The notes under the pieces are model-generated. The model was given only the letters and a program-made list of their open reading frames with translations. It ran no database searches and had not been told where the DNA came from. From positions 4,759 to 68,758 of the forward strand of contig CALIMJ010000006.1 in the NCBI GenBank assembly GCA_938028835.1: 64,000 nucleotides of DNA, written 5' to 3'. The translations under genes were made by a program, and so were the position numbers. How positions within the stretch are numbered: the first letter of the stretch is position 1; each line of letters starts with the position of its first letter. Source of the stretch: an uncultured bacterium (GTDB lineage: Bacteria; Sysuimicrobiota; Sysuimicrobiia; Sysuimicrobiales; Sysuimicrobiaceae). Of the stretch, positions 1 through 64,000 are shown one piece after another.

Positions 1-324
1 GTCCCCGCGGCCCGCCTCGTACCGGTCCACGGCGTCCGCGATCCCCCGGACCAGCTGGCGCCCCATCTCGTGTTCGGCCAGCATCACCCCGATGGGGCCA
101 CCCTCCCGGGGCACTCCCCGCCGTTCCAGGCACGGGAACAGGCAGCGCTCCTCCTTGCCGTGGTGGCAGCGGTCCACAAAGCCCTGGCTGAAGGCCACCG
201 CCTCCCGCACGTACCCGGGGTCCAGGGTGCCGCCGGACTGCACGGCCCGCAGGCGCGCTTCCAGCCCGTCCAGCACGCCCAGGATTACCTCGTGGTCTCG
301 GACCAGTTCCTCTGTGGACCGCAC
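1..324 (-). CDS. Hemerythrin-like HHE cation-binding domain protein, partial; the 3' part lies beyond the window start
   Basis: Minus-strand translation of 1-324 gives VRSTEELVRDHEVILGVLDGLE...HHGKEERCLFPCLE...VMLAEHEMGRQLV. The H..E/HHG..E/EH spacing is typical of the hemerythrin HHE domain. GTG start at about 324, immediately after the SDR stop. Confidence 0.5.
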   Translation of the reverse strand, partial: MRSTEELVRDHEVILGVLDGLEARLRAVQSGGTLDPGYVREAVAFSQGFVDRCHHGKEERCLFPCLERRGVPREGGPIGVMLAEHEMGRQLVRGIADAVDRYEAGRGD

Positions 325-326
325 GG

Positions 327-1082
327 CTACACCATGGTGAGGCCGCCCGAGACGCTCAGGGTCTGGCCGGTGATGAACGATGCCCGGTCGGAGGCCAGGA
401 ACACCACCGCCTCGGCCACCTCCTCGGGCCGGGCCATGCGGCGCAGGGGGGTGCTGCGGACGATGGCGTCGATGAGCTTCTCGTTGCCCGCCTGGATGAT
501 CTGCTGCAGGAGGGGAGTGTCCGTGATCCCTGGCGCCACCACGTTCACCCGGATGTTGTGGCGCGCCACCTCCCGCGCCAGGGCCTTGCTGAAGGCGATC
601 ACGGCGCCCTTGGCTCCCGAGTAGACGGTCTCGCCTGAAGAGCCCACGCGCCCCGCGTCGGAGCTGATGTTCACCACCACCCCACCCTCCCGCTGCACCA
701 TGTGGGGCAGGACCACGTGACAGGTGTTCAGCACCCCGCGGAAGTTGATGTTGATCACCCGGTCCCACAGGTCCTCGGTGCTCTCCAGGAAGGGCACGAT
801 GCGATCCCAGCCCGCGGCGTTAATGAGGACGTCCACCCGGCCCCAGTGGTCCAGGACCTGCTGCACCGCCTGCGCCACGTGAGCCCGGTTCGTGACGTCC
901 ATCTCCACCGCCAGGGCTTCCCGGTCCTGGCGGCGGATCTCCTCGGCCACCTGCTCGGCGCCCTGCGCGTTGATGTCCGCCACCGCGACCCGCGCACCCC
1001 GGGCGGCCAGGGCCAGGCAGGTCGCCCGGCCGATGCCGCTCGCCCCGCCCGTGACCAGCGCCACGCGATCCTGGAACTCCAT
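327..1082 (-). CDS. Short-chain dehydrogenase/reductase (SDR), 3-oxoacyl-reductase-like
   Basis: TGGASGIGRA Rossmann motif, NAAG motif, and S...YSGAKGAV catalytic tetrad region. 251 aa. Confidence 0.85.
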   Translation of the reverse strand: MEFQDRVALVTGGASGIGRATCLALAARGARVAVADINAQGAEQVAEEIRRQDREALAVEMDVTNRAHVAQAVQQVLDHWGRVDVLINAAGWDRIVPFLESTEDLWDRVININFRGVLNTCHVVLPHMVQREGGVVVNISSDAGRVGSSGETVYSGAKGAVIAFSKALAREVARHNIRVNVVAPGITDTPLLQQIIQAGNEKLIDAIVRSTPLRRMARPEEVAEAVVFLASDRASFITGQTLSVSGGLTMV

Positions 1083-1121
1083 GCTCCCCTCCGCCTCAGG
1101 ATGGTGGGTCCCCGGTCCCGC

Positions 1122-2000
1122 CTACACCTGGCCCGCCCGGGCGGGGACCTCCAGCCGGAACAGTTCGACGGCGTTGTCCCGCACCACCTTCCGGTACACC
1201 TCGGGCTTCAGCCCCAGGGCCCGCAGCTGCTCCAGGCTCTGCTTCCACGGCAGCCCGTTGGTCCCCCACAGGCACCGGTCCTGGCCCAGGCGACTGTTCA
1301 TGAACTGCACCAGCTCCGGCTTCAGGTACTTGGGCATCCACGCGTCGATGCCGATCCACACGGTCTCCCACTTGTAGCAGACGGAGATCAGCTCCTCCAC
1401 CCAGGGCCAGCCGGTGTGGGCGCCCACCACCTTCAGGGTGGGGAAGTCACAAAGGATCCGGTCCAGGTAAATCGGCCGGCCGTGCTCGGAGGGCATCCCC
1501 TCCAGCACGTGGCCCACCTGCATGGAGACGGGGACGTCCAGCTCCACGCACTTGGCATAGAGGGGGTACATCCGGCGGTCGTGCAGGGGGATGTCGAAGC
1601 CGTAGATGTGGACGTAAACCCCCTTGAACCCGTGCTGCGTGACCGCCCGCTCGATCTCCTGCAGGCTCTCCGTAATCCGGTACGGGTTGTAGCCCGCCAG
1701 GCCCACGAACCGTTCGGGGTAGCGGGTCGTGTACTGCAGGACCTCCTCCAGCTGGGTGTCCATATACATCCAGTGGTTCCGGTGGGACCACATCTTGCAC
1801 TGGGTGATGAACACCTTCTCGACCCCGGCCTCGTCCATGGCGGCCAGCATGGCCTCGAAGCTGGGGAAACTGGGCAGGCTGCCCCCCAGGGCCCGCTCCA
1901 TGCGGCACACCAGCTCCCCCTCCTTGGCCTTGTTCCAGCGCGCGATGAACTCCGGGGTAGCCACGTAGTACATGAAGTCGATGGCCCGCACGTCCTCCAT
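1122..2000 (-). CDS. Amidohydrolase-2 family (ACMSD/LigW-like metal-dependent hydrolase/decarboxylase)
   Basis: C-terminal 293 aa of the 605-aa ORF. Starts MEDVRAIDFMYY after a GGAGGTG RBS. Family-like segments include FITQCKMWSHRNHW and GTNGLPW. The upstream 312 codons are GC-rich read-through and are not part of the gene. Confidence 0.75.
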   Translation of the reverse strand: MEDVRAIDFMYYVATPEFIARWNKAKEGELVCRMERALGGSLPSFPSFEAMLAAMDEAGVEKVFITQCKMWSHRNHWMYMDTQLEEVLQYTTRYPERFVGLAGYNPYRITESLQEIERAVTQHGFKGVYVHIYGFDIPLHDRRMYPLYAKCVELDVPVSMQVGHVLEGMPSEHGRPIYLDRILCDFPTLKVVGAHTGWPWVEELISVCYKWETVWIGIDAWMPKYLKPELVQFMNSRLGQDRCLWGTNGLPWKQSLEQLRALGLKPEVYRKVVRDNAVELFRLEVPARAGQV

Positions 2001-2026
2001 CCGCCCACCTCCCTTCCTCGCTCCGT

Positions 2027-2830
2027 TCAGGCGGTGGCCCGCTGCGCGGTACGGCGCAGCCGTTCCTGGGCCAGCTGGGCCGCCCCCAGGGCCGCCGCGT
2101 ACACCCCCTCCTCGTCCGGCGGTACCACGAAGCTCACCCGCAGGTCCTGCTCCAGGCACCGCCGCATCAGGGGGACCCGGGTGAGGCCTCCGGTAAGCAC
2201 GTACCGGGGTTCGCCCCGCAGGCGCTTCACCAGCTGGCCTGCCCGGCCGGCCAGGGCCACGATGGCGCCCGCGCACACGTCCTCCGGGCTGCGGCCGGCC
2301 ACCAGGTGGTTGATCACCTCGCTCTCTGCGAACACCGCGCACACGCTGCTCACCACCGCGGGGTCCTGGGCCGCCTCCGCCAGCCGGGCGATGTCCGCGG
2401 CGGTGTACCCCATGTAGCGCATGGTCTTCTCGAGGAAGGCCCCGCTGCCCGCCGCGCACTTGTCGTTCAGCCGGAAGGCCCGCACCCGGCCCCGCTCGTC
2501 CACCCGGATGGCCTTCACGTTCTGCCCTCCGATGTCCAGGATGGTCCGAGCGTCCGGGTACAGGCGGTGGATGGCCCATGCCTGCGCGGTGAGGTCCGTG
2601 AGCGCGAGGTCCCGGAAGGGGACCATATGCCGACCGTAACCCGTGGCGGCCACGTAGCCCACGTCCTCCCGCCGGAGCCCCGCACTCTCCAGAGCTGCCG
2701 ACAGTCCGCGCTCCGCAGCCCGGGCGAAGTTGAACCCTGTGGGCAGCAGGCTGCGGCCCACCACCTGTCCGTCGTCGCACAGCACCACCTTGGTGTAGGT
2801 AGCGCCCACGTCGATGCCGGCCACCAACAT
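2027..2830 (-). CDS. BadF/BadG/BcrA/BcrD-type ATPase (activase/electron-donor subunit), paralog 1
   Basis: MLVAGIDVGATYTKVV acetate/sugar-kinase-fold N-terminal motif, DIGGQNVKAIRVDERG, and NDKCAAGSGAFLE cluster-helix motif. 267 aa. Confidence 0.85.
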   Translation of the reverse strand: MLVAGIDVGATYTKVVLCDDGQVVGRSLLPTGFNFARAAERGLSAALESAGLRREDVGYVAATGYGRHMVPFRDLALTDLTAQAWAIHRLYPDARTILDIGGQNVKAIRVDERGRVRAFRLNDKCAAGSGAFLEKTMRYMGYTAADIARLAEAAQDPAVVSSVCAVFAESEVINHLVAGRSPEDVCAGAIVALAGRAGQLVKRLRGEPRYVLTGGLTRVPLMRRCLEQDLRVSFVVPPDEEGVYAAALGAAQLAQERLRRTAQRATA

Positions 2831-2832
2831 GG

Positions 2833-3666
2833 CTACTGCCCTCCCGCGGCCGCGGCCACTTCCGCCCGCTCGCCCAGTAGGACGTGGTCCAGGGCGAACA
2901 GGGCGGCGCCGATGGCCCCGCAGAAGTGGGACTCCTCACTCACGTTCACGGGCACCCCGCTCATCTCCCCGATCAGGTGCACCATGGCCACGTTCCGGGC
3001 CACGCCGCCCGTGAAGGTGAGCTCGGGCTCGATCCCGACCCGCCGGAGCAGCGACAGGCTGCGCGAGGCGATGGAGGCGTGCACCCCCATCAGGATGTCC
3101 TCCACCTTGCGGCCCCTCGCCAGCCAGCCCAGGATCTCCGACTCCGCGAATACCGTGCAGGTGGTGGTAATGGTCACAGGGTTGCGGGCCGTCAAAGCCA
3201 GGGGCCCCAGCTCGCCCAGGGGGATCTCCAGGGCCGCGGAGGCCGCCCCCAGGAACCGGCCGGTGCCCGCAGAGCACTTGTCGTTCATGCAGAAGTCCAG
3301 CACCTCGCCGCCGGGCCCCACCCGGATGGCCTTGGTGTCCTGGCCGCCGATGTCCAGGACCGTGCGGGTGTTGGGGAACAGGAAGCAGGCTCCTCGCGCG
3401 TGGCAGCTGATCTCCGTCACCTGGGTGTCCCCGAACTCCACCTTGAAGCGGCCGTACCCGGTGCCCACGGTGTACTGCACGTCCTCGGCGGACAGCCCCG
3501 CTTCCTGGAGCGCGGCCTCGAAGGCGGCCCGCGCCGCCTCGTTCAACCGCGCGCCCGTGTCCACCAGGGCCCGGCCCAGGATCTCCCGCTCCGGGCTCAG
3601 GATCACCGCCTTGGTCTGGGTGGACCCCACGTCCACCCCCGCCACCACCTTCTTGGCACCCCACAT
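2833..3666 (-). CDS. BadF/BadG/BcrA/BcrD-type ATPase, paralog 2
   Basis: [37 protein letters not shown] and [12 protein letters not shown] motifs. ATG at 3666 lies after a GGAGGTGA RBS. 277 aa. The N-terminal part of the 591-aa ORF was discarded. Confidence 0.85.
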
Positions 3667-3674
3667 GTTCACGC

Positions 3675-4973
3675 TCACCTCCCCACTGCAGCCTTGTGCG
3701 CCGCCAGCGCTTCGAAGAAGGCGTCCACGCGGTTCTTGATCTGCGCGTCCGACCACAGCCTCGGGTCCACCAGGTCCGACTGGATGAACAGCCCCGGCAC
3801 GTTCCGCTGCACCCGCATCCACTCCCGCACGTCCGGCAGTCCCGTGCTGGTAGTCCGGCAGCTCTTCACCCCGTGGAAGCAGATGCCGTCCACCTTCCAG
3901 TCCCGCACCACCCGGTCCAGCCACTCCTGCTGGTAGAACATGGCTCCGGTCCAGCCCCAGTAGGTGGCCCGGACCATCTGCTCCGCGAAGCTCTCCAGGG
4001 GCCGGCCCAGGTCGTAGCCGAAGCCCGGCACGAAGCCCCCGCCCGCGAACACCATGTAGGTGCTGTGCACGAACACCCCGCCCCAGGAGCTGAACAGCTC
4101 CACGAACCGGCGGAAGTGGCTGTAGCAGGCGGTCCCCACCAGCACCAGCCGGAACCGCTCGTCCGGCACCGCCGCCATCCCCAGCCGCACCCGCTCCCGC
4201 ATCTCCTCCAGGGCCAGCTCGAAGTACCGGGTGCCCTCCGGGGTCCCCCGGTACAGGTTGGCGATGCCCTGGTAGGTGACCCCCTCCAGGGGCGCGTTGA
4301 AGGGAGCGGGGATGTGCCGGTTCGTGTCGCACACCGCGTGGTACAGCTCCGCCATGCGGTTGGCCTCCCGCAGGTGCTCCCGGAACCGGTCGATGTCGAA
4401 GGACTTCCCGGTGATCCGCTCGCACACCTCGATGAGCTCCCGCAGCTGGCCCAGGACGTAGCGACAGTCGTTCTCGAAGGTCTCCCGGAAGGCCTCCGTG
4501 CCCTCCCGCAACGACTCCCGGCCCCGCCAGCCGGGCAGGTCGAAGGTGAACACCGGACAGCCGTAGTAGTGCTCCCAGAACTCTGCCCACTTGAGGTACG
4601 TGTTGCACACGTTGTTGGTGACCACCAGGGCGGGCCGGGGGACCCGTCCGTAGGGGTGCTCCCCCTCCTTCAGCTGCACCCCCACGTCCGCCTTCACGTA
4701 CCCGCAGATGTCCGGGGAGAAGCCGTAGTCCTCCGCCAGCTGGATGTACGCCTGCGACTGGCCCCGGATGGCGGTCTGCAGGGAGGTGATCTCCGGCGCG
4801 TTGATGACGAAGTCAAAGGTCAGCAGCAGCTCGGAAAGCGGCGCCATCACGAACACGTAGGCGGTGGGGTGTCCGGTCTGGGCCGCCTCCGTCATCCGCT
4901 GCCACCACAGCTCCATCAGCCGCCGGCCCTCGCGCCGGCTGACCCCCAGGATCTCCTGCGCCGATGTACTCAC
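3675..4973 (-). CDS. 2-hydroxyacyl-CoA dehydratase / benzoyl-CoA reductase BcrB(BadE)-like subunit
   Basis: HgdB/BcrB family-like sequence (..CGYVKADVG.., ..[15 protein letters not shown].., ..[11 protein letters not shown]..). Start set at the GTG (VSTSAQEIL) about 10 nt after the upstream stop. An alternative ATG (MELWW) lies at about 4916. Confidence 0.7.
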
Positions 4974-4984
4974 ACCGCACCCCC

Positions 4985-6142
4985 TCACGCGAACTGGAAC
5001 AGCAAAGACTCCGCGAAGGTCTCCACTTCCATGCCCACCTGCTCGAACACCGTCATGGTCTCCTCGAACTCCATCACCAGGTGCGGGATCCCCGCACCAT
5101 CCAGGGCCCGGCTGTAGTGCACCTGCTCCTCCAGCCCCGGTTCGCACATCTTGGCCGCGGCCACGATGGCGGCCTCCGCCCCCGCCTCCCGGATGCGCCG
5201 CAGGAGCATCTCCGCCTTGGGCTTGCGGGGGTCCCGCTGCACCGGGCTGTAGCTGCTGCGGTTGAGGTAGCTGTCCGCCAGGTTCCGCCAGGGGTCACCG
5301 TCCAGGGGGACGTCCTCCGTGATCCACCGCAGCCCGATCATGAGGTCGTCGTCCACGATGTAGCAGGCGTTCTGGATCACCGCCAGCATGTCCAAGGGCG
5401 GCTGCTCGCAGAACCCGCCCTCGAACACCACCCGGATGCGGTCCTGCTTCTTGGCGGGCCGCTGCGGCAGGAGCTCCAGCACCCGTCGCAGCAGAACGTT
5501 GTGCTCCTCGCGGGGCATCAGCCCCGCGGAGCGCACCAGCAGGTAGCTCTCCACCGCGCTGAGCAGCCACGGGCTCTCCCGCTTGATCCGGTACACCTCC
5601 CGCAGCAGCCTGCGGTTCTCGTTGAACAGGGCGATGCTGGCCCGCAGGGCGTCCTCGGTGATGGGGCGGCCGCTCAGTTCCTCGATCACGCGGCCGATCC
5701 GGCGGTACTCCCCCACCAGGTAGTCCACCGCGTGGGCGCTGCTGGCGTTGTGGGGGTGGTAGAGGGTCTCCACCCGCATCTGGGGGAAGCTGCGCACCCA
5801 CACCCCGCAGCCGTTGCGGGCGGCGTCGCAGATGTTGGGCACCACCATGAGGCTCAGGAAGTCTAGCCGCCCCGACAGCGCCAGCTCCAGGGAGCTGCGG
5901 ACGATGGAGCACACGAAGGCGGCGATGCGGGCGTCCGCCTGCCGCACCTGGACCGTTCCGCCCGCGCCCGCGATCTTCACGGGCAGCAGGCCTGCCGCGT
6001 GGGCCACCTCCTCGGGGAAGAACACCTGGAAGTGCCCCACCACTTTGCCCTGGGGATTCGCCTCCAGCCACCGCCGCACCGCGGGAAACGACGGATCCTC
6101 CACCAGGGCCCTCAGGTCGTCGAAGATCCGCTCCAGCTCCAT
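4985..6142 (-). CDS. 2-hydroxyacyl-CoA dehydratase / benzoyl-CoA reductase BcrC(BadD)-like subunit
   Basis: 385 aa, HGD-D family-like (..VVPNICDAARNGCGVW.., ..AAKMCEPGLEE..). ATG lies 8 nt after an AGAGGGG RBS. Confidence 0.7.
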   Translation of the reverse strand: MELERIFDDLRALVEDPSFPAVRRWLEANPQGKVVGHFQVFFPEEVAHAAGLLPVKIAGAGGTVQVRQADARIAAFVCSIVRSSLELALSGRLDFLSLMVVPNICDAARNGCGVWVRSFPQMRVETLYHPHNASSAHAVDYLVGEYRRIGRVIEELSGRPITEDALRASIALFNENRRLLREVYRIKRESPWLLSAVESYLLVRSAGLMPREEHNVLLRRVLELLPQRPAKKQDRIRVVFEGGFCEQPPLDMLAVIQNACYIVDDDLMIGLRWITEDVPLDGDPWRNLADSYLNRSSYSPVQRDPRKPKAEMLLRRIREAGAEAAIVAAAKMCEPGLEEQVHYSRALDGAGIPHLVMEFEETMTVFEQVGMEVETFAESLLFQFA

Positions 6143-6157
6143 GGCGAACCCCTCTTA

Positions 6158-6184
6158 TCCGACCGGTCAGTCAAACCGTACCCC
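6158..6184 (-). promoter_or_regulatory. Second copy of the GACCGGTCAGTC / CGTACCCC motif, upstream of the bcrC-like gene
   Basis: 12-mer at 6161-6172, 19 nt upstream of the ATG at 6142. CGTACCCC at 6177-6184. Confidence 0.35.
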
Positions 6185-6216
6185 GCGCACTGCGCCAGTC
6201 CAATGGTCCGGATGCC

Positions 6217-6939
6217 TCATCTTTCCTGATGCGATTGATCCACCAAAGCGTTGCGGGGGAACAGGCCCTCCTTCAGGGCCCGCGCCACCGCCTCGGCCCG
6301 GGTGTGGGCGCCCAGCTTGCGCATGAGGTTCTGCACGTGGTTGCGCACGGTAGCGGTAGACAGGAACAACGCCCGGGCGATGGCCTGGGTGTCCATCCCC
6401 TGAGCCAGCAGGCTCAGCACCTCCCGTTCCCTCCGGGTGAGGGGCTGGCTGGCGGCGGCCCCGGCGTCGAACCCCTCCCGCGCGGTGAGCAGGTCCACCA
6501 GCTCCTCGACCCGGCGCTGGTGGGAGATGTCCCGGAACAGGTGTACGACCCAGTACTCGTCCTCGTCCGGCCCGAACCGCACCACCAGGGTACTCTGGTT
6601 GACCCACACGTACCGGCCCTCCCGGCTCCGGTAGCAAACGTCCCGGGGCGGGATAGGTTCGCCCGTCCGCGCCATGACGAACTCCGGGCACCCAGGGCAG
6701 CACACCAGGTGCCCGGTGCGGTCGTGTCCGGTGACCACCCGGTAGCAGGGCCGGCCCAGCACGTCCTCCTTCCGCCAGCCCAAAAGCCGCTCCGCGGCCG
6801 TGTTCCACAGCACCACGCGCTGCCGACCGTCCACCACCATGACAGCTTCCCCGGCCCGCTCCAGCGCCTCCCGCAGGACCCGCACTGCGTCCGCGGTCAG
6901 CCGGCCTCCCGGTACGGCCTGTCCTCGCCCCACTCCCAT
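6217..6939 (-). CDS. PAS-domain sensor fused to LuxR/GerE-type HTH transcriptional regulator
   Basis: N-terminal PAS-like region (VVLWNTAAERLLGW...YVWVNQSTLVV). C-terminal LTRREREVLSLLAQGMDTQAIARALFLSTATVRNHVQNLMRKLG. The true start may be the internal Met at about 6840. Confidence 0.8.
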   Translation of the reverse strand: MGVGRGQAVPGGRLTADAVRVLREALERAGEAVMVVDGRQRVVLWNTAAERLLGWRKEDVLGRPCYRVVTGHDRTGHLVCCPGCPEFVMARTGEPIPPRDVCYRSREGRYVWVNQSTLVVRFGPDEDEYWVVHLFRDISHQRRVEELVDLLTAREGFDAGAAASQPLTRREREVLSLLAQGMDTQAIARALFLSTATVRNHVQNLMRKLGAHTRAEAVARALKEGLFPRNALVDQSHQER

Positions 6940-6955
6940 GGCCTGTCGCCTCCTC

Positions 6956-7723
6956 CTACCGGTGTTGCCAGGCGGGCTTGCGTTTTTCGAGAAACGCCCT
7001 CAGGCCCTCGTGAGCGTCCTCGGTTCGCATGAGCTCTTGCGCGTACACGTGTTCGACCTCCTGGAGCTCCTGGTAGAATACCCGCCGGAAGGACCCCAGG
7101 GCCGCGCGCTTGGCCAGGCGCAGTACCGCCGCGCTGTGGGCGCACAGCTGCTCGACGCGCCGGCGCACCGCCTGCTCGAGATCCTCCGCGGCCACCACGT
7201 CCGTGACCAGGCCCAGTTCGCGGGCCTGCCCTGCGGTCAGGACTTCCCCCGTGAGCACCGGGACCACCGCCTGCTTTCCCATCAGGGGAAGGAAAGCCGC
7301 CGCCGCCACGGGCGGGAACACTCCCACCCGAACCTCGGGCTGTCCGAAGGTCGCGCTTTCAGAGGCCACCACCACGTCGCACAGGGCAATCAGCTCGCAC
7401 CCTCCCCCCAGCGCCGCCCCGCCCACCCCGGCTACCGTGGGCACGTCCGAGTCCACGAGGGTACGGCACAAGGCGTGAAAGGCCTCCAGCATCTCGTGAA
7501 CCTTCTCCGCGGTGTGCTCCGCCACGTCCACCCCCGCGCAGAAGGATCGCCCCTCCGCGGTCAGGACCACAGCCCGCGCGGTGGGGTCCGCGAACGCCTC
7601 CCGGAGAATCCCCTCCAGCTCCCGCATCATCGCGATGGTGAGCACGTTGTGGGGCGGGCGGTTCAGGGTGACCCACCACGCCCCCTCCTCCCGCCGGACC
7701 CGTACCGCCTGATCCTGGTTCAC
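6956..7723 (-). CDS. Enoyl-CoA hydratase/isomerase (crotonase) family protein
   Basis: [15 protein letters not shown] and [25 protein letters not shown] crotonase signatures. GTG start overlaps the ACAD stop (GTGA). Confidence 0.8.
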
Positions 7724-8901
7724 CGCGCCACCTCCTGTCGGGCACTCTCCCGCACCACCTGCCGTCCCACCACCAGGGCCTGGATCTCCGAGGTCCCCTC
7801 GTAGATGCGCAGGGCCCTTACGTCCCGGTACAGGCGCTCGGCCGTGCTTCCCGCCACCACACCCCACGCCCCGTGCAGCTGGACCGCCTCGTCCACCACC
7901 CGCTGGGCGGCTTCCGTGGCGTACAGCTTGGCCATGGAGCTGTCCTGGGGCCCCCGGCCCGCGTCGCAGTCGTGGGCCCACGCGGCCCGGTACACCAGGA
8001 GCTCGCTGGCCTCCACCTCCGTGGCCATCCACGCCAGCTTCCACCGCGCCAGCTGGAAGTCCGACAGCGCCTGTCCGAAGGCCACCCGCTGCCGGCTGTG
8101 CCGCACCGCCTCGTCCAGGGCCCTGCGGGCAAAGCCCACCGCCGCGGCACCCACCGTGGCGCGGAAGGTGTCCAGGGTGCGCATGGCCACCGCATACCCC
8201 TCGCCCTCCTCCCCCAGGCGGTGCGTCGCCGGGACCCGGCAGCCGTCCAGGGTCAGGGTGCCGAGCGGGTGCGGGCTCAGGGTGCGGATGCGGCTGGACA
8301 CCCGCAACCCCTGCGCGTGGGCGTCCACCACGAAGGCCGTGAGGTCTTCCTTGCCAGGGCCGGTGCGCGCGAACACCACGTACTGGTGCGCCAGCCCGGC
8401 GTTGGAGATCCACGTCTTGGTGCCCACGAGCTCGTACCCATCCTGTACCCGGCGAGCCGCCGTCTGGATGGCGGCCACATCCGAACCCGCCTGCGGCTCC
8501 GACAGGGCAAAGGCCGCGATGCGCTCGCCCCGGGCCACCGCGGGCAGGTAGCGGGCCCGGAGCTCCTCACTCCCAAACAGGGCGATGGGCAAGCTGCCGA
8601 GCCCCTGCATGGCGAACGCGAAGTCCGCAAGCCCGCTGTGGTACGCCAGGATCTCCCGGGCCAGGCACAGGCTGCGCACGTCCACCCGGGCGTGCACGCC
8701 TCCGTACGCGGCGGGCACACAGTACCGCAGCCAGCCAGCCTCTCCGAGTCTGCGCACCAGCTCCCGTGCCACCCCGTCGGGGTCGAGCTCCTCCCGCTCC
8801 GCCAGGCCCCCGAGCTCCCGGGCGGCCCACGCGCGCAGGTCCTCCGCCAGCGCCCGGTGGTGGGCGTCGAAGAAGGGCCAGCGCAGGGGGTACAGGTCCA
8901 C
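7720..8901 (-). CDS. Acyl-CoA dehydrogenase
   Basis: 393 aa with ..[10 protein letters not shown].., ..QLHGAWGVV.. and ..IYEGTSEIQ.. ACAD motifs. Confidence 0.9.
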
Positions 8902-8903
8902 TC

Positions 8904-9743
8904 CTAGTCCCCCCGGAACTCAGGCGGGCGGCGCTGGACGAAGGCTTCGTAACCGCGGGCGAAATCCTGTGTCAGCATGCACAGCGCCTGCGCCTGGGCC
9001 TCCGACTCCACCGCCTCGTCCAGGGACATGTCCCACTCCTTGTGGAGCATCCGCTTGGTGATGGCGTGGGCGAAGGTGGGCCCCCTGGCCAGCTGGCGGG
9101 CCAGCTCCTGGGCCTCCTGCAGCAGCGTCTCCGGAGGGCACAGGCGGTTGAAGAACCCCCACCGCTCCGCCTCCTCGCCCGACATCTCGCGGCCCGTGTA
9201 CAGCAGCTCCGCGGCCCGGCCCAGCCCGACGATCCGGGGCAGCAGGGCGCAGGCGCCCATGTCGGAGCCCGCAAGCCCCACCCGGTTGAACAGGAAGGCC
9301 AAGCGGCTGCGGGCGGTGCCCAGCCGGAGGTCGCACGCCGCGGCCACCACCGCACCCGCACCCACGCACACCCCGTCCACCGCCGCCACCAGGGGCTGTG
9401 GGCAGTGCCGCATGGCCACCACCAGCTCCCCCGTCATCCGTGTGAAGGCCAGCTTGCGCCGGACATCCATGTCCAGGAGGGGCCGGATGATCTCGTGCAC
9501 GTCCCCGCCGGAGCAGAAGTTGCCGCCAGCACCGGTGATCACCACCACCTTCACGTCCTCCACCCGCCGCAGCAACTCGAAGGTGTCCCGCAGCTCCGCG
9601 TAGCTCTCGAAGGTGAAGGGGTTCTTGCGCTCCGGACGGTTGAAGGTGAGGGTGGCCACCCCGTCCTGGAGGTACCACAGGAAGTGTCGAAGCCGGATGT
9701 CCGACCCGCGCATGATCCCTCCCTGCGCCACGGCCTCAACCAC
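8904..9743 (-). CDS. Enoyl-CoA hydratase/isomerase family protein
   Basis: [17 protein letters not shown] and [27 protein letters not shown] motifs. 279 aa. Confidence 0.85.
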
Positions 9744-11286
9744 CCCCCGCCCGCCCCCGCTCCCGCTCCGCCAGCACCCGCCGCAGGATCTTGCCGACCG
9801 CGGACTTGGGCAACTCGTCCACGAACTCCACCTCGCGCACCCGCTTGTAGGGGGCCACCCGCTCCCCCACGAACCGCAGCAGCTCCTCCAGGCTCACCGG
9901 CGCCCTGCGGACCACGAACGCCTTGGGTACCTCCCCCAGTTCGGGGTCGGGCCGGGGGACCACGCAGGCTTCACGCACCGCGGGGTGTTGACGCAGGACC
10001 TCCTCCAGCTCCGCGGGCGCGATGGAGTAGCCCTTGTACTTGATCATTTCCTTGCGGCGGTCCACCCACCACAGGTAGCCGTCCCCGTCGAACCGCACCA
10101 GGTCTCCCGTGCGGAACCAGCCGTCCGCGAACGCCTCCTGGTTGGCCTGCGGGTTGTTCCAGTAGCCCACGGTGACCATCGGCCCCCGCACCAGCAGCTC
10201 CCCCACTTCTCCCGCCTCCAGGTCCCGACCGGTCTCCGGATCCACCACCCGCTGGTCCAGTCCCGGCACCGGAGGTCCCACCGAACCCCGTTTGATCTTC
10301 ATGGGCGGGACCGCGATGTTCATCGGTCCCGCCGTCTCCGTCATGCCGATGTGCTCGGTGGCGGGGCAGCCGAAAACTTCCTCCGCCCGGCGGGCCAGCT
10401 CCGCGTCCAGGGGCAGGGCCGCGGTGTTCAGGAACCGCAGCCCGCGGTAGGCAAACCCCGTCCGCTCCGCGGCCTCCACCAGCTCCCACAGGGCTGGAGG
10501 CACGGCGAACAGCTCCCGAACCCGGTGCGTCTCCATCAGCCGCAACACCTCCACGGCGTCAAACCGTGGGACCAGCACCTGGCAGGCGCCCAGGCACACC
10601 CCGGCATTCAGCAGGGCCAGCAGGCCCGCGCAGTGGCACAGGGGCAGGAAGTGTACGTAGCGGGAGCGTTCCGTGATGAAGCCCACCGCCCGCCCGGCCA
10701 TCAGGTCCGCCACCACGTTGCGGTGGGTGAGGGCCGCGCCCTTGGGAAGGCCCGTGGTGCCGCTGGAGTACAGGATGCAGGCCAGGTCGTGCTGTGGGTC
10801 CAGGACCACGGGTTCGGGCTGCTGCCAGGGCTCTGCGGCTTCCTCCAGCTCGTCCAGGCTCAGCACGTAGCGCAGGGAAGAAGCCACGCCGGCCTCCCGC
10901 AGCTGGCCGACCCACTCCTTCGAGGCCAGGACCATCTGGGCTCCGGTGTCCAGCAGGCACCGCTGCACCTCCGGGAGCTTGCTGAGGGGGCTCAGAGGTA
11001 CCACAACCCCGCCCGCCCGGAGGACCCCGTAAAAGCCCAGGGGGACCTGCGGGCACGTGGGCGACAGGAACACCACGCGGTCGCCCTTCTCCAGCCCCAG
11101 CTCCTGCAGGGCCCGGGCCACCCTTCCGCTGGTGTCCCACAGCTGCCCGTAGGTGGTCACCCGCTCGGTAGGCCCCCACACCAGGACAGGCCGGTTCGGC
11201 TCCGACCGTGCCCACCGCTCCAGCAGCTGGCAGGAGGTCAGCTTGGGGACCGCCAGAGGATGCGCCGTGGGGTGACGGAACACCAA
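9736..11286 (-). CDS. AMP-dependent acyl/aryl-CoA synthetase (candidate 4-hydroxybenzoate/benzoate-CoA ligase)
   Basis: [15 protein letters not shown]-binding motif, GMTE, and the [15 protein letters not shown] hinge. 516 aa. Confidence 0.85.
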
Positions 11287-11345
11287 CTTCCCTAGACCTC
11301 CTGCCCCACCGCCACCGTACCCGCTGCGGCCCTCAAGGACACCCC

Positions 11346-12347
11346 CTAGGAGGCCAGCGCTTCCAGAGCGCGGCGTACGTGGACGGGTGCCGTGCGCCTG
11401 CGATACAGGACCGTGAAGTCGGTGTTGTCCATGGGGTGCACGGCCCGGTGCACGGCCTGGCTCACCTGCTCCAAGACCTCTCCCTCCAGCCGCCGTCCGA
11501 CCACCAGGGACGCGGCTTCCTCCAGCACGAGGGGCCGGGAGGCAACCCCTCCCAGCACCAGCCGGCAGGACGCCACGGTCCCGTCCGGGTCCTGCCGCAC
11601 GGCTGCCGCCACACCCAGGGCCGCGAAGTCCAACGAACCCCGCCGCCGCACCTTGCGGTAGGTGCTGCGCAGCCCGTCCGCGGGCGGGAGCAGGACCTCC
11701 ACCACCAGCTCATCAGGCGACTTGTCCAGGTAGCGGATGCCGTCGTCCCGGTACAGGTCCTCCAGGGGCAGGACGCGCTCCCCTCGAGCGCCCACCAGCC
11801 GCACCTTCGCGCCCAGCGCGATCAGCGCCGGGGCCCCGTCGCCCGCGCTCACCGCCCAGCACCGCCCGCCGCCCGGCGCCACGCGGCACGGTACTTCCTG
11901 CGGGCTGTGGGGCCCGGGTGCCTTCATGCACCAGCCCACGGCCTCGCGCCAGTGCTCCGTCTGGTCGTAGTAGTTGCAGCGCGTGTCCAGGCACAGGTTC
12001 CCGCCCAACGTGCCCATGCGGTGCAAAATGGGGTTGGAGCACACCGCGACCGCTTGCGCCAGCGCACGGTAGGCGGAGCGCACCGCGGGCTGCGCGGCCA
12101 CCTCCGCCAGGGTGCACCCGGCGCGCAGCACCAGGCCCTGTTCCGGACTCCCGGACCAGCCCCGCAGCTCCCGCAGCCCGCGCAGGCTCACCAGGTACCG
12201 GGGCTGCAGCTGGCGGCGTTTCATCTTCGGGAGCAGGTCGGTGCCGCCCGCCAGCGGCGCCGCCTCCGGGCCCAGCTCCGCCAGCATGCGCGTGGCCTCC
12301 GCCACCGTGGCGGGCCGGAGCAACTGAAAAGCGGGCAGGCGCAGCAT
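11346..12347 (-). CDS. Molybdopterin dehydrogenase FAD-binding subunit (CoxM/HcrB-like) with Cys-rich insertion
   Basis: AGGTDLL FAD motif. Inserted loop CLDTRCNYYDQTEHWREAVGWCMKAPGPHSPQEVPCRVAPGGGRC, with Cys spacing 16/14/9. Confidence 0.8.
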   Translation of the reverse strand: MLRLPAFQLLRPATVAEATRMLAELGPEAAPLAGGTDLLPKMKRRQLQPRYLVSLRGLRELRGWSGSPEQGLVLRAGCTLAEVAAQPAVRSAYRALAQAVAVCSNPILHRMGTLGGNLCLDTRCNYYDQTEHWREAVGWCMKAPGPHSPQEVPCRVAPGGGRCWAVSAGDGAPALIALGAKVRLVGARGERVLPLEDLYRDDGIRYLDKSPDELVVEVLLPPADGLRSTYRKVRRRGSLDFAALGVAAAVRQDPDGTVASCRLVLGGVASRPLVLEEAASLVVGRRLEGEVLEQVSQAVHRAVHPMDNTDFTVLYRRRTAPVHVRRALEALAS

Positions 12348-12357
12348 CGGGCTCCCC

Positions 12358-14766
12358 CTATGCGGGCTGCGCCGCCTCCTCCCAGCTCTGGGGGCGGGGG
12401 ACCCGCTCCGGGGGCGGGAAGGAGAACGGCGGCACCTTGGTCGGGCCCACGCGGCCCGTCCGGCCCTTGCGCTGTTCCTCCAAAGCCTTGAGCACCCTCT
12501 CGGGCGTGGCGGGAACTTCGTCCACCCGCACCTTCAGGGCGTCCGCGATGGCGTTGAGGATGGCGGGCACCACGCACAGCAAAGGACCCTGGCCCACCTC
12601 CTTAGCGCTGAAGGGGGCCCGGGGTTCCTCCGTCTCGACCAGGAAGGTGATCACCTCCGGCATCTCGTACACGGTGGGCACCTTGTAGTCCAGCCAGGAC
12701 GGACCCCGGTGCAGCTCCTTGCGGAAGGCCTGCTCCTCCATCAGGGCCTCGCCCAGGGCCATGTGCACGCTGCCCTCCACCTGGCCCTCCACCAGCACCG
12801 GGTTGAGGGCCCGGCCGATGTCGTGGGCCACCCATACCCGCTCCACCTTCACCTCTCCGGTCTCGGGGTCCGCCTGCACCTCCGCCACGCACGCGGAGAA
12901 GGTGTAGGCGGGCGAGGGCCCCACCCCGGAGCCTTTGTACGTCCCCAGCTTCTGCGGGGGCCGGTAGCTGCCGGAGGTGGCCAGGCACCCGAACCTGGCC
13001 TCGGCCCACTGTGCCGCCTGGGCGAAAGAGCCACCGACTTGCGGGTTCGCCTCATCGAAGATTCGCCGGGACCGCGCCACCAGCCGGCTCCGGGGCACCT
13101 GCAGGCGTTCGGCCACCGCCTCGAACAGCAGGTCCCGCACCCGACAGGCGGCCTCATACGCCGCGTTGCCCACCATGAGCGTCACCCGGCTGCTGTAGCT
13201 GCCGAGGTCGATGGGAGTGAGGTCCGTGTCGGAGGTCACCAGGCTTACGTCCTGGGGCTGCAGTCCCAAAACCTCCGCCACGATGGTGGCCACCGCGGTG
13301 GCCGAGCCCTGCCCGATCTCCGTGGCCATGGTGTACACGGTCACCCCGCCCGAGCGGTCCACCCGCAGGTGAACCTCGGAGTGGGGCATGTCGCTGTAGT
13401 AGATGGAGCCGCCCGCGCCCGTGAGGTAGGCGCTGCACGCAAACCCCAGCCCCCGCCCGTAGGGCAGCCGGCCCCGACGCTCGTGCCACCCGCTGGCCTC
13501 CACCACCTTCTCGATGCACGCCCGCAGCCCGTTGCTGGTGATCTCCAGCCAGTTCACCGTGAGCTCGTTGGGCCCCGTGAGGTTGCGCAGCCGCAGCTCC
13601 ACGGGGTCCAGGCCCAGCTCCTCGCTCAGCTTGTCCAGGTGCACTTCCAGGGCGCAGCGGGCCTGCGGGGTGCCGTGGCCGCGCTTGGGGCCGCACGGCG
13701 GCTTGTTGGTGAACACCCGGACGGCCTGGAACCGGTAGTGGGGAATCCGGTAGGTGACCGGCTGCTGCGTGCCGGCGTAGAGCATGGTGGCGGGGCCGAA
13801 GGAGCAGTACGCCCCACCGTCCAGATAGGCCTCCACGTGCATGGCGGTGATGCGGCCGTCCCGCTTCACCCCCGTCCGGATCCGCAGCAGCTCCGGGTGC
13901 CGGCCCCGGTGCGCGTAGAACACCTCCTCCCTCGTGAGGGTGATCTTCACCGGCCGGCCCGTGAGCATGCTGAGCTTGGCAGCACACACCTCGTGGTGGA
14001 AGATGTCCAGCTTGCCGCCGAACCCCCCGCCTACTGCGGGTACCACCACCCGCACCTGGTGCTCCTCCAGGCCCAGGGCCTTCGCCAGTCCCCGGTGCAG
14101 GTAGTGGGGGCCCTGGTGGGACGTCCACAGGGTGAGCTTCCGCGCCCCGGGGTCCCACCAGGCCAGGGCGCTGTGCGGCTCCAGGGGCGCGTGGGTGCTG
14201 CCCTCGTAGAAGAACAGGTCCTCCCGCACGTGGTCGGCTTCCGCGAAACCCACCTCCACGTCGCCGAACTCCAACGAGGCCAGCCGGTGGACGTTGCCAA
14301 ACGGCCCGTACTCGTGGATGCGGGGCTCCGGGTTCCGCAGGGCCTCCTCCAGGTCCATGCGGGCCGGCAGCGGTTCGTACTCCACCTCCACCAGCCGGGC
14401 GGCCTCCTCCGCGGTGTACGGATCCACCGCCGCCAGGGCGGCCACCGGCTCGCCCACGTAGCGCACCTTGTCCACCGCCAGCGCGGTCTCGTCCTGCCCC
14501 ACGGGGAACACGCTGTAGCGGACCGGGACGTCCCGGCCCGTGATGGCCGCCACCACCCCGGGAAGCTGCAGGGCCCGCTCCAGCCTGACCGACACCAGCT
14601 TGGCGTGCGCGTGCGTGCTGCGCACCAGCTTGCCGAACAGCATGCCCGGAAGGCTGAGGTCGTCGGTGTACTGGGCGCGGCCGGAGACCTTGGCCCAGCC
14701 GTCCACCCGCGGCAGGCGCTGGCCCACCACGTTCCACACGCGTTCCCGCTCCTTCAGGACCCGCAT
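12358..14766 (-). CDS. Xanthine-oxidase-family molybdopterin-binding large subunit (HcrA/CoxL-like)
   Basis: 802 aa starting MRVLKERERVWNVVGQ. Ald_Xan_dh family-like throughout. The N-terminal 122 codons of the 924-aa ORF are rejected. Confidence 0.85.
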   Translation of the reverse strand: MRVLKERERVWNVVGQRLPRVDGWAKVSGRAQYTDDLSLPGMLFGKLVRSTHAHAKLVSVRLERALQLPGVVAAITGRDVPVRYSVFPVGQDETALAVDKVRYVGEPVAALAAVDPYTAEEAARLVEVEYEPLPARMDLEEALRNPEPRIHEYGPFGNVHRLASLEFGDVEVGFAEADHVREDLFFYEGSTHAPLEPHSALAWWDPGARKLTLWTSHQGPHYLHRGLAKALGLEEHQVRVVVPAVGGGFGGKLDIFHHEVCAAKLSMLTGRPVKITLTREEVFYAHRGRHPELLRIRTGVKRDGRITAMHVEAYLDGGAYCSFGPATMLYAGTQQPVTYRIPHYRFQAVRVFTNKPPCGPKRGHGTPQARCALEVHLDKLSEELGLDPVELRLRNLTGPNELTVNWLEITSNGLRACIEKVVEASGWHERRGRLPYGRGLGFACSAYLTGAGGSIYYSDMPHSEVHLRVDRSGGVTVYTMATEIGQGSATAVATIVAEVLGLQPQDVSLVTSDTDLTPIDLGSYSSRVTLMVGNAAYEAACRVRDLLFEAVAERLQVPRSRLVARSRRIFDEANPQVGGSFAQAAQWAEARFGCLATSGSYRPPQKLGTYKGSGVGPSPAYTFSACVAEVQADPETGEVKVERVWVAHDIGRALNPVLVEGQVEGSVHMALGEALMEEQAFRKELHRGPSWLDYKVPTVYEMPEVITFLVETEEPRAPFSAKEVGQGPLLCVVPAILNAIADALKVRVDEVPATPERVLKALEEQRKGRTGRVGPTKVPPFSFPPPERVPRPQSWEEAAQPA

Positions 14767-15251
14767 CCCGATGGCCTCCCCGTCTCGCGAAGCCGCCGCG
14801 CCGCGGCCTGCACCGCCTCCAGGATCTTCACGTAGCCGGTGCAACGGCAGAACACCCCCGCCACCGCCTCCCGCACCTGCTCGCCCGACGGCTCGGGGAC
14901 ACGGTCCAGCAGCGCCTTGGTGACCAGCACCATGGCGGGGGTACAGTAGCCACACTGCAGGGCGCCACTGTCCACGAAGGCCTGTTGCACCGGGTGCAGC
15001 TGACCGTCCGTAGCAAGCCCCTCCACGGTGGTGACCTCGTGGCCTTCGAGCTCTTGGGCCAGGAGCAGGCAGGACAGCGCAGGCTCCCCGTCCACCAGTA
15101 CCGTGCAGATCCCGCACTCCCCCAGCTCGCACCCGTGTTTGGTCCCCACTAGCCCCAGGTCCTCCCGCAGCACCTCCAGGAGCGTGCGGTGGGGCGGCAC
15201 CAGCACCCGGTGCTCCTGCCCGTTCACCCTGAGCCGGACCACACGCTCCAT
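14754..15251 (-). CDS. (2Fe-2S)-binding small subunit (HcrC/CoxS-like)
   Basis: CELGECGICTV ferredoxin-type motif plus CGYCTPAMV...CRCTGY second cluster motif. 165 aa. Overlaps the large-subunit start by 13 nt. Confidence 0.9.
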   Translation of the reverse strand: MERVVRLRVNGQEHRVLVPPHRTLLEVLREDLGLVGTKHGCELGECGICTVLVDGEPALSCLLLAQELEGHEVTTVEGLATDGQLHPVQQAFVDSGALQCGYCTPAMVLVTKALLDRVPEPSGEQVREAVAGVFCRCTGYVKILEAVQAAARRLRETGRPSGCGS

Positions 15252-15266
15252 CCCACCCTCCCTTGA

Positions 15267-15298
15267 ACTGACCGGTCAGTCTAGTCCCTTCGTACCCC
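15267..15298 (-). promoter_or_regulatory. Palindromic operator-like motif ACTGACCGGTCAGT plus CGTACCCC upstream of the hcrC-like gene
   Basis: GACCGGTCAGTC starts 19 nt upstream of the hcrC ATG. The identical 12-mer plus CGTACCCC recurs at the same distance upstream of the bcrC-like gene. Confidence 0.35.
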
Positions 15299-15337
15299 TT
15301 GCCTAGTCCGCCAGCAATCCGGCGCAGGCCGGATGAC

Positions 15338-16741
15338 CTAGGTCCTACGTCCGACGGAGGGCAGGAAGTCCTCCAGGCGCACCCGGTCCCAGCCCATGGG
15401 CTTCAACCGCTGAAACGGCTTTCGCGCGTCCTCCCCCGCGCACAGGGGCGGCTTGGTGGCGTCGATGAGGAGCTTGCCGCCCACCCGGTTCCAGTACGGG
15501 CCGCCGGGTGGTATCAGCTCCCGCGCGGACGGGTCCATGGGGTGCACCCGCACGCCGGGGATCACCACTACGTCTGTCTCGGGGTTGCAGCGGGTATTGA
15601 CGGCCCACAGGACCTCCCAGGGCTGGTAGGGGTCCACGTCCTCGTCCACCGCGATGGCGACCTTGGGGTGTAGCACGGGACTGCTGACCACGCCCAGGAG
15701 CACCTGCTTGGCCTCACCCCAGAAGCGCGGCGTCATCTGGACCACCACCCCGAAGATTCCGGGCAGCACCACCACGTTGTGCAGCTCCACGTGGCCCGCA
15801 ATGCTCCGGATGTGGTTGTAGATGGCCGCCGCCAGCGGCACCTTGTGGAACACACAGCCCTCGACCTCCGACCCGTTCTGCACCGCCTTGTAGATGGCGT
15901 CCTGCCGCAGGGTGATGCAGTCCACCTCCACCACGGGGTTATGCCCCATCCCCGCCACGTAGTAGTCGTGGAACTCGGAAAACGGTCCTTCCGGCTCCCG
16001 CACGTGGGGCAGGACCTTCCCCTCCAGCACGATCTCCGCGTCCGCGGGGACTTCCAGGTCGTTGGTCTCGCACCGGACCACCTGGACCGGCTCGCCCAGC
16101 AAGCCGCCCGCCAGCTCCAGCTCGTCCATCTCGAAGGGCCCGCTGGTGGCAGCGGCCATGTAGTGCAGCGGGTGGTGGCCGATGTAGATGGCCACGGGCA
16201 TCGCCTCGCCCGCGGCCTCGTACGCGTCGTAGATGCGTCGGGTGTGCCGTGGGACCATGAGGATCCCCAGCTTGCGGGGGCCCTTCACCTGCAGGCGGTG
16301 GAAAGCGACGTTGCGCTTGCCCGTGGCCGGATCGCGGCAGACTACCAGACCCGAGGCGATGTAGGGCGGTTCCTCGCTCCCGTTGACGTGCACGGGCAGC
16401 CGGGTCACGTCCGCCTCCGTGCCCTTCCACACCACCTCCTTCACCGGGCCGGAGGCCACCCGCTGCGTAGGGACCCGCCGCTGGGACCGCTCGGCCGCGG
16501 TGGGGGTCAGGCGCTGCAGGGTAGTGCCGTACGCCAGCGCCGCGTGACGCAGGTTCGCGGGCGCCATGCCCAGGCTGCGCCATCCCGGGTAGCCCACCAG
16601 GTTCTCGAACAGCAGGGCTTTCTCCCGGGATTGGTACAGCAGAGCTCCCATCTCCGTGCGGGGATCCACCGGGCTGCGCACCCGCACCAGTTCCCCGACG
16701 TCTTCCAGCTGGGCGATCCACGTGCGCATGTCCGCCGGCAT
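15338..16741 (-). CDS. UbiD-family (de)carboxylase (4-hydroxybenzoate decarboxylase / phenylphosphate carboxylase-like)
   Basis: 467 aa, UbiD-like throughout, with the C-terminal LLIDATKP motif. Confidence 0.9.
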   Translation of the reverse strand: MPADMRTWIAQLEDVGELVRVRSPVDPRTEMGALLYQSREKALLFENLVGYPGWRSLGMAPANLRHAALAYGTTLQRLTPTAAERSQRRVPTQRVASGPVKEVVWKGTEADVTRLPVHVNGSEEPPYIASGLVVCRDPATGKRNVAFHRLQVKGPRKLGILMVPRHTRRIYDAYEAAGEAMPVAIYIGHHPLHYMAAATSGPFEMDELELAGGLLGEPVQVVRCETNDLEVPADAEIVLEGKVLPHVREPEGPFSEFHDYYVAGMGHNPVVEVDCITLRQDAIYKAVQNGSEVEGCVFHKVPLAAAIYNHIRSIAGHVELHNVVVLPGIFGVVVQMTPRFWGEAKQVLLGVVSSPVLHPKVAIAVDEDVDPYQPWEVLWAVNTRCNPETDVVVIPGVRVHPMDPSARELIPPGGPYWNRVGGKLLIDATKPPLCAGEDARKPFQRLKPMGWDRVRLEDFLPSVGRRT

Positions 16742-16748
16742 GGCCGCC

Positions 16749-16886
16749 CTACCGCAGGACCTCCGCCCACTTGGCCAGCACCCGCTCCCGCACCTCGGGG
16801 CTGGAGGCGGCCACGGGCGGGAACCGGTCCTTCCACTCGAAGGGACGGGTGGCGTCGATCACCGCGCGGGAGTTGAACCGTTCTGC
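16749..16886 (-). pseudogene. C-terminal fragment of a second UbiD-family gene, truncated at the insertion-sequence boundary
   Basis: Translation VAERFNSRAVIDATRPFEWKDRFPPVAASSPEVRERVLAKWAEVLR* matches UbiD C-termini (IDAT motif). There is no start codon. The frame is closed by TGA exactly where TnpB-derived sequence begins. Confidence 0.5.
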
Positions 16887-16899
16887 AACTCATGGTCAT

Positions 16900-17427
16900 C
16901 TATTTCCACAGTGGGATAGATAACCGGTTGCTTCCTGCCTCATCGACCCATAGCTCGTAGACCAGCTGCACCGTTCCGCCGCCAGAGGGATCTCCGCAGG
17001 CGTCACTTCCCGGGGAACTCCCGGTAGGGCTGCTTAGGACAGCCAGGCCATATTCTCGCAGGTTCAGCGCGGCGTTCAGGTCCCGGTCTAGTTCTAGACC
17101 GCACGCCGCACACCGGAAAACCCGGCGGGAAGGGTGTAGCCTGGGCCCCACCATCCCGCACCGCCAGCACCGCCTGGTGGACGGGAAGCCCCCAGATGCC
17201 ACGATGAGCTGCGATCCGTACCAGTGGGCCTAGTACTCCAGCATCCGCCGGAAGCTAGCCCAGCTCACATCGGCTGCACGTCGGGACAGCCTCCCCCCGG
17301 CCAGCCCCCGCACGTTCAGGTCTTCCACCACGATGACTGGCTTGGTTCTCACCAGCCATGTAGTGACCTTGTGCAGGAAGTCCCGGCGGATGCAGCGAAC
17401 CCGGCGGTGCAGCCGTGCCAGCCGCAA
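16900..17427 (-). mobile_element. tnpB: Degenerate IS605/IS1341-type TnpB (OrfB) remnant: frameshifted C-terminal half only
   Basis: Fragment 17230-17427 encodes RRDFLHKVTTWLVRTKPVIVVEDLNVRG...FRRMLEY (RuvC-II region). Fragment 16900-17202 encodes RRVFRCAACGLELDRDLNAALNL (zinc finger plus RuvC-III). The two frames differ. The N-terminal approximately 200 aa are absent. AT-richer end sequences flank the remnant. Confidence 0.7.
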
Positions 17428-17488
17428 GGCTGCCGCCAGGCGGTGATGTAGCTGATGCCCTCGAGACGAGCTCAGTCTGAAAGTTTCA

Positions 17489-18589
17489 TCAGTAATAAAC
17501 GATCACAAAGACGGGGCCAGCTGTCACCCCCCGCGCCTCCAACTGCGGGTCCTCCCGGATGTCCCGCGGGTCGGCCACCGGGTAGCCCAGGATCCCCCGG
17601 CGCAGGGCCTCGTGGGTGAACTCCGCCTTGGTCCGCTCCGCCAGGAACGCCGCGATGGCCTCCTCCAGCCGATCGATCTCCTCCTGGGTCGCGGTGACCA
17701 CGTCGAAGGCCTCCCAGTCGCGGCCCCGCAACGCCTCCGGCAACGCCCCACACTCCTCCATCCAGCGCACCAGGGCCGCGTTGGAGTGGCGGCCCGCCTC
17801 CCCGGAGTACAGGATGAAGTTGATGTACCCGTCCCGGCACCGGTACACGGCCCGCACCCGCGCGCCGTGCACGTTGCGGCCCACCATGGCGTTGCCGGCC
17901 CGGCGCAGGTCCCTCCCGAACAGGCTGTAGTACGCGGGCGCGTTGGCCAGGGCGCTCAGCAGGCTGGCCTGAACGGACACGTCCACCAGCTGGCCGCGTC
18001 CGGTCCGCTGGCGGTACAGGTGCGCTACCAGGGCACCCGCGGCCGCGTACAGGCTTCCCCACAGGGGCGCCTGCGGCAACGACACCCGCAACGGCGAGCC
18101 GTCAGGCCTTCCGACCAGCTGCATGAGCCCGCTGGCCGCCATCACCACGAGGTCCGGACCTCGCCACCCGCTGCGGGGACCCGTGCGCCCGAAGGGCGTG
18201 AGGGACACCCACACCACCCGCGGGTTGCTCTCCCGCAGCTGCGGGTAGCCGACACCCAGCTCCTCCAGGAAGCCCGGCGGGTAGGACTCCACCACGAAGT
18301 CCGCGCGCGCCACGAGGCGCGCGAAAAGCTCCCGCCCCCGGGGATCCTCCAACGCCAGGGTGATGCCCCGCTTGTTGGCGTTGTACGCAAGCCACGGGAG
18401 GCTGCGCTCCGGGTGGGGTTCGTCACGGTAAAAAGGACCCCGCCACCGGCCCGGGTCCCCGCCCGGGGGCTCCACCTTCACCACGTCCGCGCCCAGGTCT
18501 CCCAGCAGCCGGCCGCAGAACCAGCCGGCCTCGTCCGTGAGGTCCAGCACCCGGTAGCTGGCCAGCAGGCTGGAGGCTTCCCTCACCAC
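17489..18589 (-). CDS. Family III CoA-transferase (CaiB/BaiF/Frc-like), possibly 3'-altered
   Basis: N-terminal YRVLDLTDEAGWFCGRLLGDLGADVVKVEPPGG is the family III signature. Approximately 366 aa from the GTG, which is short for this family. The last codons (VFVIVYY*) are AT-rich and adjoin the IS remnant. Confidence 0.7.
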   Translation of the reverse strand: MVREASSLLASYRVLDLTDEAGWFCGRLLGDLGADVVKVEPPGGDPGRWRGPFYRDEPHPERSLPWLAYNANKRGITLALEDPRGRELFARLVARADFVVESYPPGFLEELGVGYPQLRESNPRVVWVSLTPFGRTGPRSGWRGPDLVVMAASGLMQLVGRPDGSPLRVSLPQAPLWGSLYAAAGALVAHLYRQRTGRGQLVDVSVQASLLSALANAPAYYSLFGRDLRRAGNAMVGRNVHGARVRAVYRCRDGYINFILYSGEAGRHSNAALVRWMEECGALPEALRGRDWEAFDVVTATQEEIDRLEEAIAAFLAERTKAEFTHEALRRGILGYPVADPRDIREDPQLEARGVTAGPVFVIVYY

Positions 18590-19338
18590 GGAGATCCTAC
18601 CTTCCTCCGCCGGGACAGCCTCTGCACGCGCTCCGCGAAGTACGCCAGGTGCTCCCGCATGAGGGACCGGGCGCGCTCTGAGTCTCGGGCCTGCACCGCG
18701 TCCAGGATGGCCTGGTGATCCTCTACCGCTCGCGCGGCCATGGCGTCGTCGGGCAGCAGGCGCGCCAGCACCTCGTGGAACAGGGCACGGAAGGAGGCCA
18801 GGGCGGCCACCAGCACGGGGTTCCCGGAGGCCTCCGCCAGCGCCGTGTGGAACCCCACGCTGTGGGGGATGAAGTAAGGGTCGCCGCGCTGCCGCCCCGC
18901 ACGGGCCTGCTCCACCGCCGCGCGCATGGCCTCCAGGTCCCTGGGCCGCGCCCGCTGTGCGGCCAGGGCGGCCACCTCCGGCTCCAGGAGCAGCCGGGCC
19001 TCCGCCAGCGCCCGCAGCGACGCCCGGTTCACCCGCAGGAGGTTCGCCAGCGACTCCGTGACGTGCCGCGGCTCGGGCACCGACACGAACACCCCACCCC
19101 TGGCACCGACGCGGATCCGCACGAAGCCCTCGGACTCCAGGATCCGCAGGGCGTCGCGGATGGTCACCCGGCTGAGCCCGAACTGCCGGGCCAGCTCCTT
19201 CTCCGACGGCAGCCGCTGCCCGCTGCGGAGCTGGCCCCTCAGGACCATCTCCTTGATGTGCCGGACCACCGCGTCCGAGGCGCGCACGGGGCGGGGCGGT
19301 TCGACCGGAGTGCGGACGAGGGGTTCCGCTTGCGCCAT
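18583..19338 (-). CDS. GntR-family transcriptional regulator (FadR-type C-terminal domain)
   Basis: LPSEKELARQFGLSRVTIRDALRILESEGFV winged HTH. Start taken at the internal ATG (MAQAEP) rather than the 5' extension. No obvious RBS, so possibly leaderless. Confidence 0.7.
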   Translation of the reverse strand: MAQAEPLVRTPVEPPRPVRASDAVVRHIKEMVLRGQLRSGQRLPSEKELARQFGLSRVTIRDALRILESEGFVRIRVGARGGVFVSVPEPRHVTESLANLLRVNRASLRALAEARLLLEPEVAALAAQRARPRDLEAMRAAVEQARAGRQRGDPYFIPHSVGFHTALAEASGNPVLVAALASFRALFHEVLARLLPDDAMAARAVEDHQAILDAVQARDSERARSLMREHLAYFAERVQRLSRRRKVGSPW

Positions 19339-19473
19339 GGCAAAGGTAATATCGTTCAGATCTCCACCGCCCACCATCGGTCGCGCAGCCGACTTCCTCG
19401 GGTGCGGGCCCGATGTCGTTGACACCCCAGGGCACAGCGCCCATCATGGGGCCGACTGCTGCAGGAGGGTGGG

Positions 19474-20067
19474 ATGGAGGGCGAGGGAAGCCGGCGGCTG
19501 GTGGTGGCCATCACGGGGGCCAGCGGGGCCATCCGGGGGATCCGGCTGCTGGAGGCGGCACGGGAGCTGGGGCTGGAGAACCACCTGGTGGTAAGCGAAT
19601 GGGCGGAGCGTACCATCCCGCACGAGACGGACTACCGCGTGGAGGACGTCCTCGGGCTCGCCAGCGTGGTGCACCGCCGCGACGACCAGGCCGCGGTCAT
19701 CTCCAGCGGCTCGTTTCCCACCCGGGGGATGGCGGTGGTACCGTGCAGCATGAAGACCCTGGCAGCCATGGCCTGCGGGTTCGCGGACGACCTCATCCAC
19801 CGGGCTGCGGACGTCACCCTGAAGGAACGGCGCAGGCTGGTCCTGGTGCCGCGCGAGGCACCCCTGAGCAGCATCCACCTAAAAAATATGCTGAAGCTGT
19901 CCAACCTGGGCGCGGTGATCCTGCCGCCGGTGCCCGCCTTCTACACCCACCCGCGCAGTCTGGACGAGGTGGTGGACCACGTGGTGGCGCGGGTCCTGGA
20001 CCAGTTCGGGTGGAGCTGGAGCCGCGCCCGGCGCTGGGACGGGCGCATGCAACGGAGCCCGGACTGA
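19474..20067 (+). CDS. ubiX: Flavin prenyltransferase UbiX (prFMN synthase)
   Basis: LVVAITGASGA flavoprotein motif, PCSMKTLAAMA, ILPPVPAFY. 197 aa. Confidence 0.9.
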   Translation: MEGEGSRRLVVAITGASGAIRGIRLLEAARELGLENHLVVSEWAERTIPHETDYRVEDVLGLASVVHRRDDQAAVISSGSFPTRGMAVVPCSMKTLAAMACGFADDLIHRAADVTLKERRRLVLVPREAPLSSIHLKNMLKLSNLGAVILPPVPAFYTHPRSLDEVVDHVVARVLDQFGWSWSRARRWDGRMQRSPD

Positions 20068-20095
20068 GGCTCGCGCGCGGATTGTCCGTCCACCC

Positions 20096-20884
20096 ATGAC
20101 CGCGCTTGGGGACGCCCTAGGAGCGGCCAGCCCATGGCCCGCGGCGCTCGCTGCGAGCCTCCTGGCCTCGGCACTGGCGTGGCGGCTGGGTGCCTTGTCC
20201 GGAGACGGGGCGGTTGCCGCGGTGGCGGTGGGTACCGTGGTGGCCGGGGCGGGAGGCTGGAGGTGGGCTGCCCTGCTCCTGGGGTTCGTGACTGCCGCCT
20301 CCGCCGCCAGCGCCCTGCCCCCGCGGCCGCAGGCGCCCCGGCGGAACGCGCGCCAGGTGCTGGCCAACGGGCTGGTGGCGGCTGTGGCCGCGGGGCTGCA
20401 CGGGCTGGGGGTGGCACCCGCGGGGGCGGTGTTCGCGGCCGCGCTGAGCGCCGGGTGGGCCGACACCTGGGCCACGGAGTTCGGGGTGCGCTACGGGGGC
20501 AGGCCGCGCCGTCTGTGGGGCCGCGAGCCCCTGGAGCCGGGCGTCAGCGGCGGCATCACCACCGCCGGCACGGCGGCAGGTGTGCTGGCGGCGGTCTGCT
20601 GCGGTGGGCTGGCGGGCGCGCTGGCTATCGCCCCGACAGGGTGGACCGCCGGAGCGGGACTGGTTGGGATGCTGGTGGACTCGGCGGTGGGAGGAGCTGT
20701 CCAGGGGCACTACCGGTGCAGTACGTGCGGCCGCGAGGGCGAGTCTGTCCGGTGTCCGTGCGGGGGCCGTACCCAGCGGGTGCGGGGGCTGTGGTGGGTG
20801 GACAACGACGCCACCAACCTGCTGGCCACCGCCGCAGCCGGTGCCCTGGGGCTGTGGGGGAGCCTGCCCGGCGGCTTACCATGA
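20096..20884 (+). CDS. DUF92 (TMEM19-like) integral membrane protein
   Basis: Multi-pass hydrophobic protein with the GWADTWATEFG motif characteristic of DUF92. Confidence 0.65.
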   Translation: MTALGDALGAASPWPAALAASLLASALAWRLGALSGDGAVAAVAVGTVVAGAGGWRWAALLLGFVTAASAASALPPRPQAPRRNARQVLANGLVAAVAAGLHGLGVAPAGAVFAAALSAGWADTWATEFGVRYGGRPRRLWGREPLEPGVSGGITTAGTAAGVLAAVCCGGLAGALAIAPTGWTAGAGLVGMLVDSAVGGAVQGHYRCSTCGREGESVRCPCGGRTQRVRGLWWVDNDATNLLATAAAGALGLWGSLPGGLP

Positions 20885-20909
20885 TGGACGGGCGAAGGAG
20901 GAGGCAGAC

Positions 20910-22343
20910 GTGGAACGCGTGCCGCTGGGGCTGACCTTCGACGACGTGCTGCTGGTGCCGCGTCGGTCGCCGGTGGAAAGCCGCGCGGAGGTGGACACCC
21001 GTACCCGCCTGGCCCGCGGGGTGGAGCTGGCGGTCCCCATCGTGAGCGCCAACATGGACGCGGTCACGGAAAGCGAGATGGCCATCGCCATGGCGCGGGA
21101 GGGGGGGATCGGGATCATCCACCGGTTTCTCCCCGTGGACCAGCAGGTGGCGGAGGTCCGGCGGGTGAAGCGGGCGGAGAGCATCGTCATCGAGCAGCCG
21201 TACACCATCCGCCCGGACCAGACGCTGCGGGAGGCGGTGGCGTTTTTGGAGGAGCACGGGTCCGCGGGCCTGCTGGTGGTGCAGGACGGCCGGTTGGTGG
21301 GGATCGTCACCGCCCGTGACCTGTTGTTCGAGGAGGACCTGGACCGGCCCGTGCGGGAGGTGATGACGCCTCGGGAGCGCCTGGTCACGGCACCCCCCGG
21401 GATCAGCATGGAGGAGGCCAAGCGCATCCTGCACGCGCACCGGGTGGAGAAGCTGCCCCTGGTGGACGGGGAGGGCCGGCTGGTGGGCTTGGTGACCAGC
21501 CGGGACATCCGCAGCCGCATGCAGCACCCGAACGCCACCAAGGACGAGCGCGGCCGCCTCCGCGTGGGGGCCGCGGTGGGCGTGCGGGGCGACTACCTGG
21601 AGCGGGCGGAGGCGCTGGTCGAAGAAGGGGTGGATGCGCTGGTGGTGGACGTGGCGCACGGCCACTCGGAGGCCGTACTTCGGGCAGTGCGCACCCTGCG
21701 CCGCCGGTTCCCCGAGGTCCCCATCGTGGCGGGGAACGTGGCCACCGCGGAGGGCACGGTGGACCTCATCGAGGCCGGTGCGGACGCGGTGAAGGTCGGG
21801 GTGGGACCTGGCTCCACCTGCACCACCCGGGTGGTCACGGGGGCAGGGGTGCCGCAGCTTTCCGCCATCCTGGAGTGCGCGCGGGTGGCGCGTCCGAGAG
21901 GAATTCCCATCATCGCGGACGGGGGAATCCGCAGCTCCGGGGACATCACCAAGGCCCTGGCCGCAGGGGCCAGCGCGGTGATGCTGGGCAACCTGCTGGC
22001 GGGCACGGAGGAAAGCCCGGGCGCCACGGTGATCCGCAACGGCCGCCAGTACAAGACGTACCGCGGCATGGCCAGCCTGTGGGCCACCGCCCGCCGCCGG
22101 TCCCTCGACAGCCCCATAGACGAGGAGGAGGTCGGCCAGATCGTGGCCGAGGGCATCGAGGCGCTGGTGCCCTACCGGGGCAAGGTAGCGGACGTGCTGC
22201 ACCAGCTGGTGGGCGGCCTTCGGTCGGGCATGAGCTACTGCGGGGCCCGCACCATCCCCGAGCTGTGGGAAAACGCCCGCTTCGTCCGCATCACCCCCGC
22301 GGGCCTGCGGGAGAGCCTGCCGCACGACGTAGAGCCCCTGTAG
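20910..22343 (+). CDS. guaB: IMP dehydrogenase
   Basis: GTG start 5 nt after a GGAGGAGG RBS ([17 protein letters not shown]). Two CBS domains. [11 protein letters not shown] catalytic loop and GGIRSSGDI motif. The upstream part of the 587-aa ORF overlaps DUF92 and is rejected. Confidence 0.9.
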
Positions 22344-22394
22344 CCGCGCACCAGGCCGCCCTCAGCTCCTCGCGGACTGACCGGGTCCGCAGGG

Positions 22395-23591
22395 TTGGCA
22401 TACTTCTTGCAACCCCTCCTGGCGATGGTCCGCAACCCTCGGCTGCCGGACTCCGAGGCCCGCCGTCGCCGGGCCCAGACCCGCGGCATCCTCATCTCCG
22501 CCCTGGGCTACGCCACAGCCCTGGGGGTCGTGGTGCTGACGGCCCGTCTGTGGCACTCGCCTCTTTCGCTCTCGGTCCTGGCGGAGCTGGCAGCGGCCAC
22601 CGCGGGCGTGCTGGCCGGCCTGTACCTCATGGCCGCCACCGGGGCCACCCGGTGGATCCGGTCCTGGGACCCCCACTTCGTGTACCTGCCCATGCTGGCG
22701 ACGGTTTTCCTCCTCAACCTGTACATGCGAGTGGTCCCGGACGCCCGGTGGGTCCTGGTGCACGGCTGGCTGGGGTCCCTGGGGCTGGTGGCGGGCTTCG
22801 GCGCGGTCTGGCCCCTCCTCGGCCTCACGGCCCTGTACCTGGCCACGTACCTGTGGGTGGCGAGCAGCAGCCCCGCCTTCTACCTGCGCCAGGAGCTCGT
22901 GGTGATCTTCGCGGTGGCGTTCGCGTCGGTGATGTGCAGCGTGGCGTCCGAGCGGTTCCGCCGGCAGCGGGAAAGGTCCAAGCAGCTGGCCCGGCAACTG
23001 GAGGACGCCAACCGCCGGCTGGCGGACCTGGCCCTGCGGGACCCCCTCACGGGCGTGTACAACCGTCGTTACCTGGAGGAGTTCCTGACCCAACAGATCG
23101 CACGGGCGCAGCGACAGCACACACCCCTGGTGGTGGCCATGGTGGACCTGGACGACTTCAAGCTGTACAACGACACCCAGGGCCACCTGGCCGGGGACGA
23201 GCTGCTGCGCCGGGTGGCCGAAGTGATGGGCGCATCTATCCGCCGCAGCGACGTGGTGGCCCGGTACGGCGGCGAGGAGTTCACCGTGGTGCTGGTGGAT
23301 ACCGATCCCCACGACGGCGCCCGCGTGCTGGAGCGGATCCGCAGCGCGGTGGCGTCCCTGCCCGTGCCCGGAACCGACCTGATGCCGTGGGGTGCGGTCA
23401 CGGTGAGTGCGGGCGTGGCCTGTTACCCCCACGACGGCGCCACGGCCCGGGAGCTGCTAGCCAGGGCGGACGACGCTCTTTACCGCGCCAAGATCCTGGG
23501 CAAGAACCGGGTGGAGTTCGCCTCTACCCCAGGACCCGCCGCCCCCGCACCTGAAGGCACACGAGTTGCTCCCGATCTGCCGCGGGGGTAG
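22395..23591 (+). CDS. Membrane-anchored diguanylate cyclase (GGDEF)
   Basis: About five N-terminal TM helices, then RDPLTGVYNRR...YGGEEF. Confidence 0.85.
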   Translation: MAYFLQPLLAMVRNPRLPDSEARRRRAQTRGILISALGYATALGVVVLTARLWHSPLSLSVLAELAAATAGVLAGLYLMAATGATRWIRSWDPHFVYLPMLATVFLLNLYMRVVPDARWVLVHGWLGSLGLVAGFGAVWPLLGLTALYLATYLWVASSSPAFYLRQELVVIFAVAFASVMCSVASERFRRQRERSKQLARQLEDANRRLADLALRDPLTGVYNRRYLEEFLTQQIARAQRQHTPLVVAMVDLDDFKLYNDTQGHLAGDELLRRVAEVMGASIRRSDVVARYGGEEFTVVLVDTDPHDGARVLERIRSAVASLPVPGTDLMPWGAVTVSAGVACYPHDGATARELLARADDALYRAKILGKNRVEFASTPGPAAPAPEGTRVAPDLPRG

Positions 23592-23596
23592 GAACC

Positions 23597-26263
23597 GTGG
23601 CCGGACGGACACAGCGCGCGGCAGAGATCCTGCAGGCCTGCGTGCGGATGGCGGAGTGGCTGCTGGCCAGCCCGGGCTGCGAGAAAAGCTGCGAGGAAGC
23701 CCTACGGTTGCTGGGCGAGGCCGCGGGGGTAAGCCGCGTCTACGTGTTCGAAAACCACGTGGGCGCGGACGGAACCCTGCTGACCAGCCAGCGCCATGAG
23801 TGGTGGGCGCCGGGGATTGAGTCACAGATGGACAACCCCGACCTTCAGGACTTCCCGTGGGAGGAAGGCGGGTTTTCCCGGTGGGCGCGGCTCATGGAGG
23901 AAGGCCGGCCCGTGTTCGGGCTGGTTCGCGACTTCCCTCCCTCGGAGCGGGCGGTGCTGGAACCGCAGCAGATCCGGTCTCTGGCCGCGGTCCCCATCTT
24001 CGCCCACGGCCGCTGGTGGGGGTTTGTGGGGTTCGACGACTGCTGGACGGACCGGGTGTGGGCCCCGGAGGAGATTTCCGCCCTGCAGCTGGCCAGCCGC
24101 CTGATGGGGGCGGCTTTGGATCGCCACCGCGCCGACGACGACCTCCGCCTCACCGCGGAGGTTGCCACCCGCCTGTTGGGTTGCACCTCTTGGCGGGAGG
24201 TCGCGGTCCAGATCCACGCCACCCTCGGAATTCGCCTGCACCCCGACGGCCTGAGTCTGTTCGTCCTGGAGCCTACCGGCACCTACCTGGAACTGGTGGC
24301 GGCGCGGGGCGATCCCCCGGCGTTTTCCCCGGGGAGCGTGCTACCCTTGCTTCCCCCGGAGGCGTGGTGCGGGGCCTGGGCGGTAGCGTACGGGCGGGTG
24401 TACTGGGTGCAGGACGTCAAAAGCCCGGACTTGCCCTTCGGGGTGCCAAACGCCCTGTCCCGGGCGGGGGTGCGGTCGCTCCTCCTCATCCCCCTGACCT
24501 CCGAGGCGCGAACCACTGGATGTCTCGTACTGGACTACCGGTCGCCGGTCCAGCTGGACCCGGCACAGGTCCAGTCCTGCGAGCTCGCTAGGCCCGTGGT
24601 CGCCGTGGCCGTCGAGCGGGTGCGGGAGTACACCACCTACCAGGACCTGTTCCACCGGGTCCCCGTGGGCCTCTACCGCAGTACCCCGGACGGTACGGTG
24701 CTGCAGGCGAACCGGTTCCTGGCCGAACTCCTGGGATATCCCAGCCCTGAAGCCCTTCTGGCCCGCAACGCCCGCGACCTCTACGCACACCCCCAGGACC
24801 GCGAGCGGTGGCGCCAGCTCATGGACGCCGCCGGCCGGGTGGACGATCTGGAGACGCGGATGCGGCGCGTGGACGGACAGCCCGTGTGGGTGCTGGAGTC
24901 CGCGCGGGCGGTCTTCGGACCGGACGGCCGCCCGCTGTACTACGAGGGCTGCGTGGTGGACCACACCGCCCGCAGGGCCCTACAGGACCAGGTCTCCTAC
25001 CTGTCCCGCCACGACCCGCTCACGGGGGTGGCCAATCGCGAAGACTTCCTCCGCCACCTCACGGCCGGGCTGGAGGCCGGCCACAAGCCCGCGGTACTCC
25101 TCGTGGACCTGAACGAGTTCCACCAGGTCAACGAGGAGTTCGGCCCCGCCATCGGCGATCGGGCGCTGCAGTGGGTAGCGCAGACCCTCAAGGCCCACGT
25201 TCGGAGCACGGACGTGGTGGCCAGGGTCGGCGGGGACCGGTTCGCGGTCCTGCTGCCGGACGCGGACGCCCGGGTGGCCCGCAGGACCGCAGAAAGGCTG
25301 CTGCAGGCCCTGCGGGCGCCGGCGCCGCTGCAAGGGATGCAGGTGCGGGTGTGGCCGCGGTGCGGCGCAGCCGTGCTGGGCCGCACCCGTGCGGGGGCGG
25401 TGGAGCTACTCCGAGCGGCGGAGTCTGCCCTGGACCGGGCCAAGTCAGCCCCGGGGCTGTACGTAGCCCACGCCACCTCCCACAGGCGTGGGTTGTCGTG
25501 GACCGACCGGATCCGGCAGGCCCTCCGGGAAGACCGGCTGGGGTTGTTCGCGCAACCCATCCTGGACCTGCGGACCGATCACCTGGAGCGGTGGGAGCTG
25601 CTCCTGCGCGCCCGCGAGAAGTCCCGGTGGGTGGGCCCCGACCGGTTCCTCCATGAAGCCGAGCGCTCCGGGCTGGTGGTGGAGTTGGACCTGTGGGTCC
25701 TGCGGCGGGCCCTGGACCTGGCCGGGAGGCTACCAGGCTACGTGCACGTGAACTTCTCGGGGCGCACCGTCTCCGAACCCCAGGCCGTGGAACGCGCCCT
25801 GGTGCTCCTCCGGTCGAGCCCAGAGGGCGCGGCACGCGTCGTGGTGGAGATCACCGAGACGGCCGTGTTACAGGACCTTCAGCAGGCCGCCCGGTTCATC
25901 CAGGCCCTCAGGGCCGCAGGGGCCTCGGTGGTGCTGGACGACTTCGGCGTGGGCTACTCCTCCCTCGCACACTTGCGCCACCTGCAGGTGGACGGCTTCA
26001 AGATCGACGGGAGCTTCGTCGGGCACATGGGCTCCAACCCCCGCGACCGCCACCTGGTCCGCAGCCTGGTGGAGATGGGCCACGCCCTGGGCTGTCTCGT
26101 GATCGCGGAGTGGGTGGAAGACAGCGGCACCCTGGAGATGCTGCGGGAGTTCGGAGCGGACTGCGCGCAGGGGTTCTACGTGGCGCGGCCTGCACCCCTG
26201 CCGTCCGCGGAAAGGCGCTTCGTACCCTCCCTGCGGGCTGGACGCGTTACCCCGAGCCCTTGA
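23597..26263 (+). CDS. GAF-GAF-PAS-GGDEF-EAL multidomain c-di-GMP signalling protein
   Basis: Two GAF-like regions, a PAS region (RSTPDGTVLQANRF), a GGDEF domain (RHDPLTGVANRE...VGGDRF) and an EAL domain (QPILDL...EITETAVLQD...DDFGVGYSSL). Confidence 0.85.
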   Translation: MAGRTQRAAEILQACVRMAEWLLASPGCEKSCEEALRLLGEAAGVSRVYVFENHVGADGTLLTSQRHEWWAPGIESQMDNPDLQDFPWEEGGFSRWARLMEEGRPVFGLVRDFPPSERAVLEPQQIRSLAAVPIFAHGRWWGFVGFDDCWTDRVWAPEEISALQLASRLMGAALDRHRADDDLRLTAEVATRLLGCTSWREVAVQIHATLGIRLHPDGLSLFVLEPTGTYLELVAARGDPPAFSPGSVLPLLPPEAWCGAWAVAYGRVYWVQDVKSPDLPFGVPNALSRAGVRSLLLIPLTSEARTTGCLVLDYRSPVQLDPAQVQSCELARPVVAVAVERVREYTTYQDLFHRVPVGLYRSTPDGTVLQANRFLAELLGYPSPEALLARNARDLYAHPQDRERWRQLMDAAGRVDDLETRMRRVDGQPVWVLESARAVFGPDGRPLYYEGCVVDHTARRALQDQVSYLSRHDPLTGVANREDFLRHLTAGLEAGHKPAVLLVDLNEFHQVNEEFGPAIGDRALQWVAQTLKAHVRSTDVVARVGGDRFAVLLPDADARVARRTAERLLQALRAPAPLQGMQVRVWPRCGAAVLGRTRAGAVELLRAAESALDRAKSAPGLYVAHATSHRRGLSWTDRIRQALREDRLGLFAQPILDLRTDHLERWELLLRAREKSRWVGPDRFLHEAERSGLVVELDLWVLRRALDLAGRLPGYVHVNFSGRTVSEPQAVERALVLLRSSPEGAARVVVEITETAVLQDLQQAARFIQALRAAGASVVLDDFGVGYSSLAHLRHLQVDGFKIDGSFVGHMGSNPRDRHLVRSLVEMGHALGCLVIAEWVEDSGTLEMLREFGADCAQGFYVARPAPLPSAERRFVPSLRAGRVTPSP

Positions 26264-26822
26264 AGACCGGGAGGATCCCCATGTGGTGCACGTCCGGCCA
26301 GTCCTGCCCTTCCAGGAGCAGCGCCGCCTTGGCCACCACCCGGCCGCCCGCGCGTTCCACGAGCTCCGCCATGGCCTGCAGGGTCTCGCCCGTGCTCACG
26401 ATGTCGTCTACCAGCCCGACCGCGCGGCCGCGCAGCTTCAGGGCGTCCCGGCCGTCCAGGAACAGCTCCTGTTCGGTCTTGGCGGTGATGGGCTTGTAGC
26501 GCACCGACAGCGGGCTCAGCATGAAGGGCCGGATCTCCTTTCGGCAGACCACGTACGGCCGCAGGCCCAGGTAGGTGGCGATGGCGTGGGCCAGCGGGAT
26601 CCCCTTCGTCTCCGTGGTCACGAACAGCTCACAGCCGGCCATCCGCTCGCTGAGGATCCGGGCGGCCCGGTCGATGACCTCGGTGTCGCCCAGGCTGTAG
26701 TAATAGGCGATCCACGTGTCCGGCGCCACCTGGATCAGGGGCAGCTGCCGCCGCGCCCCCGCGATGTCCAGCTCGTAGGTGGACTGCCCGTTGAACGGCA
26801 ACACGTGTGCCACCGCTCTCAC
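26247..26822 (-). CDS. Type I phosphoribosyltransferase (Xpt/Apt-like), last gene of the pur operon
   Basis: VGLVDDIVSTGETL PRPP-binding motif. 191 aa. Begins 40 nt after the purH stop. Confidence 0.7.
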   Translation of the reverse strand: MRAVAHVLPFNGQSTYELDIAGARRQLPLIQVAPDTWIAYYYSLGDTEVIDRAARILSERMAGCELFVTTETKGIPLAHAIATYLGLRPYVVCRKEIRPFMLSPLSVRYKPITAKTEQELFLDGRDALKLRGRAVGLVDDIVSTGETLQAMAELVERAGGRVVAKAALLLEGQDWPDVHHMGILPVFKGSG

Positions 26823-26862
26823 TCCTTCCGCCGCACCGATACTGGATCGTACCGCAGCCCGC

Positions 26863-28375
<1,513 letters not shown>

Positions 28376-28386
<11 letters not shown>

Positions 28387-29029
28387 CGCTTCCTCCTTCA
28401 CCGGGCCAGCTCCCCGCTGGCACCAGCTCCTCGAACCGCACCTGCCCGGTGACCACCCGGCGGATGGCTTCCGGGTACAGCCGGTGTTCCTGCTCCGCCA
28501 CCCGGGCCGCGAGGGTCTCCACCGTGTCGCCCGGCAGGACGGGCACCCGCGCCTGCGTCACCACCGGCCCCGCGTCCACGTCCTCGGTGACGAAGTGCAC
28601 CGTGCAGCCGCTCTCCACCGCACCGGAGGCCAGCACCGCCTGGTGCACCCGCTCGCCGTACATGCCTCTGCCGCCGAAGGCCGGCAGCAGCGAGGGGTGG
28701 ATGTTGAGGATGCGGCCCCGGTACCGTTCCACGAACTCAGGGGGGAGGATCCGCAGGAAGCCCGCCAGGCACACCCACTGCGCCCCGTGGGCCTCCAGCA
28801 CTTCCGCCAGCCGCCGGCCGAACTCCCGGGGGTCCTTGCGCCAGGGGACCACGTACGCAGGGACTCCCGCCTGCCGGGCCCGTTCCAGGGCGTACGCGCC
28901 TGACCTGTCGGAGACCACCACCACCACCTCCGCGGGGTAGTCGGGGTCCCGGGTGGCGTCCAGGATCGCCTGCAGGTTGGTGCCCCGGCCAGACACCAGG
29001 ACCGCCAGCCGCGCGCGACCTTCCCTCAC
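28376..29029 (-). CDS. purN: Phosphoribosylglycinamide formyltransferase
   Basis: LAVLVSGRGTNLQAIL, HPSLLPAFGG and the NIHPSLLP motif. GTG start overlaps the purM stop (GTGA). Confidence 0.85.
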
Positions 29030-30069
29030 GGCCGCTCCTCCACGACCACCCGTACGTCCCGCGGGCCGGCCACTACCTCGCCCACGCGGTACACCGTCTC
29101 CCCGCACGCCCGCAAGACCTCCTCCGCCCTCGCCGCGGCCTCTGGACGCACTGCCACCACCAGGCCCACACCCATGTTGAACACCCGGAACATCTCCCGC
29201 TCGTCCACAGGGCCCCTGCGGGCTACCAGCCAGAACACCGGGGGGACCGGCCACGTCACCCGGACCTCCACGGCGCAGCCCTCGGGCAGGACCCGCGCCA
29301 GGTTCCCCGGGATCCCGCCGCCGGTTACGTGCGCCATGGCCGTCACCTCCCGGCCCACCTCCTCCAGCAGCCGCAGCAGGCTCGGCGCGTAACAGCGGTG
29401 GGGTCGCAGCAGCGCGTCGCCCCGGGTGCAGCCCAGGTCCGGCTCGTAGCGGTCCAGGTCCCCCACTTCCCGCACCAGGACGGTCCGGGCCAGGCTGTAC
29501 CCGTTGGTGTGGAGCCCGTCGGAGGCCAGGCCCAGCAACACGTCGCCGGGCCGCACGGAGCTCCCGTCCACCAGATCCGCCGCCTCCGCCACCCCCACCG
29601 CGCAACCCACCACGTCCCACGCGCCCTCGCGGTACACGCCGGGCATCTCCGCGGTCTCCCCGCCCACCAGCGCCACCCCGTAGCGGGCGCACGCGTCCAC
29701 CACCCCCTCCAGCACCGCCTCCAGAGCTTCCGGCCGCATCCGGCCCGCGGCCACGTAGTCCAGGAAGAACAGGGGCCTTGCGCCGTGCACGGCCACGTCG
29801 TTGAGCCCGTGGGCCACCACGTCGTGTCCTAAGGTCCGGAAGTCCGCGGGGCCGCGGGCCAGCAACGTCTTGGTACCCACCCCGTCCACGGAAGCCACCA
29901 GCACCGGCTCCCGTAAGGGGGGCACCCGCACGATGCCCCCGAACAGGCCGACCCCGCCCACCACCTGCGGGGTAAAGGTGGACTGGATCCTGGGGATCAG
30001 CCGGCGCAGCACCGCCTCGGTGGCCTCCGGGTCCACACCGGCGTCGCGGTAGGTGAGGGTACGGGTCAG
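29026..30069 (-). CDS. purM: Phosphoribosylformylglycinamidine cyclo-ligase (AIR synthetase)
   Basis: LTYRDAGVD, GVGGFGG-like and DGVGTK motifs. The only in-frame start after the purF stop is CTG, 5 nt after GGAGGTG, so the start is uncertain. Confidence 0.8.
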   Translation of the reverse strand: MTRTLTYRDAGVDPEATEAVLRRLIPRIQSTFTPQVVGGVGLFGGIVRVPPLREPVLVASVDGVGTKTLLARGPADFRTLGHDVVAHGLNDVAVHGARPLFFLDYVAAGRMRPEALEAVLEGVVDACARYGVALVGGETAEMPGVYREGAWDVVGCAVGVAEAADLVDGSSVRPGDVLLGLASDGLHTNGYSLARTVLVREVGDLDRYEPDLGCTRGDALLRPHRCYAPSLLRLLEEVGREVTAMAHVTGGGIPGNLARVLPEGCAVEVRVTWPVPPVFWLVARRGPVDEREMFRVFNMGVGLVVAVRPEAAARAEEVLRACGETVYRVGEVVAGPRDVRVVVEERP

Positions 30070-31481
30070 CGTGCCACCTCCAGGGCCATCCGGCCTGCCA
30101 GCTCCTCCTGGGGCTGGTCGGTGGGGTACTGCCCGTCCAGGCACGCCATGCACAGCTCCGCCCGGCTCAGTCCGACGGCCTCCACCAGGCCTTCCTGACT
30201 CAGGTAGCCCAGGGAGTCCGCGCCGATGCGCTCGCGGATCTGCTCGACGTCCAGCTCCGCGGCCACCAGCTGGCGGCGGCTGCTGGTGTCCACCCCGTAG
30301 AAGCACGGCCACCGGATGGGCGGGGACGAGATGCGCACGTGCACCTCCCGCGCTCCGGCCTCCCGCAGCACCTGCACGATCTTGCCGCTGGTGGTGCCCC
30401 GGACGATGCTGTCGTCCACCAGCACCACCCGCTGGCCGGCCACCAGCTCCCGCACGGGGTTCAGCTTGACCCGCACCCCGAGGTCCCGGCGCTGCGGGTC
30501 CGGCTCGATGAAGGTCCGGCCCACGTACCGGTTCTTCACCAGGGCCAGCTCGAACCGCAGGCCGCTCTGCTCCGCGAACCCCAGCGCCGCGGACGTCCCC
30601 GAGTCCGGCACGGGCACCACCAGGTCCGCGTCCGCGGGGTGCTCCCGGGCCAGCACCCGCCCCATGGCGCGCCGTACCCTGTGCACGTTTCGGCCCACCA
30701 GGTTGGTGTCGGGCCGCGCGAAGTAGATGAACTCGAAGACGCAGTGCGCCCGCCTGGGGGAGGGCAGCACCACCTCTCCGTGGAGCTGGCCGTCCCGCAC
30801 CCCCACCAGCTCCCCTGGGAGGACGTCCCGTACGAAGACCGCGCCGATCTGGTCAAACGCGCACGTCTCTGAGGCCACCACCCACCCGTCCCCGATGCGG
30901 CCCAGGACCAGGGGCCGGATGGCCAAGGGATCCCGGAACGCGAACAGCGTCCCGTCCACGAGGGCCACCACGGTGTACGCGCCCTCCAAACGCTCCATGG
31001 CCACCCGGATGGCCGCCTCCGGCGTGCGGCGGGAGCTGGTGGCCACGCACCACGCCAGCACCTCGGTGTCGGAGCTGCCCCGGAAGCGCACCCCGCGACG
31101 CTCGAGCTCCTCCCGCAGCTGCGGGGCGTTAGTGAGGTTGCCGTTGTGGGCCACCGCCAGCGTGCCCCACGGGGACGGCACCGCCACCGGTTGGGCGTTC
31201 TCCAGCACCGCGGACCCCATGGTGGAGTAGCGCACGTGGCCGATCCCCAGGCTCCCGGGCAGCGCCGAGAGCCGCTCGTCGAAGACCCGGCTTGCCAGGC
31301 CCATGCCCTTGTGCAGGTGCAGGCCCGCCTCGCTCCAGGTGGCGATTCCCGCACTCTCCTGGCCCCGGTGCTGCAGCGCCAGCAGGCCCAGGTACACCAG
31401 CGGGGCCACCGTCTGCCCGGGCCAGGCGATGCCGAACACCCCGCACTCCTCGCGGGGGCCCTCACGCCAGGGATCCTTCAT
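30066..31481 (-). CDS. purF: Amidophosphoribosyltransferase
   Basis: [18 protein letters not shown] (Ntn Cys after propeptide). PRT-type VLVDDSIVRGTT motif. C-terminal Cys motifs. ATG overlaps the purL stop (ATGA). Confidence 0.9.
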   Translation of the reverse strand: MKDPWREGPREECGVFGIAWPGQTVAPLVYLGLLALQHRGQESAGIATWSEAGLHLHKGMGLASRVFDERLSALPGSLGIGHVRYSTMGSAVLENAQPVAVPSPWGTLAVAHNGNLTNAPQLREELERRGVRFRGSSDTEVLAWCVATSSRRTPEAAIRVAMERLEGAYTVVALVDGTLFAFRDPLAIRPLVLGRIGDGWVVASETCAFDQIGAVFVRDVLPGELVGVRDGQLHGEVVLPSPRRAHCVFEFIYFARPDTNLVGRNVHRVRRAMGRVLAREHPADADLVVPVPDSGTSAALGFAEQSGLRFELALVKNRYVGRTFIEPDPQRRDLGVRVKLNPVRELVAGQRVVLVDDSIVRGTTSGKIVQVLREAGAREVHVRISSPPIRWPCFYGVDTSSRRQLVAAELDVEQIRERIGADSLGYLSQEGLVEAVGLSRAELCMACLDGQYPTDQPQEELAGRMALEVAR

Positions 31482-33679
31482 CGGTACGCCTCCCACGCCG
31501 ACCGGAGCTCCACCACGGGAACCGCCACCTCCGCGTCCGGCAGCCTCAGGTGCAGCTGGTCTCCGCCCACGTAGCCCAGCAGGCGGAGGGGTACGCCAGC
31601 CCGCGCGCACAGGGCCGCGAACGCCTCGTACCGCTCGGGCGGTACGGACACCAGCACCCGCGACGGCCCCTCCCCGAACAGGCTCAGGTCCGTTTGGATC
31701 CCGAACAACTCGGGGCTGAGGGTGCACCGGGCCCCGATCCCGCCGGCCACGCACGCCTCGGCCAGGGCCACCGCAAGCCCGCCTTCGCTGAGGTCGTGGG
31801 CGGACCGCACTAGCCCCTCCTCCGCGGCGCGCACCAGCACGTCCAGAAGCCGCCGGTGCAGACCCAGGTCCGGCCGCACCGGCGCGCCCGCCACCTTCCC
31901 GTGGAGGGTGCGCAGGTACTCGCTGCCGCCCAGAGAAACGCGGTCCGAGCCCACCAGCGCCACCACGTCCCCCGCGGCCCCGAAGCCCGTGCTCAGGGCC
32001 CGGGTCACGTCCTCCATCACACCCAGGCAGGCCACCACCGGAGTGGGGTAGACGGCGCCGTGCTCGGACTCGTTGTACAGACTCACGTTCCCGCCCACCA
32101 CGGGCACTCCCAGGGCGCGGCAGGCGTCCGCGATTCCGTCCACGACCCCTGCCAGCTCCCACGCCACCTCGGGCCGCTCGGGGTTCCCCAGGTTCAGCCC
32201 GTCGGTGACCGCCACGGGTCTCGCACCCACACACGCCACGTTCAGGGTGGCCTCGCACACCGCAGCCGCCCCACCCGCCCAGGGGTCCAGGTAGGAGATG
32301 CGGCCGTTCCCGTCCACGCTCAGGGCGATCCCTCGGGGTGGAGCTTCCAGGAGCCGCAGCACCGCCGCGTCCGCGCCAGGCGGCACGACCGTCCGCAGCT
32401 GCACCATGTGATCGTACTGCGTGTAGATGGGCCGCTTGCTGACCACAGATGGCGACCGCAGGAGGCTCAGCAGCGCCTGTGCGGGGTCTGGCTTGGGCAG
32501 GCCGCTGAGGTCGGCGTCCCTCAGCGCCCGCCGCGCCTGGGGCTCCTGTTCAGGCACCCGGTAGGTGGGCGCGTCCGTCAGGGCGGAGGGAGGGAGCTCC
32601 ACCACCAACGCGTCGCCGTCGTAGGCGCGCAGCACGGGTTCGGCGGTCACCTGGCCCACCACCTCCGCGTGCAGCCCCCACCGCCGGTACGCCCGCAGGA
32701 CCTCCTCCTCCCGGCCCCGCTGCACCACCAGCAGCATCCGCTCCTGCGACTCCGACAGGAGCACCTCCGCGGGCGTCATCCCGCGCTCGCGCCTGGGGAC
32801 CCGGTCCAGATAGAGGACCATCCCCGTGCGGCCGCGGGCGCTCATCTCCGCGGCCGCGCACGTGATCCCCGCGGCCCCCATGTCCTGCAAGGCCACCACC
32901 GCGCCGGTCTGGAGCGCCTCCAGGGTGGCCTCGATGAGCAGCTTGCCCGCGAACGGGTCCCCGATCTGCACCGCACCGCGGTCCGACTCCGCGGAAGTTT
33001 CCTCCAGCTGTTCGGAAGCGAACGCCGCCCCGCCGATGCCGTCCCGGCCCGTACGGGCGCCCGCGTACACCACAGAGTTTCCGGGCCCCGCGGCCGCCGA
33101 GCCGAACACCCGGGAGGAAGGCAGCAACCCGACACAGGCCACGTTCACCAGGGGGTTGGCCCGGTAGCAGTCCTCGTACAGGACCTCCCCACCGACCACG
33201 GGCACGCCCACGGAGTTGCCGTAGTGGCTGATCCCTGCCACCACGCCTTCCCGCAGCCGGCGGGACTGCGGGTCTTCCGGCGGCCCGAACCGCAGGCTGT
33301 CCAGCAGCGCCACCGGCCGGGCGCCCATGCTCAGCACGTCCCGCAGGATGCCGCCCACACCCGTGGCCGCGCCGTGGAAGGGGTCCACCGCGCTGGGGTG
33401 GTTGTGGCTTTCTACCTTCAGGGCGGCAGCGAGACCGGGTGCTACCTCCACCACCCCCGCGTTCTCCCCGGGGCCCCGCAGAACTCCGGGGCCAGCGGTG
33501 GGCAGACGCTTGAGGTAGGGGCGGGAGTGCTTGTACGCGCAGTGCTCGGACCACATGACCCCGAACATGCGCAGCTCGGTGGGGTTGGGCCGGCGGCCGA
33601 GGAGGGCGCAGACCCGTTCGTACTCCTCCCGCCGCAGCCCCGCGGCCTCCCATTCGGGAATCTGCGTTACCGCCGTCAT
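31478..33679 (-). CDS. purL: Phosphoribosylformylglycinamidine synthase subunit II
   Basis: 733 aa. [23 protein letters not shown]...[12 protein letters not shown] 5 nt after GGGGAGG. Overlaps the purQ stop (ATGA). Confidence 0.9.
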
Positions 33680-34407
33680 CGCGTCCTCCCCGCAGCCAGA
33701 AGTGCCCGGTCCCGCAGCCACCGGTACATGCTCTCGAACAGCCGCCGGCCGTCCTGCCCGCCCAACACCGCCTCCGAGCACCGCTCCGGGTGGGGCATCA
33801 GGCCCAGGACGTTGCCCTCCCGGTTCGCGAGGCCCGCGATGTGGTGCAGTGAGCCGTTCGGGTTGGCCTCCGGGGTGGTGCGGCCGTCCCGGTCCACGTA
33901 CCGGAACACCACCTGGCCGCGCTGCTCCAGCTCCTCCAGCACCTCCGGCGGCGCGTGGTACCGGCCGTCCCCGTGGGCGATGGGCATGCGCACCACCTCC
34001 CCCGGCGCGTACAGGCTGGTGAACGGCGTGTCGGCCCGCTCCACCCTCAGGGTGGTCCACTCGCACCGGAACGTGGCCCCCCGGTTCCGCACCAGCGCGC
34101 CGGGCAGCAGCCCGGCCTCCAGCAGGACCTGGAACCCGTTGCAGATCCCCACCACCAGCCCGCCGGCGCCCGCAAACCGCCGGACCGCCCGCACCACCGG
34201 GCTGGTGGCGGCCACCGCCCCGGGCCGCAGGTAGTCCCCGTAGGAGAACCCGCCTGGCAGCACCACCGCGTCGAAACCTGAGAGGTCCTCCTCCTCATGC
34301 CACACGAACTCCGCGGGGTAGCCCAGCACGTCCCGCAGCACGTGCAGGCAGTCCCGGTCACAGTTGGACCCGGGGAACACCACCACGGCGAAACGCGGGT
34401 CCCGCAT
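33676..34407 (-). CDS. purQ: Phosphoribosylformylglycinamidine synthase subunit I (glutaminase)
   Basis: [16 protein letters not shown] and the HPER triad. Internal ATG ([11 protein letters not shown]) overlaps the purS stop by 1 nt. Confidence 0.9.
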
Positions 34408-34658
34408 CACGGGGTCGGCACCTCCTCCCGCTCGTACACCTCGTAGTCCTCGATGAGCGGGTTGGTGAGGAACCGCTCGCACAGCTCCCGCACCCGCTCC
34501 CGCCACCTTTCCTCGGGCACCGTCAGCTCGAACGCCTTGCCCACCCGGACCTCAGACGCCTCCAGGCCCAGGGCCCGCAGGCCCGTCTGGACCGCCTGTC
34601 CCTGCGCGTCCAGCACACCCGGCTTCAGGAACACCACCACCCGCACGCGCTTGTTCAC
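34407..34658 (-). CDS. purS: Phosphoribosylformylglycinamidine synthase subunit PurS
   Basis: 83 aa ([20 protein letters not shown]...). GTG overlaps the purC stop (GTGA). Confidence 0.8.
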
Positions 34659-35539
34659 AGCTCCACCTCGCGCCCCGTGATCCGCCGGAAGGCCTCCAGG
34701 TACCGCGCCCGCAGCTCCGCCACCAGCTCCGCGGGCAGCTCCGGACCGGGCGGGGCCTTGTCCCAGCCCACCCGCTCCAGGTAGTCCCGCAGCAGCTGCT
34801 TGTCGAAGGGCTCGAGTTCGCCCCGCCGGTACGCCTCCGCGTCCCAGTACCGGGAGGAGTCCGGGGTGCCCACCTCGTCGATGAGCACCAGCTGGCCGTC
34901 GACCCACCCGAACTCGAACTTGGTGTCCGCCAGCAGCAGGCCCCGCGGTTCCACGTGTGCTGCCATGTGGCGGTACAGCCGCACGCTGGCCTCCCGCAGC
35001 CGGGCCGCCAGCTCCTCGCCCACCGCGGCCGCCACGAACTCGAAGGTGACGTTCTCGTCGTGGCCCGAAGCGCTCTTGGTGGCGGGGGTGAACAGGGGCT
35101 CCGGCAGCCGCGCGCCGGGCTGCAGACCCGCGGGCAGCTCCACCCCGCACACCCGGCCGCTTTGCCGGTACTCCTTCCACGCGGAGCCTGCCAGGTAGCC
35201 GCGGACCACGCACTCGAAGTCCACCCGCTGCGCCCGCCGGACCAGCATGCTGCGGCCCCGCAGCGCGCCCAACTCCGATTCGTCCAACCCCGTGGCCTGC
35301 GCGATCCCCCTCAGGTCGGTGGTCACCAGGTGGTTGGGGACGATGGAGCGCGTCCGCTGGAACCAGAAGCTGGACAGCTGCGTCAGGACCTTGCCGCGGT
35401 CCGGCACGGGGGTGGACAGGACCACGTCGAAGGCGCTGATGCGGTCGGTGGCCACCACCAGCAGGTACTCCCCCAGGTCGTACACGTCCCGGACCTTCCC
35501 CCGGCAGAACAGGGGGAGCTCGAGAGCGGTGTGGGTCAC
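34655..35539 (-). CDS. purC: SAICAR synthetase
   Basis: Approximately 295 aa (LFCRGKVRDVYD..., LADTKFEFG). GTG lies 5 nt after GGAGGTG and overlaps the purB stop (GTGA). The N-terminal 450 codons of the 749-aa ORF are rejected. Confidence 0.85.
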   Translation of the reverse strand: MTHTALELPLFCRGKVRDVYDLGEYLLVVATDRISAFDVVLSTPVPDRGKVLTQLSSFWFQRTRSIVPNHLVTTDLRGIAQATGLDESELGALRGRSMLVRRAQRVDFECVVRGYLAGSAWKEYRQSGRVCGVELPAGLQPGARLPEPLFTPATKSASGHDENVTFEFVAAAVGEELAARLREASVRLYRHMAAHVEPRGLLLADTKFEFGWVDGQLVLIDEVGTPDSSRYWDAEAYRRGELEPFDKQLLRDYLERVGWDKAPPGPELPAELVAELRARYLEAFRRITGREVEL

Positions 35540-36870
35540 CGTGCCACCTCCTGCCGCCGGGGAACGCCCACCCGCTCCAGGATCTCGTCCGCGTACTTCA
35601 GGTACGGGGCGGGGTCCAGGCACTCGCGCAGGGCCGCTTCGTCCGCCACCTCCCGCACCGCCGGGTCCTCCACGAGCCGCCGCACCAGGGCGTCCGGCGG
35701 CGGAGCGGGGTCCTCCCATACCGCTGCCGCAGCCCGCTGCACGGCGGCGTAGGCCGCGTCCCGGGACAGCCCCAGCTCCACCAGCCGCAGGAGCACTCGG
35801 TGGGAGTACACGAGCCCGCCCGTGGACTCCAGGTTCCGCCGCATACGGTCCGCGTCCACCCGCAGCCCGTCGAGCACCTGCCGGAGCTTGCGCAGCATGT
35901 AGTGCAGCAACGTGGTGGCTCCGGAGAGGACGACGCGCTCGTTGGACGAGTGGGTGATGTCCCGCTCGCCCCACAGGGCCTGGTTCTCCAGGGCCACCAC
36001 CGCGCAGCCCCGCAGCATCCGGCTCAGCCCCACCACCCGCTCGCTGAGGATGGGGTTGCGCTTGTGGGGCATGGCGGAAGACCCCGTCTGGCCGGCGGCG
36101 AAGGGCTCCTCCAGCTCCCGGATCTCCGTGCGCTGCAGGGACCGCACCTCCGTGGCGATGCGCTCCAGGCTGCCGCCCACTACCGCGAGGGCGGCCAGGT
36201 AGTGGGCGTGCCGGTCCCGTTGGATCACCTGGGAGGAGGCCGGGTCCACGGCGAGCCCCAGCCTGGCGCACACGTACGCCTCCACCTGCGGGGGCAGGTG
36301 CGCGTAGTTGCCCACCTCCCCGGAAAGCTTGCCCACCCGTACGGCCTCCCGCGCCTGTCGCAGGCGCTCCCTTCCGCGTTCCAGCTCCGCGATCCAGGTG
36401 GCCACCTTGCACCCGAAGGTGATGGGTTCTGCCTGGACGCCGTGGGTGCGGCCGGCCATCAGGGTGTAGCGATGACGGTCTGCCAGCTCCCGCAGGACTC
36501 CCAGCAGCCGGTCCAGCTCCTCCAGCAACAGGTCCGCGGCCCGAACCAGGAGCACCGCGGTGGCGGTATCCACCACGTCCGAGGAGCCCAGGCCCCGGTG
36601 CAGGTAGCGGGCGTCCTCCCCCAGCTCCTCCGAGACCACCCGCAGGAACGCCACCACGTCGTGGTGGGTCTCGCGTTCCTCCACCTCCCGGACCCGGTCG
36701 GGGTCTGGGACCCGGGCGCGCTCCCGCATCCTCCGCACGGCTTCCACGGGCACCTGGCCCAGCTGGGCCTGCGCCTCCGCGGCCAGCAGCTCCACCTCCA
36801 GCCAGGTGGCGAGCTTGCTGCGCTCGCTCCACAGCTCGGCCATCTCCGGGGTCGTGTACCGCGGGATCAC
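35536..36870 (-). CDS. purB: Adenylosuccinate lyase
   Basis: 444 aa. GSSAMPHKRNP fumarate-lyase signature. GTG overlaps the purA stop. Confidence 0.9.
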   Translation of the reverse strand: MIPRYTTPEMAELWSERSKLATWLEVELLAAEAQAQLGQVPVEAVRRMRERARVPDPDRVREVEERETHHDVVAFLRVVSEELGEDARYLHRGLGSSDVVDTATAVLLVRAADLLLEELDRLLGVLRELADRHRYTLMAGRTHGVQAEPITFGCKVATWIAELERGRERLRQAREAVRVGKLSGEVGNYAHLPPQVEAYVCARLGLAVDPASSQVIQRDRHAHYLAALAVVGGSLERIATEVRSLQRTEIRELEEPFAAGQTGSSAMPHKRNPILSERVVGLSRMLRGCAVVALENQALWGERDITHSSNERVVLSGATTLLHYMLRKLRQVLDGLRVDADRMRRNLESTGGLVYSHRVLLRLVELGLSRDAAYAAVQRAAAAVWEDPAPPPDALVRRLVEDPAVREVADEAALRECLDPAPYLKYADEILERVGVPRRQEVAR

Positions 36871-38150
36871 AGCACGCCTCCCGGGGTGTACACGGTCTGC
36901 TCACGGCGCGGCCCGGTCCCGATCATGGTCACCGGTGCCCCGCACAGTTCCTGCACCCGCTCCACGAACCGCCGGGCCTGCGGGGGAAGGTCCCCGTACC
37001 GGGTCGCGCCGTGGGTGGAGCTCTTCCACCCCGGCAGCTCCTCGTACACCGGCCGGACGCGCTCCAGCACCGGCGTGGGCGGCACCGTGTTCAGGCGCTC
37101 GCCCCGGTACTCGTAAGCCACGCACACCCGCACGGGGTCGAAGTGGTCTAGCACGTCCAGCTTCATCAGGGCGATCTCCGTGCACCCATTCAGGCGCGAG
37201 GCGAACCGGGCGGCCACCCCGTCGAACCAGCCGCACCGCCGGGGCCGGCCGGTGGTGGCGCCGTACTCCTGCCCCAGCTCCCGGAGCCGGGCGCCGTCGG
37301 GGCCGGCCTCCTCGGTGGGCATGGGGCCGGAGCCCACTGCGGTGGTGTACGACTTCACCACGCCCACCACCCGGGTGATGCGGTGGGGCGGGATGCCGGC
37401 GCCCGAGCACGCGCCGCCCGCCAGGGTCGTGGAGGACGTCACGTAGGGGTAGATGCCCCAGTCCACGTCCCGCATGGTGCCGAGGTGCCCCTCCAGCAGC
37501 ACCGGCTCGTCCCACTCCAGGGCCTGCTGGACCACCTCGAACCCGTCCGTCACGTACGGCCGCAGGCGCTCCGCCCACGCCTGGCAGGCCCGGCGCACCG
37601 CCGCGGGGTCCAGGACCGGCTGCCCGTGCACCCGCTCCAGGTAGGCGTTGTGCCGGCGCAGGGACGCCTCCAGCTGCGCAGCCAGCATCTCCGGGTGGTA
37701 CAGGTCCGCCACCCGAAGCCCTACCCGCGCCACCTTGTCGGTGTACGAGGGCCAGATCCCCTGTCGGGTGGTGCCGTGGGCTCCGGATCCCCGCGCCTCC
37801 TCCTCCAGCACGTCCAGCTGCACGTGGTGCGGCAGGGTGAGGTGGGCCCGGTCGGAAAGCAGCAGCTCCCCCCGGGCTAGGCCCCGCCGGACCAGGTCGT
37901 CGATCTCGTGCAGCAGCAGGTCCGGGTTGACGACACAACCGGGGCCGATGAGGTTGCGGCAGCCTGCGTGGAAGATGCCGGAGGGGACCAGGTGCAGCCG
38001 GAAGGTGCCCCACTCGTTGACGATGGTGTGGCCCGCGTTGGCGCCGCCGTTGAACCGCACCACCAACCGGGCGTGCTGGCTCAGGGCGTCGATGACCTTG
38101 CCCTTGCCCTCGTCGCCCCAGTGCAGGCCGACCACCGCGGTGACGGGCAT
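36867..38150 (-). CDS. purA: Adenylosuccinate synthetase
   Basis: 427 aa. GLHWGDEGKGK P-loop and GGANAGHT motif. ATG overlaps the purD stop by 1 nt. Confidence 0.9.
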   Translation of the reverse strand: MPVTAVVGLHWGDEGKGKVIDALSQHARLVVRFNGGANAGHTIVNEWGTFRLHLVPSGIFHAGCRNLIGPGCVVNPDLLLHEIDDLVRRGLARGELLLSDRAHLTLPHHVQLDVLEEEARGSGAHGTTRQGIWPSYTDKVARVGLRVADLYHPEMLAAQLEASLRRHNAYLERVHGQPVLDPAAVRRACQAWAERLRPYVTDGFEVVQQALEWDEPVLLEGHLGTMRDVDWGIYPYVTSSTTLAGGACSGAGIPPHRITRVVGVVKSYTTAVGSGPMPTEEAGPDGARLRELGQEYGATTGRPRRCGWFDGVAARFASRLNGCTEIALMKLDVLDHFDPVRVCVAYEYRGERLNTVPPTPVLERVRPVYEELPGWKSSTHGATRYGDLPPQARRFVERVQELCGAPVTMIGTGPRREQTVYTPGGVL

Positions 38151-39430
38151 CAGCGTTCCACTCCCGCGGAGTGCACCGCCCGCAGCCCGATGTCGGTCCG
38201 GTAGTGCATGCCCTCGAAGCGCACCTGCCCGAACACGCGGTAGGCAGCCTCGCGCGCGGAACGCACGTCCGGCCCCAGGCCCACCGCGTTCAGCACCCGT
38301 CCGCCCGCGGTCACCAGCCTGCCGTCCTGCTGGTCCACCCCCGCGCAGAAGACCAGGGTGTCCTCCGGGAGCTCGGCGTCCAGTCCGTGGATCGTCCGGC
38401 CCTTCACGGGGGAGTCGGGGTAGCCCTCCGCGGCGGCCACCACGCACACGGCAGCTTTCGGCTTCCACCGCAGCCGCACGTCCCCCAGCTTACCCTCGCA
38501 CGTGGCCCACAGCACCTCCGCGAGGTCACAGTCCAGCAGCGGCAGCAGCACCTGCGCTTCGGGGTCGCCGAACCGCGCGTTGAACTCCAGGACCTTCGGA
38601 CCCTCACGGGTCAGCATCAGCCCCGCGTACAGGACCCCGCGGAACCGCGCGCCGTCCCGGCACAGGGCCTCCGCGGCAGGCTCCAGGATCTCACGCCGCA
38701 CCCGGTCCGCAAGGGAAGCCGGCAGGTGCGAAAGCGGCGCCACCGCCCCCATCCCGCCGGTGTTGGGGCCCCGATCGCCGTCCCGAAGCCGCTTGTGGTC
38801 CTGCGCGAGGACCATGGGGACCACGCACTCACCGTCCACGAAGGCCAGGGCAGAGGCCTCCTCGCCCTCCAGGTACTCCTCCACCACCACCCGGCGCCCG
38901 GCCTCCCCGAACCTCCCTTCCACCATCAACGCACGCACCGCCTCCTCCGCCTCCTGCGGGTGGTTGCAGACTAGGGCGCCCTTCCCCGCGGCCAAGCCGT
39001 CCGCCTTCACCACACACCGCCCGCCCAGGGAACGCACCCACCTCACGGCCTCCTCAGGGGAGTCGAAGGACCGGTGCTCGGGCTGCGGGACCCCTGCCCG
39101 CGACAGCAGGTCCTTGGCGTACACCTTCGACCACTCGATCCGGGCCGCGGCCCGGGTGGGGCCGAAAACCCGGAACCCCTCGGCCTGGAGGGCGTCCACC
39201 AGGCCTTTTGCGAGGGGGTCCTCCGGACCCACCACCACCAGGTCCGGCCGCAGGTCGCGAGCAGCTGCCACCAGACCGGGCACGTCGGAGGAGCTGACCG
39301 GTACGCGGCGGGCCTCCCGCATCCCCGGGTTCCCCGGGGCGCAGTACACCGCCTGGACCAGGGGGCTGCGGCTCAGGGCCCACACCAGGGCGTGTTCCCG
39401 GCCGCCCGACCCCACGACCAGGAGTCTCAC
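38150..39430 (-). CDS. purD: Phosphoribosylamine-glycine ligase
   Basis: Approximately 426 aa. VRLLVVGSGGREHALVWAL N-terminus. ATP-grasp domain. GTG follows GGAGGT. Confidence 0.9.
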   Translation of the reverse strand: MRLLVVGSGGREHALVWALSRSPLVQAVYCAPGNPGMREARRVPVSSSDVPGLVAAARDLRPDLVVVGPEDPLAKGLVDALQAEGFRVFGPTRAAARIEWSKVYAKDLLSRAGVPQPEHRSFDSPEEAVRWVRSLGGRCVVKADGLAAGKGALVCNHPQEAEEAVRALMVEGRFGEAGRRVVVEEYLEGEEASALAFVDGECVVPMVLAQDHKRLRDGDRGPNTGGMGAVAPLSHLPASLADRVRREILEPAAEALCRDGARFRGVLYAGLMLTREGPKVLEFNARFGDPEAQVLLPLLDCDLAEVLWATCEGKLGDVRLRWKPKAAVCVVAAAEGYPDSPVKGRTIHGLDAELPEDTLVFCAGVDQQDGRLVTAGGRVLNAVGLGPDVRSAREAAYRVFGQVRFEGMHYRTDIGLRAVHSAGVER

Positions 39431-39587
39431 GGGACCTCCGACAAAGTTCGCAATATTCGGACGATCCGTCGCTCCCAACAAAGCGTACCAGGAAGATCGC
39501 CCGAACCGGAAGGGCCGACCCGCAGATACGTTCGGCATAGTCGTATGTGACTTGCGCGATAAACGCGCCTGCCAGGCTGAGGGTAGG

Positions 39588-40280
39588 TTGCGGGAGTTGG
39601 CGCAGTCGCTTTTCTCCGGGGCCGCCTACCGCTACGACCGGGTGGCCGCCTGGCTGAGTTATGGTCAGTACCCCCGGTGGCACCGCTTCCTGGTGTCCCG
39701 TATCCCGCCAGAGGCCCGTTGGGTCCTGGACGTGGCCACGGGCACCGCCAGCGTCGCCGTACTCCTGGCCCGCCGTGGCCACCGCGTGGTGGGGCTGGAC
39801 CTCACGGAGCCCATGCTGCGGGAGGCCGCACGCAAGGTCCAAAGCCTCCGCCTGCAGGACCGGGTGCTCCTGGTGCGAGGAGCAGCTGAGCAGCTTCCGT
39901 TTCCGGACGGCGCCTTCCACGCGCTCACGTTCACGTTCCTGCTGCGCTACGTGCAGGACCCACCCCAGGTGGTGGCCGAGCTCGGCCGTGTGGTGCGCCG
40001 CGGTGGCTGGATGGCTTCTTTGGAGTTCGGTGTGCCCGACCCGCCCTGGCGGTGGTGGTGGCGCGTGCACACCCGGGTGGTCCTGCCCGTGGGAGGCCGG
40101 CTGGTTTCGGACGGCTGGCACCGGGTGGGGCGCTTCCTGGGGTCGAGCATCGAGGCCTTCTGCCGCGCCCACCCTTTCCCGGAGGTGCGGGCCTGGTGGC
40201 AGCGAGCAGGGTTTGTGCAGGTGCGCCGCCGGCGGCTCAGCTTCGGGGCCGCGGAGGTGGTGTGGGGGCGCAAGCGGTGA
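39588..40280 (+). CDS. Class I SAM-dependent methyltransferase, UbiE/MenG-like
   Basis: YRYDRVAAWLSYGQYPRWHRF (UbiE-like N-terminal motif). VLDVATGTAS motif I. Start uncertain (TTG/GTG candidates between 39550 and 39600). Confidence 0.65.
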   Translation: MRELAQSLFSGAAYRYDRVAAWLSYGQYPRWHRFLVSRIPPEARWVLDVATGTASVAVLLARRGHRVVGLDLTEPMLREAARKVQSLRLQDRVLLVRGAAEQLPFPDGAFHALTFTFLLRYVQDPPQVVAELGRVVRRGGWMASLEFGVPDPPWRWWWRVHTRVVLPVGGRLVSDGWHRVGRFLGSSIEAFCRAHPFPEVRAWWQRAGFVQVRRRRLSFGAAEVVWGRKR

Positions 40281-41008
40281 GGGAGCTACCAAGCTTCTAC
40301 GCCCTGCCCGCAGGCGGCTGGCGGGACTACGTGACCCTCCTGCACCTCCCGTACACCGCCTGGCACCTCAGCTACGTGGCGCTGGGAGCCTGCGTGAGCT
40401 CCGAGTTCCACCCGGACCGTCTGGTGCAGGCGCTGGTGGCCTTCGCGCTCGGGCTCGGCGTGGCAGCCCACGCCCTGGACGAGTATCGGGGCCGGCCCCT
40501 GCGCACCGCGATCCCCGACCGGGTGCTGCTGGCGCTGGCTGCGGGCTCGCTGGCCGCAGCGGCGGCGGTGGCGGCCCGGGCGGCGCTGACCACGACCCCG
40601 TGGGTGTTGGCGCTGGCTGCTGCCGGTGTGTTCCTGGTGCTCGCGTACAACCTGGAGGGGTGGGGAGGCCGCTTCCACACGGACCGGTGGTTCGCCGTGG
40701 CGTGGGGCGCGTTCCCGGCCTTCGTGGGCCAGTGGTCCCAGAGCCTCCGCGTGGAGCCCGCGGGGCTGGCGGTGGTGCTGGCCGCGTACTTCATCAGCCG
40801 CGCCCAGCGCCACCTGAGCCGCCCTGCCCGCGACCTGCGTCGCCGGGTCCTCTCCGTCTCCGGTGAGCTCCGCTACGGCGACGGCCGCACCGAACCGCTC
40901 ACCGCCCGGAGCCTGCGGGAACCCCTGGAAGCGGCCCTTCGGGCCCTGTCGTGGGCGCTACCCCTCCTGGCCCTGGCCGGCGTCCTGGCCCGGCTGCGGC
41001 AGGTGTGA
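40277..41008 (+). CDS. Polytopic membrane protein of unknown function, translationally coupled to the methyltransferase
   Basis: GTG overlaps the methyltransferase stop (GTGA). Approximately 7 predicted TM helices. Contains HALDEY. No family recognised. Confidence 0.5.
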   Translation: MRELPSFYALPAGGWRDYVTLLHLPYTAWHLSYVALGACVSSEFHPDRLVQALVAFALGLGVAAHALDEYRGRPLRTAIPDRVLLALAAGSLAAAAAVAARAALTTTPWVLALAAAGVFLVLAYNLEGWGGRFHTDRWFAVAWGAFPAFVGQWSQSLRVEPAGLAVVLAAYFISRAQRHLSRPARDLRRRVLSVSGELRYGDGRTEPLTARSLREPLEAALRALSWALPLLALAGVLARLRQV

Positions 41009-41102
41009 GCCTGACCAGGTCTGTGTCCGTCAGCCGGGCGGGGCCGGTGGCAGCCACGGTGCTGAAGTGACGTGGTGCCTGCCGGGAGGCCGGCCGCGCG
41101 CG

Positions 41103-41657
41103 TCATGGCGGTGCCGTCCACGACACCGGAACTTCCCTCAGGCGGCCTTCAGCGTCCCAGTACCGGAGGTAGCCGTTCTCTCGGCCGAACCGGTACAGCT
41201 CCCACGTCAGCTCCACGTCCTGACGGCAGTACTCCACCACACGGTCCACCCAACCACGCCGCCACCACCGCAGCGCCTCCCACCCGTCCGCGGACTTCCC
41301 CCGGCCGAGCGTGGCGAGCGCCAGGTGGTGCAGCCCCACCCGGCGGCGCAGGCTCCTGCGCACCTCCTCCAGGATGTCCACGGTGGGTAGTTCGTGGACG
41401 GAGGGCCCTCCGTACCGCTCCAGCACCAGGTAGTCGAAGGACCGTACCGCGAACCCGACCACCAGCTGCGCCTCCCGCAGCTCCGCCACCAGGCGTTCCG
41501 CCTCGCTTTCCAAGTACGCCCGGTACGTGGCCGACAGCGCGTGGAAGACCACTGCCACCGCAAGCCGCGGCGCCCTCCACACACCTGCGCCGTCCTCCCG
41601 CTCCCAATCGCGGGTTTCCACGTCCAACACGACCAGCCCACCGCTCACGACCGACAC
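41103..41657 (-). CDS. Predicted 3'-5' exonuclease, RNase H-like fold (DEDDy / YprB-like)
   Basis: Exo I LVVLDVET, Exo II FAVRSFDYLVL, Exo III YCRQDVELTWELY. 184 aa. Confidence 0.55.
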   Translation of the reverse strand: MSVVSGGLVVLDVETRDWEREDGAGVWRAPRLAVAVVFHALSATYRAYLESEAERLVAELREAQLVVGFAVRSFDYLVLERYGGPSVHELPTVDILEEVRRSLRRRVGLHHLALATLGRGKSADGWEALRWWRRGWVDRVVEYCRQDVELTWELYRFGRENGYLRYWDAEGRLREVPVSWTAPP

Positions 41658-42110
41658 TGCCCCCTCGACCTATTCCCCACGTTGCCAGACACGCCACAGA
41701 CGAACCCCGAACCGTAGACTGGTGCGTTGAGCAGCCCCGGTCCGAGTCGTGCACCAGGCCGGGTGCAGGCTTCCGCCGCCACAGGGCCATCTCCAGGGCG
41801 TCTGTCACCAGCTCCGCCCGGGCGTCATTCCGCATCTCGCAGCCCACCACAGCCCGGCTCCAGCTGATCCAGCACCACCCCCAGATACAGCCAGCCCTCC
41901 CCCGTGGGAATCTGCTTCACGTCCGCCACCCACAGCCCATCCGGCCCTGCGGCCCGGAACTGCCGTCTCACCGCCTCCGGGCCAGTGCACCGATTCCTCC
42001 CGAGGCTCTTGCCTCTCCGTCTCAGGGTATCCACGAAACCCTGGGAAGACCACCTGCGTGCCCCCCGGACGTCTCCAGCACCGGCCCCGGTACGCTACAA
42101 TGCCCGTGAG

Positions 42111-43289
42111 ATGCCCTTCACCGTGAAAGACTTCCAGAGCCTGCTCCGGCTGCTGGACCGGCAGCCTCAGTGGAAGGACGCCCTCCGGGCAAGCCTGCTG
42201 GGCGAGGAGTTCCTCGAGCTCCCCAGTCTGGTCCGCAGCCTCCTCCAGGCCCAGCGGGCTGCGCAGCGGGAGCTCCGCGCCCTCGCGGACTCCCACCGCC
42301 AGACTCAGCAGGAGCTCCGGGCGCTGGCCGAGGCCCAGACGCGTCTTGCGGAAGCCCAGGCCGGCACCGACCAGCGCGTCGCCAGACTCGAGGAGGCCGT
42401 CGCGCGCCTCACGGAAGCCCAACAGCGCAGCGACGAGCGGGGAGCCCGCCTCGAGCAGGCTCTCGCACGTCTCGCGGAAGCCCAGGCCGGCACCGACCAG
42501 CGCGTCGCCAGACTCGAGGAGGCCGTCGCACGCCTCACAGAAGCCCAACAGCGCAGCGACGAGCGGGGAGCCCGCCTCGAGCAGGCTCTCGCACGTCTCG
42601 CGGAAGCCCAGGCCGGCACCGACCAGCGCGTCGCCAGACTCGAGGAGGCCGTCGCGCGCCTCACAGAAGCCCAACAGCGCAGCGACGAGCGGGGAGCCCG
42701 CCTCGAGCAGGCCCTCGCACGTCTCGGGGAAGCCCAGGCCGGCACCGACCAGCGCGTCGCCAGACTCGAGGAGGCCGTCGCACGCCTCACGGAAGCCCAA
42801 CAGCGCAGCGACGAGCGGGGAGCCCGCCTCGAGCAGGCTCTCGCACGTCTCGCGGAAGCCCAGGCCCGGCTGGAGGAACGCATGGGGGAACTCGCCACCC
42901 AGGTGGGCAGACTGTCCGACGCCCTGGGCTTCAGCCTCGAAGAGCTCGCCCGGGAGCTGGCGCCCGCATACTTCGAAAAACACCACGGCATCCGCGTACC
43001 CTCGTTCCAGCGGCGCTTTTTCACCGTGGACGCAGAGGACGTCGAGGTGGACTTCTACGGGGAAGGGACACGCGACGGCGAGGCAGTGGTGGTCGTGGGG
43101 GAGGTCCGCAGCCGCATTTACGGTCGAGACATAGAGGCTCTGCTCCGGAAGGTCCAGCTACTTTCCCCTCTGCTTCCGGCCCCTCCCCTGCCCGTCCTCT
43201 TCGGCTTTGTCATCCACCCCTCCGCGGCCCAGCTGGCAGCTCAAAAAGGCGTGCTCGTCTTCACCCCCGTCGGCCCGCACCGCTTCTAA
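42111..43289 (+). CDS. Coiled-coil protein with four 42-aa tandem repeats and a conserved C-terminal globular domain (function unknown)
   Basis: MPFTVKDFQSLLRLL..., then four copies of AEAQAGTDQRVARLEEAVARLTEAQQRSDERGARLEQALARL, then ...FFTVDAEDVEVDFYGEGTRDGEAVVVVGEVRSRIYGRDIEAL. The ATG lies 10 nt downstream of a TACAAT -10-like box, giving a near-leaderless transcript. Confidence 0.6.
   Translation: MPFTVKDFQSLLRLLDRQPQWKDALRASLLGEEFLELPSLVRSLLQAQRAAQRELRALADSHRQTQQELRALAEAQTRLAEAQAGTDQRVARLEEAVARLTEAQQRSDERGARLEQALARLAEAQAGTDQRVARLEEAVARLTEAQQRSDERGARLEQALARLAEAQAGTDQRVARLEEAVARLTEAQQRSDERGARLEQALARLGEAQAGTDQRVARLEEAVARLTEAQQRSDERGARLEQALARLAEAQARLEERMGELATQVGRLSDALGFSLEELARELAPAYFEKHHGIRVPSFQRRFFTVDAEDVEVDFYGEGTRDGEAVVVVGEVRSRIYGRDIEALLRKVQLLSPLLPAPPLPVLFGFVIHPSAAQLAAQKGVLVFTPVGPHRF
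42351..42854. repeat. 4 x 126-bp near-identical tandem direct repeats (in-frame, inside the coiled-coil gene), plus a partial 5th copy
   Basis: Repeat unit gaagcccaggccggcaccgaccagcgcgtcgccagactcgaggaggccgtcgc... recurs at 42351, 42477, 42603 and 42729 with 1-3 substitutions per copy. Confidence 0.9.
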
Positions 43290-44090
43290 AGACCGCCCCG
43301 TCGGGCCACCCTCCCCGCCTCGCGTCTGTCCCAGCAGCCGGCGCAGGATCAGGGCGTTACGCACCGCGTGGCCGGCCACGTCGTTGTTGAAGAACACGTA
43401 GCCTTCCCGGCCCGCGGCCAGCTGCCCGGATACCCAGCGGGCATCCGCCCGCAGGCTGCTGAGCGGGTAGCAGCCGGAGTACGCGTCCCCGGGCCCGTGG
43501 CGCCGCAGGTACCACCAGCCCGCCGTGTCTGGCACCCGTACCACCGGCCGGCCCACCCGCCGCGGCCGCATGCCGGGAGGGAGGACCTGGAAGGGCCAGT
43601 CCGCGCAGACCACCGCCGCCCCGTACTCTCCCAGCAGCTCGTACACGGGTTCCGCAAACCATGAAGCGTCCCGGAACTCGAAGGCGTGCAGCACCGTCCT
43701 CGGCAACGCCGAGAGGAAAGCGCGCAGGCGCTGCAGGTCGGCCCGGAAGCGCGGCGGGAGCTGCCAGAGCACGCACCGCAGCCGGTCCCCGAGCGGCCGG
43801 CAGGCGTCCATCAGCACCCGCAGGGGCTCCCGTGGGTCGCGCAGCCGTCGCACGTGGGTCAGGTAGCGGCTCCCTTTGACCACGAAGGCGAAGTCCCGCG
43901 GGGCGCGGCGGGCCCAGCCCTCGAAGGTCTTCGACGCGGGCAGGCGGTAGAAGGTCACGTTCAGCTCCACCGCGTCGAACACTTCCGCGTACCGCTCGAA
44001 CCACCGGGAAGACGGCAGGTCCTCCGGGTACAGCACACCCACCCAGTGGGGGTAGGTGTAGCCGGAGGTCCCCACCCACGCCCGCGCCAC
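43158..44090 (-). CDS. DUF72 (YecE/UPF0759) family protein
   Basis: GTSGYTYPHWVGVLYP...VELNVTFYRLP...FEFRDASW...YVFFNNDVAGHAVRNA. GTG 5 nt after GGAGG. There is no in-frame stop until 43158, so the about 70-aa low-complexity tail may be read-through. Confidence 0.7.
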   Translation of the reverse strand: MARAWVGTSGYTYPHWVGVLYPEDLPSSRWFERYAEVFDAVELNVTFYRLPASKTFEGWARRAPRDFAFVVKGSRYLTHVRRLRDPREPLRVLMDACRPLGDRLRCVLWQLPPRFRADLQRLRAFLSALPRTVLHAFEFRDASWFAEPVYELLGEYGAAVVCADWPFQVLPPGMRPRRVGRPVVRVPDTAGWWYLRRHGPGDAYSGCYPLSSLRADARWVSGQLAAGREGYVFFNNDVAGHAVRNALILRRLLGQTRGGEGGPTGRSLEAVRADGGEDEHAFLSCQLGRGGVDDKAEEDGQGRGRKQRGK

Positions 44091-44104
44091 GGCAGCCTCC
44101 GGGG

Positions 44105-45328
44105 TCAGTCCAGCCGCACGCGCGCGAACCGCCGCCGGCCCACCCGCACTACCAGCCCCGGGCGCACCTCGACCCGTTCCTCGGCGTCGGTGACCCTCCT
44201 GCCGTCCACGCTGACGCCGCCCTGGGCCACCAGCCGCCTCGCCTCGCTGTTGGAGACGACCAGCCGCACCAGCCGCAGCAGGCGCACGATGCCCACGCGG
44301 CCGTCCGGGTCTAGGTCTTCTGCCCTCACGCGCACCTCCGGAATTTCCGAGGGCAGCTCCTCCCGCGCGAAGACCCGGTCGAACTCCTCCTCCGCGGCCC
44401 GGGCGGCTTCTGGCCCGTGCCAGACCGCCACGATCTCCCGGGCCAGGCGCCGTTTGACGTCCCGAGGGTGCAGCCGGCCAGCCCGCAGCCCCTCGTCGAT
44501 CGCCCGCACCTCCTCCATGGGAACTTCCGTACACAGCTCGAAGTAGGTGACCATGAGGGGGTCGGGCAGGGACATCACCTTCCCGTACATCTCCTGGGGC
44601 GGCTCGTTGATCCCAATGTAGTTGCCCAGCGACTTGCTCATCTTCTCCACGCCGTCCAGGCCGGGCAACAGGGGAGTCAGCAGCACCACCTGCGGGGGCT
44701 GGCCGAACTCCCGTTGCAGGTCGCGGCCCATCAGGTTGTTGAACTTCTGATCGGTCCCGCCCAACTCCACGTCCGCTTCCAGGGCCACCGAGTCGTAGGC
44801 CTGGCACAGGGGGTACAGCAGCTCGTGCAGGCCGATGGGGCTGCCTTCCTTCCAGCGCGCGGTGAAGTCGTCCCGCTCCAGGATGCGGGCCACGGTGGTC
44901 TTGCTGCACAGCCGCACCACGTCCGCAAAGCTCAGCGACCCCAGCCACTGGCTGTTGAAGGTCACCCGCGTGCGCTCGGGGTCCAGGATTCGGCTGTACT
45001 GCTCCCGGTAGGTGGCCGCGTTGCGCTCCACCTCCTCCCGGGTCAGCATGGGGCGGGTCTGCTTCTTGCCCGTGGGGTCGCCGATGAGCGCGGTGAAGTC
45101 CCCGATCACCAGGATGGCCTCGTGACCCAGGTCCTGGAACTGCCGGAGCTTGCGCAGCACCACCGCGAAGCCGATGTGGATGTCGGGCGCGGTGGGGTCC
45201 AGACCCAGCTTCACGCGGAGCGGCCGGCCCTCCTGTAGCTTGGCCAGCAGCTCCTCCTCCGTGATGATCTCCGCGGCGCCGCGCCGCAGCAGCTCCAGCT
45301 GTCGTTCGGGTGGAAGGAACGGGGTCAT
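44105..45328 (-). CDS. tyrS: Tyrosine--tRNA ligase
   Basis: HIGF (HIGH-type) motif, KMSKS, and C-terminal S4 domain. 407 aa. Confidence 0.9.
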
Positions 45329-45350
45329 CCTCTACGCACCGCCCGCACCG

Positions 45351-46454
45351 TCAGGGTATCGAGAACAGCAGCTCCAACGCGGACCGTTGGACCTCCACGC
45401 CCAGGCCGGGACCCGGGGGCAGGGTGCCCTGGCCGGCCTCGCTGCGCGGGAGCCCACCCGCCACGTGCTCCAGGTTCCAGTCGTTCATGAAGGAGGCCGC
45501 CAGCAGGGAGCGCGGCGGCGTGCTGGCCGCCACGTGGGCGGTGGCCGCGGTCGCGAGATCCCCGCCCCAGGTGTCCTCCACCACCACTTGCAGCCCCAGC
45601 GCCACCGCCAGGTCCCGCAGGACGCGCCCGGCCGCCAGCCCGCCCACGCGGCTGATTTTCAGGTTGACCGCCGCGGCTTGCCCCTCCTGCGCCGCCCGCA
45701 CCAGACTGCGCACGTCCGTCACCACCTCGTCGTACACCATGGGGAGGGTGGTGCGCGCCCGCACGGTCAGGCACTCCTCCAGGCTCGCACAGGGCTGCTC
45801 CAGCAGCACCTGCGGGTAGCGTTCCAGCAGGCGGGCAGCCACCACCGCCTGCTGGACGGTGTAGCCTCCGTTGGCGTCGGCCAGGATCCAGCAGGACGAC
45901 CCCACCGCCTCGGCCACCGCGGCCACGCGGTCTGAGTCCGCAAACGGATCGGTGCCCAGCTTCAGCTGGAACACCCCCACGCCCTGCGCGCGGTGGCGTG
46001 CCGCGAAGTCCGCCATGGCCTCCGCGGGTCCGAGGGGTACCGCCACGTACAGGGGGAAGCGCTCCCGGTACGCGCCACCCAGCAGCGCCGCCACCGGCAG
46101 CCCCGCCGATTTGCCCAGCAGGTCCCAGCACGCCACGTCCACCACGCTCTTGGCGTAGGGGTGGCCTGCCAGGGCGGCGTCCATGCGGGCGTGGACATCT
46201 GCCAGGTTCCCTGGGTCCGCGCCCACCACCGCGGGCGCCAGCTCCCGCAAGGCGGCCCGCGCGCCGCCCGCGAAGGCGGGCAGGTACGTGCTGCCCAGCG
46301 GACACACCTCGCCCCAGCCGTCCACACCCTCGTCCGCCACCAACCTCACCACGGTACTGGGCAGGCGTTCCACCGCGCGGCCGCCCGACATGACGTAGCG
46401 ACCGTGGGCGTAGGTGAGCTCGTACCCGTACACCTCCACCGCTCGGACCCGCAC
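45351..46454 (-). CDS. Enolase-superfamily protein (mandelate racemase / muconate lactonizing enzyme / dipeptide epimerase-like)
   Basis: N-terminal capping domain (VADEGVDGWGE). Barrel with ..KLGTDP.., ..ILADANGGYT.., ..EQPC.., ..DEVV... The N-terminal 35 codons of the ORF are rejected. Confidence 0.7.
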   Translation of the reverse strand: MRVRAVEVYGYELTYAHGRYVMSGGRAVERLPSTVVRLVADEGVDGWGEVCPLGSTYLPAFAGGARAALRELAPAVVGADPGNLADVHARMDAALAGHPYAKSVVDVACWDLLGKSAGLPVAALLGGAYRERFPLYVAVPLGPAEAMADFAARHRAQGVGVFQLKLGTDPFADSDRVAAVAEAVGSSCWILADANGGYTVQQAVVAARLLERYPQVLLEQPCASLEECLTVRARTTLPMVYDEVVTDVRSLVRAAQEGQAAAVNLKISRVGGLAAGRVLRDLAVALGLQVVVEDTWGGDLATAATAHVAASTPPRSLLAASFMNDWNLEHVAGGLPRSEAGQGTLPPGPGLGVEVQRSALELLFSIP

Positions 46455-46491
46455 CGCCACCTCCTGACGCGAAATTTCGAGGCCGACCCGG

Positions 46492-47361
46492 CTACCCGGG
46501 GTGTGCCACCACGGGATTCCGCAGGACGCCCACCCCCTCCACCTCCGCCTCCACCACATCCCCGGGGGCCAGGGGGCCCACGCCCGCGGGAGTCCCGGTG
46601 GCGATCACGTCCCCCGGCTCCAGGGACATGTAGCGGCTCACGTACTCGATGATGCGCGGCACGGACAGGATCATGTCGGCGGTGGAGGCGTCCTGCCGCA
46701 CCTGCCCGTTCACCCGCAACCTCACCCGCACGCGGTCGGGGTCCGGCAGGGAGCGCGGGGTGACCAGCACGGGACCCAGGGGACAGAAGGTGTCGAAGCT
46801 CTTGGCCCGGTCAAAGGGCCTGCCGCGCTGGATGTCCTCCCGCTGCAGGTCCCGGGCGGTGACGTCGTTCAGCACCGTGTAGCCGCCCACCAGGTCCAGG
46901 GCGTGCTCCGCGGGCACCCGCACGCCCCGGCGGGCGATCACCACCGCCAGCTCCACCTCGTGGTGCACCTCCCGGCTTTCCGGCGGGATCACGATGGCCT
47001 CCTCCGGCCCCACGATGGAGCTCGGCGCCTTGAAGAAGATGGGCGGGTCCTCCGTGGCCTCGTTGCCCAGCTCCCGCGCGTGCTCCACGTAGTTGCGGCC
47101 CAGCGCGACGATCTTCGGGGGGTGCGGCAGCGGGGCGAGGAAGGTCAGCTCCGAGAGGGGTCGTACCTGTGACCCCAGATCCAGGCCCTCGGGGACCTGG
47201 TGCGCTTCCAGCCGCTCCACCAGCTCCTCCATGCGGTCCACCACGTCCCGGCGACCGAGAAGCTGCGGGATGCTGCGAACCCCGTCCAGCAGCACCGCGT
47301 GGTGGGCCAGCACGATGGCCACCGCCTCCTGGTCCTTGTACCGAACCCTCGCAAGCCGCAT
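46492..47361 (-). CDS. Fumarylacetoacetate hydrolase (FAH) family protein
   Basis: FAH fold markers (..GRNYVEHARE.., ..ELAVVIAR.., ..GYTVLNDVTARD.., ..GTPAGVG..). Confidence 0.8.
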   Translation of the reverse strand: MRLARVRYKDQEAVAIVLAHHAVLLDGVRSIPQLLGRRDVVDRMEELVERLEAHQVPEGLDLGSQVRPLSELTFLAPLPHPPKIVALGRNYVEHARELGNEATEDPPIFFKAPSSIVGPEEAIVIPPESREVHHEVELAVVIARRGVRVPAEHALDLVGGYTVLNDVTARDLQREDIQRGRPFDRAKSFDTFCPLGPVLVTPRSLPDPDRVRVRLRVNGQVRQDASTADMILSVPRIIEYVSRYMSLEPGDVIATGTPAGVGPLAPGDVVEAEVEGVGVLRNPVVAHPG

Positions 47362-47372
47362 GCGCCCCTCCC

Positions 47373-49706
47373 TCACTGGGTGAACTCCACCACCGTGACC
47401 CCGTCGCCGCCTTCCTCCGGGGCCGCCAGGGAGAACCGGACGCCGGGGAAGCCCCGCAGCGCCTCGTGCACCGCCCGTCGCAGCGCTCCCGTGCCCTTGC
47501 CGTGCACCACCACCACCCGCGGCAACCCGGCCAGCAGCGCGTCATCCAGGTACTTCTCCAGCTGGGCCACCGCCTCGTCCGAGGTGAGGCCACGCAGGTC
47601 CAGCTTCGGCGACACCCGGGGCGCCTCCGACCACGCCCTCCGTGTCCCCCGCGAACCCGCCGCACTCGCCACCGGGGCCCGCAGCTCCTCCCGCGGCACC
47701 CGGACTTTCGCGGAACCCACCTGCACCTCCGCATGTTCGTCCGACAGCCCCACCACCACCCCGTCCGCGCCCAGGGAAGCCACCCGCACCGCCTGGCCCA
47801 CCGCCACTTCCTCGAGGGGCGGGCCCGGGGCCGCGCGGCGGACCTCTTCCAGGACCTGCGCGAGGGCTGCCAGCTTGCGGCGCGCCTCCTCCGCGGCCCG
47901 CTCCCGACGCTCGGTGCGCAGCGCCTGCAACAGCGCCTCGACCTCCTGGCGGGCGCGCTCCACCACGCGCCGCGCGTCCTCCCGCGCGCGGTCCAGCAGG
48001 CGCTGCCGATCCTCCTCCAGGCGCCGCAGGCGGTCCTCGTAACGGGCCCGCAGGGCCTCCAGCTCCGCCCGCAGCCGCTCCGCCTCCTGTCGGTCCAGCT
48101 CCGCGGCGCGCCGCTGGCGCTCCATCCCCTCCAGCACCAGATCCGCCTCCCGGACGTCGCGGGCCAGGTACGAACGGGCGCGCTCCACCACCGCCTGCTC
48201 CAGGCCCAACCGGGCCGCGATCACCAGCGCGTTGCTGCGGCCGGGCGTGCCGATCCGCAGCCGGTACGTGGGCTGCAGGGTCTCCGAGTCGAACTCCACC
48301 GAAGCGTTCTCCACCCCGTCTAGCCGGTAGGCCAGGGCCTTGAGCTCTCCGTAGTGGGTGGTGACCACGGTACAGGCACCCCGCTCGTGCAGCGTCTCCA
48401 CCACCGCCCGCGCCAGCGCACAGCCCTCCGCGGGGTCGGTGCCCGCTCCCACCTCGTCCAGCAGCACCAGCCAGCCGGGCCCGGCGCGCCGGACCACCTC
48501 CACCACCGCCCGCATGTGGGAGGAGAAGGTGGACAGGTTCTGCTGGATGCTCTGCTCGTCGCCGATGTCGGCGAACACCGCGGCAAAGCAGCCGGCCCGG
48601 CTACCGTCCGCCGCGGGGATGGGCAGGCCGCACTGGGCCATGAGGGTCAGCAGCCCTACCGTCTTCAGGGTGACGGTCTTGCCGCCGGTGTTGGGCCCCG
48701 TGATCACCAGGGTGCGGAAGTCCTCGCCCAGACGCACGTCCACGGGGACCACGGGACTGCCGTCCCGGCGCGACCGCTCCACCAGAAGGGGGTGGCGGGC
48801 GGAGCGGAAGTCCAGCAGGGGACCGCGGACCAGCACCGGACGGCAGGCGTCCAGTTCTTCCGCCAGCGCCGCCTTGGCCAGGGCGAAGTCCAGCCGCCCC
48901 AGGATCGCGGCCAGTCGCTCCCACTCGGCCCTGCGGATTCCCACCTCTGCGGACAGCTCTGCGAGGACCCGTTCCACCTCGCGGGCTTCCTGGCCCTGCA
49001 GCTGGCGCAGCCGGTTGCCCAGCTGCAGGACCACCAGCGGCTCCATGAACACGGTGGCGCCGGTGGCGGACTGGTCGTGCACCACGCCGGGGAACTGGCC
49101 CGCGTACGCCTGCTTGACGGGCACCACGTACCGGTCGCCCCGCACCGTCACGATGGGGTCCTGCAGCATGCGGGCCCAGCGCGGGGAGCGGACGATCTGT
49201 TCCAGCTGGCTGCGCAGCCGGTCCTGCGTGGCGCGGATCTCCCTCCGCAGGCGGGTCAGGTCCGGGCTGGCGCCGTCCAGCACCTGTCCGTCCTCGCCCA
49301 GCGAGCGCTCCAGCCGCGCCTCCAGGGGTTCGAAGGTGGGCAGGTCACGGACCAGAGCCGCCAGCAGGGGCAGGCGCTCCGCGCGGGAGGCCACCGCGGC
49401 CTTCGCCAGGCGGCCTGCCCGGGCCGCGCGCCACAGGTCCACCAGGGCCCTGGAATCCAGGCTCCCGCCCAGAGCCGCGCGCTGTACCGAGGGGCGGAAG
49501 TCCACCACGCCCCGCAGGTTCACTCGGCCTTCCCGCCACAGCAGCCGGGCCTCCGCGGTCTCCTGCTGCAGCTCCTCCACGCGGGCGAAGTCCACCTCCG
49601 GACTGAGGCGCTGGGCCAGCTCCTCGCCCAGTGGGGTGGCGCACAGGTCGCGCAGGCGCCTGCGCACCCAGTCGAACTCCAGGACCCTCAGGGTACGCTC
49701 GTCCAC
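47373..49706 (-). CDS. mutS2: Endonuclease MutS2 (MutS domain plus C-terminal Smr)
   Basis: 777 aa. Walker A GPNTGGKT. C-terminal Smr (LDLRGLTSDEA...VVHGKGTG). GTG lies 2 nt after the upstream TAG. The N-terminal 295 codons of the 1072-aa ORF are rejected. Confidence 0.9.
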   Translation of the reverse strand: MDERTLRVLEFDWVRRRLRDLCATPLGEELAQRLSPEVDFARVEELQQETAEARLLWREGRVNLRGVVDFRPSVQRAALGGSLDSRALVDLWRAARAGRLAKAAVASRAERLPLLAALVRDLPTFEPLEARLERSLGEDGQVLDGASPDLTRLRREIRATQDRLRSQLEQIVRSPRWARMLQDPIVTVRGDRYVVPVKQAYAGQFPGVVHDQSATGATVFMEPLVVLQLGNRLRQLQGQEAREVERVLAELSAEVGIRRAEWERLAAILGRLDFALAKAALAEELDACRPVLVRGPLLDFRSARHPLLVERSRRDGSPVVPVDVRLGEDFRTLVITGPNTGGKTVTLKTVGLLTLMAQCGLPIPAADGSRAGCFAAVFADIGDEQSIQQNLSTFSSHMRAVVEVVRRAGPGWLVLLDEVGAGTDPAEGCALARAVVETLHERGACTVVTTHYGELKALAYRLDGVENASVEFDSETLQPTYRLRIGTPGRSNALVIAARLGLEQAVVERARSYLARDVREADLVLEGMERQRRAAELDRQEAERLRAELEALRARYEDRLRRLEEDRQRLLDRAREDARRVVERARQEVEALLQALRTERRERAAEEARRKLAALAQVLEEVRRAAPGPPLEEVAVGQAVRVASLGADGVVVGLSDEHAEVQVGSAKVRVPREELRAPVASAAGSRGTRRAWSEAPRVSPKLDLRGLTSDEAVAQLEKYLDDALLAGLPRVVVVHGKGTGALRRAVHEALRGFPGVRFSLAAPEEGGDGVTVVEFTQ

Positions 49707-49708
49707 GC

Positions 49709-50656
49709 CTACAGGATAGCGGAATCCGGTCCGGCTCCACGGAACGGACGGCCCGCGAGCAGTTCCTCCAGCGCGGGCGCGACGTCCGCCAGGGTTTTGC
49801 ACCGGGCGGCCACCGCGTGCGCACGACAACCGGCCAGGATCAGGGGGACCGGGTTGGTGGTGTGGCCGCCGTCCGGGGACTCCACCCCGCCGTGGTCGCT
49901 GGTCAGCACCAGCAGCTGATCTTCGAGGTCCAGCCGGTCCAGGGCCGCGCCCAGGGCCCGGTCCAGCTGCTCCAGCACCACGGGTACGGGAGCCGGCCAA
50001 CGGCCGTGGGCCGCCAGGTCCAGGGCGAAGAACTCGAACGCGGTAAACGCGTAGCGCGAAGCCAACGCCGCGAGCCGACGGCCGGCCTCCTCCGGCGCCA
50101 CCACGTCCACGGGATACCCGCGGGCGGCAAGTCCCTCCCCTGTGAGGTCTGCGGCTACCGCGCGGCCGGCTCGCAGGTGCTCCAGGTCCCGCAGCGGGAC
50201 CCCCGCGGACCGGGCGGCCAGCACGAACGCACCGCGAGGCCGGCGCCGGTCCTCCAGGTAAGCCCGAGGGTAGGCGTTGGCCAGGGCCACGGGCAGGCCG
50301 CGCGCCCGCAGCCGGCGGAACAGGTTGCGGCCTCGCAGCACCGCCCGCAGCCGTGCGGTGGGGAAGGCGGGAACGTGGCGGCCCTCCAGCGCCGCGGCGT
50401 TGCAGCCCGCCAGCAGGGCCACCTGGCCGGTGCCGCTCTGCGGCCGGCCTGGCACCCCCAGGGTGGCGTCCAGGGCCACCGCCGCGCACCGCCCGTCCTG
50501 AACCGGGAAGGACGTCGCGCACAGCGGGCCACCCAGCAACCGCCGCAGGGTGGGGGTGGCGGCGCGCAGCAGAGGGTTGGCGTCCCCACACGGCCCCAGG
50601 CCCAGGCCGTCCACGAACCAGAACAGCACCCGGGGCACCACGCCCTTCCGCCCCAT
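49709..50656 (-). CDS. Metalloenzyme (alkaline-phosphatase superfamily) protein, cofactor-independent phosphoglycerate mutase / phosphopentomutase-like
   Basis: VLFWFVDGLGLG and LVLTSDHGG core motifs. ATG overlaps the mpg stop by 1 nt. N-terminal extension rejected. Confidence 0.55.
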   Translation of the reverse strand: MGRKGVVPRVLFWFVDGLGLGPCGDANPLLRAATPTLRRLLGGPLCATSFPVQDGRCAAVALDATLGVPGRPQSGTGQVALLAGCNAAALEGRHVPAFPTARLRAVLRGRNLFRRLRARGLPVALANAYPRAYLEDRRRPRGAFVLAARSAGVPLRDLEHLRAGRAVAADLTGEGLAARGYPVDVVAPEEAGRRLAALASRYAFTAFEFFALDLAAHGRWPAPVPVVLEQLDRALGAALDRLDLEDQLLVLTSDHGGVESPDGGHTTNPVPLILAGCRAHAVAARCKTLADVAPALEELLAGRPFRGAGPDSAIL

Positions 50657-51282
50657 CACCGCGACACGAAGGGGCTTTGGGGGTCGAAGAACCGCCAGGG
50701 CCGGTCCGCGGCGCGCCGGATGCCGATGCGGGGCGAGGTGGCCACCCGCGCGGGCGGCTGCCCGGCTGCCAGGTACAGGGGCCCGGGCTGGGTCAGGTCC
50801 CACCCGTTGAAGCGTCGGTCCACGGCCAGGGCCTTCGTGAGTCTGCCCGGCCCCCGCAGCAGCTGGCGGACGTCGTGGGTGCCGCGCAGCTTTTGCATCA
50901 CCTCCAGGCCCTCCAGGGGTTCTGCCGCCCGCAGCAGCACCGCGCCCGCCACCCCCTCGGGCTCGGCCACCACGTTCATGCAGTAGTGGTTCCCGTACGA
51001 GAAGTACACGTACGCCCGGCCGGGCGGGCCCCACATGATGGCGCTACGCGGGGTGCGCCGGTACGCGTGGCTGGCGGGGTCCGCTGGGCCCAGGTAGGCC
51101 TCCACTTCCACGAGCCTCGCCACCAGCACCACAGGACCCTCCGCCCCTCCGGGCACCTCCTGGGGCTCCAACACCCTCACCAGCCGGCAGCCCAAAAGCT
51201 CGCGCGCCACCTGCAGGGTGGGCCGCTCGAAAAACGAGCGCGGTAGAGGAGGAGCGAAGGCCGGGTGGACCTGGGGCCTCAT
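50656..51282 (-). CDS. mpg: DNA-3-methyladenine glycosylase (Mpg/AAG family)
   Basis: FFERPTLQVARELLGCRLV...YFSYGNHYCMNVV family signature. 208 aa. Confidence 0.8.
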   Translation of the reverse strand: MRPQVHPAFAPPLPRSFFERPTLQVARELLGCRLVRVLEPQEVPGGAEGPVVLVARLVEVEAYLGPADPASHAYRRTPRSAIMWGPPGRAYVYFSYGNHYCMNVVAEPEGVAGAVLLRAAEPLEGLEVMQKLRGTHDVRQLLRGPGRLTKALAVDRRFNGWDLTQPGPLYLAAGQPPARVATSPRIGIRRAADRPWRFFDPQSPFVSR

Positions 51283-53006
51283 CCCCCGCGCTTCTGCCGG
51301 AGGCGGGCCAGCAGCTTCTTCAGGGGCAGGGTGTTCACCACGTCCTGGGGCTCCAGCCAGCCCCGGCGGGCAGTACCCACCCCGAACTCCATGAAACGCA
51401 GCTCCGCCGGGCTGTGGGCGTCGGTCCCGATGGCCACCTGCACCCCGTGCTCCTTTGCCAGCCGCACGTGCGCGTCCTTCAGATCCAGCCGGTCGGGCTG
51501 CGCGTTCAGTTCCAGGATTGTGCCCGTCTCCCGGGCGCCTGCCACCAGCCGCTCCACGTCCACGGAGTAGGGATCGCGCTGGCCCAGCAGTCGGCCCGTG
51601 GGGTGGCCGATCAGGGTGACGTAGCGGTTCTGCATGGCCCGCAGGATCCGGTCGGTCATCGCCTGGGTGTCCATGCGGAACCGGCTGTGCACCGAAGCGA
51701 TGACCACGTCCAGCTCCCGCAGGACCTCGTCGGGGTAGTCCAGGCTGCCGTCCGCGAGGATGTCCACCTCCGACCCGATGAGCACCGTGATCCCGTCCAG
51801 GCGCTCAGAGAGCCGGCGGACCTGCCGGATGTGGTCCCGCAGGTCGTCGATGCTGACCCCGCCCGCGAACTTCAGGGATTGCGAGTGGTCCGTGATGCAG
51901 ATGTACTCGTACCCCAGCTGGCGGGCCGCGTGCGCCATCTCCTCCGCGGTGGCCTGACCGTCGCTCCACTTGGTGTGCATGTGCAGGTCCCCGCGGATGT
52001 CCTCCCGGGTGACCAGGCGCGGCAGCCTGCCCCGCTCCGCGGCCTCGATCTCGCCCTGGTCCTCCCGCAGCTCCGGCGGGATCCACGGCAGCTTCACCGC
52101 GGCGTAGACCTCCTCCTCCGTGCGGCCCGCCACCCGGCGGTCGTCCTCGGTGCGGAAGACCCCGTACTCGTTCACCTTCAGCCCCATGCGGACCGCCCGT
52201 TCCCGCAGCTTCACGTTGTGGTCCTTGGAACCCGTGAAGTACTGCAGCGCGGCCCCGAAGCTGCTCCGCTCCACCACCCGCAGGTCCGCCTGCATCCCGT
52301 TGCGCAGCACCACGCTGCTGCGGGTGGTGCCGCGGGAGAGGACCTGAGCTACCAGGGGGTGCGTGGTGAACACCTCCATGGCGTGCTCCGGTCGGCTGGC
52401 GGTGGCCAGCACGTCGATGTCCCCGATGGTGTCCCGCATCCGGCGCAGGCTGCCCGCCACGCTTACCTCGCCCACCCCGCGCGCCTCCCGCAGAGCCGCC
52501 ACAAGCTCCTGCGCCACCGGCAGGACCGCGCCCAGCGGCAGCCGGGTGGACTGACGCCGCACCTGCTCGATCCCGCGGAGGATGTTCTCCTCGGTCTTCC
52601 TGCCCATGCGGGGCAGGCCCCGGAGACGGCCCTCCCGCGCCGCCCGCTCCAGCTCGTCCAGGGTGGTGATCCCCAGGTGTTCGTACAGCAGCAGGGCGGT
52701 CTTGGGTCCCAGCCCGGGTACCCGCATCAGGGTGGTGATCCCGTGGGGCAGCTCCCGCACGAGCTCCTGGTGGTAGGCGATCTTGCCCGTGCGCAGGTAC
52801 TCGGAGATCTTCTCCGCGAGACTCCTGCCCACTCCCGGGATCTGGTCCAGCTCCCCGCGGTCGGCGACCGCCTCCACGTCCTCCGCCAGGTTCTCCAGGG
52901 ACCGCGCCGCCCGGCGGTAGGCGTTGACCCGGAAGGTGGACTCCCCCTTGATCTCCAGGAGGTCCGCGATCTCGTTGAAGAGGGCGGCGATCTCCAGGTT
53001 CTTCAT
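51279..53006 (-). CDS. polX: DNA polymerase/3'-5' exonuclease PolX (PolX core plus PHP domain)
   Basis: HhH (GVGRSLAEKI), GS...DxD Pol-beta-like core, C-terminal PHP (HMHTKWSDG...ITDHS). Confidence 0.85.
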   Translation of the reverse strand: MKNLEIAALFNEIADLLEIKGESTFRVNAYRRAARSLENLAEDVEAVADRGELDQIPGVGRSLAEKISEYLRTGKIAYHQELVRELPHGITTLMRVPGLGPKTALLLYEHLGITTLDELERAAREGRLRGLPRMGRKTEENILRGIEQVRRQSTRLPLGAVLPVAQELVAALREARGVGEVSVAGSLRRMRDTIGDIDVLATASRPEHAMEVFTTHPLVAQVLSRGTTRSSVVLRNGMQADLRVVERSSFGAALQYFTGSKDHNVKLRERAVRMGLKVNEYGVFRTEDDRRVAGRTEEEVYAAVKLPWIPPELREDQGEIEAAERGRLPRLVTREDIRGDLHMHTKWSDGQATAEEMAHAARQLGYEYICITDHSQSLKFAGGVSIDDLRDHIRQVRRLSERLDGITVLIGSEVDILADGSLDYPDEVLRELDVVIASVHSRFRMDTQAMTDRILRAMQNRYVTLIGHPTGRLLGQRDPYSVDVERLVAGARETGTILELNAQPDRLDLKDAHVRLAKEHGVQVAIGTDAHSPAELRFMEFGVGTARRGWLEPQDVVNTLPLKKLLARLRQKRGG

Positions 53007-53046
53007 CGCCGACGCCCGCCCCACCCCTCCCCGGCTGGCAAGGGCG

Positions 53047-53571
53047 CTAGAACTTCTCCCCCCCGGGGCCCAGGGCCGGCAGGCGGACCGGGAGAAGGGG
53101 AGCCAGGGCGCGGTGCAGCGCCACCTGCCAGCCCGCCAGGTACGGCCCCGCGACCGAACGCTCCACGTCCCGCTGGACGGCGGGCGCGAAGGGGGCCGCC
53201 AGCAGGAACGTCACCAGCACGATCCCCAGCAGCACCCCCTTGACCACGCCGCTCAGCCCGCCCAGCACGATGGCCCCGCCCGTGGCCGCCCTGCGGCCCG
53301 CGATCCACGCGGTCAGGTAGTTGCCGACCACCACGAACAGCAGAAACAGCACCGCGAAGGACACGGTGGCGGCCCAGTCGGGCCAGGGGAAGCCGGTTCC
53401 GAAGAAGGTCTCTGCGGCAGGCCGGAACAGCAGCGCCGCGGCCAGGTAGCTGAGCAGCACGAACAGCGACTCCAGGAGCGTCCGCACCGGACCCCGCTGC
53501 AGGCCCAGCAGGATCGTCAGCAGCAGCACCGCGAGGAAGACCCAGTCCAGCCACGTAGGGGCCATGACCAC
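53047..53571 (-). CDS. cvpA: CvpA-family membrane protein
   Basis: 174 aa with 4 TM helices. This position, between pheT and polX, is where cvpA sits in Bacillota (yshB-polX-mutS2 synteny). Confidence 0.75.
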   Translation of the reverse strand: MVMAPTWLDWVFLAVLLLTILLGLQRGPVRTLLESLFVLLSYLAAALLFRPAAETFFGTGFPWPDWAATVSFAVLFLLFVVVGNYLTAWIAGRRAATGGAIVLGGLSGVVKGVLLGIVLVTFLLAAPFAPAVQRDVERSVAGPYLAGWQVALHRALAPLLPVRLPALGPGGEKF

Positions 53572-53619
53572 CTCCCGTCCGCGGACTGCTTCGCGGCGGC
53601 CGGCGGGGTTCCTCCCGCG

Positions 53620-55686
53620 TCAGCGGAAGCTGGCCGCCAGCTGGTCCCGCAGGGCCCCCCGCACCCGCTCCAGCAGACGGTCCACCTCCTCAGACTGCAG
53701 CGTCCGACCGGGGTCCCGGAACCGCATCCGCACCGCGACGCTCTTCCGGCCGGGCGGGACCGGCGGCCCCGTGTAAACGTCGAAGGGCTCGCAAGCTTCC
53801 AGCAGCCCGCCTGCCACCCCGCGCACCACCCGCACCACCTCGCCCGCGGGGACCGAGCTGTCCACCACCACCGCCAGGTCGCGCTCCACCGCCGGGGTGT
53901 ACGCCAGCGGTCGGTACTGGGGGATCGCCCGTGCAGCCTCAACCAGAGGCTCAAGCTCCAGCTCCGCCACGTAGGCGCGACCCCGCAGGTCGAACCGGTC
54001 GCACACCTCAGGGTGCAGCTCCCCCAGCCAGCCCACCCGCCGCCCGTTTACCCGTAGGGCCGCGGCCCGGTACGGGTGCAGCCACGGAAACGGCTCCGCC
54101 TCGATCTCCCACCCTTGCAGGTGCAGGCCCTCCAGCAGCGCCTCCACCACCCCCTTTAGGCCGTGGAAGCTGGCCTGCACCGCCTCCTGCGGGAGGTTCC
54201 ACGTCCCCCGCAGGCTCCGGCCCATCTGCGCGATCCCCACCGCCTTCCGCTCCCTCCACCCTGCCTCGGAGGCGAAAAACACCCGGCCCACCTCGAAGAC
54301 GTGCACGTCGCCGTTACCCCGGGCGCGGTTCGTCCGCAGCACGTCTACCAGGGACAGCAGCAGCGTGGTCCGGAGGTGGGTGTGTTCCTGGGTCAGGGGG
54401 TTGCGGAGTGGAATGGCCCGGCGCAGGGGGTGGTCCGGCGGGATGCCCACCCGCTCCAGGTGGTCCGCGCGGATGAGGCTCAGGGTCAGGACCTCCGTGA
54501 GGCCTGCCCGTAGCAGCAGCTCCCGGACGCGCCGTTCGGCGTCCACCTCGGGCGCCAGGGCGCCCACACCCATCACCTCCACCGGCAGGGTCTCGGGAAC
54601 GCGGTCGTAGCCGTAGATGCGGGCCACCTCCTCGATGAGGTCTTCTTCCCGCTCCACGTCGCGCCGGTGGCTGGGCACGGTGACCACCCATCGGTCAGGC
54701 CCCCGCTCCACCTGGAACTCCAGCCGCTGCAGGATGTCCGCGGCCTCCTCGTCCGCTACGTCCACACCCAGCACCCGGCGCATGCGCGCCGGCCGCAGAG
54801 ACACCCGGCGCGGTGGCTGGGGGTCGGGACAGACGTCCAGCTCGCCCCGCAGCACGCGGCCCCCCGCCAGCTGCTGGATCAGCTGGGCCGCCCGGGCCGC
54901 GGCAAAACGCGCCCGCTCCGGGTCCCCGCCCCGCTCGTGGCGGGTGCTTCCCTCCGTGCGGATGCCCAGGGCCCGCGCGGTCCGACGAACCGCCACGGGG
55001 TGAAACCACGCGGACTCCAGCAGCACCCGGCGCGTCTCGGGACGGATCTCGGTGTCGAGCCCTCCCATGATCCCCCCCAGGGCCACCACCCGTTCGCGGT
55101 CCGCGATCACCAGGGCTCCCGGGTGGAGCCGGCGCTCCTGCCCGTCCAGGGTGACCAGGACCTCGCCCGGGCGGGCGGCCCGTACCACCACCCCGCCGCC
55201 TGCCAGCCGGTCCAGGTCGAAGGCGTGCAGAGGCTGGCCGGTCTCCAGCATCACGTAGTTGGTGACGTCCACCACGTTGTTGATGCTGCGGATCCCGCAC
55301 CGCTCCAGCCGCTCGGCCATCCACGGCGGAGACGGGCCCACCCGCACGTCCACCACCACCCGCCCCACGTAGCGGTGGCACAAGCCGGGACCCGCCACCT
55401 CCACCCACGCCACCTCCCAAGCCGGCGGGTCGGACTCCTCCAGGTGCACCTCAGGAGCCCTGAACCGCCCTCGGCACGCGGCGGCCACCTCCCGGGCCAC
55501 CCCCAACAACCCCAGCCAGTCCGGCCGGTTCGTGGTGGTCTCCAGGTCGAAGACCCAGTCGTCGCCCTCCCGTTCCACCGCTTCCACGCCCAGGCCCAGC
55601 ATCGAGAACCGTTCCTCCCACTCCGCGGGGTCCTGCGGGGTGGGCAGGTCCACCAGTTCCATCAACCAGCTCCACAAAACGCGCAC
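53620..55686 (-). CDS. pheT: Phenylalanine--tRNA ligase beta subunit, lacking the N-terminal EMAP-like tRNA-binding domain
   Basis: GTG (VRVLWSWLMELV, compare canonical MRVPFSWL) lies 5 nt after GAGG. B3/4 and B5 domains, then C-terminal FDX-ACB. Approximately 688 aa. Confidence 0.9.
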   Translation of the reverse strand: MRVLWSWLMELVDLPTPQDPAEWEERFSMLGLGVEAVEREGDDWVFDLETTTNRPDWLGLLGVAREVAAACRGRFRAPEVHLEESDPPAWEVAWVEVAGPGLCHRYVGRVVVDVRVGPSPPWMAERLERCGIRSINNVVDVTNYVMLETGQPLHAFDLDRLAGGGVVVRAARPGEVLVTLDGQERRLHPGALVIADRERVVALGGIMGGLDTEIRPETRRVLLESAWFHPVAVRRTARALGIRTEGSTRHERGGDPERARFAAARAAQLIQQLAGGRVLRGELDVCPDPQPPRRVSLRPARMRRVLGVDVADEEAADILQRLEFQVERGPDRWVVTVPSHRRDVEREEDLIEEVARIYGYDRVPETLPVEVMGVGALAPEVDAERRVRELLLRAGLTEVLTLSLIRADHLERVGIPPDHPLRRAIPLRNPLTQEHTHLRTTLLLSLVDVLRTNRARGNGDVHVFEVGRVFFASEAGWRERKAVGIAQMGRSLRGTWNLPQEAVQASFHGLKGVVEALLEGLHLQGWEIEAEPFPWLHPYRAAALRVNGRRVGWLGELHPEVCDRFDLRGRAYVAELELEPLVEAARAIPQYRPLAYTPAVERDLAVVVDSSVPAGEVVRVVRGVAGGLLEACEPFDVYTGPPVPPGRKSVAVRMRFRDPGRTLQSEEVDRLLERVRGALRDQLAASFR

Positions 55687-55693
55687 GGCAGCC

Positions 55694-56677
55694 TCAGAAC
55701 TGCGCCAAGAAGCGCACGTCGTTCTCCCAGAACAGCCGGATGTCGTCAATGCCGTAGCGAACCATGGCGGGTCGGTCCACCCCACACCCGAAGGCGAAGG
55801 CGGTGTACCGCTCGGGGTCGATCCCCGCCATCTCCAGCACCCGAGGGTGGAACATCCCGCAGCCTCCGATCTCCAGCCACCGCCCCCGGAAGGACACCGC
55901 GATCTCCGCGCTGGGTTCCGTGAAGGGGAAGTAGGAGGGCTGGAAGCGCACGCGGGTCTCGGGCCCCCACAGCTGCCGGGCGAACTCTGCCAGCACTCCC
56001 TTCAGATCCGAGAACCGGATCCCTTCCCCCACCATGAAGCCGTCCACTTGGTGGAACACGGGCATGTGGGTGCTGTCCACCACGTCCCGCCGGTAGCAAC
56101 GACCCACGGTCACCACCCGGATGGGGGGCGTTCGGTGGGGCATCACGCGCACGTCCACCGCGGTGCACTGGGTCCGCAGCAGGTGCTCGTCGTCCAGGTA
56201 GAAGGAGTCCTGAGCGTCCCGGGCGGGGTGGTCGTCGGGGATGTTCAGGCGCCGGAAGTTGAACTCCTCGGTCTCCAGCTCTGGGCCCTCCACCACCTCG
56301 AAGCCCATGGACCGGAAGATGTCCCGGATCTCCTCCATCATCCGGCCCAGGACGTGCTCCCGGCCCACCAGGGGCCGGCGGCCGGGTAGGGTCACGTCCA
56401 CCGCCTCCGCCCGAAGCCGGTCGTCCCGCTCGCGGGCCCGCAGCTGGTCCGCGCGCTCCTGCAACCGCTCCTCGAGCCACTCCTTCAGCTCGTTGAGGGC
56501 CGCGCCGGCGGCCACCCGTTGCGGCGGCGACAGCTGCGGCAGGGACCGGAGGAGCTGGGTCAGCTCCCCCTTCCGGCCCAGGTACCTGCGCCGGACGGCC
56601 TCCACTTCCTCGGTGGTGGACGCCGACTCCAGCTCCCGCGCCACGCGCTGGCGCAGGGCGTTCACCCGCTCTTCCAT
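55694..56677 (-). CDS. pheS: Phenylalanine--tRNA ligase alpha subunit
   Basis: Class II motifs (..FRRLNIPDDHPARD.., ..GRCYRRD.., ..GCGMFHP..). Start at the Met preceding EERVNALRQ. Confidence 0.9.
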   Translation of the reverse strand: MEERVNALRQRVARELESASTTEEVEAVRRRYLGRKGELTQLLRSLPQLSPPQRVAAGAALNELKEWLEERLQERADQLRARERDDRLRAEAVDVTLPGRRPLVGREHVLGRMMEEIRDIFRSMGFEVVEGPELETEEFNFRRLNIPDDHPARDAQDSFYLDDEHLLRTQCTAVDVRVMPHRTPPIRVVTVGRCYRRDVVDSTHMPVFHQVDGFMVGEGIRFSDLKGVLAEFARQLWGPETRVRFQPSYFPFTEPSAEIAVSFRGRWLEIGGCGMFHPRVLEMAGIDPERYTAFAFGCGVDRPAMVRYGIDDIRLFWENDVRFLAQF

Positions 56678-56687
56678 CTCCGGACCC

Positions 56688-56938
56688 CCACACGCGGGCG
56701 CGCCTCCGCCACAAGGGCGGAGGCGCGCCTCCGCGGTACCACCTTGCTTCCGGGAGCCCACGGCTCCCAGCGCTCCGACCGCTGTCCCGGGCGGACCCCG
56801 GCGGGCATTACCTGCGGCCGAACCCGCGGCCGCGCTCCTCCCGCGGCTCCGGAGCGAACCCCTGCGGCTCCCGTCGGCCGGGGACTCCCACCGGCTCCCC
56901 TCGCTGCAGGCCCGAAAGCCGCCGCGCTCTCCGTCCTC
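56688..56938 (-). ncRNA. T-box riboswitch leader (Phe) of pheST
   Basis: mRNA sense contains AGAGCG, a GGUUCGC specifier-like UUC codon, the T-box sequence AGCAAGGUGGUACCGCGG (56731-56749 on plus), then a GC-rich hairpin GGAGGCGCGCCUCCG...CGGAGGCGCGCC before the pheS RBS. Confidence 0.6.
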
Positions 56939-56941
56939 GCC

Positions 56942-57061
56942 TCAGTTCCAGATGAACCGGGCGTACGCGTGGGCCCGGCGCAGCCTGCGGTACACCACGT
57001 ACGCCCACGTGGCGCCGGTCCTCTGGAACACGTTCCAGAAGAACTCCGACGTCCAGAACAT
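56942..57061 (-). CDS. Candidate 39-aa aromatic-rich small protein
   Basis: MFWTSEFFWNVFQRTGATWAYVVYRRLRRAHAYARFIWN. A TGGTATACT extended -10-like box and a GGGGA RBS lie within 50 nt upstream. Locally lower GC. Confidence 0.3.
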   Translation of the reverse strand: MFWTSEFFWNVFQRTGATWAYVVYRRLRRAHAYARFIWN

Positions 57062-57111
57062 CGCGTCCCCGCCGAAGGCGGCGCTTTGCCCGCAGTATAC
57101 CAACCGGCCCA

Positions 57112-57918
57112 CTAGCCCGTCCACGCGCGGCGGGCCTCGTACAGCAGCACCGCGGCCGCCGCGGTGACGTTCAGGGACTCCACCCCGGCTGCCAGGGGCA
57201 CGCGGACGGTGCGGGCCTCCGGCCAGCTGTGCCGCGCGCCCGAGGCCTCGCTGCCGAACACCAGCGCCACCGGTGGGGCGTAGTCCGCGCGCCGGTAGTC
57301 CACCTCGCCCCGCGGATCCGCCACCCACACCCGTGCGGCTTGCGAGATCTCCTCCGGCGTGGCGGACGCCAAAGGCAGGGCCAGGCAGGAGCCTGCGCTA
57401 CCCCGCAAAGCGCGGGGGTGGAAGGGGTCGGTGGTGTTGGGCAGGACCACCACCGCGTCGAACCCCGCGGCGTGGGCGGTGCGGACGAGGGCACCCAGGT
57501 TGCCGGGATCCTGAAGGCCGTCCGCCACCGCCAGCCACCGCCAGCGCAGCCGCGACAGCGGTACCACCTCCGGGAGCCGCACCACCGCAGCCGCCGGCTG
57601 CGGGGTCTTCACGTCGGAGATCGCCTCCACCACCCTCGGGGACACCCACCGCACGGGAACGCGCAGCTGTTCCGCCTGCTGCGCCAGCCGGTCCACCTCC
57701 GGACCCGCCTCAGGGACCACCAGCAGCTCCTCCGCCCGCTCCAGGCGCAGCGCGGTCTCCACCAACCGCACACCGGTGACCACCGCGCGGCCCGCCCGGG
57801 CCCGCTCCCGGCGGTCCAGCAGCGCCCGGAGGGCGCGCACGTGCGGGTTGCGGGGGCTCGACCAATCCAGCCGCGGCTGCGGCGACGGCTGAGGTTCCCG
57901 GTCCGGTGCGGTCCTCAC
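57112..57918 (-). CDS. TrmH/SpoU-family RNA 2'-O-methyltransferase
   Basis: SPOUT motifs (DGLQDPGNLGALVRTA, LVFGSEASG, LNVTAAAAVLLYE). Confidence 0.8.
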   Translation of the reverse strand: MRTAPDREPQPSPQPRLDWSSPRNPHVRALRALLDRRERARAGRAVVTGVRLVETALRLERAEELLVVPEAGPEVDRLAQQAEQLRVPVRWVSPRVVEAISDVKTPQPAAAVVRLPEVVPLSRLRWRWLAVADGLQDPGNLGALVRTAHAAGFDAVVVLPNTTDPFHPRALRGSAGSCLALPLASATPEEISQAARVWVADPRGEVDYRRADYAPPVALVFGSEASGARHSWPEARTVRVPLAAGVESLNVTAAAAVLLYEARRAWTG

Positions 57919-57934
57919 GCTTCCGTGGAGGGTT

Positions 57935-58288
57935 TCAGGACCGGCCCGTCACCCGCCGGACGATCTCTGCGAAGGCCTCCCGGTCTCGCACCGCCAGGTC
58001 TGCCAGGATCTTGCGGTTGATGGCCACCCCGTTGGCCCGCAGCGCGTGGATCAGTCGGCTGTACGAAAGCCCATGCTGCCGGGCCGCGGCGTTGATGCGG
58101 GCGATCCACAGGCGCCGGAAGTCCCGCTTGCGCTGGCGGCGGTGGCGGTACGCGGCCGCCAGGGCGCGGATCACGTACTGGTTGGCCAGCTTGAACCACC
58201 GACTCTTCTTCCCCCAGAAGCCCTTCGCGAGCTTGAGGATCTTCTTGTGACGGGCGCGGACGGTCTTGCCGCGCTTGACCCTTGCCAT
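57935..58288 (-). CDS. rplT: 50S ribosomal protein L20
   Basis: [26 protein letters not shown]... Confidence 0.95.
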
Positions 58289-58316
58289 GGCGCAACCTCC
58301 TCCGGAAGCCCAGCCC

Positions 58317-58514
58317 TCAGTCGTACGGCAGCAGGCGGCGCACGCGGTCCGTGTCCACCGGGGAAACCAGGACCTGCCGGCCCAGGTCCCGTCGCCGACG
58401 CGGGCTCTTCTTCTGCTTCAGGTGACCGCCGCCCTGACGGCCCCGCAGGAGCTTCCCGGTCCCGGTGATCCGGATGCGCTTGCGCGTCCCCTGGTGCGTT
58501 TTGGCTTTCGGCAT
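58317..58514 (-). CDS. rpmI: 50S ribosomal protein L35
   Basis: [22 protein letters not shown]... Confidence 0.95.
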
Positions 58515-58535
58515 CGGTGGCTCCCTCCTTGCGCC

Positions 58536-59048
58536 CTACCGGCGGGCCGGGCTCAACACCATGACCATGTTCCGGCCCTCCATGGCGGGCGGCCGCTCCA
58601 CGTGTGCGATCTCCGAAACGTACTCCGCAAGCCGATCCAGGATCTGACGCCCCAGCTCCGGGTGCACCATCTCCCGGCCCCGAAACCACATCTCCACCTT
58701 CACCTTGTGCCCCTCCTGCAGGAAGGAGTAGATGAGCTTCGCCTTGGTCTGGAAGTCGTGGTCGCCGATCTTGGGTGTCATGCGCATCCGCTTGACCTCG
58801 GAGGCCCGCTGCTTGCGGTGGGCCTCCCGGTCCCGCTTGCTCTGCTCGTACTTGTACCGCCCGTAGTCCATGATCTTCGCCACGGGCGGCGAAGCGGTGG
58901 GAGCCACCTCCACCAGATCCAACCCCATCTCCCGGGCCCGCCGCAGGGCTTCCTGGACGGGCACGATCCCCAGCTGCTCCCCGTTCGGTCCGATCAACCG
59001 CACCTCGCGGATGCGGATGCGCTCATTCACCCTCGGCTCGCGCTCTAT
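58536..59048 (-). CDS. infC: Translation initiation factor IF-3, apparent non-canonical AUA start
   Basis: IEREPRVNERIRIREVRLIGPNGEQ... The only plausibly spaced start, 5 nt after AAGGAGGGG, is ATA. There is no ATG/GTG/TTG. 170 aa. Confidence 0.85.
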   Translation of the reverse strand: MEREPRVNERIRIREVRLIGPNGEQLGIVPVQEALRRAREMGLDLVEVAPTASPPVAKIMDYGRYKYEQSKRDREAHRKQRASEVKRMRMTPKIGDHDFQTKAKLIYSFLQEGHKVKVEMWFRGREMVHPELGRQILDRLAEYVSEIAHVERPPAMEGRNMVMVLSPARR

Positions 59049-59210
59049 GCTATCCCCTCCTTCGGTGCCCCGGGGCACCAGGAAAATGAAAGCGGGCGCA
59101 GAAAGCCTCCACGCCCGCACCTGTCGACCGGTCGGACCCGGCTGGCCGAGGCCGCCGGGTGAGAAGCGTGGCGCTTCTGCTTCGGCGGTGTCACCATAGC
59201 ACGGTGGGGG

Positions 59211-59984
59211 ATGGCCGTCAACGTGACCCTGGAGAAGCTGGGAGAGGCGACCCTGCGGCGCCTGGAGGAGGTGGGGGAGGCCAGCCGCTTCGTGGCACGG
59301 GTGGCTGCAAGCCTCGTCCGCGTGCGGTGGGAGGCCGGCCAGACGGTGCTGCAGATGGCCCGGGCGGGCGTGGACTCGGTCCCCCTGGTCCTGCTGACCG
59401 GCCTGTTCTCGGGCATGGTGCTGGCGTACCAGACCGCCAACCAGCTCCTGCGTCTGGGGGGCGAGGGCTTCGTGGGCGGCCTGATCGCGGTGTCCATGGC
59501 GCGGGAGGCGGCGCCGGTGTTCACCGCGGTCACTGTGGCGGGCCGCGTGGGCGCGGGCTTCGCCGCGGAGCTGGGGACCATGGTGGTCACCGAGCAGGTG
59601 GACGCCCTGACGGTGATGGGCACCGACCCCCTGGACTACCTGGTGGTGCCCCGTACCCTCGCGTTGGGGGTCATGCTACCGGTGCTGGTGGTCCTGGCCA
59701 ACGCGGTCGGCTCCCTGGGCGGCTACGCGGTGAGTCTGGTGGTGGGGGTTCCGGGATCGGTCTACGTGGACTCCGTGCGACAGTTCCTGGACCTGCACGA
59801 CGTGGTGGGCGGGCTGGTGAAGTCCGCGGTGTTCGGGCTGCTGATCGCGCTGGTGGCCTGCCACAAGGGGCTGCGGGCCTCCGGGGGGGCCGCGGGGGTA
59901 GGTCAGGCGACCACCGGGGCGGTGGTGGCGGCCATCGCGTGGGTGCTGGCGGCCAACTACTTCCTCGACGTGCTGCTGTTCTGA
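59211..59984 (+). CDS. MlaE-family ABC transporter permease
   Basis: 257 aa. MlaE-like TM layout with the ..EQVDAL.. motif. Confidence 0.85.
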   Translation: MAVNVTLEKLGEATLRRLEEVGEASRFVARVAASLVRVRWEAGQTVLQMARAGVDSVPLVLLTGLFSGMVLAYQTANQLLRLGGEGFVGGLIAVSMAREAAPVFTAVTVAGRVGAGFAAELGTMVVTEQVDALTVMGTDPLDYLVVPRTLALGVMLPVLVVLANAVGSLGGYAVSLVVGVPGSVYVDSVRQFLDLHDVVGGLVKSAVFGLLIALVACHKGLRASGGAAGVGQATTGAVVAAIAWVLAANYFLDVLLF

Positions 59985-60760
59985 TGGAGCTGTCAGGCCG
60001 CGTGGACGTGGTGGACCTGCACAAGGCGCTGGGCGGCCAGCCGGTCCTGCAGGGCGTCTCCCTGCGGGTGGAGCCGGGCGAGGCCGTGGCCATCCTGGGG
60101 CCGAGCGGGTGCGGCAAGACCGTCCTGCTCCGCCACCTGGTGGGCTTGCTGGTCCCGGATCGAGGCGAAGTCCGAATGGACGGGGAAGCCCTCCACCGGC
60201 TGCCGCCCCGCCGGCTGCGGGAGGTGCGGTCGCAGGTGGGCGTGGTGTTCCAGGGTGCGGCGCTGTTCGACTCCCTCACGGTGGCGGAGAACGTGGCCTT
60301 CCCCCTGCGGCGGCACCGACGGTTGCCGGAGTCTCGCATCCAGGAGATCGTGGCGGAGAAGCTGAACCTGGTGGGCATGGGGGGCACGCAGGACAAGATG
60401 CCCGCGGAGCTCAGCGGCGGGATGCGCAAGCGGGTAGGGATCGCCCGGGCGCTGGCCCTGGACCCCAAGATCGTGCTGTACGACGAGCCGACCGCGGGTC
60501 TGGACCCCGTGACCGCCCGCGCGGTGGACCGCCTCATGATGGAGGTGCGGGCCAGGACCCGGACCACCACCGTGCTGGTGACCCATGACCTGTTGACCGC
60601 GTTCGCGGTGGCGGACCGCGTGGCGGTCATGGACGCGGGTCGCTTCGTGATGACGGGGACCCGGGAGGAGGTCCGCGCGAGTCCGCACCCCCTCGTGCAG
60701 GCGTTTTTGCGCAGCTCGGCACTCGGGGGTGTCGTGGAGGAGGCGACCCGTGAAGCCTGA
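59984..60760 (+). CDS. MlaF-family ABC transporter ATP-binding protein
   Basis: GPSGCGKT Walker A, LSGGMRKRV signature, LYDEPTAGLD Walker B. ATG overlaps the mlaE stop by 1 nt. Confidence 0.9.
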   Translation: MELSGRVDVVDLHKALGGQPVLQGVSLRVEPGEAVAILGPSGCGKTVLLRHLVGLLVPDRGEVRMDGEALHRLPPRRLREVRSQVGVVFQGAALFDSLTVAENVAFPLRRHRRLPESRIQEIVAEKLNLVGMGGTQDKMPAELSGGMRKRVGIARALALDPKIVLYDEPTAGLDPVTARAVDRLMMEVRARTRTTTVLVTHDLLTAFAVADRVAVMDAGRFVMTGTREEVRASPHPLVQAFLRSSALGGVVEEATREA

Positions 60761-62153
60761 GGCGCGGGTGGGTCTGGTGGTCCTCATCGCCGCGGTGCTG
60801 TTCGCAGCCCTGGTAGTGTTCCTGGGTCAGGGGCTGGTCCGGCCCCGCGGGTACGAGCTGCGGGTGGTCTTCCCTGACGCGGAGGGCTTGAGCCCGGGTA
60901 GCGCCGTGCACCTGGCGGGCGTGCAGATCGGGGCGGTGGAGTCCCTGCGCCTCACGGACGACCACCGGGCGGAGGTGCGGGTACGGATCCGGCCCGAGGT
61001 GCGGGTGCCGCGGGGATCCACGTTCCGCGTGGCCAGCAGCACCCTGTTGGGCAACCGGTTCCTGGCGGTGGTCCCAGGGCCGGGGCCGGACACGCTGGCC
61101 CCGGGAGAAGTGGTGGAGGGCCAGCCGCCCTACTCCGTGGACGTGGTGTTCCGGCGGGTGGACGAGCTGGCCGGAGACCTGCGCCAGGCGGTGGCGGACG
61201 TGCGGCGGACGGTGCAGGCCGCGCAGCGGCTGGTGGACAACCTGGACGCCACGGTGACGGCGGTGCGGGGCGTGGTGACGGACCCGCGGCTGGTGGGCAG
61301 CTTGGTGCGCGCGGCAGGGTACGTGGAGGCGGCCGCGGCGCAGGTGGACCGGGTGGTTACGGACGCGGGCGAGGACGTGCGGACCACGGCCCGGCGGCTG
61401 CGGGAGCTCGCGGAGCACCTGCGGGACACCGCCCGGGAGGTGCAGCGCTTCGTGGAGGAGGCGGCGGCGGAGGGGGAGCTGAGCAGCCGGATCCGGCGCA
61501 CCGCGGCCTCCGTGGAGAGCCTGGCGGGCCGTCTGGACGAGATGGCCCGCACCCTGCAGGAGGGCCTGGTGCGCGAGGACCAGATGCGGGAGGTGCGGGG
61601 ACTGGTGCAGGACGCCCGCCGCGCCATCCGGCAGGCGGAGGACGCCGCGCGGGAAGTCGGCACCGCTGCCCGCCGGGTGGGCGAGGTGGCGGAGCGGGCT
61701 GCGCCCGCCTTGGAACGCATCGGCGGCGTGCTCCGCGCCCCGGAGGGCATTCCCCTTCTGCCCAACCTGCAGCTGACCTACGAGCTGGGCTACGACACCC
61801 GCACCCGTTTCCGGCACGACCTCGACCTGTGGGTGGCGCTGGGCGAGCCGCGCTTCTACCGGCTCGGGCTGCACGACGTGGGCGGCAGCAACTGGCTCAA
61901 CCTGCAGGTGGGCTTCCGGCTGTCCGACACCCTGAGCGGGCGGGTAGGCATTTTGCAGTCCCAGGTGGGTGTGGGGCTGGACTACCGGCCCGAGGCGCCG
62001 TGGTGGCTCTCTCTGGACCTGTACAACCTGAACCGACTGACCCTCGACCTGTCCGGGTACTACGGGTGGACGCCCCACTGGACCGTGGGGGTGCACGTAC
62101 GGGACGTGCTGCAGTCTCCCTCGTACGGGCTCGGCGTGAAGTACCGGTTCTAG
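60750..62153 (+). CDS. MCE/MlaD-family substrate-binding protein with long C-terminal coiled-coil/beta extension
   Basis: GTG lies 6 nt after GGAGGAGG. N-terminal TM, then MCE domain (VVFPDAEGLSPGSAVHLAGVQIG). 467 aa. Confidence 0.8.
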   Translation: MKPEARVGLVVLIAAVLFAALVVFLGQGLVRPRGYELRVVFPDAEGLSPGSAVHLAGVQIGAVESLRLTDDHRAEVRVRIRPEVRVPRGSTFRVASSTLLGNRFLAVVPGPGPDTLAPGEVVEGQPPYSVDVVFRRVDELAGDLRQAVADVRRTVQAAQRLVDNLDATVTAVRGVVTDPRLVGSLVRAAGYVEAAAAQVDRVVTDAGEDVRTTARRLRELAEHLRDTAREVQRFVEEAAAEGELSSRIRRTAASVESLAGRLDEMARTLQEGLVREDQMREVRGLVQDARRAIRQAEDAAREVGTAARRVGEVAERAAPALERIGGVLRAPEGIPLLPNLQLTYELGYDTRTRFRHDLDLWVALGEPRFYRLGLHDVGGSNWLNLQVGFRLSDTLSGRVGILQSQVGVGLDYRPEAPWWLSLDLYNLNRLTLDLSGYYGWTPHWTVGVHVRDVLQSPSYGLGVKYRF

Positions 62154-62165
62154 AAAGAAAGCATC

Positions 62166-62191
62166 GGGGGTGCCGGCTGGCCGGCACCCCC
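62166..62191. terminator. GC-rich hairpin (GGGGGUGCCGG-cugg-CCGGCACCCCC) between convergent mlaD and the small basic-protein gene
   Basis: Perfect 11-bp stem. On the minus strand it is followed by GAUGCUUUCUUUCU (U-rich). On the plus strand it is preceded by an A-rich tract. Confidence 0.5.
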
Positions 62192-62214
62192 GAGACCTCC
62201 AGCACCCCCCGCGT

Positions 62215-62304
62215 CTACCGCTTCTTGCGGGCGGCCTTCTTCGCCGTCTTCTTGGCGGAGGTCTTCTTGGCGGTGGCCTTCTTGGCCGCCTTCTTCGCCG
62301 CCAT
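62215..62304 (-). CDS. 29-aa Lys/Ala-rich basic protein (histone H1-tail-like)
   Basis: MAAKKAAKKATAKKTSAKKTAKKAARKKR*. ATG lies 8 nt after AAAGGAGGT. Followed by the hairpin terminator. Too short for the ORF table. Confidence 0.45.
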   Translation of the reverse strand: MAAKKAAKKATAKKTSAKKTAKKAARKKR

Positions 62305-62402
62305 GGCTCGGTACCTCCTTTCCTGTGGTTTGAGGTACCCTTACGCGCAGTCGCCCGGAACTCCTGCTGGCGCCGGAAAAATTTTTCCGTCCCCGCCCGG
62401 CC

Positions 62403-63428
62403 CTACCCCGCCACCGCGGCGCGCATCGCCCGCACCGCACGTTCCACGCCTCCGTCGTCCACGTGGCGGTGCGTGACGAACCGGATCGTGCGGGCGTCCA
62501 AGGCGAGGGCCAGAACCCCGTGCGCCCGCAGCCGTTCCACCACCCCGGGCGCGTCCGCCACCCGCGCCAGCACGATGTTGGTCTGCACGCGGTCCGGATC
62601 CACCTCCACTCCCGGGATCTCCGCCAGCCCCTCCGCCAGCACCCGCGCACGCCGGTGGTCTTCCCACAGGCGGTCCACCATCTCCCGCAGGGCCACCAGC
62701 CCCGCCGCGGCCAGAACCCCCACCTGGCGCATGCCCCCGCCCAACGCCTTTCGCCACCGGCGCGCCTCCTCCACGAACGCTTCCGACCCGCACAGCACGG
62801 AACCGGCTGGCGCGCTGAGCCCTTTCGACAGGGACACCATGACGCTGTCCACGGGCGCGGCCAGGTCCGCGGCGGCGACGCCCAACGCCACCGCGGCGTT
62901 AAAGAGCCGCGCGCCGTCCAGGTGGACCCGCAGGCCCCGGGCGTGGGCCCACCGTGCTACGGCCGCGGTGCGGTCCGGTCGATACGCCACGCCGCCCGCG
63001 CGGTTGTGGGTGTTCTCCAGCCACACCAGACGCGCGGGCGGCCGGTGTACGTCGGGCGGGCCCACCGCCGCCTCCAGCTCCTCCAAGGTGGGGTGGCCGT
63101 CCCCGGTCCGCAGCGGTTGGGGGAAAGCGCCCGCGAGCACGCTCATCCCGCCCGCCTCGTAGTGCAGCACGTGGGCCTCCGCGTCCGCGAGCACGGCGTC
63201 CCCGCGCCGGCAGTGCGTCAGCACCGCTACCAGATTGGCCATCGTCCCGCTGGCGCAGAACAGCCCTGCCGGGTGTCCCACCATCCGCGCCGCGAACCCC
63301 TCCAGCTCGGCCACCGTGGGGTCCTCGCGGAACACGTCGTCGCCCACCCGGGCTGTGGCCATGGCCTCCCGCATCCGGTCGGTGGGCTGCGTGACGGTGT
63401 CGCTGCGCAGGTCGACGGTGCCCCCCAC
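62403..63428 (-). CDS. ltaE: Low-specificity L-threonine aldolase
   Basis: DLRSDTVTQPT N-terminus. PLP lysine context SVMVSLSKGLSAP. 341 aa. Confidence 0.85.
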   Translation of the reverse strand: MGGTVDLRSDTVTQPTDRMREAMATARVGDDVFREDPTVAELEGFAARMVGHPAGLFCASGTMANLVAVLTHCRRGDAVLADAEAHVLHYEAGGMSVLAGAFPQPLRTGDGHPTLEELEAAVGPPDVHRPPARLVWLENTHNRAGGVAYRPDRTAAVARWAHARGLRVHLDGARLFNAAVALGVAAADLAAPVDSVMVSLSKGLSAPAGSVLCGSEAFVEEARRWRKALGGGMRQVGVLAAAGLVALREMVDRLWEDHRRARVLAEGLAEIPGVEVDPDRVQTNIVLARVADAPGVVERLRAHGVLALALDARTIRFVTHRHVDDGGVERAVRAMRAAVAG

Positions 63429-63432
63429 GGCC

Positions 63433-63723
63433 TCACTCCGCGGGTTCGCCGCGCGAGGCCTGGTACAGGCCGATCCCCCTCCCCGCGATCCCCGAGGCCA
63501 GGTAGCCGAGCAGAAACAGGAAGATGGCCTTCAGGACCAGGGCCAGGGCCAGCCCCATGTCCGGCCCTCCCTGCGGCGGCCGCGCCACCTGGCTCAAACT
63601 GTTGCCGGTGAGCTCCGTGTACGCCACGTAGAAGACGAACAGCAACAGCACCACCCCCAGCACGAACACCGCCAGTCCCAGGACGCGCCCGGGCGCGTCG
63701 GTCCCTCTCGCCGTCTGGTTCAT
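63433..63723 (-). CDS. Small two-TM membrane protein, unknown function
   Basis: 96 aa with two hydrophobic helices. 4-nt gap to ltaE. Confidence 0.45.
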   Translation of the reverse strand: MNQTARGTDAPGRVLGLAVFVLGVVLLLFVFYVAYTELTGNSLSQVARPPQGGPDMGLALALVLKAIFLFLLGYLASGIAGRGIGLYQASRGEPAE

Positions 63724-63784
63724 CCCTGCACCTCGTCGGAAGTGTATCCCCGCCCTGGAAAGACCCTCACCGACCCGACCTCCG

Positions 63785-63991
63785 CTAGCCCACCCGAGCG
63801 TGGTCCAGGGCCCGCGGGCACAAAGGACAGGTGTTGGTCTCCGGCAGGCGCGCGATGCTCTCCAGGATGAGGTCCCGCAGCTTGGCGTTGTTGGCCGCGA
63901 ACTGCCGCATCACCTCCTCCGCGGTCACCGGGGTCGCGGTGGGGTCGCCTTCCACGCCCACGTCGTAGTCGGTGACCAGGGAGATGTTCAC
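63785..63991 (-). CDS. Hypothetical protein with C-terminal CPLCP motif; may start beyond the window end
   Basis: VNISLVTDYDVGVEGD...ETNTCPLCPRALDHARVG*. GTG at 63991 lacks an RBS. The frame remains open to 64000. Confidence 0.3.
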   Translation of the reverse strand: MNISLVTDYDVGVEGDPTATPVTAEEVMRQFAANNAKLRDLILESIARLPETNTCPLCPRALDHARVG

Positions 63992-64000
63992 GTAACACAG

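Follow-up and report, generated by a model that had tools for sequence, protein, structure and literature searches.

[quoted passage not shown] In the xanthine oxidase (XO) family the active-site Glu activates the Mo-OH for oxidative hydroxylation, and this residue is lost in a change of Glu to Gln; by analogy, the Glu has also been proposed to take part in dehydroxylation (PMC10420851). Ucd, the urolithin C 9-dehydroxylase of Enterocloster (UcdCFO/UcdhABC), was the second reductive dehydroxylase described in this family; the phenolic OH that it removes lies para to an electron-withdrawing carbonyl, and it has 4-HBCR as its nearest characterised relative (bioRxiv 10.1101/2025.01.17.632430; PMC11760930), its FAD subunit is without the [4Fe-4S] loop and it uses NADH (PMC11760930). 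Set beside our enzyme by description, Ucd is likewise a Mo/FAD/2Fe-2S member of the family, with an identity to 4-HBCR of about 33% and no higher and a substrate other than a CoA ester.

PaoABC of E. coli (5G5G) and the aldehyde oxidase of Methylobacillus (5Y6Q) are oxidative aldehyde oxidoreductases; PaoABC is periplasmic, and PaoB is reported to carry a [4Fe-4S] cluster where HcrB has its loop (Correia et al. 2016). HmfABC, the 2-furoyl-CoA dehydrogenase of the furoate/furandicarboxylate pathway, belongs to the XO family and has an aromatic acyl-CoA as its substrate; its genes lie together with those for UbiD/UbiX, a CoA ligase and a hydratase.

A 4-HBCR-like three-gene unit

The window, a stretch of 64,000 nucleotides, holds three co-directional minus-strand genes that exactly fill positions 11346-15251. 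Their coordinates and domains bear out the small-large-FAD order noted in a preceding sequence-only reading, and this order and the three-subunit architecture are common to Thauera HcrCAB and the canonical clade (HbaBCD and others). The small subunit (HcrC-like, 165 aa, 14754..15251, Pfam Fer2 and Fer2_2) has all eight Cys of both [2Fe-2S] motifs readable in its sequence and 1rm6_C as its best PDB match (167 bits). The large molybdopterin subunit (HcrA-like, 802 aa, 12358..14766, Pfam Ald_Xan_dh_C, MoCoBD_1 and MoCoBD_2) starts with the ATG at 14766, giving a 13 nt overlap with the small-subunit gene; the mechanical ORF extends to 15132, and relatives are likewise 802 aa long. Against solved structures it scores 605 bits with 1rm6_A (HcrA) and 309 with the next. 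The FAD subunit (HcrB-like, 333 aa, 11346..12347, Pfam FAD_binding_5 and CO_deh_flav_C) scores 188 bits with 1rm6_B, which is also the top fold match of its AF2 model (pLDDT 81). The three genes are best explained as encoding a putative cytoplasmic Mo(MCD)-FAD-[2Fe-2S]x2-[4Fe-4S] enzyme of the 4-hydroxybenzoyl-CoA reductase type.

4-HBCR is the best match among solved structures and NCBIfam models for all three subunits, and to this extent the proposed identity with 4-HBCR stands. It fails, however, at the NCBI curated 4-HBCR equivalog models, where the large, FAD and small subunits score 830 (TIGR03194), 299 (TIGR03195) and 178 (TIGR03193) against cut-offs of 995, 405 and 258, and at the catalytic Glu described below. 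Because all three scores lie under the cut-offs, the identities to the Thauera subunits are 40/37/51% (large/FAD/small) and the enzyme is placed in a radiation sister to canonical 4-HBCR, outside the canonical clade, we judge from these comparisons that it is not an orthologue of HcrCAB.

The four-cysteine loop of the FAD subunit

The FAD subunit carries the loop insertion C119-LDTR-C124-N15-C140-N13-C154-N8-C163 (11859..11993, minus strand), which reads GGNLC119LDTRC124-NYYDQTEHWREAVGW-C140-MKAPGPHSPQEVP-C154-RVAPGGGR-C163; direct reading of the sequence thus agrees with the motif CLDTRC-N15-C-N13-C-N8-C given earlier. In the alignment to 1rm6_B, C124, C140, C154 and C163 fall ligand for ligand on the four Thauera [4Fe-4S] ligands, and they are the predicted [4Fe-4S] ligands here. 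The spacing of 16/8/9 given earlier for HcrB is the same as its 15/7/8 intervening residues, and the sole difference is a sub-loop between the second and third Cys that is six residues longer in our enzyme. The Cys motif is regarded as an insertion because the phmmer alignments of CoxM/CutM and of the FAD subunit of nicotinate dehydrogenase break in two, omitting residues ~120-168, while those of HcrB, PaoB (5g5g_B) and 5y6q_B run through uninterrupted; the absence of the motif from ordinary CoxM-type proteins is thereby upheld.

Used by itself as the query, the loop finds 1rm6_B (63 bits) and 5y6q_B. In a count that took in Thauera and the 120 homologues nearest in the database, the four Cys are kept in 122/122, 122/122, 122/122 and 121/122 sequences, and 81/81 FAD subunits adjoining related large subunits in other genomes have all four, so that they are invariant across about 200 homologues overall. 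Since this invariance goes together with a Cys2-Cys3 sub-loop of 7 to ~45 residues in the same homologue set, the motif is beyond chance. The AF2 model of the loop is of low confidence (pLDDT 54-68), and [4Fe-4S] geometry is not readable from it.

The loop had also been taken as a signature of reductive chemistry, and this part has to be given up, because the aldehyde oxidase subunits PaoB and 5y6q_B align through it unbroken (their large subunits being far more distant, with scores of 209 and 192 bits where HcrA reaches 605). As the clade introduced below keeps the loop universally, mostly with no ring reductase nearby, the loop alone is, judged by its distribution, without diagnostic value for reductive dehydroxylation.

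A glutamine in place of the catalytic glutamate

Codon 726 of the large subunit (12589..12591, minus strand) is CAG in the DNA read directly and puts Gln where the family has its catalytic Glu (HcrA E726, CoxL E763, bovine XO E1261), a correspondence established by aligning the subunit with HcrA, CoxL and two further structures. All 119 nearest homologues have Gln here, and all 119 canonical HcrA have Glu. The surrounding motifs are of the HcrA type: the CoxL VAYRCSFR loop is absent and NKPPCGPKRGHG stands there, against NTPPCGA[MQ]RGHG in canonical HcrA, so that the enzyme shows ..PPCG..RGHG where CoxL has AYRCSFR and other members RG[FY]G. AKE replaces the AKG of others and is common only to HcrA-like enzymes, and Gln216 equals HcrA Gln214. 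The change of Glu to Gln had been missed in the earlier reading.

The loss of the residue that activates the Mo-OH argues against an ordinary hydroxylase, yet given the proposed role of the Glu in dehydroxylation (PMC10420851) it could equally mean a different reaction. With Gln at the Mo site the proton handling at Mo must differ; the second Glu, in the AKE motif, is a candidate to stand in for the lost one, and instead of 4-hydroxybenzoyl-CoA itself the enzyme may convert an analogue of it.

By its sequence the enzyme is a member of a large uncharacterised clade, sister to canonical HcrA, which we call the Q-clade for its Gln and which occurs in at least 592 species-representative genomes. 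The active-site segments of the clade are near-identical across phyla (STQTPHY, GGAYGSYG, NKPPCGPKRGHG, AKE[VA]GQGP), whereas the lineage of the window has SHQGPHY/GGAYCSFG in place of STQTPHY/GGAYGSYG and differs from the consensus at four active-site-proximal positions. Most Q-clade loci belong to Acidobacteriota, Gemmatimonadota and other lineages, with flanks free of ring reductase: benzoyl-CoA reductase (BCR)-like genes lie near the enzyme in 3/80 species-level loci and are absent within 10 kb in the other 77. Such genes adjoin a Q-clade enzyme in two other MAGs, labelled Acidimicrobiia (L020) and Nitrososphaerales (L050). PaaABCD-type aryl-CoA oxygenase genes are the neighbours in L007, L009, L014, L065 and L072, and some loci have adjacent AMP-ligases and no BCR. 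Where AMP-ligases adjoin the enzyme in several Methylomirabilota/Rokubacteria loci, they support a CoA-thioester substrate.

The aryl-CoA gene neighbourhood

Downstream, on the same minus strand, an AMP-forming acyl-CoA ligase (516 aa, 9736..11286, Pfam AMP-binding) starts 59 nt after the FAD-subunit stop. Among PDB entries it matches FadD-1 and 4-coumarate-CoA ligases best (255-259 bits, against 157-178 for benzoate-CoA ligases), and it scores 230 with TIGR02262 (cut-off 375), which places it by similarity among 4CL/FadD-like ligases, outside the benzoate/4-hydroxybenzoate-CoA ligase family. The string continues with an enoyl-CoA hydratase family protein (8904..9743; ECH_1, PRK08258 461 over a cut-off of 330), an acyl-CoA dehydrogenase (7720..8901; Pfam N, M and C domains) whose NCBIfam matches, including cyclohexane-1-carbonyl-CoA and glutaryl-CoA dehydrogenases, are all below cut-off, and a second enoyl-CoA hydratase (255 aa, 6956..7723, GTG start at 7723) with cyclohexa-1,5-dienecarbonyl-CoA hydratase TIGR03189 as its best NCBIfam match (172 bits, cut-off 292). 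A PAS + LuxR/GerE-type regulator follows (240 aa, 6217..6939, assigned from its translation; the counterpart in relatives has PAS and GerE).

Next come the subunits of a class I aryl-CoA reductase: a BcrC/MbdN-like subunit (4985..6142; 423 bits with 9g87_B, the MbdN of 3-methylbenzoyl-CoA reductase, and 314 with TIGR02263, cut-off 421), a BcrB/MbdO-like subunit (3675..4970, start approximate; 392 bits with 9g87_A, MbdO, and 216 with TIGR02260, cut-off 487), and BcrAD_BadFG ATPase subunits of the BcrA type (2833..3666; TIGR00241 258, above cut-off, BcrA model 210, BzdQ 198) and BcrD type (2027..2830; TIGR00241 203, above cut-off, BcrD model 139). Downstream lie an Amidohydrolase_2-family gene (1122..2000), assigned from its translation and the Pfam Amidohydro_2 domain of the syntenic L001 gene and without match in the NCBIfam search, and a BadH-like SDR (327..1082) with TIGR03206, 2-hydroxycyclohexanecarboxyl-CoA dehydrogenase, as its best NCBIfam match (301 bits, cut-off 431). 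Relatives (74-97% identity) have the string from the small subunit through FAD subunit, ligase, hydratases, dehydrogenase, regulator and BcrC/B/A/D-like genes to the amidohydrolase, whole down to 74% FAD-subunit identity.

Directly upstream of the small subunit lies a minus-strand UbiD-family (de)carboxylase (15338..16741; UbiD_N/UbiD/UbiD_C), followed by a family III CoA-transferase (17489..18700, start approximate; CoA_transf_3, 253 bits) and a GntR/FCD-type regulator (18583..19425, start uncertain; Pfam GntR and FCD), both on the minus strand, and on the plus strand by the flavin prenyltransferase UbiX (19474..20067; TIGR00421 260, above cut-off), which makes the UbiD cofactor. By its gene content, the operon context is that of an anaerobic aryl-CoA pathway whose class I ring reductase is closest to 3-methylbenzoyl-CoA reductase; genes for a class I aryl-CoA reductase and a CoA ligase likewise accompany canonical 4-HBCR. 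Genes for ferredoxin, 2-oxoglutarate:ferredoxin oxidoreductase, XdhC and MocA were not found in the annotated parts of the window.

Proposed function and alternatives

We consider reductive dehydroxylation of an aryl-CoA that feeds the adjacent ring reductase the most likely function, at about an even chance; the earlier proposal of a reductive dehydroxylase thus survives on its gene context, and draws no support from the Cys loop alone. The CoA ligase would turn an aromatic acid, which UbiD/UbiX may itself produce or trim, into its CoA thioester. Low-potential electrons, probably derived from ferredoxin, would enter at the surface [4Fe-4S] cluster of the FAD-subunit loop and reach Mo by way of FAD and the two [2Fe-2S] clusters, the inverted flow described for Thauera 4-HBCR, and the ring hydroxyl para to the thioester would be removed at the Mo site. 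The ATP-dependent reductase of the string would then dearomatise the resulting (substituted) benzoyl-CoA, and the hydratases, acyl-CoA dehydrogenase and SDR could take the product further. The complete set of predicted cofactor-binding parts, 4-HBCR as nearest enzyme for each subunit, the HcrA-specific motifs, the conserved synteny, the MbdN/MbdO, BadH and dienoyl-CoA hydratase matches and the BCR-like neighbours in L020 and L050 argue for this function; the sub-cut-off equivalog scores and low identities to Thauera, the lost Glu726, the rarity of BCR-like genes among Q-clade loci, the 4CL/FadD-like ligase, the lack of ferredoxin, 2-oxoglutarate:ferredoxin oxidoreductase, XdhC and MocA genes in the annotated parts of the window and the low-confidence loop model argue against it.

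The same architecture might instead act on a CoA thioester of the pathway in a different reaction marked by the Gln, such as another oxygen-atom abstraction, a non-canonical hydroxylation or, with an alicyclic or heteroaromatic acyl-CoA as substrate, a redox step. The strict division between Gln in the Q-clade and Glu in canonical 4-HBCR, the PaaABCD-type and BCR-free ligase neighbourhoods and the lineage's own substitutions beside the Gln suit this idea, which we find rather unlikely: among characterised XO-family enzymes, none that catalyses such a reaction is closer than 4-HBCR, the order of ligase, enzyme and ring reductase fits dehydroxylation most simply, and the lost Glu base disfavours classical hydroxylation (PMC10420851). 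The enzyme could also perform a conserved function of the Q-clade in Acidobacteriota, Gemmatimonadota and others, its aromatic-CoA neighbours being incidental. The abundance of the clade, its uniform active site and its mostly BCR-free loci speak for this, but we hold it to be distinctly improbable in view of the tight co-directional packing, the synteny in relatives, the BCR-like genes in two MAGs of different phyla, and the four departures from consensus, of the kind that recruitment to a new substrate would bring.

An HmfABC-type dehydrogenase is suggested by the UbiD, whose best PDB matches are the HmfF-type 6H6X/6H6V (241 bits) and which is 35% identical to the HmfF of a Cupriavidus oxalaticus plasmid, and by the UbiX, AMP-ligase and hydratase genes. 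For comparison we used the hmfFG-ABCDE-type cluster of that plasmid, which we take to be hmf by its synteny with the cluster reported by Koopman et al. 2010. HmfA is more distant than HcrA (32% identity and 296 bits against 40% and 567), HmfB (271 aa, two Cys; 28%, 47 bits) has no loop, the gene order is large-FAD-small and a furoate pathway has no use for a class I ring reductase, which makes this assignment very improbable. An aerobic CO dehydrogenase or xanthine/purine dehydrogenase, for which general family membership is all that speaks, is left with next to no probability. Both are excluded by the HcrB-type loop, the 4-HBCR best matches, NKPPCGPKRGHG at the CoxL AYRCSFR position and the aryl-CoA operon, in keeping with the earlier view; with the equivalog models for CoxL and XDH the scores stay far under the cut-offs and do not reach half of those with the 4-HBCR models, the catalytic Glu is absent, and the annotated genes of the window include none identified as a cox accessory gene.

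Affiliation of the Molybdenum Enzyme

The three genes at 11346-15251 (-) encode a xanthine oxidase (XO)/Mo-hydroxylase family enzyme of the three-subunit bacterial type, with all of the Pfam domains far over their gathering scores. The small subunit (14754-15251 (-), 165 aa) carries two [2Fe-2S] motifs with all eight Cys present. The gene for the large molybdopterin subunit (12358-14766 (-), 802 aa, ATG at 14766) overlaps that of the small subunit by 13 nt and its product has the same length as in relatives, and the FAD subunit (11346-12347 (-)) consists of 333 aa. The G+C content of the window is about 71%.

[quoted passage not shown] It scores 605 bits for the large subunit (next structure 309) and 188 bits for the FAD subunit (next 93), and 167 bits for the small subunit, there with a marginal lead over other family members. 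BLAST identities to the Thauera large, FAD and small subunits are 40%, 37% and 51%. The fold of the FAD subunit is confirmed by an AlphaFold2 model (pLDDT 81), for which 1rm6_B is the top structural hit. Among NCBIfam models, the 4-HBCR equivalogs score highest with the large and FAD subunits; with the small subunit 4-HBCR ranks third, narrowly behind the models for glyceraldehyde dehydrogenase gamma and XdhC. However, all three fall below the equivalog cut-offs: 830.4 vs. 994.55 for the large subunit (TIGR03194, alpha), 298.7 vs. 404.55 for the FAD subunit (TIGR03195, beta) and 177.8 vs. 257.8 for the small subunit (TIGR03193, gamma). The resemblance of such homologues to 4-HBCR is already caught by automatic annotation (JGI names), therefore this finding, as the sequence-only reading worded it, is not new.

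The Cysteine Loop of the FAD Subunit

The FAD subunit contains the motif C119-LDTR-C124-N15-C140-N13-C154-N8-C163, with exactly the spacing that the sequence-only reading had given. In phmmer searches against solved structures, the FAD subunits of CO dehydrogenase and nicotinate dehydrogenase align in two pieces, skipping residues ~120-168, whereas Thauera HcrB (1rm6_B, 2e-54) aligns in one piece. The stretch is an insertion relative to both, and in the HcrB alignment C124, C140, C154 and C163 fall on HcrB C122, C138, C146 and C155, reported as the four [4Fe-4S] ligands by Unciuleac et al. (2004). The residue numbers obtained from the alignment agree exactly with that numbering, and the loop differs only in six residues added after the second Cys and before the third. 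In Thauera and the 120 closest database homologues, the four Cys are invariant with one exception, at the last Cys, while the second-to-third sub-loop ranges in length from 7 to ~45 residues. Judged from this conservation, the four-Cys pattern is no product of chance, and C124/140/154/163 are predicted [4Fe-4S] ligands. AlphaFold2 models the loop only at low confidence (pLDDT 54-68).

Replacement of the Catalytic Glutamate

In the large subunit, the alignment places NKPPCGPKRGHG at the position of the VAYRCSFR copper loop of CoxL, where Thauera has NTPPCGAMRGHG. The CoxL signature, proposed earlier as a check, is absent; the CO dehydrogenase model TIGR02416 reaches 309 against a cut-off of 991, and Gln214 of HcrA is kept as Gln. 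The segment GGAYCSFG (residues 317-324 of the large subunit) might be mistaken for a CoxL-like AYRCSFR and was rejected, as the CoxL loop aligns at NKPPCGPKRGHG; its C and F residues are lineage-specific variants of GGAYGSYG.

The catalytic Glu, universally conserved in the family (HcrA E726, CoxL E763), is Gln726 in the window protein, as seen in alignments with four structures, namely HcrA, two CO dehydrogenases and 6-hydroxypseudooxynicotine dehydrogenase; the position is equivalent to E1261 of bovine XO by homology. In hydroxylases this Glu activates the Mo-OH group (PMC10420851). The window motif reads AKEVGQGP, with the Gln encoded by CAG at 12591-12589. Gln occupies the position in all of the 119 nearest homologues (59-92% identity), and 119 of 119 canonical-clade members, retrieved with Thauera HcrA at 75-94% identity and in many cases named 4-HBCR alpha by NCBI, hold AKE[AS]SEG with Glu. 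On these sequences, Glu to Gln is a character of the clade and no error. The Glu of the AKE motif itself is common to HcrA-like enzymes, with Gly (AKG) elsewhere in the family.

Among representatives of 50%-identity clusters, the Gln form is limited to those nearest the window protein, and the next-nearest clusters share NKPxCGPKRGHG and keep Glu. The nearest Glu-keeping sister clusters include proteins of 934-951 aa (P0362, P0366, P0369 and P0375) whose match to the window large subunit starts at about residue 170, a layout pointing to a [2Fe-2S] subunit fused with the large one. The window lineage further departs from its own clade beside the active-site Gln, having SHQGPHY and GGAYCSFG vs. 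the STQTPHY and GGAYGSYG that form a near-invariant consensus in the rest of the clade. Such a departure is as expected after recruitment to a new substrate.

Distribution and Genomic Settings of the Gln Clade

In a neighbor-joining distance tree of 148 representatives, built without bootstrap, the relatives with Gln at the HcrA E726 position form a monophyletic group that includes the window protein (hereafter the Q-clade). Thauera HcrA joins only at a 23-member node of this tree, which carries no support values, and the window large subunit does not lie inside the canonical HcrA clade of these representatives. When one genome per GTDB species was scanned for the Gln motif, at least 592 relatives were confirmed, mainly in Acidobacteriota (Pyrinomonadaceae, Blastocatellia, Thermoanaerobaculia), Gemmatimonadota, Methylomirabilota/Rokubacteria and Chloroflexota, together with a few archaeal MAGs. 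Our literature search found no description of a separate, very widespread HcrA-like clade with Glu replaced by Gln, and nothing on this clade or such gene clusters in Armatimonadota.

The genomic settings of the Q-clade are diverse. Genes resembling benzoyl-CoA-type ring reductases (BCR) lie within 10 kb in three of 80 loci drawn from the at least 592 relatives, and BCR-like sets adjoin the enzyme in L020, an Acidimicrobiia MAG, and in L050, a MAG labelled Nitrososphaerales. The L050 contig (2618-13463) has an HcrCAB-like operon of the Q-clade (57% identity) with a set of four BCR/Hgd-like genes 3 kb away; an archaeal host is unexpected if the binning is right, and a binning error could be the alternative. 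At five loci (L007, 13452-16041; L009, 6747-9266; L014; L065; L072) the enzyme adjoins a PaaA/PaaB/PaaC/PaaD-type aryl-CoA oxygenase set, with no PaaE reductase gene seen in the flanks of these five, and a functional tie to aerobic aryl-CoA pathways is possible. AMP-ligases adjoin it in several Methylomirabilota/Rokubacteria loci, and in L005 and L006 it stands alone with TetR, MFS and XdhC. Because the neighbors are BCR-like, PaaABCD-type, AMP-ligase or none of these, a CoA-thioester substrate is a reasonable generalization for the Q-clade, and a link of the clade at large to ring reduction is not. Pairs of enoyl-CoA hydratase (ECH) and acyl-CoA dehydrogenase genes near the enzyme in about ten Pyrinomonadaceae/Blastocatellia loci were discounted as independent support since they represent a single lineage; in L025 the pair lies ~3 kb away with unrelated genes between. 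At another locus, L008, a HicB/HicA antitoxin-toxin pair (12421-12893) sits between the large- and FAD-subunit genes.

These settings also bear on the loop, which had been taken as support for a reductive dehydroxylase. The four Cys are kept in 81 of 81 FAD subunits encoded beside Q-clade large subunits, so few of which have BCR-like neighbors, and the loop region also aligns through PaoB and 5y6q_B, the FAD subunits of oxidative aldehyde oxidoreductases; PaoB is reported to bind a [4Fe-4S] cluster at the same position. On this comparison of sequences, the loop is shared by a broad group and does not mark anaerobic dehydroxylation.

The Aryl-CoA Reductase Gene String

The Mo-enzyme genes lie towards the head of a co-directional string that begins with a UbiD gene (15338-16741 (-)), followed by the small, large and FAD subunits and an AMP-ligase (9736-11286 (-)). 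After the ligase come ECH, acyl-CoA dehydrogenase, a second ECH whose best match is dienoyl-CoA hydratase, a PAS-LuxR regulator, two HGD-D-type subunits, two different BcrAD_BadFG ATPases, an amidohydrolase and an SDR (327-1082, the sole SDR of the cluster) best matching BadH. The HGD-D-type and ATPase genes make up a complete set for a class I (ATP-dependent) aryl-CoA reductase of four subunits, arranged in CBAD order (2027-6142 (-)). None of the four subunits reaches the Bcr or Bzd equivalog cut-offs, and the nearest solved structure is that of 3-methylbenzoyl-CoA reductase (9G87), with 423 bits to MbdN and 392 bits to MbdO for the HGD-D-type pair. The AMP-ligase matches 4-coumarate/FadD-type ligases with 255-259 bits vs. 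157-178 bits for benzoate-CoA ligases, and is under the benzoate-CoA ligase family cut-off.

The nearest relatives of the window are MAGs labelled Armatimonadota. The whole string is kept in one of them (L001, FAD-subunit identity 75%), in L003 and L004 (94%) and in L010 (97%). The genomic association with a CoA ligase and a BCR-type reductase, as for 4-HBCR, is both present and conserved in relatives, and the locus has the look of a complete class I aryl-CoA reductase pathway outside Proteobacteria. L003 (12607-13400) and L004 hold an additional 261-aa SDR gene between the ligase and the first ECH; the window lacks it at the corresponding site (9722-9743), and its ligase and first ECH genes overlap.

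Upstream, the UbiD gene is accompanied by a family III CoA-transferase (17489-18700 (-)), a GntR/FCD regulator (18583-19425 (-)) and UbiX (19474-20067 (+)). The UbiD is HmfF-like, with 241 bits to 6H6X. By analogy the module recalls the routes in which a CoA-transferase and UbiD/UbiX act on phthalates and other aromatic dicarboxylates, but the UbiD reaches only 64 bits to phthaloyl-CoA decarboxylase. Nucleotide similarity to L003 ends at window position 16879, and in L003 the CoA-transferase is separated from the retained UbiD by three further UbiD paralogues and a PNPOx-like gene; from this comparison, ~5 kb has probably been lost from the window at 16742-17488. The same interval contains an ORF (16900-17202 (-)) for a 100-aa remnant that, by eye, resembles the C-terminal zinc ribbon of an IS605-family TnpB.

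Possible Function and Alternatives

An identity with 4-HBCR, as suggested by the sequence-only reading, stands in part: the nearest known enzyme, the loop and the ligase/ring-reductase context speak for it, but the equivalog cut-offs, the missing AKE[AS]SEG motif and the tree placement speak against it. We favor, with about equal weight of belief and doubt, an aryl-CoA reductive dehydroxylase feeding the adjacent ring reductase. The enzyme has the cofactor-binding motifs, the conserved loop ligands and an operon tie to the ligase and the class I reductase. The ligase would form the aryl-CoA, and ferredoxin-derived electrons would enter at the loop [4Fe-4S] cluster and reach Mo by way of FAD and both [2Fe-2S] clusters, the same inverted electron flow as in 4-HBCR. 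Mo would then take off the para-hydroxyl, and the adjacent class I reductase would dearomatize the dehydroxylated product. Neither ferredoxin, 2-oxoglutarate:ferredoxin oxidoreductase, XdhC nor MocA was found at 20-64 kb of the window, where only housekeeping genes were found. With Gln726 the proton chemistry at Mo must differ from that of Thauera, and the Glu of the AKE motif is a candidate for the proton role in place of Glu726. Because the ligase is 4-coumarate/FadD-like and below the benzoate-CoA ligase cut-off, the substrate may be other than 4-hydroxybenzoate itself.

The Gln substitution and the diverse settings of the clade would also suit a different reaction on a CoA ester of the pathway, which we regard as rather unlikely. 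Less probable still is that the enzyme merely performs a general function of the Q-clade and that its adjacency to aromatic-CoA genes is incidental, given the tight packing of the genes, the conserved synteny and the lineage-specific active-site changes. Since the best structure match of the neighboring UbiD is of HmfF type, furoyl-CoA dehydrogenase (HmfABC) was also considered, using the hmfFG-ABCDE-type cluster on a Cupriavidus oxalaticus plasmid, which we named by synteny. HmfA is 32% identical (296 bits) to the window large subunit, HmfB (271 aa, two Cys, no loop) is 28% identical (47 bits) to the FAD subunit, and the gene order is unlike that of the window; this distance, the loop-less HmfB and the gene order make the identity highly improbable, and no paper was found tying furoyl-CoA dehydrogenase to 4-HBCR. 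The chance of a CO or xanthine dehydrogenase is negligible. The earlier preference for a reductive dehydroxylase over these two enzymes thus holds for their exclusion, but the loop is no proof of dehydroxylation.

Beyond the dehydroxylase that we favor for this locus, a broader and more doubtful proposal concerns the whole clade. It may represent a widespread XO-family class (at least 592 species-representative genomes) that combines an HcrB-type loop with Glu to Gln and whose Mo chemistry, because the catalytic Glu is replaced, would be neither classical hydroxylation nor canonical 4-HBCR. Here it would have gained four more substitutions near the active site on recruitment into ATP-dependent aryl-CoA dearomatization, in a high-GC bacterium that is probably related to Armatimonadota.

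Two XO-family enzymes are known for reductive dehydroxylation of phenols, 4-HBCR and the urolithin C 9-dehydroxylase (Ucd) of Enterocloster, and the mechanism is unsettled, with Birch-type one-electron and two-electron routes proposed (bioRxiv 10.1101/2025.01.17.632430). A natural, widespread relative with a predicted electron-input [4Fe-4S] loop and without the Mo-site Glu offers a ready-made test of the role of this Glu in the reductive direction. Pipelines name the whole Q-clade “4-hydroxybenzoyl-CoA reductase” and most members have no ring reductase nearby, so the metagenomic potential for anaerobic aromatic degradation may be over-called.

Other Genes of the Window

Just outside the aromatic cluster, translation reading indicates two adjoining signaling proteins with GGDEF-type motifs (22344-26263 (+)), one membrane-bound and the other with GAF/PAS-like regions and an EAL-like C-terminus. 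A purine biosynthesis cluster follows at 26863-39625 (PurH-like, parts of FGAM synthase, adenylosuccinate lyase, adenylosuccinate synthetase, GAR synthetase), and the rest to 64 kb carries housekeeping genes such as TyrRS, PheRS alpha and beta, MutS2, PolX, IF3 and MlaE/MlaD.

Follow-up and report, generated by a model that had tools for sequence, protein, structure and literature searches.

The gene at positions 42111–43289 (forward strand) of the window, i.e., the whole 64,000-nt stretch of DNA analyzed here, is, judging from its sequence, a member of the already described 'coiled-coil stalk + PD-(D/E)XK head' proteins (DUF1626/DUF3782). It probably encodes a stand-alone accessory protein of this type, with a predicted role on nucleic acid and a stalk that expands in phase with its heptads. 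The evidence comes from the predicted fold of the head, the conservation of its putative active site, the tandem repeats of the stalk, and the comparison of the locus with those of its homologues.

The open reading frame runs from ATG 42111 to the stop at 43289 and yields a 392-aa product (plus stop). This start was preferred to GTG 41904 because the same Met opens 14 homologues, which begin MPFTVKDFQ...; the longer, 461-aa frame from the GTG is unsupported. No Shine-Dalgarno sequence is found upstream of ATG 42111, although neighboring genes carry GGAGG or GAGG. A −10-like hexamer, TACAAT (42096–42101, + strand), can be read from the sequence instead and ends 9 nt before the ATG. The initial annotation was, thus, right about this hexamer, the missing ribosome-binding site and the near-leaderless promoter, but placed the hexamer 10 nt from the start codon. 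A TAnnnT box at exactly the same distance precedes all 14 N-domain-type genes compared, while it is missing from 8/8 homologues without the N-domain, which have Shine-Dalgarno-like sequences. As a scan with the sigma-70 consensus found no full −35/−10 promoter at the gene, the support for a promoter is purely comparative. Transcription apparently proceeds from the −10 box to give a leaderless or near-leaderless mRNA.

The N-terminal domain that accompanies this box (aa 1–44, MPFTVKDFQSLLRLLDRQPQWKDALRASLLGEEFLELPSLVRSL; 42111–42242, + strand) is predicted to form two short helices capping the stalk. In the AF2 model of a short homologue (P0002), of moderate confidence, they span residues 5–17 and 19–29 and are followed by the stalk helix. 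The domain has no match in Pfam, NCBIfam, or PHROG, and a search with its 48-aa form returned only two truncated gene calls. It is kept in about 10% of the close clade, and also in proteins with a different head, termed head B. In three of these (L044–46), the N-domain and a 42-aa unit of the type seen here are joined to head B, which is distantly homologous to the head of the window protein (hhalign 82%, E 1e-5). Comparison of these sequences indicates that the N-domain and its leaderless promoter move as one unit, which occurs with either of two heads.

The C-terminal head (120 aa, 42927–43286, + strand) was modeled by AF2 with a pLDDT of 89 and a pTM of 0.81, as a succession of helix 17–33, strands 41–47, 50–62, and 65–73, helix 79–95, and strand 100–105. 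Foldseek searches against the PDB retrieved MspJI (5e-5), EndoMS/NucS (1.5e-4), and AF1548 (4.5e-4), then Card1, Can2, and XisH, and a viral structure library likewise gave matches to PD-(D/E)XK or restriction endonucleases. The head is, therefore, confidently modeled as a PD-(D/E)XK nuclease core with an Hjc/NucS/Mrr-like restriction-endonuclease fold, which the initial annotation had guessed and had proposed to check by structure prediction. PDB sequence searches with the head, as a single sequence or as a profile, gave no meaningful match and no characterized homologue, and scans of the head and N-domain against Pfam, NCBIfam, PHROGs, and PADLOC returned only coiled-coil noise. The domain is conserved, as had been supposed, with 157 close homologues and 837 representative clusters at 50% identity.

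The putative active site comprises E312, D314, E331, and R333 (43044–43109, + strand) on strands beta2 and beta3, together with E277 on helix alpha1 (42939–42941, + strand) and H369 (43215–43217, + strand). Among the 120 homologues of the close clade (52–71% identity), E277, E312, D314, and E331 vary little or not at all (the Asp in 120/120 and E331 in 119/120), and the Arg is found in 116/120, with Lys in its place in three members. Across about 150 family representatives, the equivalents of E277, E312, and E331 are kept in 142/145, 140/150, and 148/153, respectively. The other two positions are more variable, the beta2 position being Asp in 82 and Asn in 68 (68/152, or 45%), and the motif-III Lys position being Lys in 122 and Arg in 24 of 153 (about 80% Lys). 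Motif III, thus, reads ExR here and ExK in the wider family. In PD-(D/E)XK enzymes, replacing the motif-III Lys with Arg usually impairs catalysis. Of the D...E.(K/R) nuclease-like motif initially suggested, the acidic residues are well conserved, but with Arg rather than Lys at the last position, catalysis by the predicted nuclease head is not assured. Since Asn replaces the beta2 Asp in 45% of the representatives, some or all members may only bind nucleic acid.

These substitutions, at the Lys position in nearly all close homologues and at beta2 in almost half of the representatives, could also be taken as signs of a catalytically dead fold. The protein would then be a structural or scaffolding coiled coil, of the nucleoid or envelope, whose stalk length drifts neutrally. 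The occurrence of several homologues in gene clusters for polysaccharides, pili, or exosortase, and the lack of matches to defense models, fit this explanation as well. Nevertheless, four acidic residues and a basic one, a Ser, and a His are near-invariant at canonical positions in more than 800 clusters, which would be hard to explain other than by a metal or nucleic-acid site. Lys and Arg, moreover, interchange within one clade, and the protein has neither a signal peptide nor a membrane segment. A dead head is, on balance, unlikely.

For the head as a nucleic-acid-acting domain, a part in genome conflict or maintenance rather than in core repair seems most likely. The argument for conflict comes entirely from genomic context, because plasmids, phages, and viral contigs yielded no copies, and the PADLOC defense models have no match to the head; the full protein matches only the coiled-coil models JetC, LmuB, and ZorA.

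This context is that of a rearranged, variable island (41013–43326), containing an exonuclease-like gene, an IS3-family transposase remnant, and the stalk-head gene. When compared by blastn with the related locus L051, synteny (82%) extends up to 43326 and resumes at 41013, and the gap in L051 is filled by other genes, one of which encodes a superfamily member with head B. The IS3 remnant (377 bp, 41658–42034, − strand) is an internal, frameshifted fragment and the only one in the window. It matches NCBIfam transpos_IS3 (about 1e-8) in two fragments covering profile positions 196–286 of 369, as well as Pfam rve; it is outside the protein's own system and marks the locus as rearranged. Relatives are located between dapA and dapB or between the fumarase alpha and beta subunits, and others among TA, HEPN-MNT, and IS605 genes. 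The HEPN/MNT and TA neighbors could merely mirror the abundance of such genes in thermophile genomes. The gene would behave as a horizontally exchanged accessory gene of thermophiles.

An exchange of this kind could in principle be driven by the gene itself, as a selfish cassette of the homing-type or Rpn-like endonuclease kind, inserting by means of its own nuclease. The closest relatives (L011 and L012) are indeed homologous over 42073/42092–43297 only, so that homology stops within about 40 bp of the start of the reading frame and 8 bp past its end, and the flanks are unrelated. The dapA-[gene]-dapB and fumarase alpha-[gene]-beta arrangements place relatives inside operons, the gene carries its own promoter, genomes with family members have several copies, and a single DUF72-adjacent site holds either of two different members, oriented oppositely. 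This explanation is, nonetheless, improbable. Inspection of four loci for terminal inverted or direct repeats and target-site duplications around the gene revealed nothing convincing, and no pair of empty and filled sites was recovered for any single cassette. Neither tblastn searches of plasmids and phages with the head nor a scan of viral contigs yielded a copy, and the island's other cargo, along with the IS remnant, could account for the rearrangement.

Between the two terminal domains, the stalk (aa 45–272; 42243–42926, + strand) extends over about 228 residues in one unbroken heptad register. From aa 46 to 268, every L/I/V/M/F residue falls at position a or d (59% of a/d positions, 0% elsewhere), with Q/V/L/G at a and L/T/S at d. 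Database matches to the stalk are coiled-coil noise only, and the window contains no paralogue of the gene. Most of the stalk is made of four tandem 126-bp units (42348–42851, + strand), each encoding 42 aa, or six heptads. Tandem Repeats Finder reports a period of 126 and 4.2 copies over 42342–42866 (97% matches, no indels, score 1001), with an older 63-bp half-period (74%) inside the array. As initially described, the units are in frame and almost identical (96.8–98.4% pairwise, with four copies in this assembly), the variable sites being only four, three synonymous and one Ala->Gly. All four allele combinations are present at unit sites 57 and 66, and this failure of the four-gamete test is compatible with exchange between units.

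Variation of the stalk in whole heptads is seen family-wide, across thermophilic bacteria and archaea. Protein lengths step through 187, 194, ... 236 aa, and the length of the N-part is 0 mod 7 in 73 of 113 proteins. Near-identical tandem units (≥90% identity) are present in 85 of 275 proteins (31%), all but one of these 85 having periods that are multiples of seven (84/85). Two sister loci, L012 and L042, have flanks that are 96.8% identical and proteins of 357 and 469 aa, and two members from one metagenome, L051 and L052, measure 319 and 291 aa. On these sequences, stalk length in the family is seen to vary between strains in exact seven-residue steps. Such copy-number differences bear out the earlier proposals of strain variation and of a very recent expansion, and the four-gamete failure is compatible with the concerted evolution proposed alongside.

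Repeats of this kind raise the question of assembly errors, such as mis-joined or mis-counted units. A short-read contig from the same organism (L001), 100% identical to 42837–47000, starts at 42837, inside the array, and an exact look-up found the 392-aa product on no other record. Such breaks of short-read contigs within the array also fit copy-number variation. Nevertheless, each unit carries a distinct combination of SNPs, neither frame nor heptad phase is broken, and arrays of comparable or greater length exist in L042 (469 aa), L019 (376 aa), and P0271, which makes an artefact very unlikely.

Last, the initial annotation had described the gene as divergently paired with a DEDDy exonuclease and had called for a survey of homologous contexts; such a pair would work as a two-gene nuclease module. 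The neighbor (41103–41657, − strand) is indeed a DEDD-type exonuclease-like protein (RNase_H_2, PF13482, 34.5 bits; motifs DxE, FD, and YxxxD), on the opposite strand about 450 bp away. Because the 377-bp IS3 remnant lies in between, the two genes are not directly paired. A tblastn search with the exonuclease gave no hit in 41 homologous loci (354 kb); one of them, L001, comes from the same organism, starts inside the gene, and lacks its upstream side, which leaves 40 others. Nor do the annotated surroundings of 13 near and remote homologues contain an exonuclease. On these loci, the module is, therefore, effectively refuted: the stalk-head gene is not the partner of the exonuclease, and their pairing is incidental.

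In the preferred explanation, that of a stand-alone stalk-head protein, the stalk would form a parallel homo-oligomer, most simply a dimer, which is favored by Val at a and Leu at d under the Harbury rules. Against a dimer, a related stalk fragment, from Tcar0761, crystallized as a trimer (PMC4786415). The nuclease heads of such an oligomer would be kept together at one tip of the stalk, an arrangement required for duplex or branched DNA to be cut or bound, and the N-domains would lie some 35 nm off, at the other tip. The stalk would act as a spacer whose sole constraint is heptad phase and which could, therefore, grow or shrink by slipped-strand events or unequal recombination between units; the four 126-bp copies would represent one recent expansion of this kind. 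The repetitive stalk may also serve as a recombination substrate, shuffling N-domain/promoter modules and heads between paralogues. A more ambitious version, which we hold only tentatively and consider doubtful, is that these proteins are unrecognized genome-conflict nucleases of thermophiles, whether defensive or selfish, with the rapidly changing stalk as a tunable ruler or escape surface and as a recombination hotspot for module and head swapping, also between bacteria and archaea.

The family is large, found in thermophilic bacteria and archaea, and functionally unassigned. It provides a clear case in nature of in-phase tandem duplication shaping a protein spacer, the copy number differing from strain to strain and even inside one metagenome; this locus and its relatives also point to domain shuffling via the repetitive stalk. 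Should the head prove to be an active nuclease, the length of the stalk could be varied in experiments, and the distance from N-domain to head might set where or what the protein cuts. The analysis also corrects recurrent mis-annotations (chordopoxvirus fusion protein, SMC, SbcC, TolA-binding, prefoldin), and flags such genes as assembly breakpoints in short-read metagenomes.

Some of these labels can be traced to the coiled coil. The chordopoxvirus A27 fusion protein model (Vac_Fusion, PF02346) scores 22.4 bits against the window protein (cut-off 24), with no domain-level stretch; one relative (P0136) reaches 42.5 bits over the whole protein, yet also without any such stretch. The name 'chordopoxvirus fusion protein', carried by one relative at NCBI, is, thus, spurious, as the initial annotation had stated: the resemblance is one of heptad-repeat composition, between proteins of unrelated origin and function. 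A literature search returned no papers on this label or on DUF8196. An SMC/Rad50-type ATPase was likewise rejected, as only coiled-coil segments match (30–40 bits against cut-offs of 567–729) and ABC-ATPase heads are missing; the N-domain and PD-(D/E)XK head occupy the termini where SMC/Rad50 proteins have their ATPase heads. DUF8196 (PF26618) covers the head of relatives in precomputed matches, strongly in P0194 and weakly or faintly in the close clade, including the head-only fragments P0060 and P0093. As a DUF, it carries no functional information.

The protein was initially called uncharacterized, which is true of its function but not of its architecture, described in 2007 and 2016. The first description, that of DUF1626/PDDEXK_10 (PF07788, COG5493), concerns proteins with an N-terminal coiled coil and a PD-(D/E)XK head, as here, from thermophilic archaea and Chloroflexi-type bacteria (Knizewski et al. 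2007, PMC1913061). They are habitually mis-annotated as tropomyosin or SMC-like, and their nearest superfamily neighbors are NucS (DUF91), Mrr, and Hjc/Hje, in line with the Foldseek result obtained here. Their motif III is a Thr variant with a migrated Lys, whereas the wider family of the window protein has ExK and the protein itself ExR; head B of L044/L051 (EVS, then an Arg-rich helix) is closer to this description. At E<=10, the PF07788 model matches neither the window head, nor six relatives (archaeal and bacterial ones included), nor head B.

The second description, that of DUF3782 (PF12644), deals with the coiled-coil stalks of 'a family of prokaryotic endonucleases' (Hartmann et al. 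2016, PMC4786415). As here, the stalk precedes a PD-(D/E)XK head, and bacterial members are plain heptad coiled coils; that of Tcar0761 is highly repetitive, with 14 near-perfect repeats (PMC4786415). The nonad and beta-layer motifs of DUF3782 are absent from the protein studied here. Three relatives score 16.8, 21.5, and 20.2 bits over the stalk-head junction (cut-off 24.4), and DUF3782 is not among the best 25 of the 29 matches of the window protein. Heptad-quantized length, strain copy-number change, head swapping, and a leaderless N-domain module are not part of that description (PMC4786415).

The closest solved folds to the head are those of EndoMS/NucS, archaeal Hjc/Hje, and the catalytic domains of MspJI and Mrr. 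These enzymes are dimeric or tetrameric PD-(D/E)XK proteins whose motif III, of the GE(C/V)K(S) type, is shared with the wider family. They have no detectable sequence similarity to the window protein, which has Arg where they have Lys, and their N-termini are PCNA- or ssDNA-binding or an SRA-like reader domain, in place of the coiled coil found here.

The coiled-coil gene is a 392-aa ORF on the plus strand, running from an ATG at 42111 to a stop at 43289. Tandem Repeats Finder detects a 126-bp period at 42342-42866 (4.2 copies, 97% matches, no indels), with an older half-period of 63 bp (74%). This confirms the four in-frame repeats described in the initial annotation: four full units occupy 42348-42851 (+), with a pairwise identity of 96.8-98.4%, and vary at only four sites, three of them third positions with synonymous changes and the fourth an Ala->Gly change. 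All four allele combinations are present at two variable sites of the array, which can arise only if units recombine or convert one another, or if mutations recur. Each unit encodes 42 aa, i.e., six heptads, and every Leu, Ile, Val, Met and Phe of the stalk (residues 46-268) falls at a or d, in a single continuous register. Short-read contigs stop within the repeat arrays. For example, L001, a contig of the window's own organism (Logan ERR9287632; 100% identical over 42837-47000), begins within the last unit, so that public protein sets hold the gene only as a 135-aa fragment (P0001). Searching with the N-domain gave only truncated calls of 65-66 aa.

The recent expansion and copy-number variation predicted for this gene are borne out by differences in length and copy number between close relatives and, judging by the proteins compared, turn out to be a trait of the whole family. 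L012, from Ca. Tepidifontimicrobium thermophilum, encodes 357 aa vs. 469 aa for L042, despite 96.8% identity over 3.96 kb (the 3' part of the gene and its downstream flank), while L051 and L052, from one metagenome, encode 319 and 291 aa, with eight and six copies of a 14-aa unit, respectively. Close homologues measure 187, 194, 201, 208, 215, 222, 229 or 236 aa, and in 73 of 113 the number of residues ahead of the head is a multiple of seven. At least two tandem units with at least 90% amino-acid identity occur in 85 of 275 family proteins, with a period that is a multiple of seven (7, 14, 21, 28, 35, 42 or 56) in 84 of them; the window array is the longest of the 275 sampled. The nearest relatives of the gene are L011 (294 aa, head 92% identical), L012 and P0122 (266 aa).

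The near-leaderless promoter noted earlier also stands. TACAAT lies at 42096-42101, 9 nt upstream of the ATG, with no Shine-Dalgarno (SD) sequence before the gene, whereas GGAGG- or GAGG-like sites precede the tyrS, DUF72, MR_MLE, FAA-hydrolase and exonuclease genes of the same window. A consensus promoter scan found no full -35/-10 match. About 10% of close-clade proteins have the N-domain (MPFTVKDFQ...LELP). In all 14 distinct N-domain genes, the distance from the end of a TAnnnT box to the ATG is exactly 9 nt, and SD is absent; ten of the boxes read TACAAT, three TAAAAT and one TATAGT. In genes lacking the N-domain, the box is missing and SD-like sequences are present (8/8). This comparative pattern is the best available evidence that expression would be leaderless, and it shows promoter and N-domain travelling as one unit. 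In L051 (7800-7820) and L052 (2337-2357), DUF72 overlaps the promoter of the gene after it, which encodes a protein with an alternative head, B (below): the TAA stop codon doubles as the first three bases of a TAAAAT -10 box, with the ATG 9 nt further on.

The last ~137 aa match nothing in Pfam, NCBIfam, PHROG, PADLOC or PDB sequences. A profile built from 157 close homologues of this head finds 837 representative clusters (404 below 1e-10), in every one of which the domain is C-terminal. Foldseek against the PDB retrieves MspJI (5e-5) and EndoMS/NucS (1.5e-4), then AF1548 and P. abyssi NucS, with further matches to Card1, Can2 and XisH; all of these are PD-(D/E)XK nucleases, as are the matches in a viral structure library. 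The suspected PD-(D/E)XK fold is firmly predicted. At the canonical positions are E277 in helix alpha1, E312 and D314 in beta2, and E331-x-R333 in beta3; the Ser after this last motif and H369-Pro-Ser-Ala are both invariant. The beta3 Glu is conserved in 119 of 120 close-clade proteins and 148 of 153 family representatives. The beta2 Asp is found in 120/120 of the close clade, the 150 representatives being divided between Asp (82) and Asn (68). At the Lys position, the close clade (120) has mostly Arg (116, with Lys in 3), and the representatives Lys (122) or Arg (24). Since the Lys of PD-(D/E)XK enzymes is normally essential, catalysis is plausible but not assured in the window clade. The K->R and D->N replacements favor the rival reading of a non-catalytic structural protein.

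The head can also be exchanged. In L044, L045 and L046 (3001-4095), the same N-domain and 42-aa unit type are joined to another head, B (...EADVVVAG...YLLAEVSSTV...), which is only distantly related to the window-type head A (hhalign 82%, E 1e-5). L051 (7818-8777) and L052 (2355-3230) likewise combine this N-domain and stalk with head B. Across the five loci head B follows the pattern …LERRYRER…ADVVVxG…YLLxEVS…, and neither Pfam nor NCBIfam has a match for it. The L045 and L046 stretches with the head-B gene (55899-62546 and 152406-159053 of the 542-kb JGI contig Ga0209478_1000020) are 6.6 kb long, 100% identical and 97 kb apart, due either to segmental duplication on a large scale or to an artefact of assembly.

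Synteny between L051 and the window (82% nucleotide identity) extends from MutS2 over tyrS and DUF72 as far as 43326, and resumes at 41013; 41013-43326 is, therefore, a variable island (L051 7765-10996), whose conserved site has DUF72 on one side and a UbiE-type methyltransferase/purD block on the other. In L051, this site holds a head-B member directly after DUF72 and on its strand, an alcohol dehydrogenase and small ORFs, whereas the window has a head-A member next to this DUF72 end, pointing the other way. Downstream of the gene, the convergent DUF72 ORF (43158-44090, -; 310 aa vs. 250-268 aa in homologues) overlaps it by 132 bp; the final ~55 codons of DUF72 are read-through that homologues do not conserve and run antisense to the gene's 3' end, probably as a result of rearrangement at 43326. 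Upstream lies a DEDD-type exonuclease-like gene (41103-41657, -; RNase_H_2, PF13482, 34.5 bits; PHROG 'DNA polymerase exonuclease subunit'), which the initial annotation had described as divergently paired with the coiled-coil gene. A frameshifted 377-bp internal fragment of an IS3-family transposase (41658-42034, -; NCBIfam transpos_IS3 positions 196-286 of 369), with no second copy within the window, sits between the two, and 41 homologous loci (354 kb; 40 besides L001) contain no exonuclease homologue, so a functional pair is effectively excluded. Of the earlier reading, the observation, expansion, promoter and fold hold, but the pairing does not. Elsewhere in the window, the ARAGORN call of a 101-nt tRNA-Ala(tgc) at 34113-34213 (-) lies inside long ORFs, and an Rfam search relaxed to E<=1 gives no tRNA at this site; it is probably a false positive.

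Carriers belong mostly to hot-spring lineages, both bacterial (among them Acidobacteriota, Bacillota, Planctomycetota and Sysuimicrobiota, i.e., CSP1-3, which NCBI often lists as Armatimonadota) and archaeal (among them Bathyarchaeia, Thermoproteales, Korarchaeum and Geoarchaeota). L011 and L012 match the window over promoter and ORF alone (42073/42092-43297), and the flanks are unrelated. The related gene in L011 converges with a 170-aa neighbour (3444-3956, -), another repetitive coiled-coil protein, in which the heptad repeats read RRFDDVN/RRIDDV... Other members occur singly in diverse neighbourhoods, near PIN/MazE, PemK and HEPN/MNT modules or pilin, glycosyltransferase and exosortase genes, or beside IS605 tnpA/tnpB. 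Distant members interrupt otherwise conserved operons (L047 4001-4969, L050 4001-4978), giving lysA-dapF-dapA-[gene]-dapB and fumarase alpha-[gene]-fumarase beta. A self-mobilising cassette is a further rival. In the four loci searched, no convincing terminal repeats flank the genes, and plasmid, phage and viral-contig collections yielded no member. From the variable islands, TA-rich regions, operon insertions and patchy spread across domains of life, we infer a possible genome-conflict or mobile role.

What the evidence supports best is a free-standing accessory protein in three parts. A helical N-terminal cap would occupy one end, followed by a parallel coiled-coil stalk, probably dimeric given Val at a and Leu at d, although a trimer is possible, and by clustered PD-(D/E)XK heads of the Hjc/NucS/Mrr type. 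Provided that it stays in heptad phase, the stalk would be free to change length, through slippage or unequal recombination, and the repeats may also promote exchange of N-terminal and head modules. The 'chordopoxvirus fusion protein' name given to one relative in NCBI, rightly considered spurious at first reading, is an artefact of the coiled coil: the window protein reaches 22.4 bits with Vac_Fusion (cut-off 24), and the homologue P0136 42.5 bits with no domain-level stretch.

Stalk-and-head architecture is already in the literature (PMC1913061, PMC4786415). DUF1626 (PF07788, COG5493) was placed in the PD-(D/E)XK superfamily by Knizewski et al. 2007 (PMC1913061), and Hartmann et al. 2016 (PMC4786415) described the coiled-coil stalks of 'a family of prokaryotic endonucleases', collected in Pfam DUF3782, whose bacterial members have plain heptads. 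DUF1626 REases also occur in archaeal operons with MNT and HEPN genes (Anantharaman et al. 2013). Neither PF07788 nor PF12644 reaches threshold, whether in the relatives scored or in the window protein, for which PF12644 is absent among the best 25 of 29 matches listed; precomputed matches of the newer DUF8196 (PF26618) span the head of relatives. Head B resembles the published DUF1626 description, with Thr/Ser at the Lys position and then an Arg-rich helix. Three features are worth recording and open the family to experiment: a heptad-quantised stalk that differs from strain to strain, a leaderless N-domain module, and the swapping of heads. The window gene itself, no surprise to those familiar with DUF1626/DUF3782, adds a new and extreme member to a kind of protein already known.
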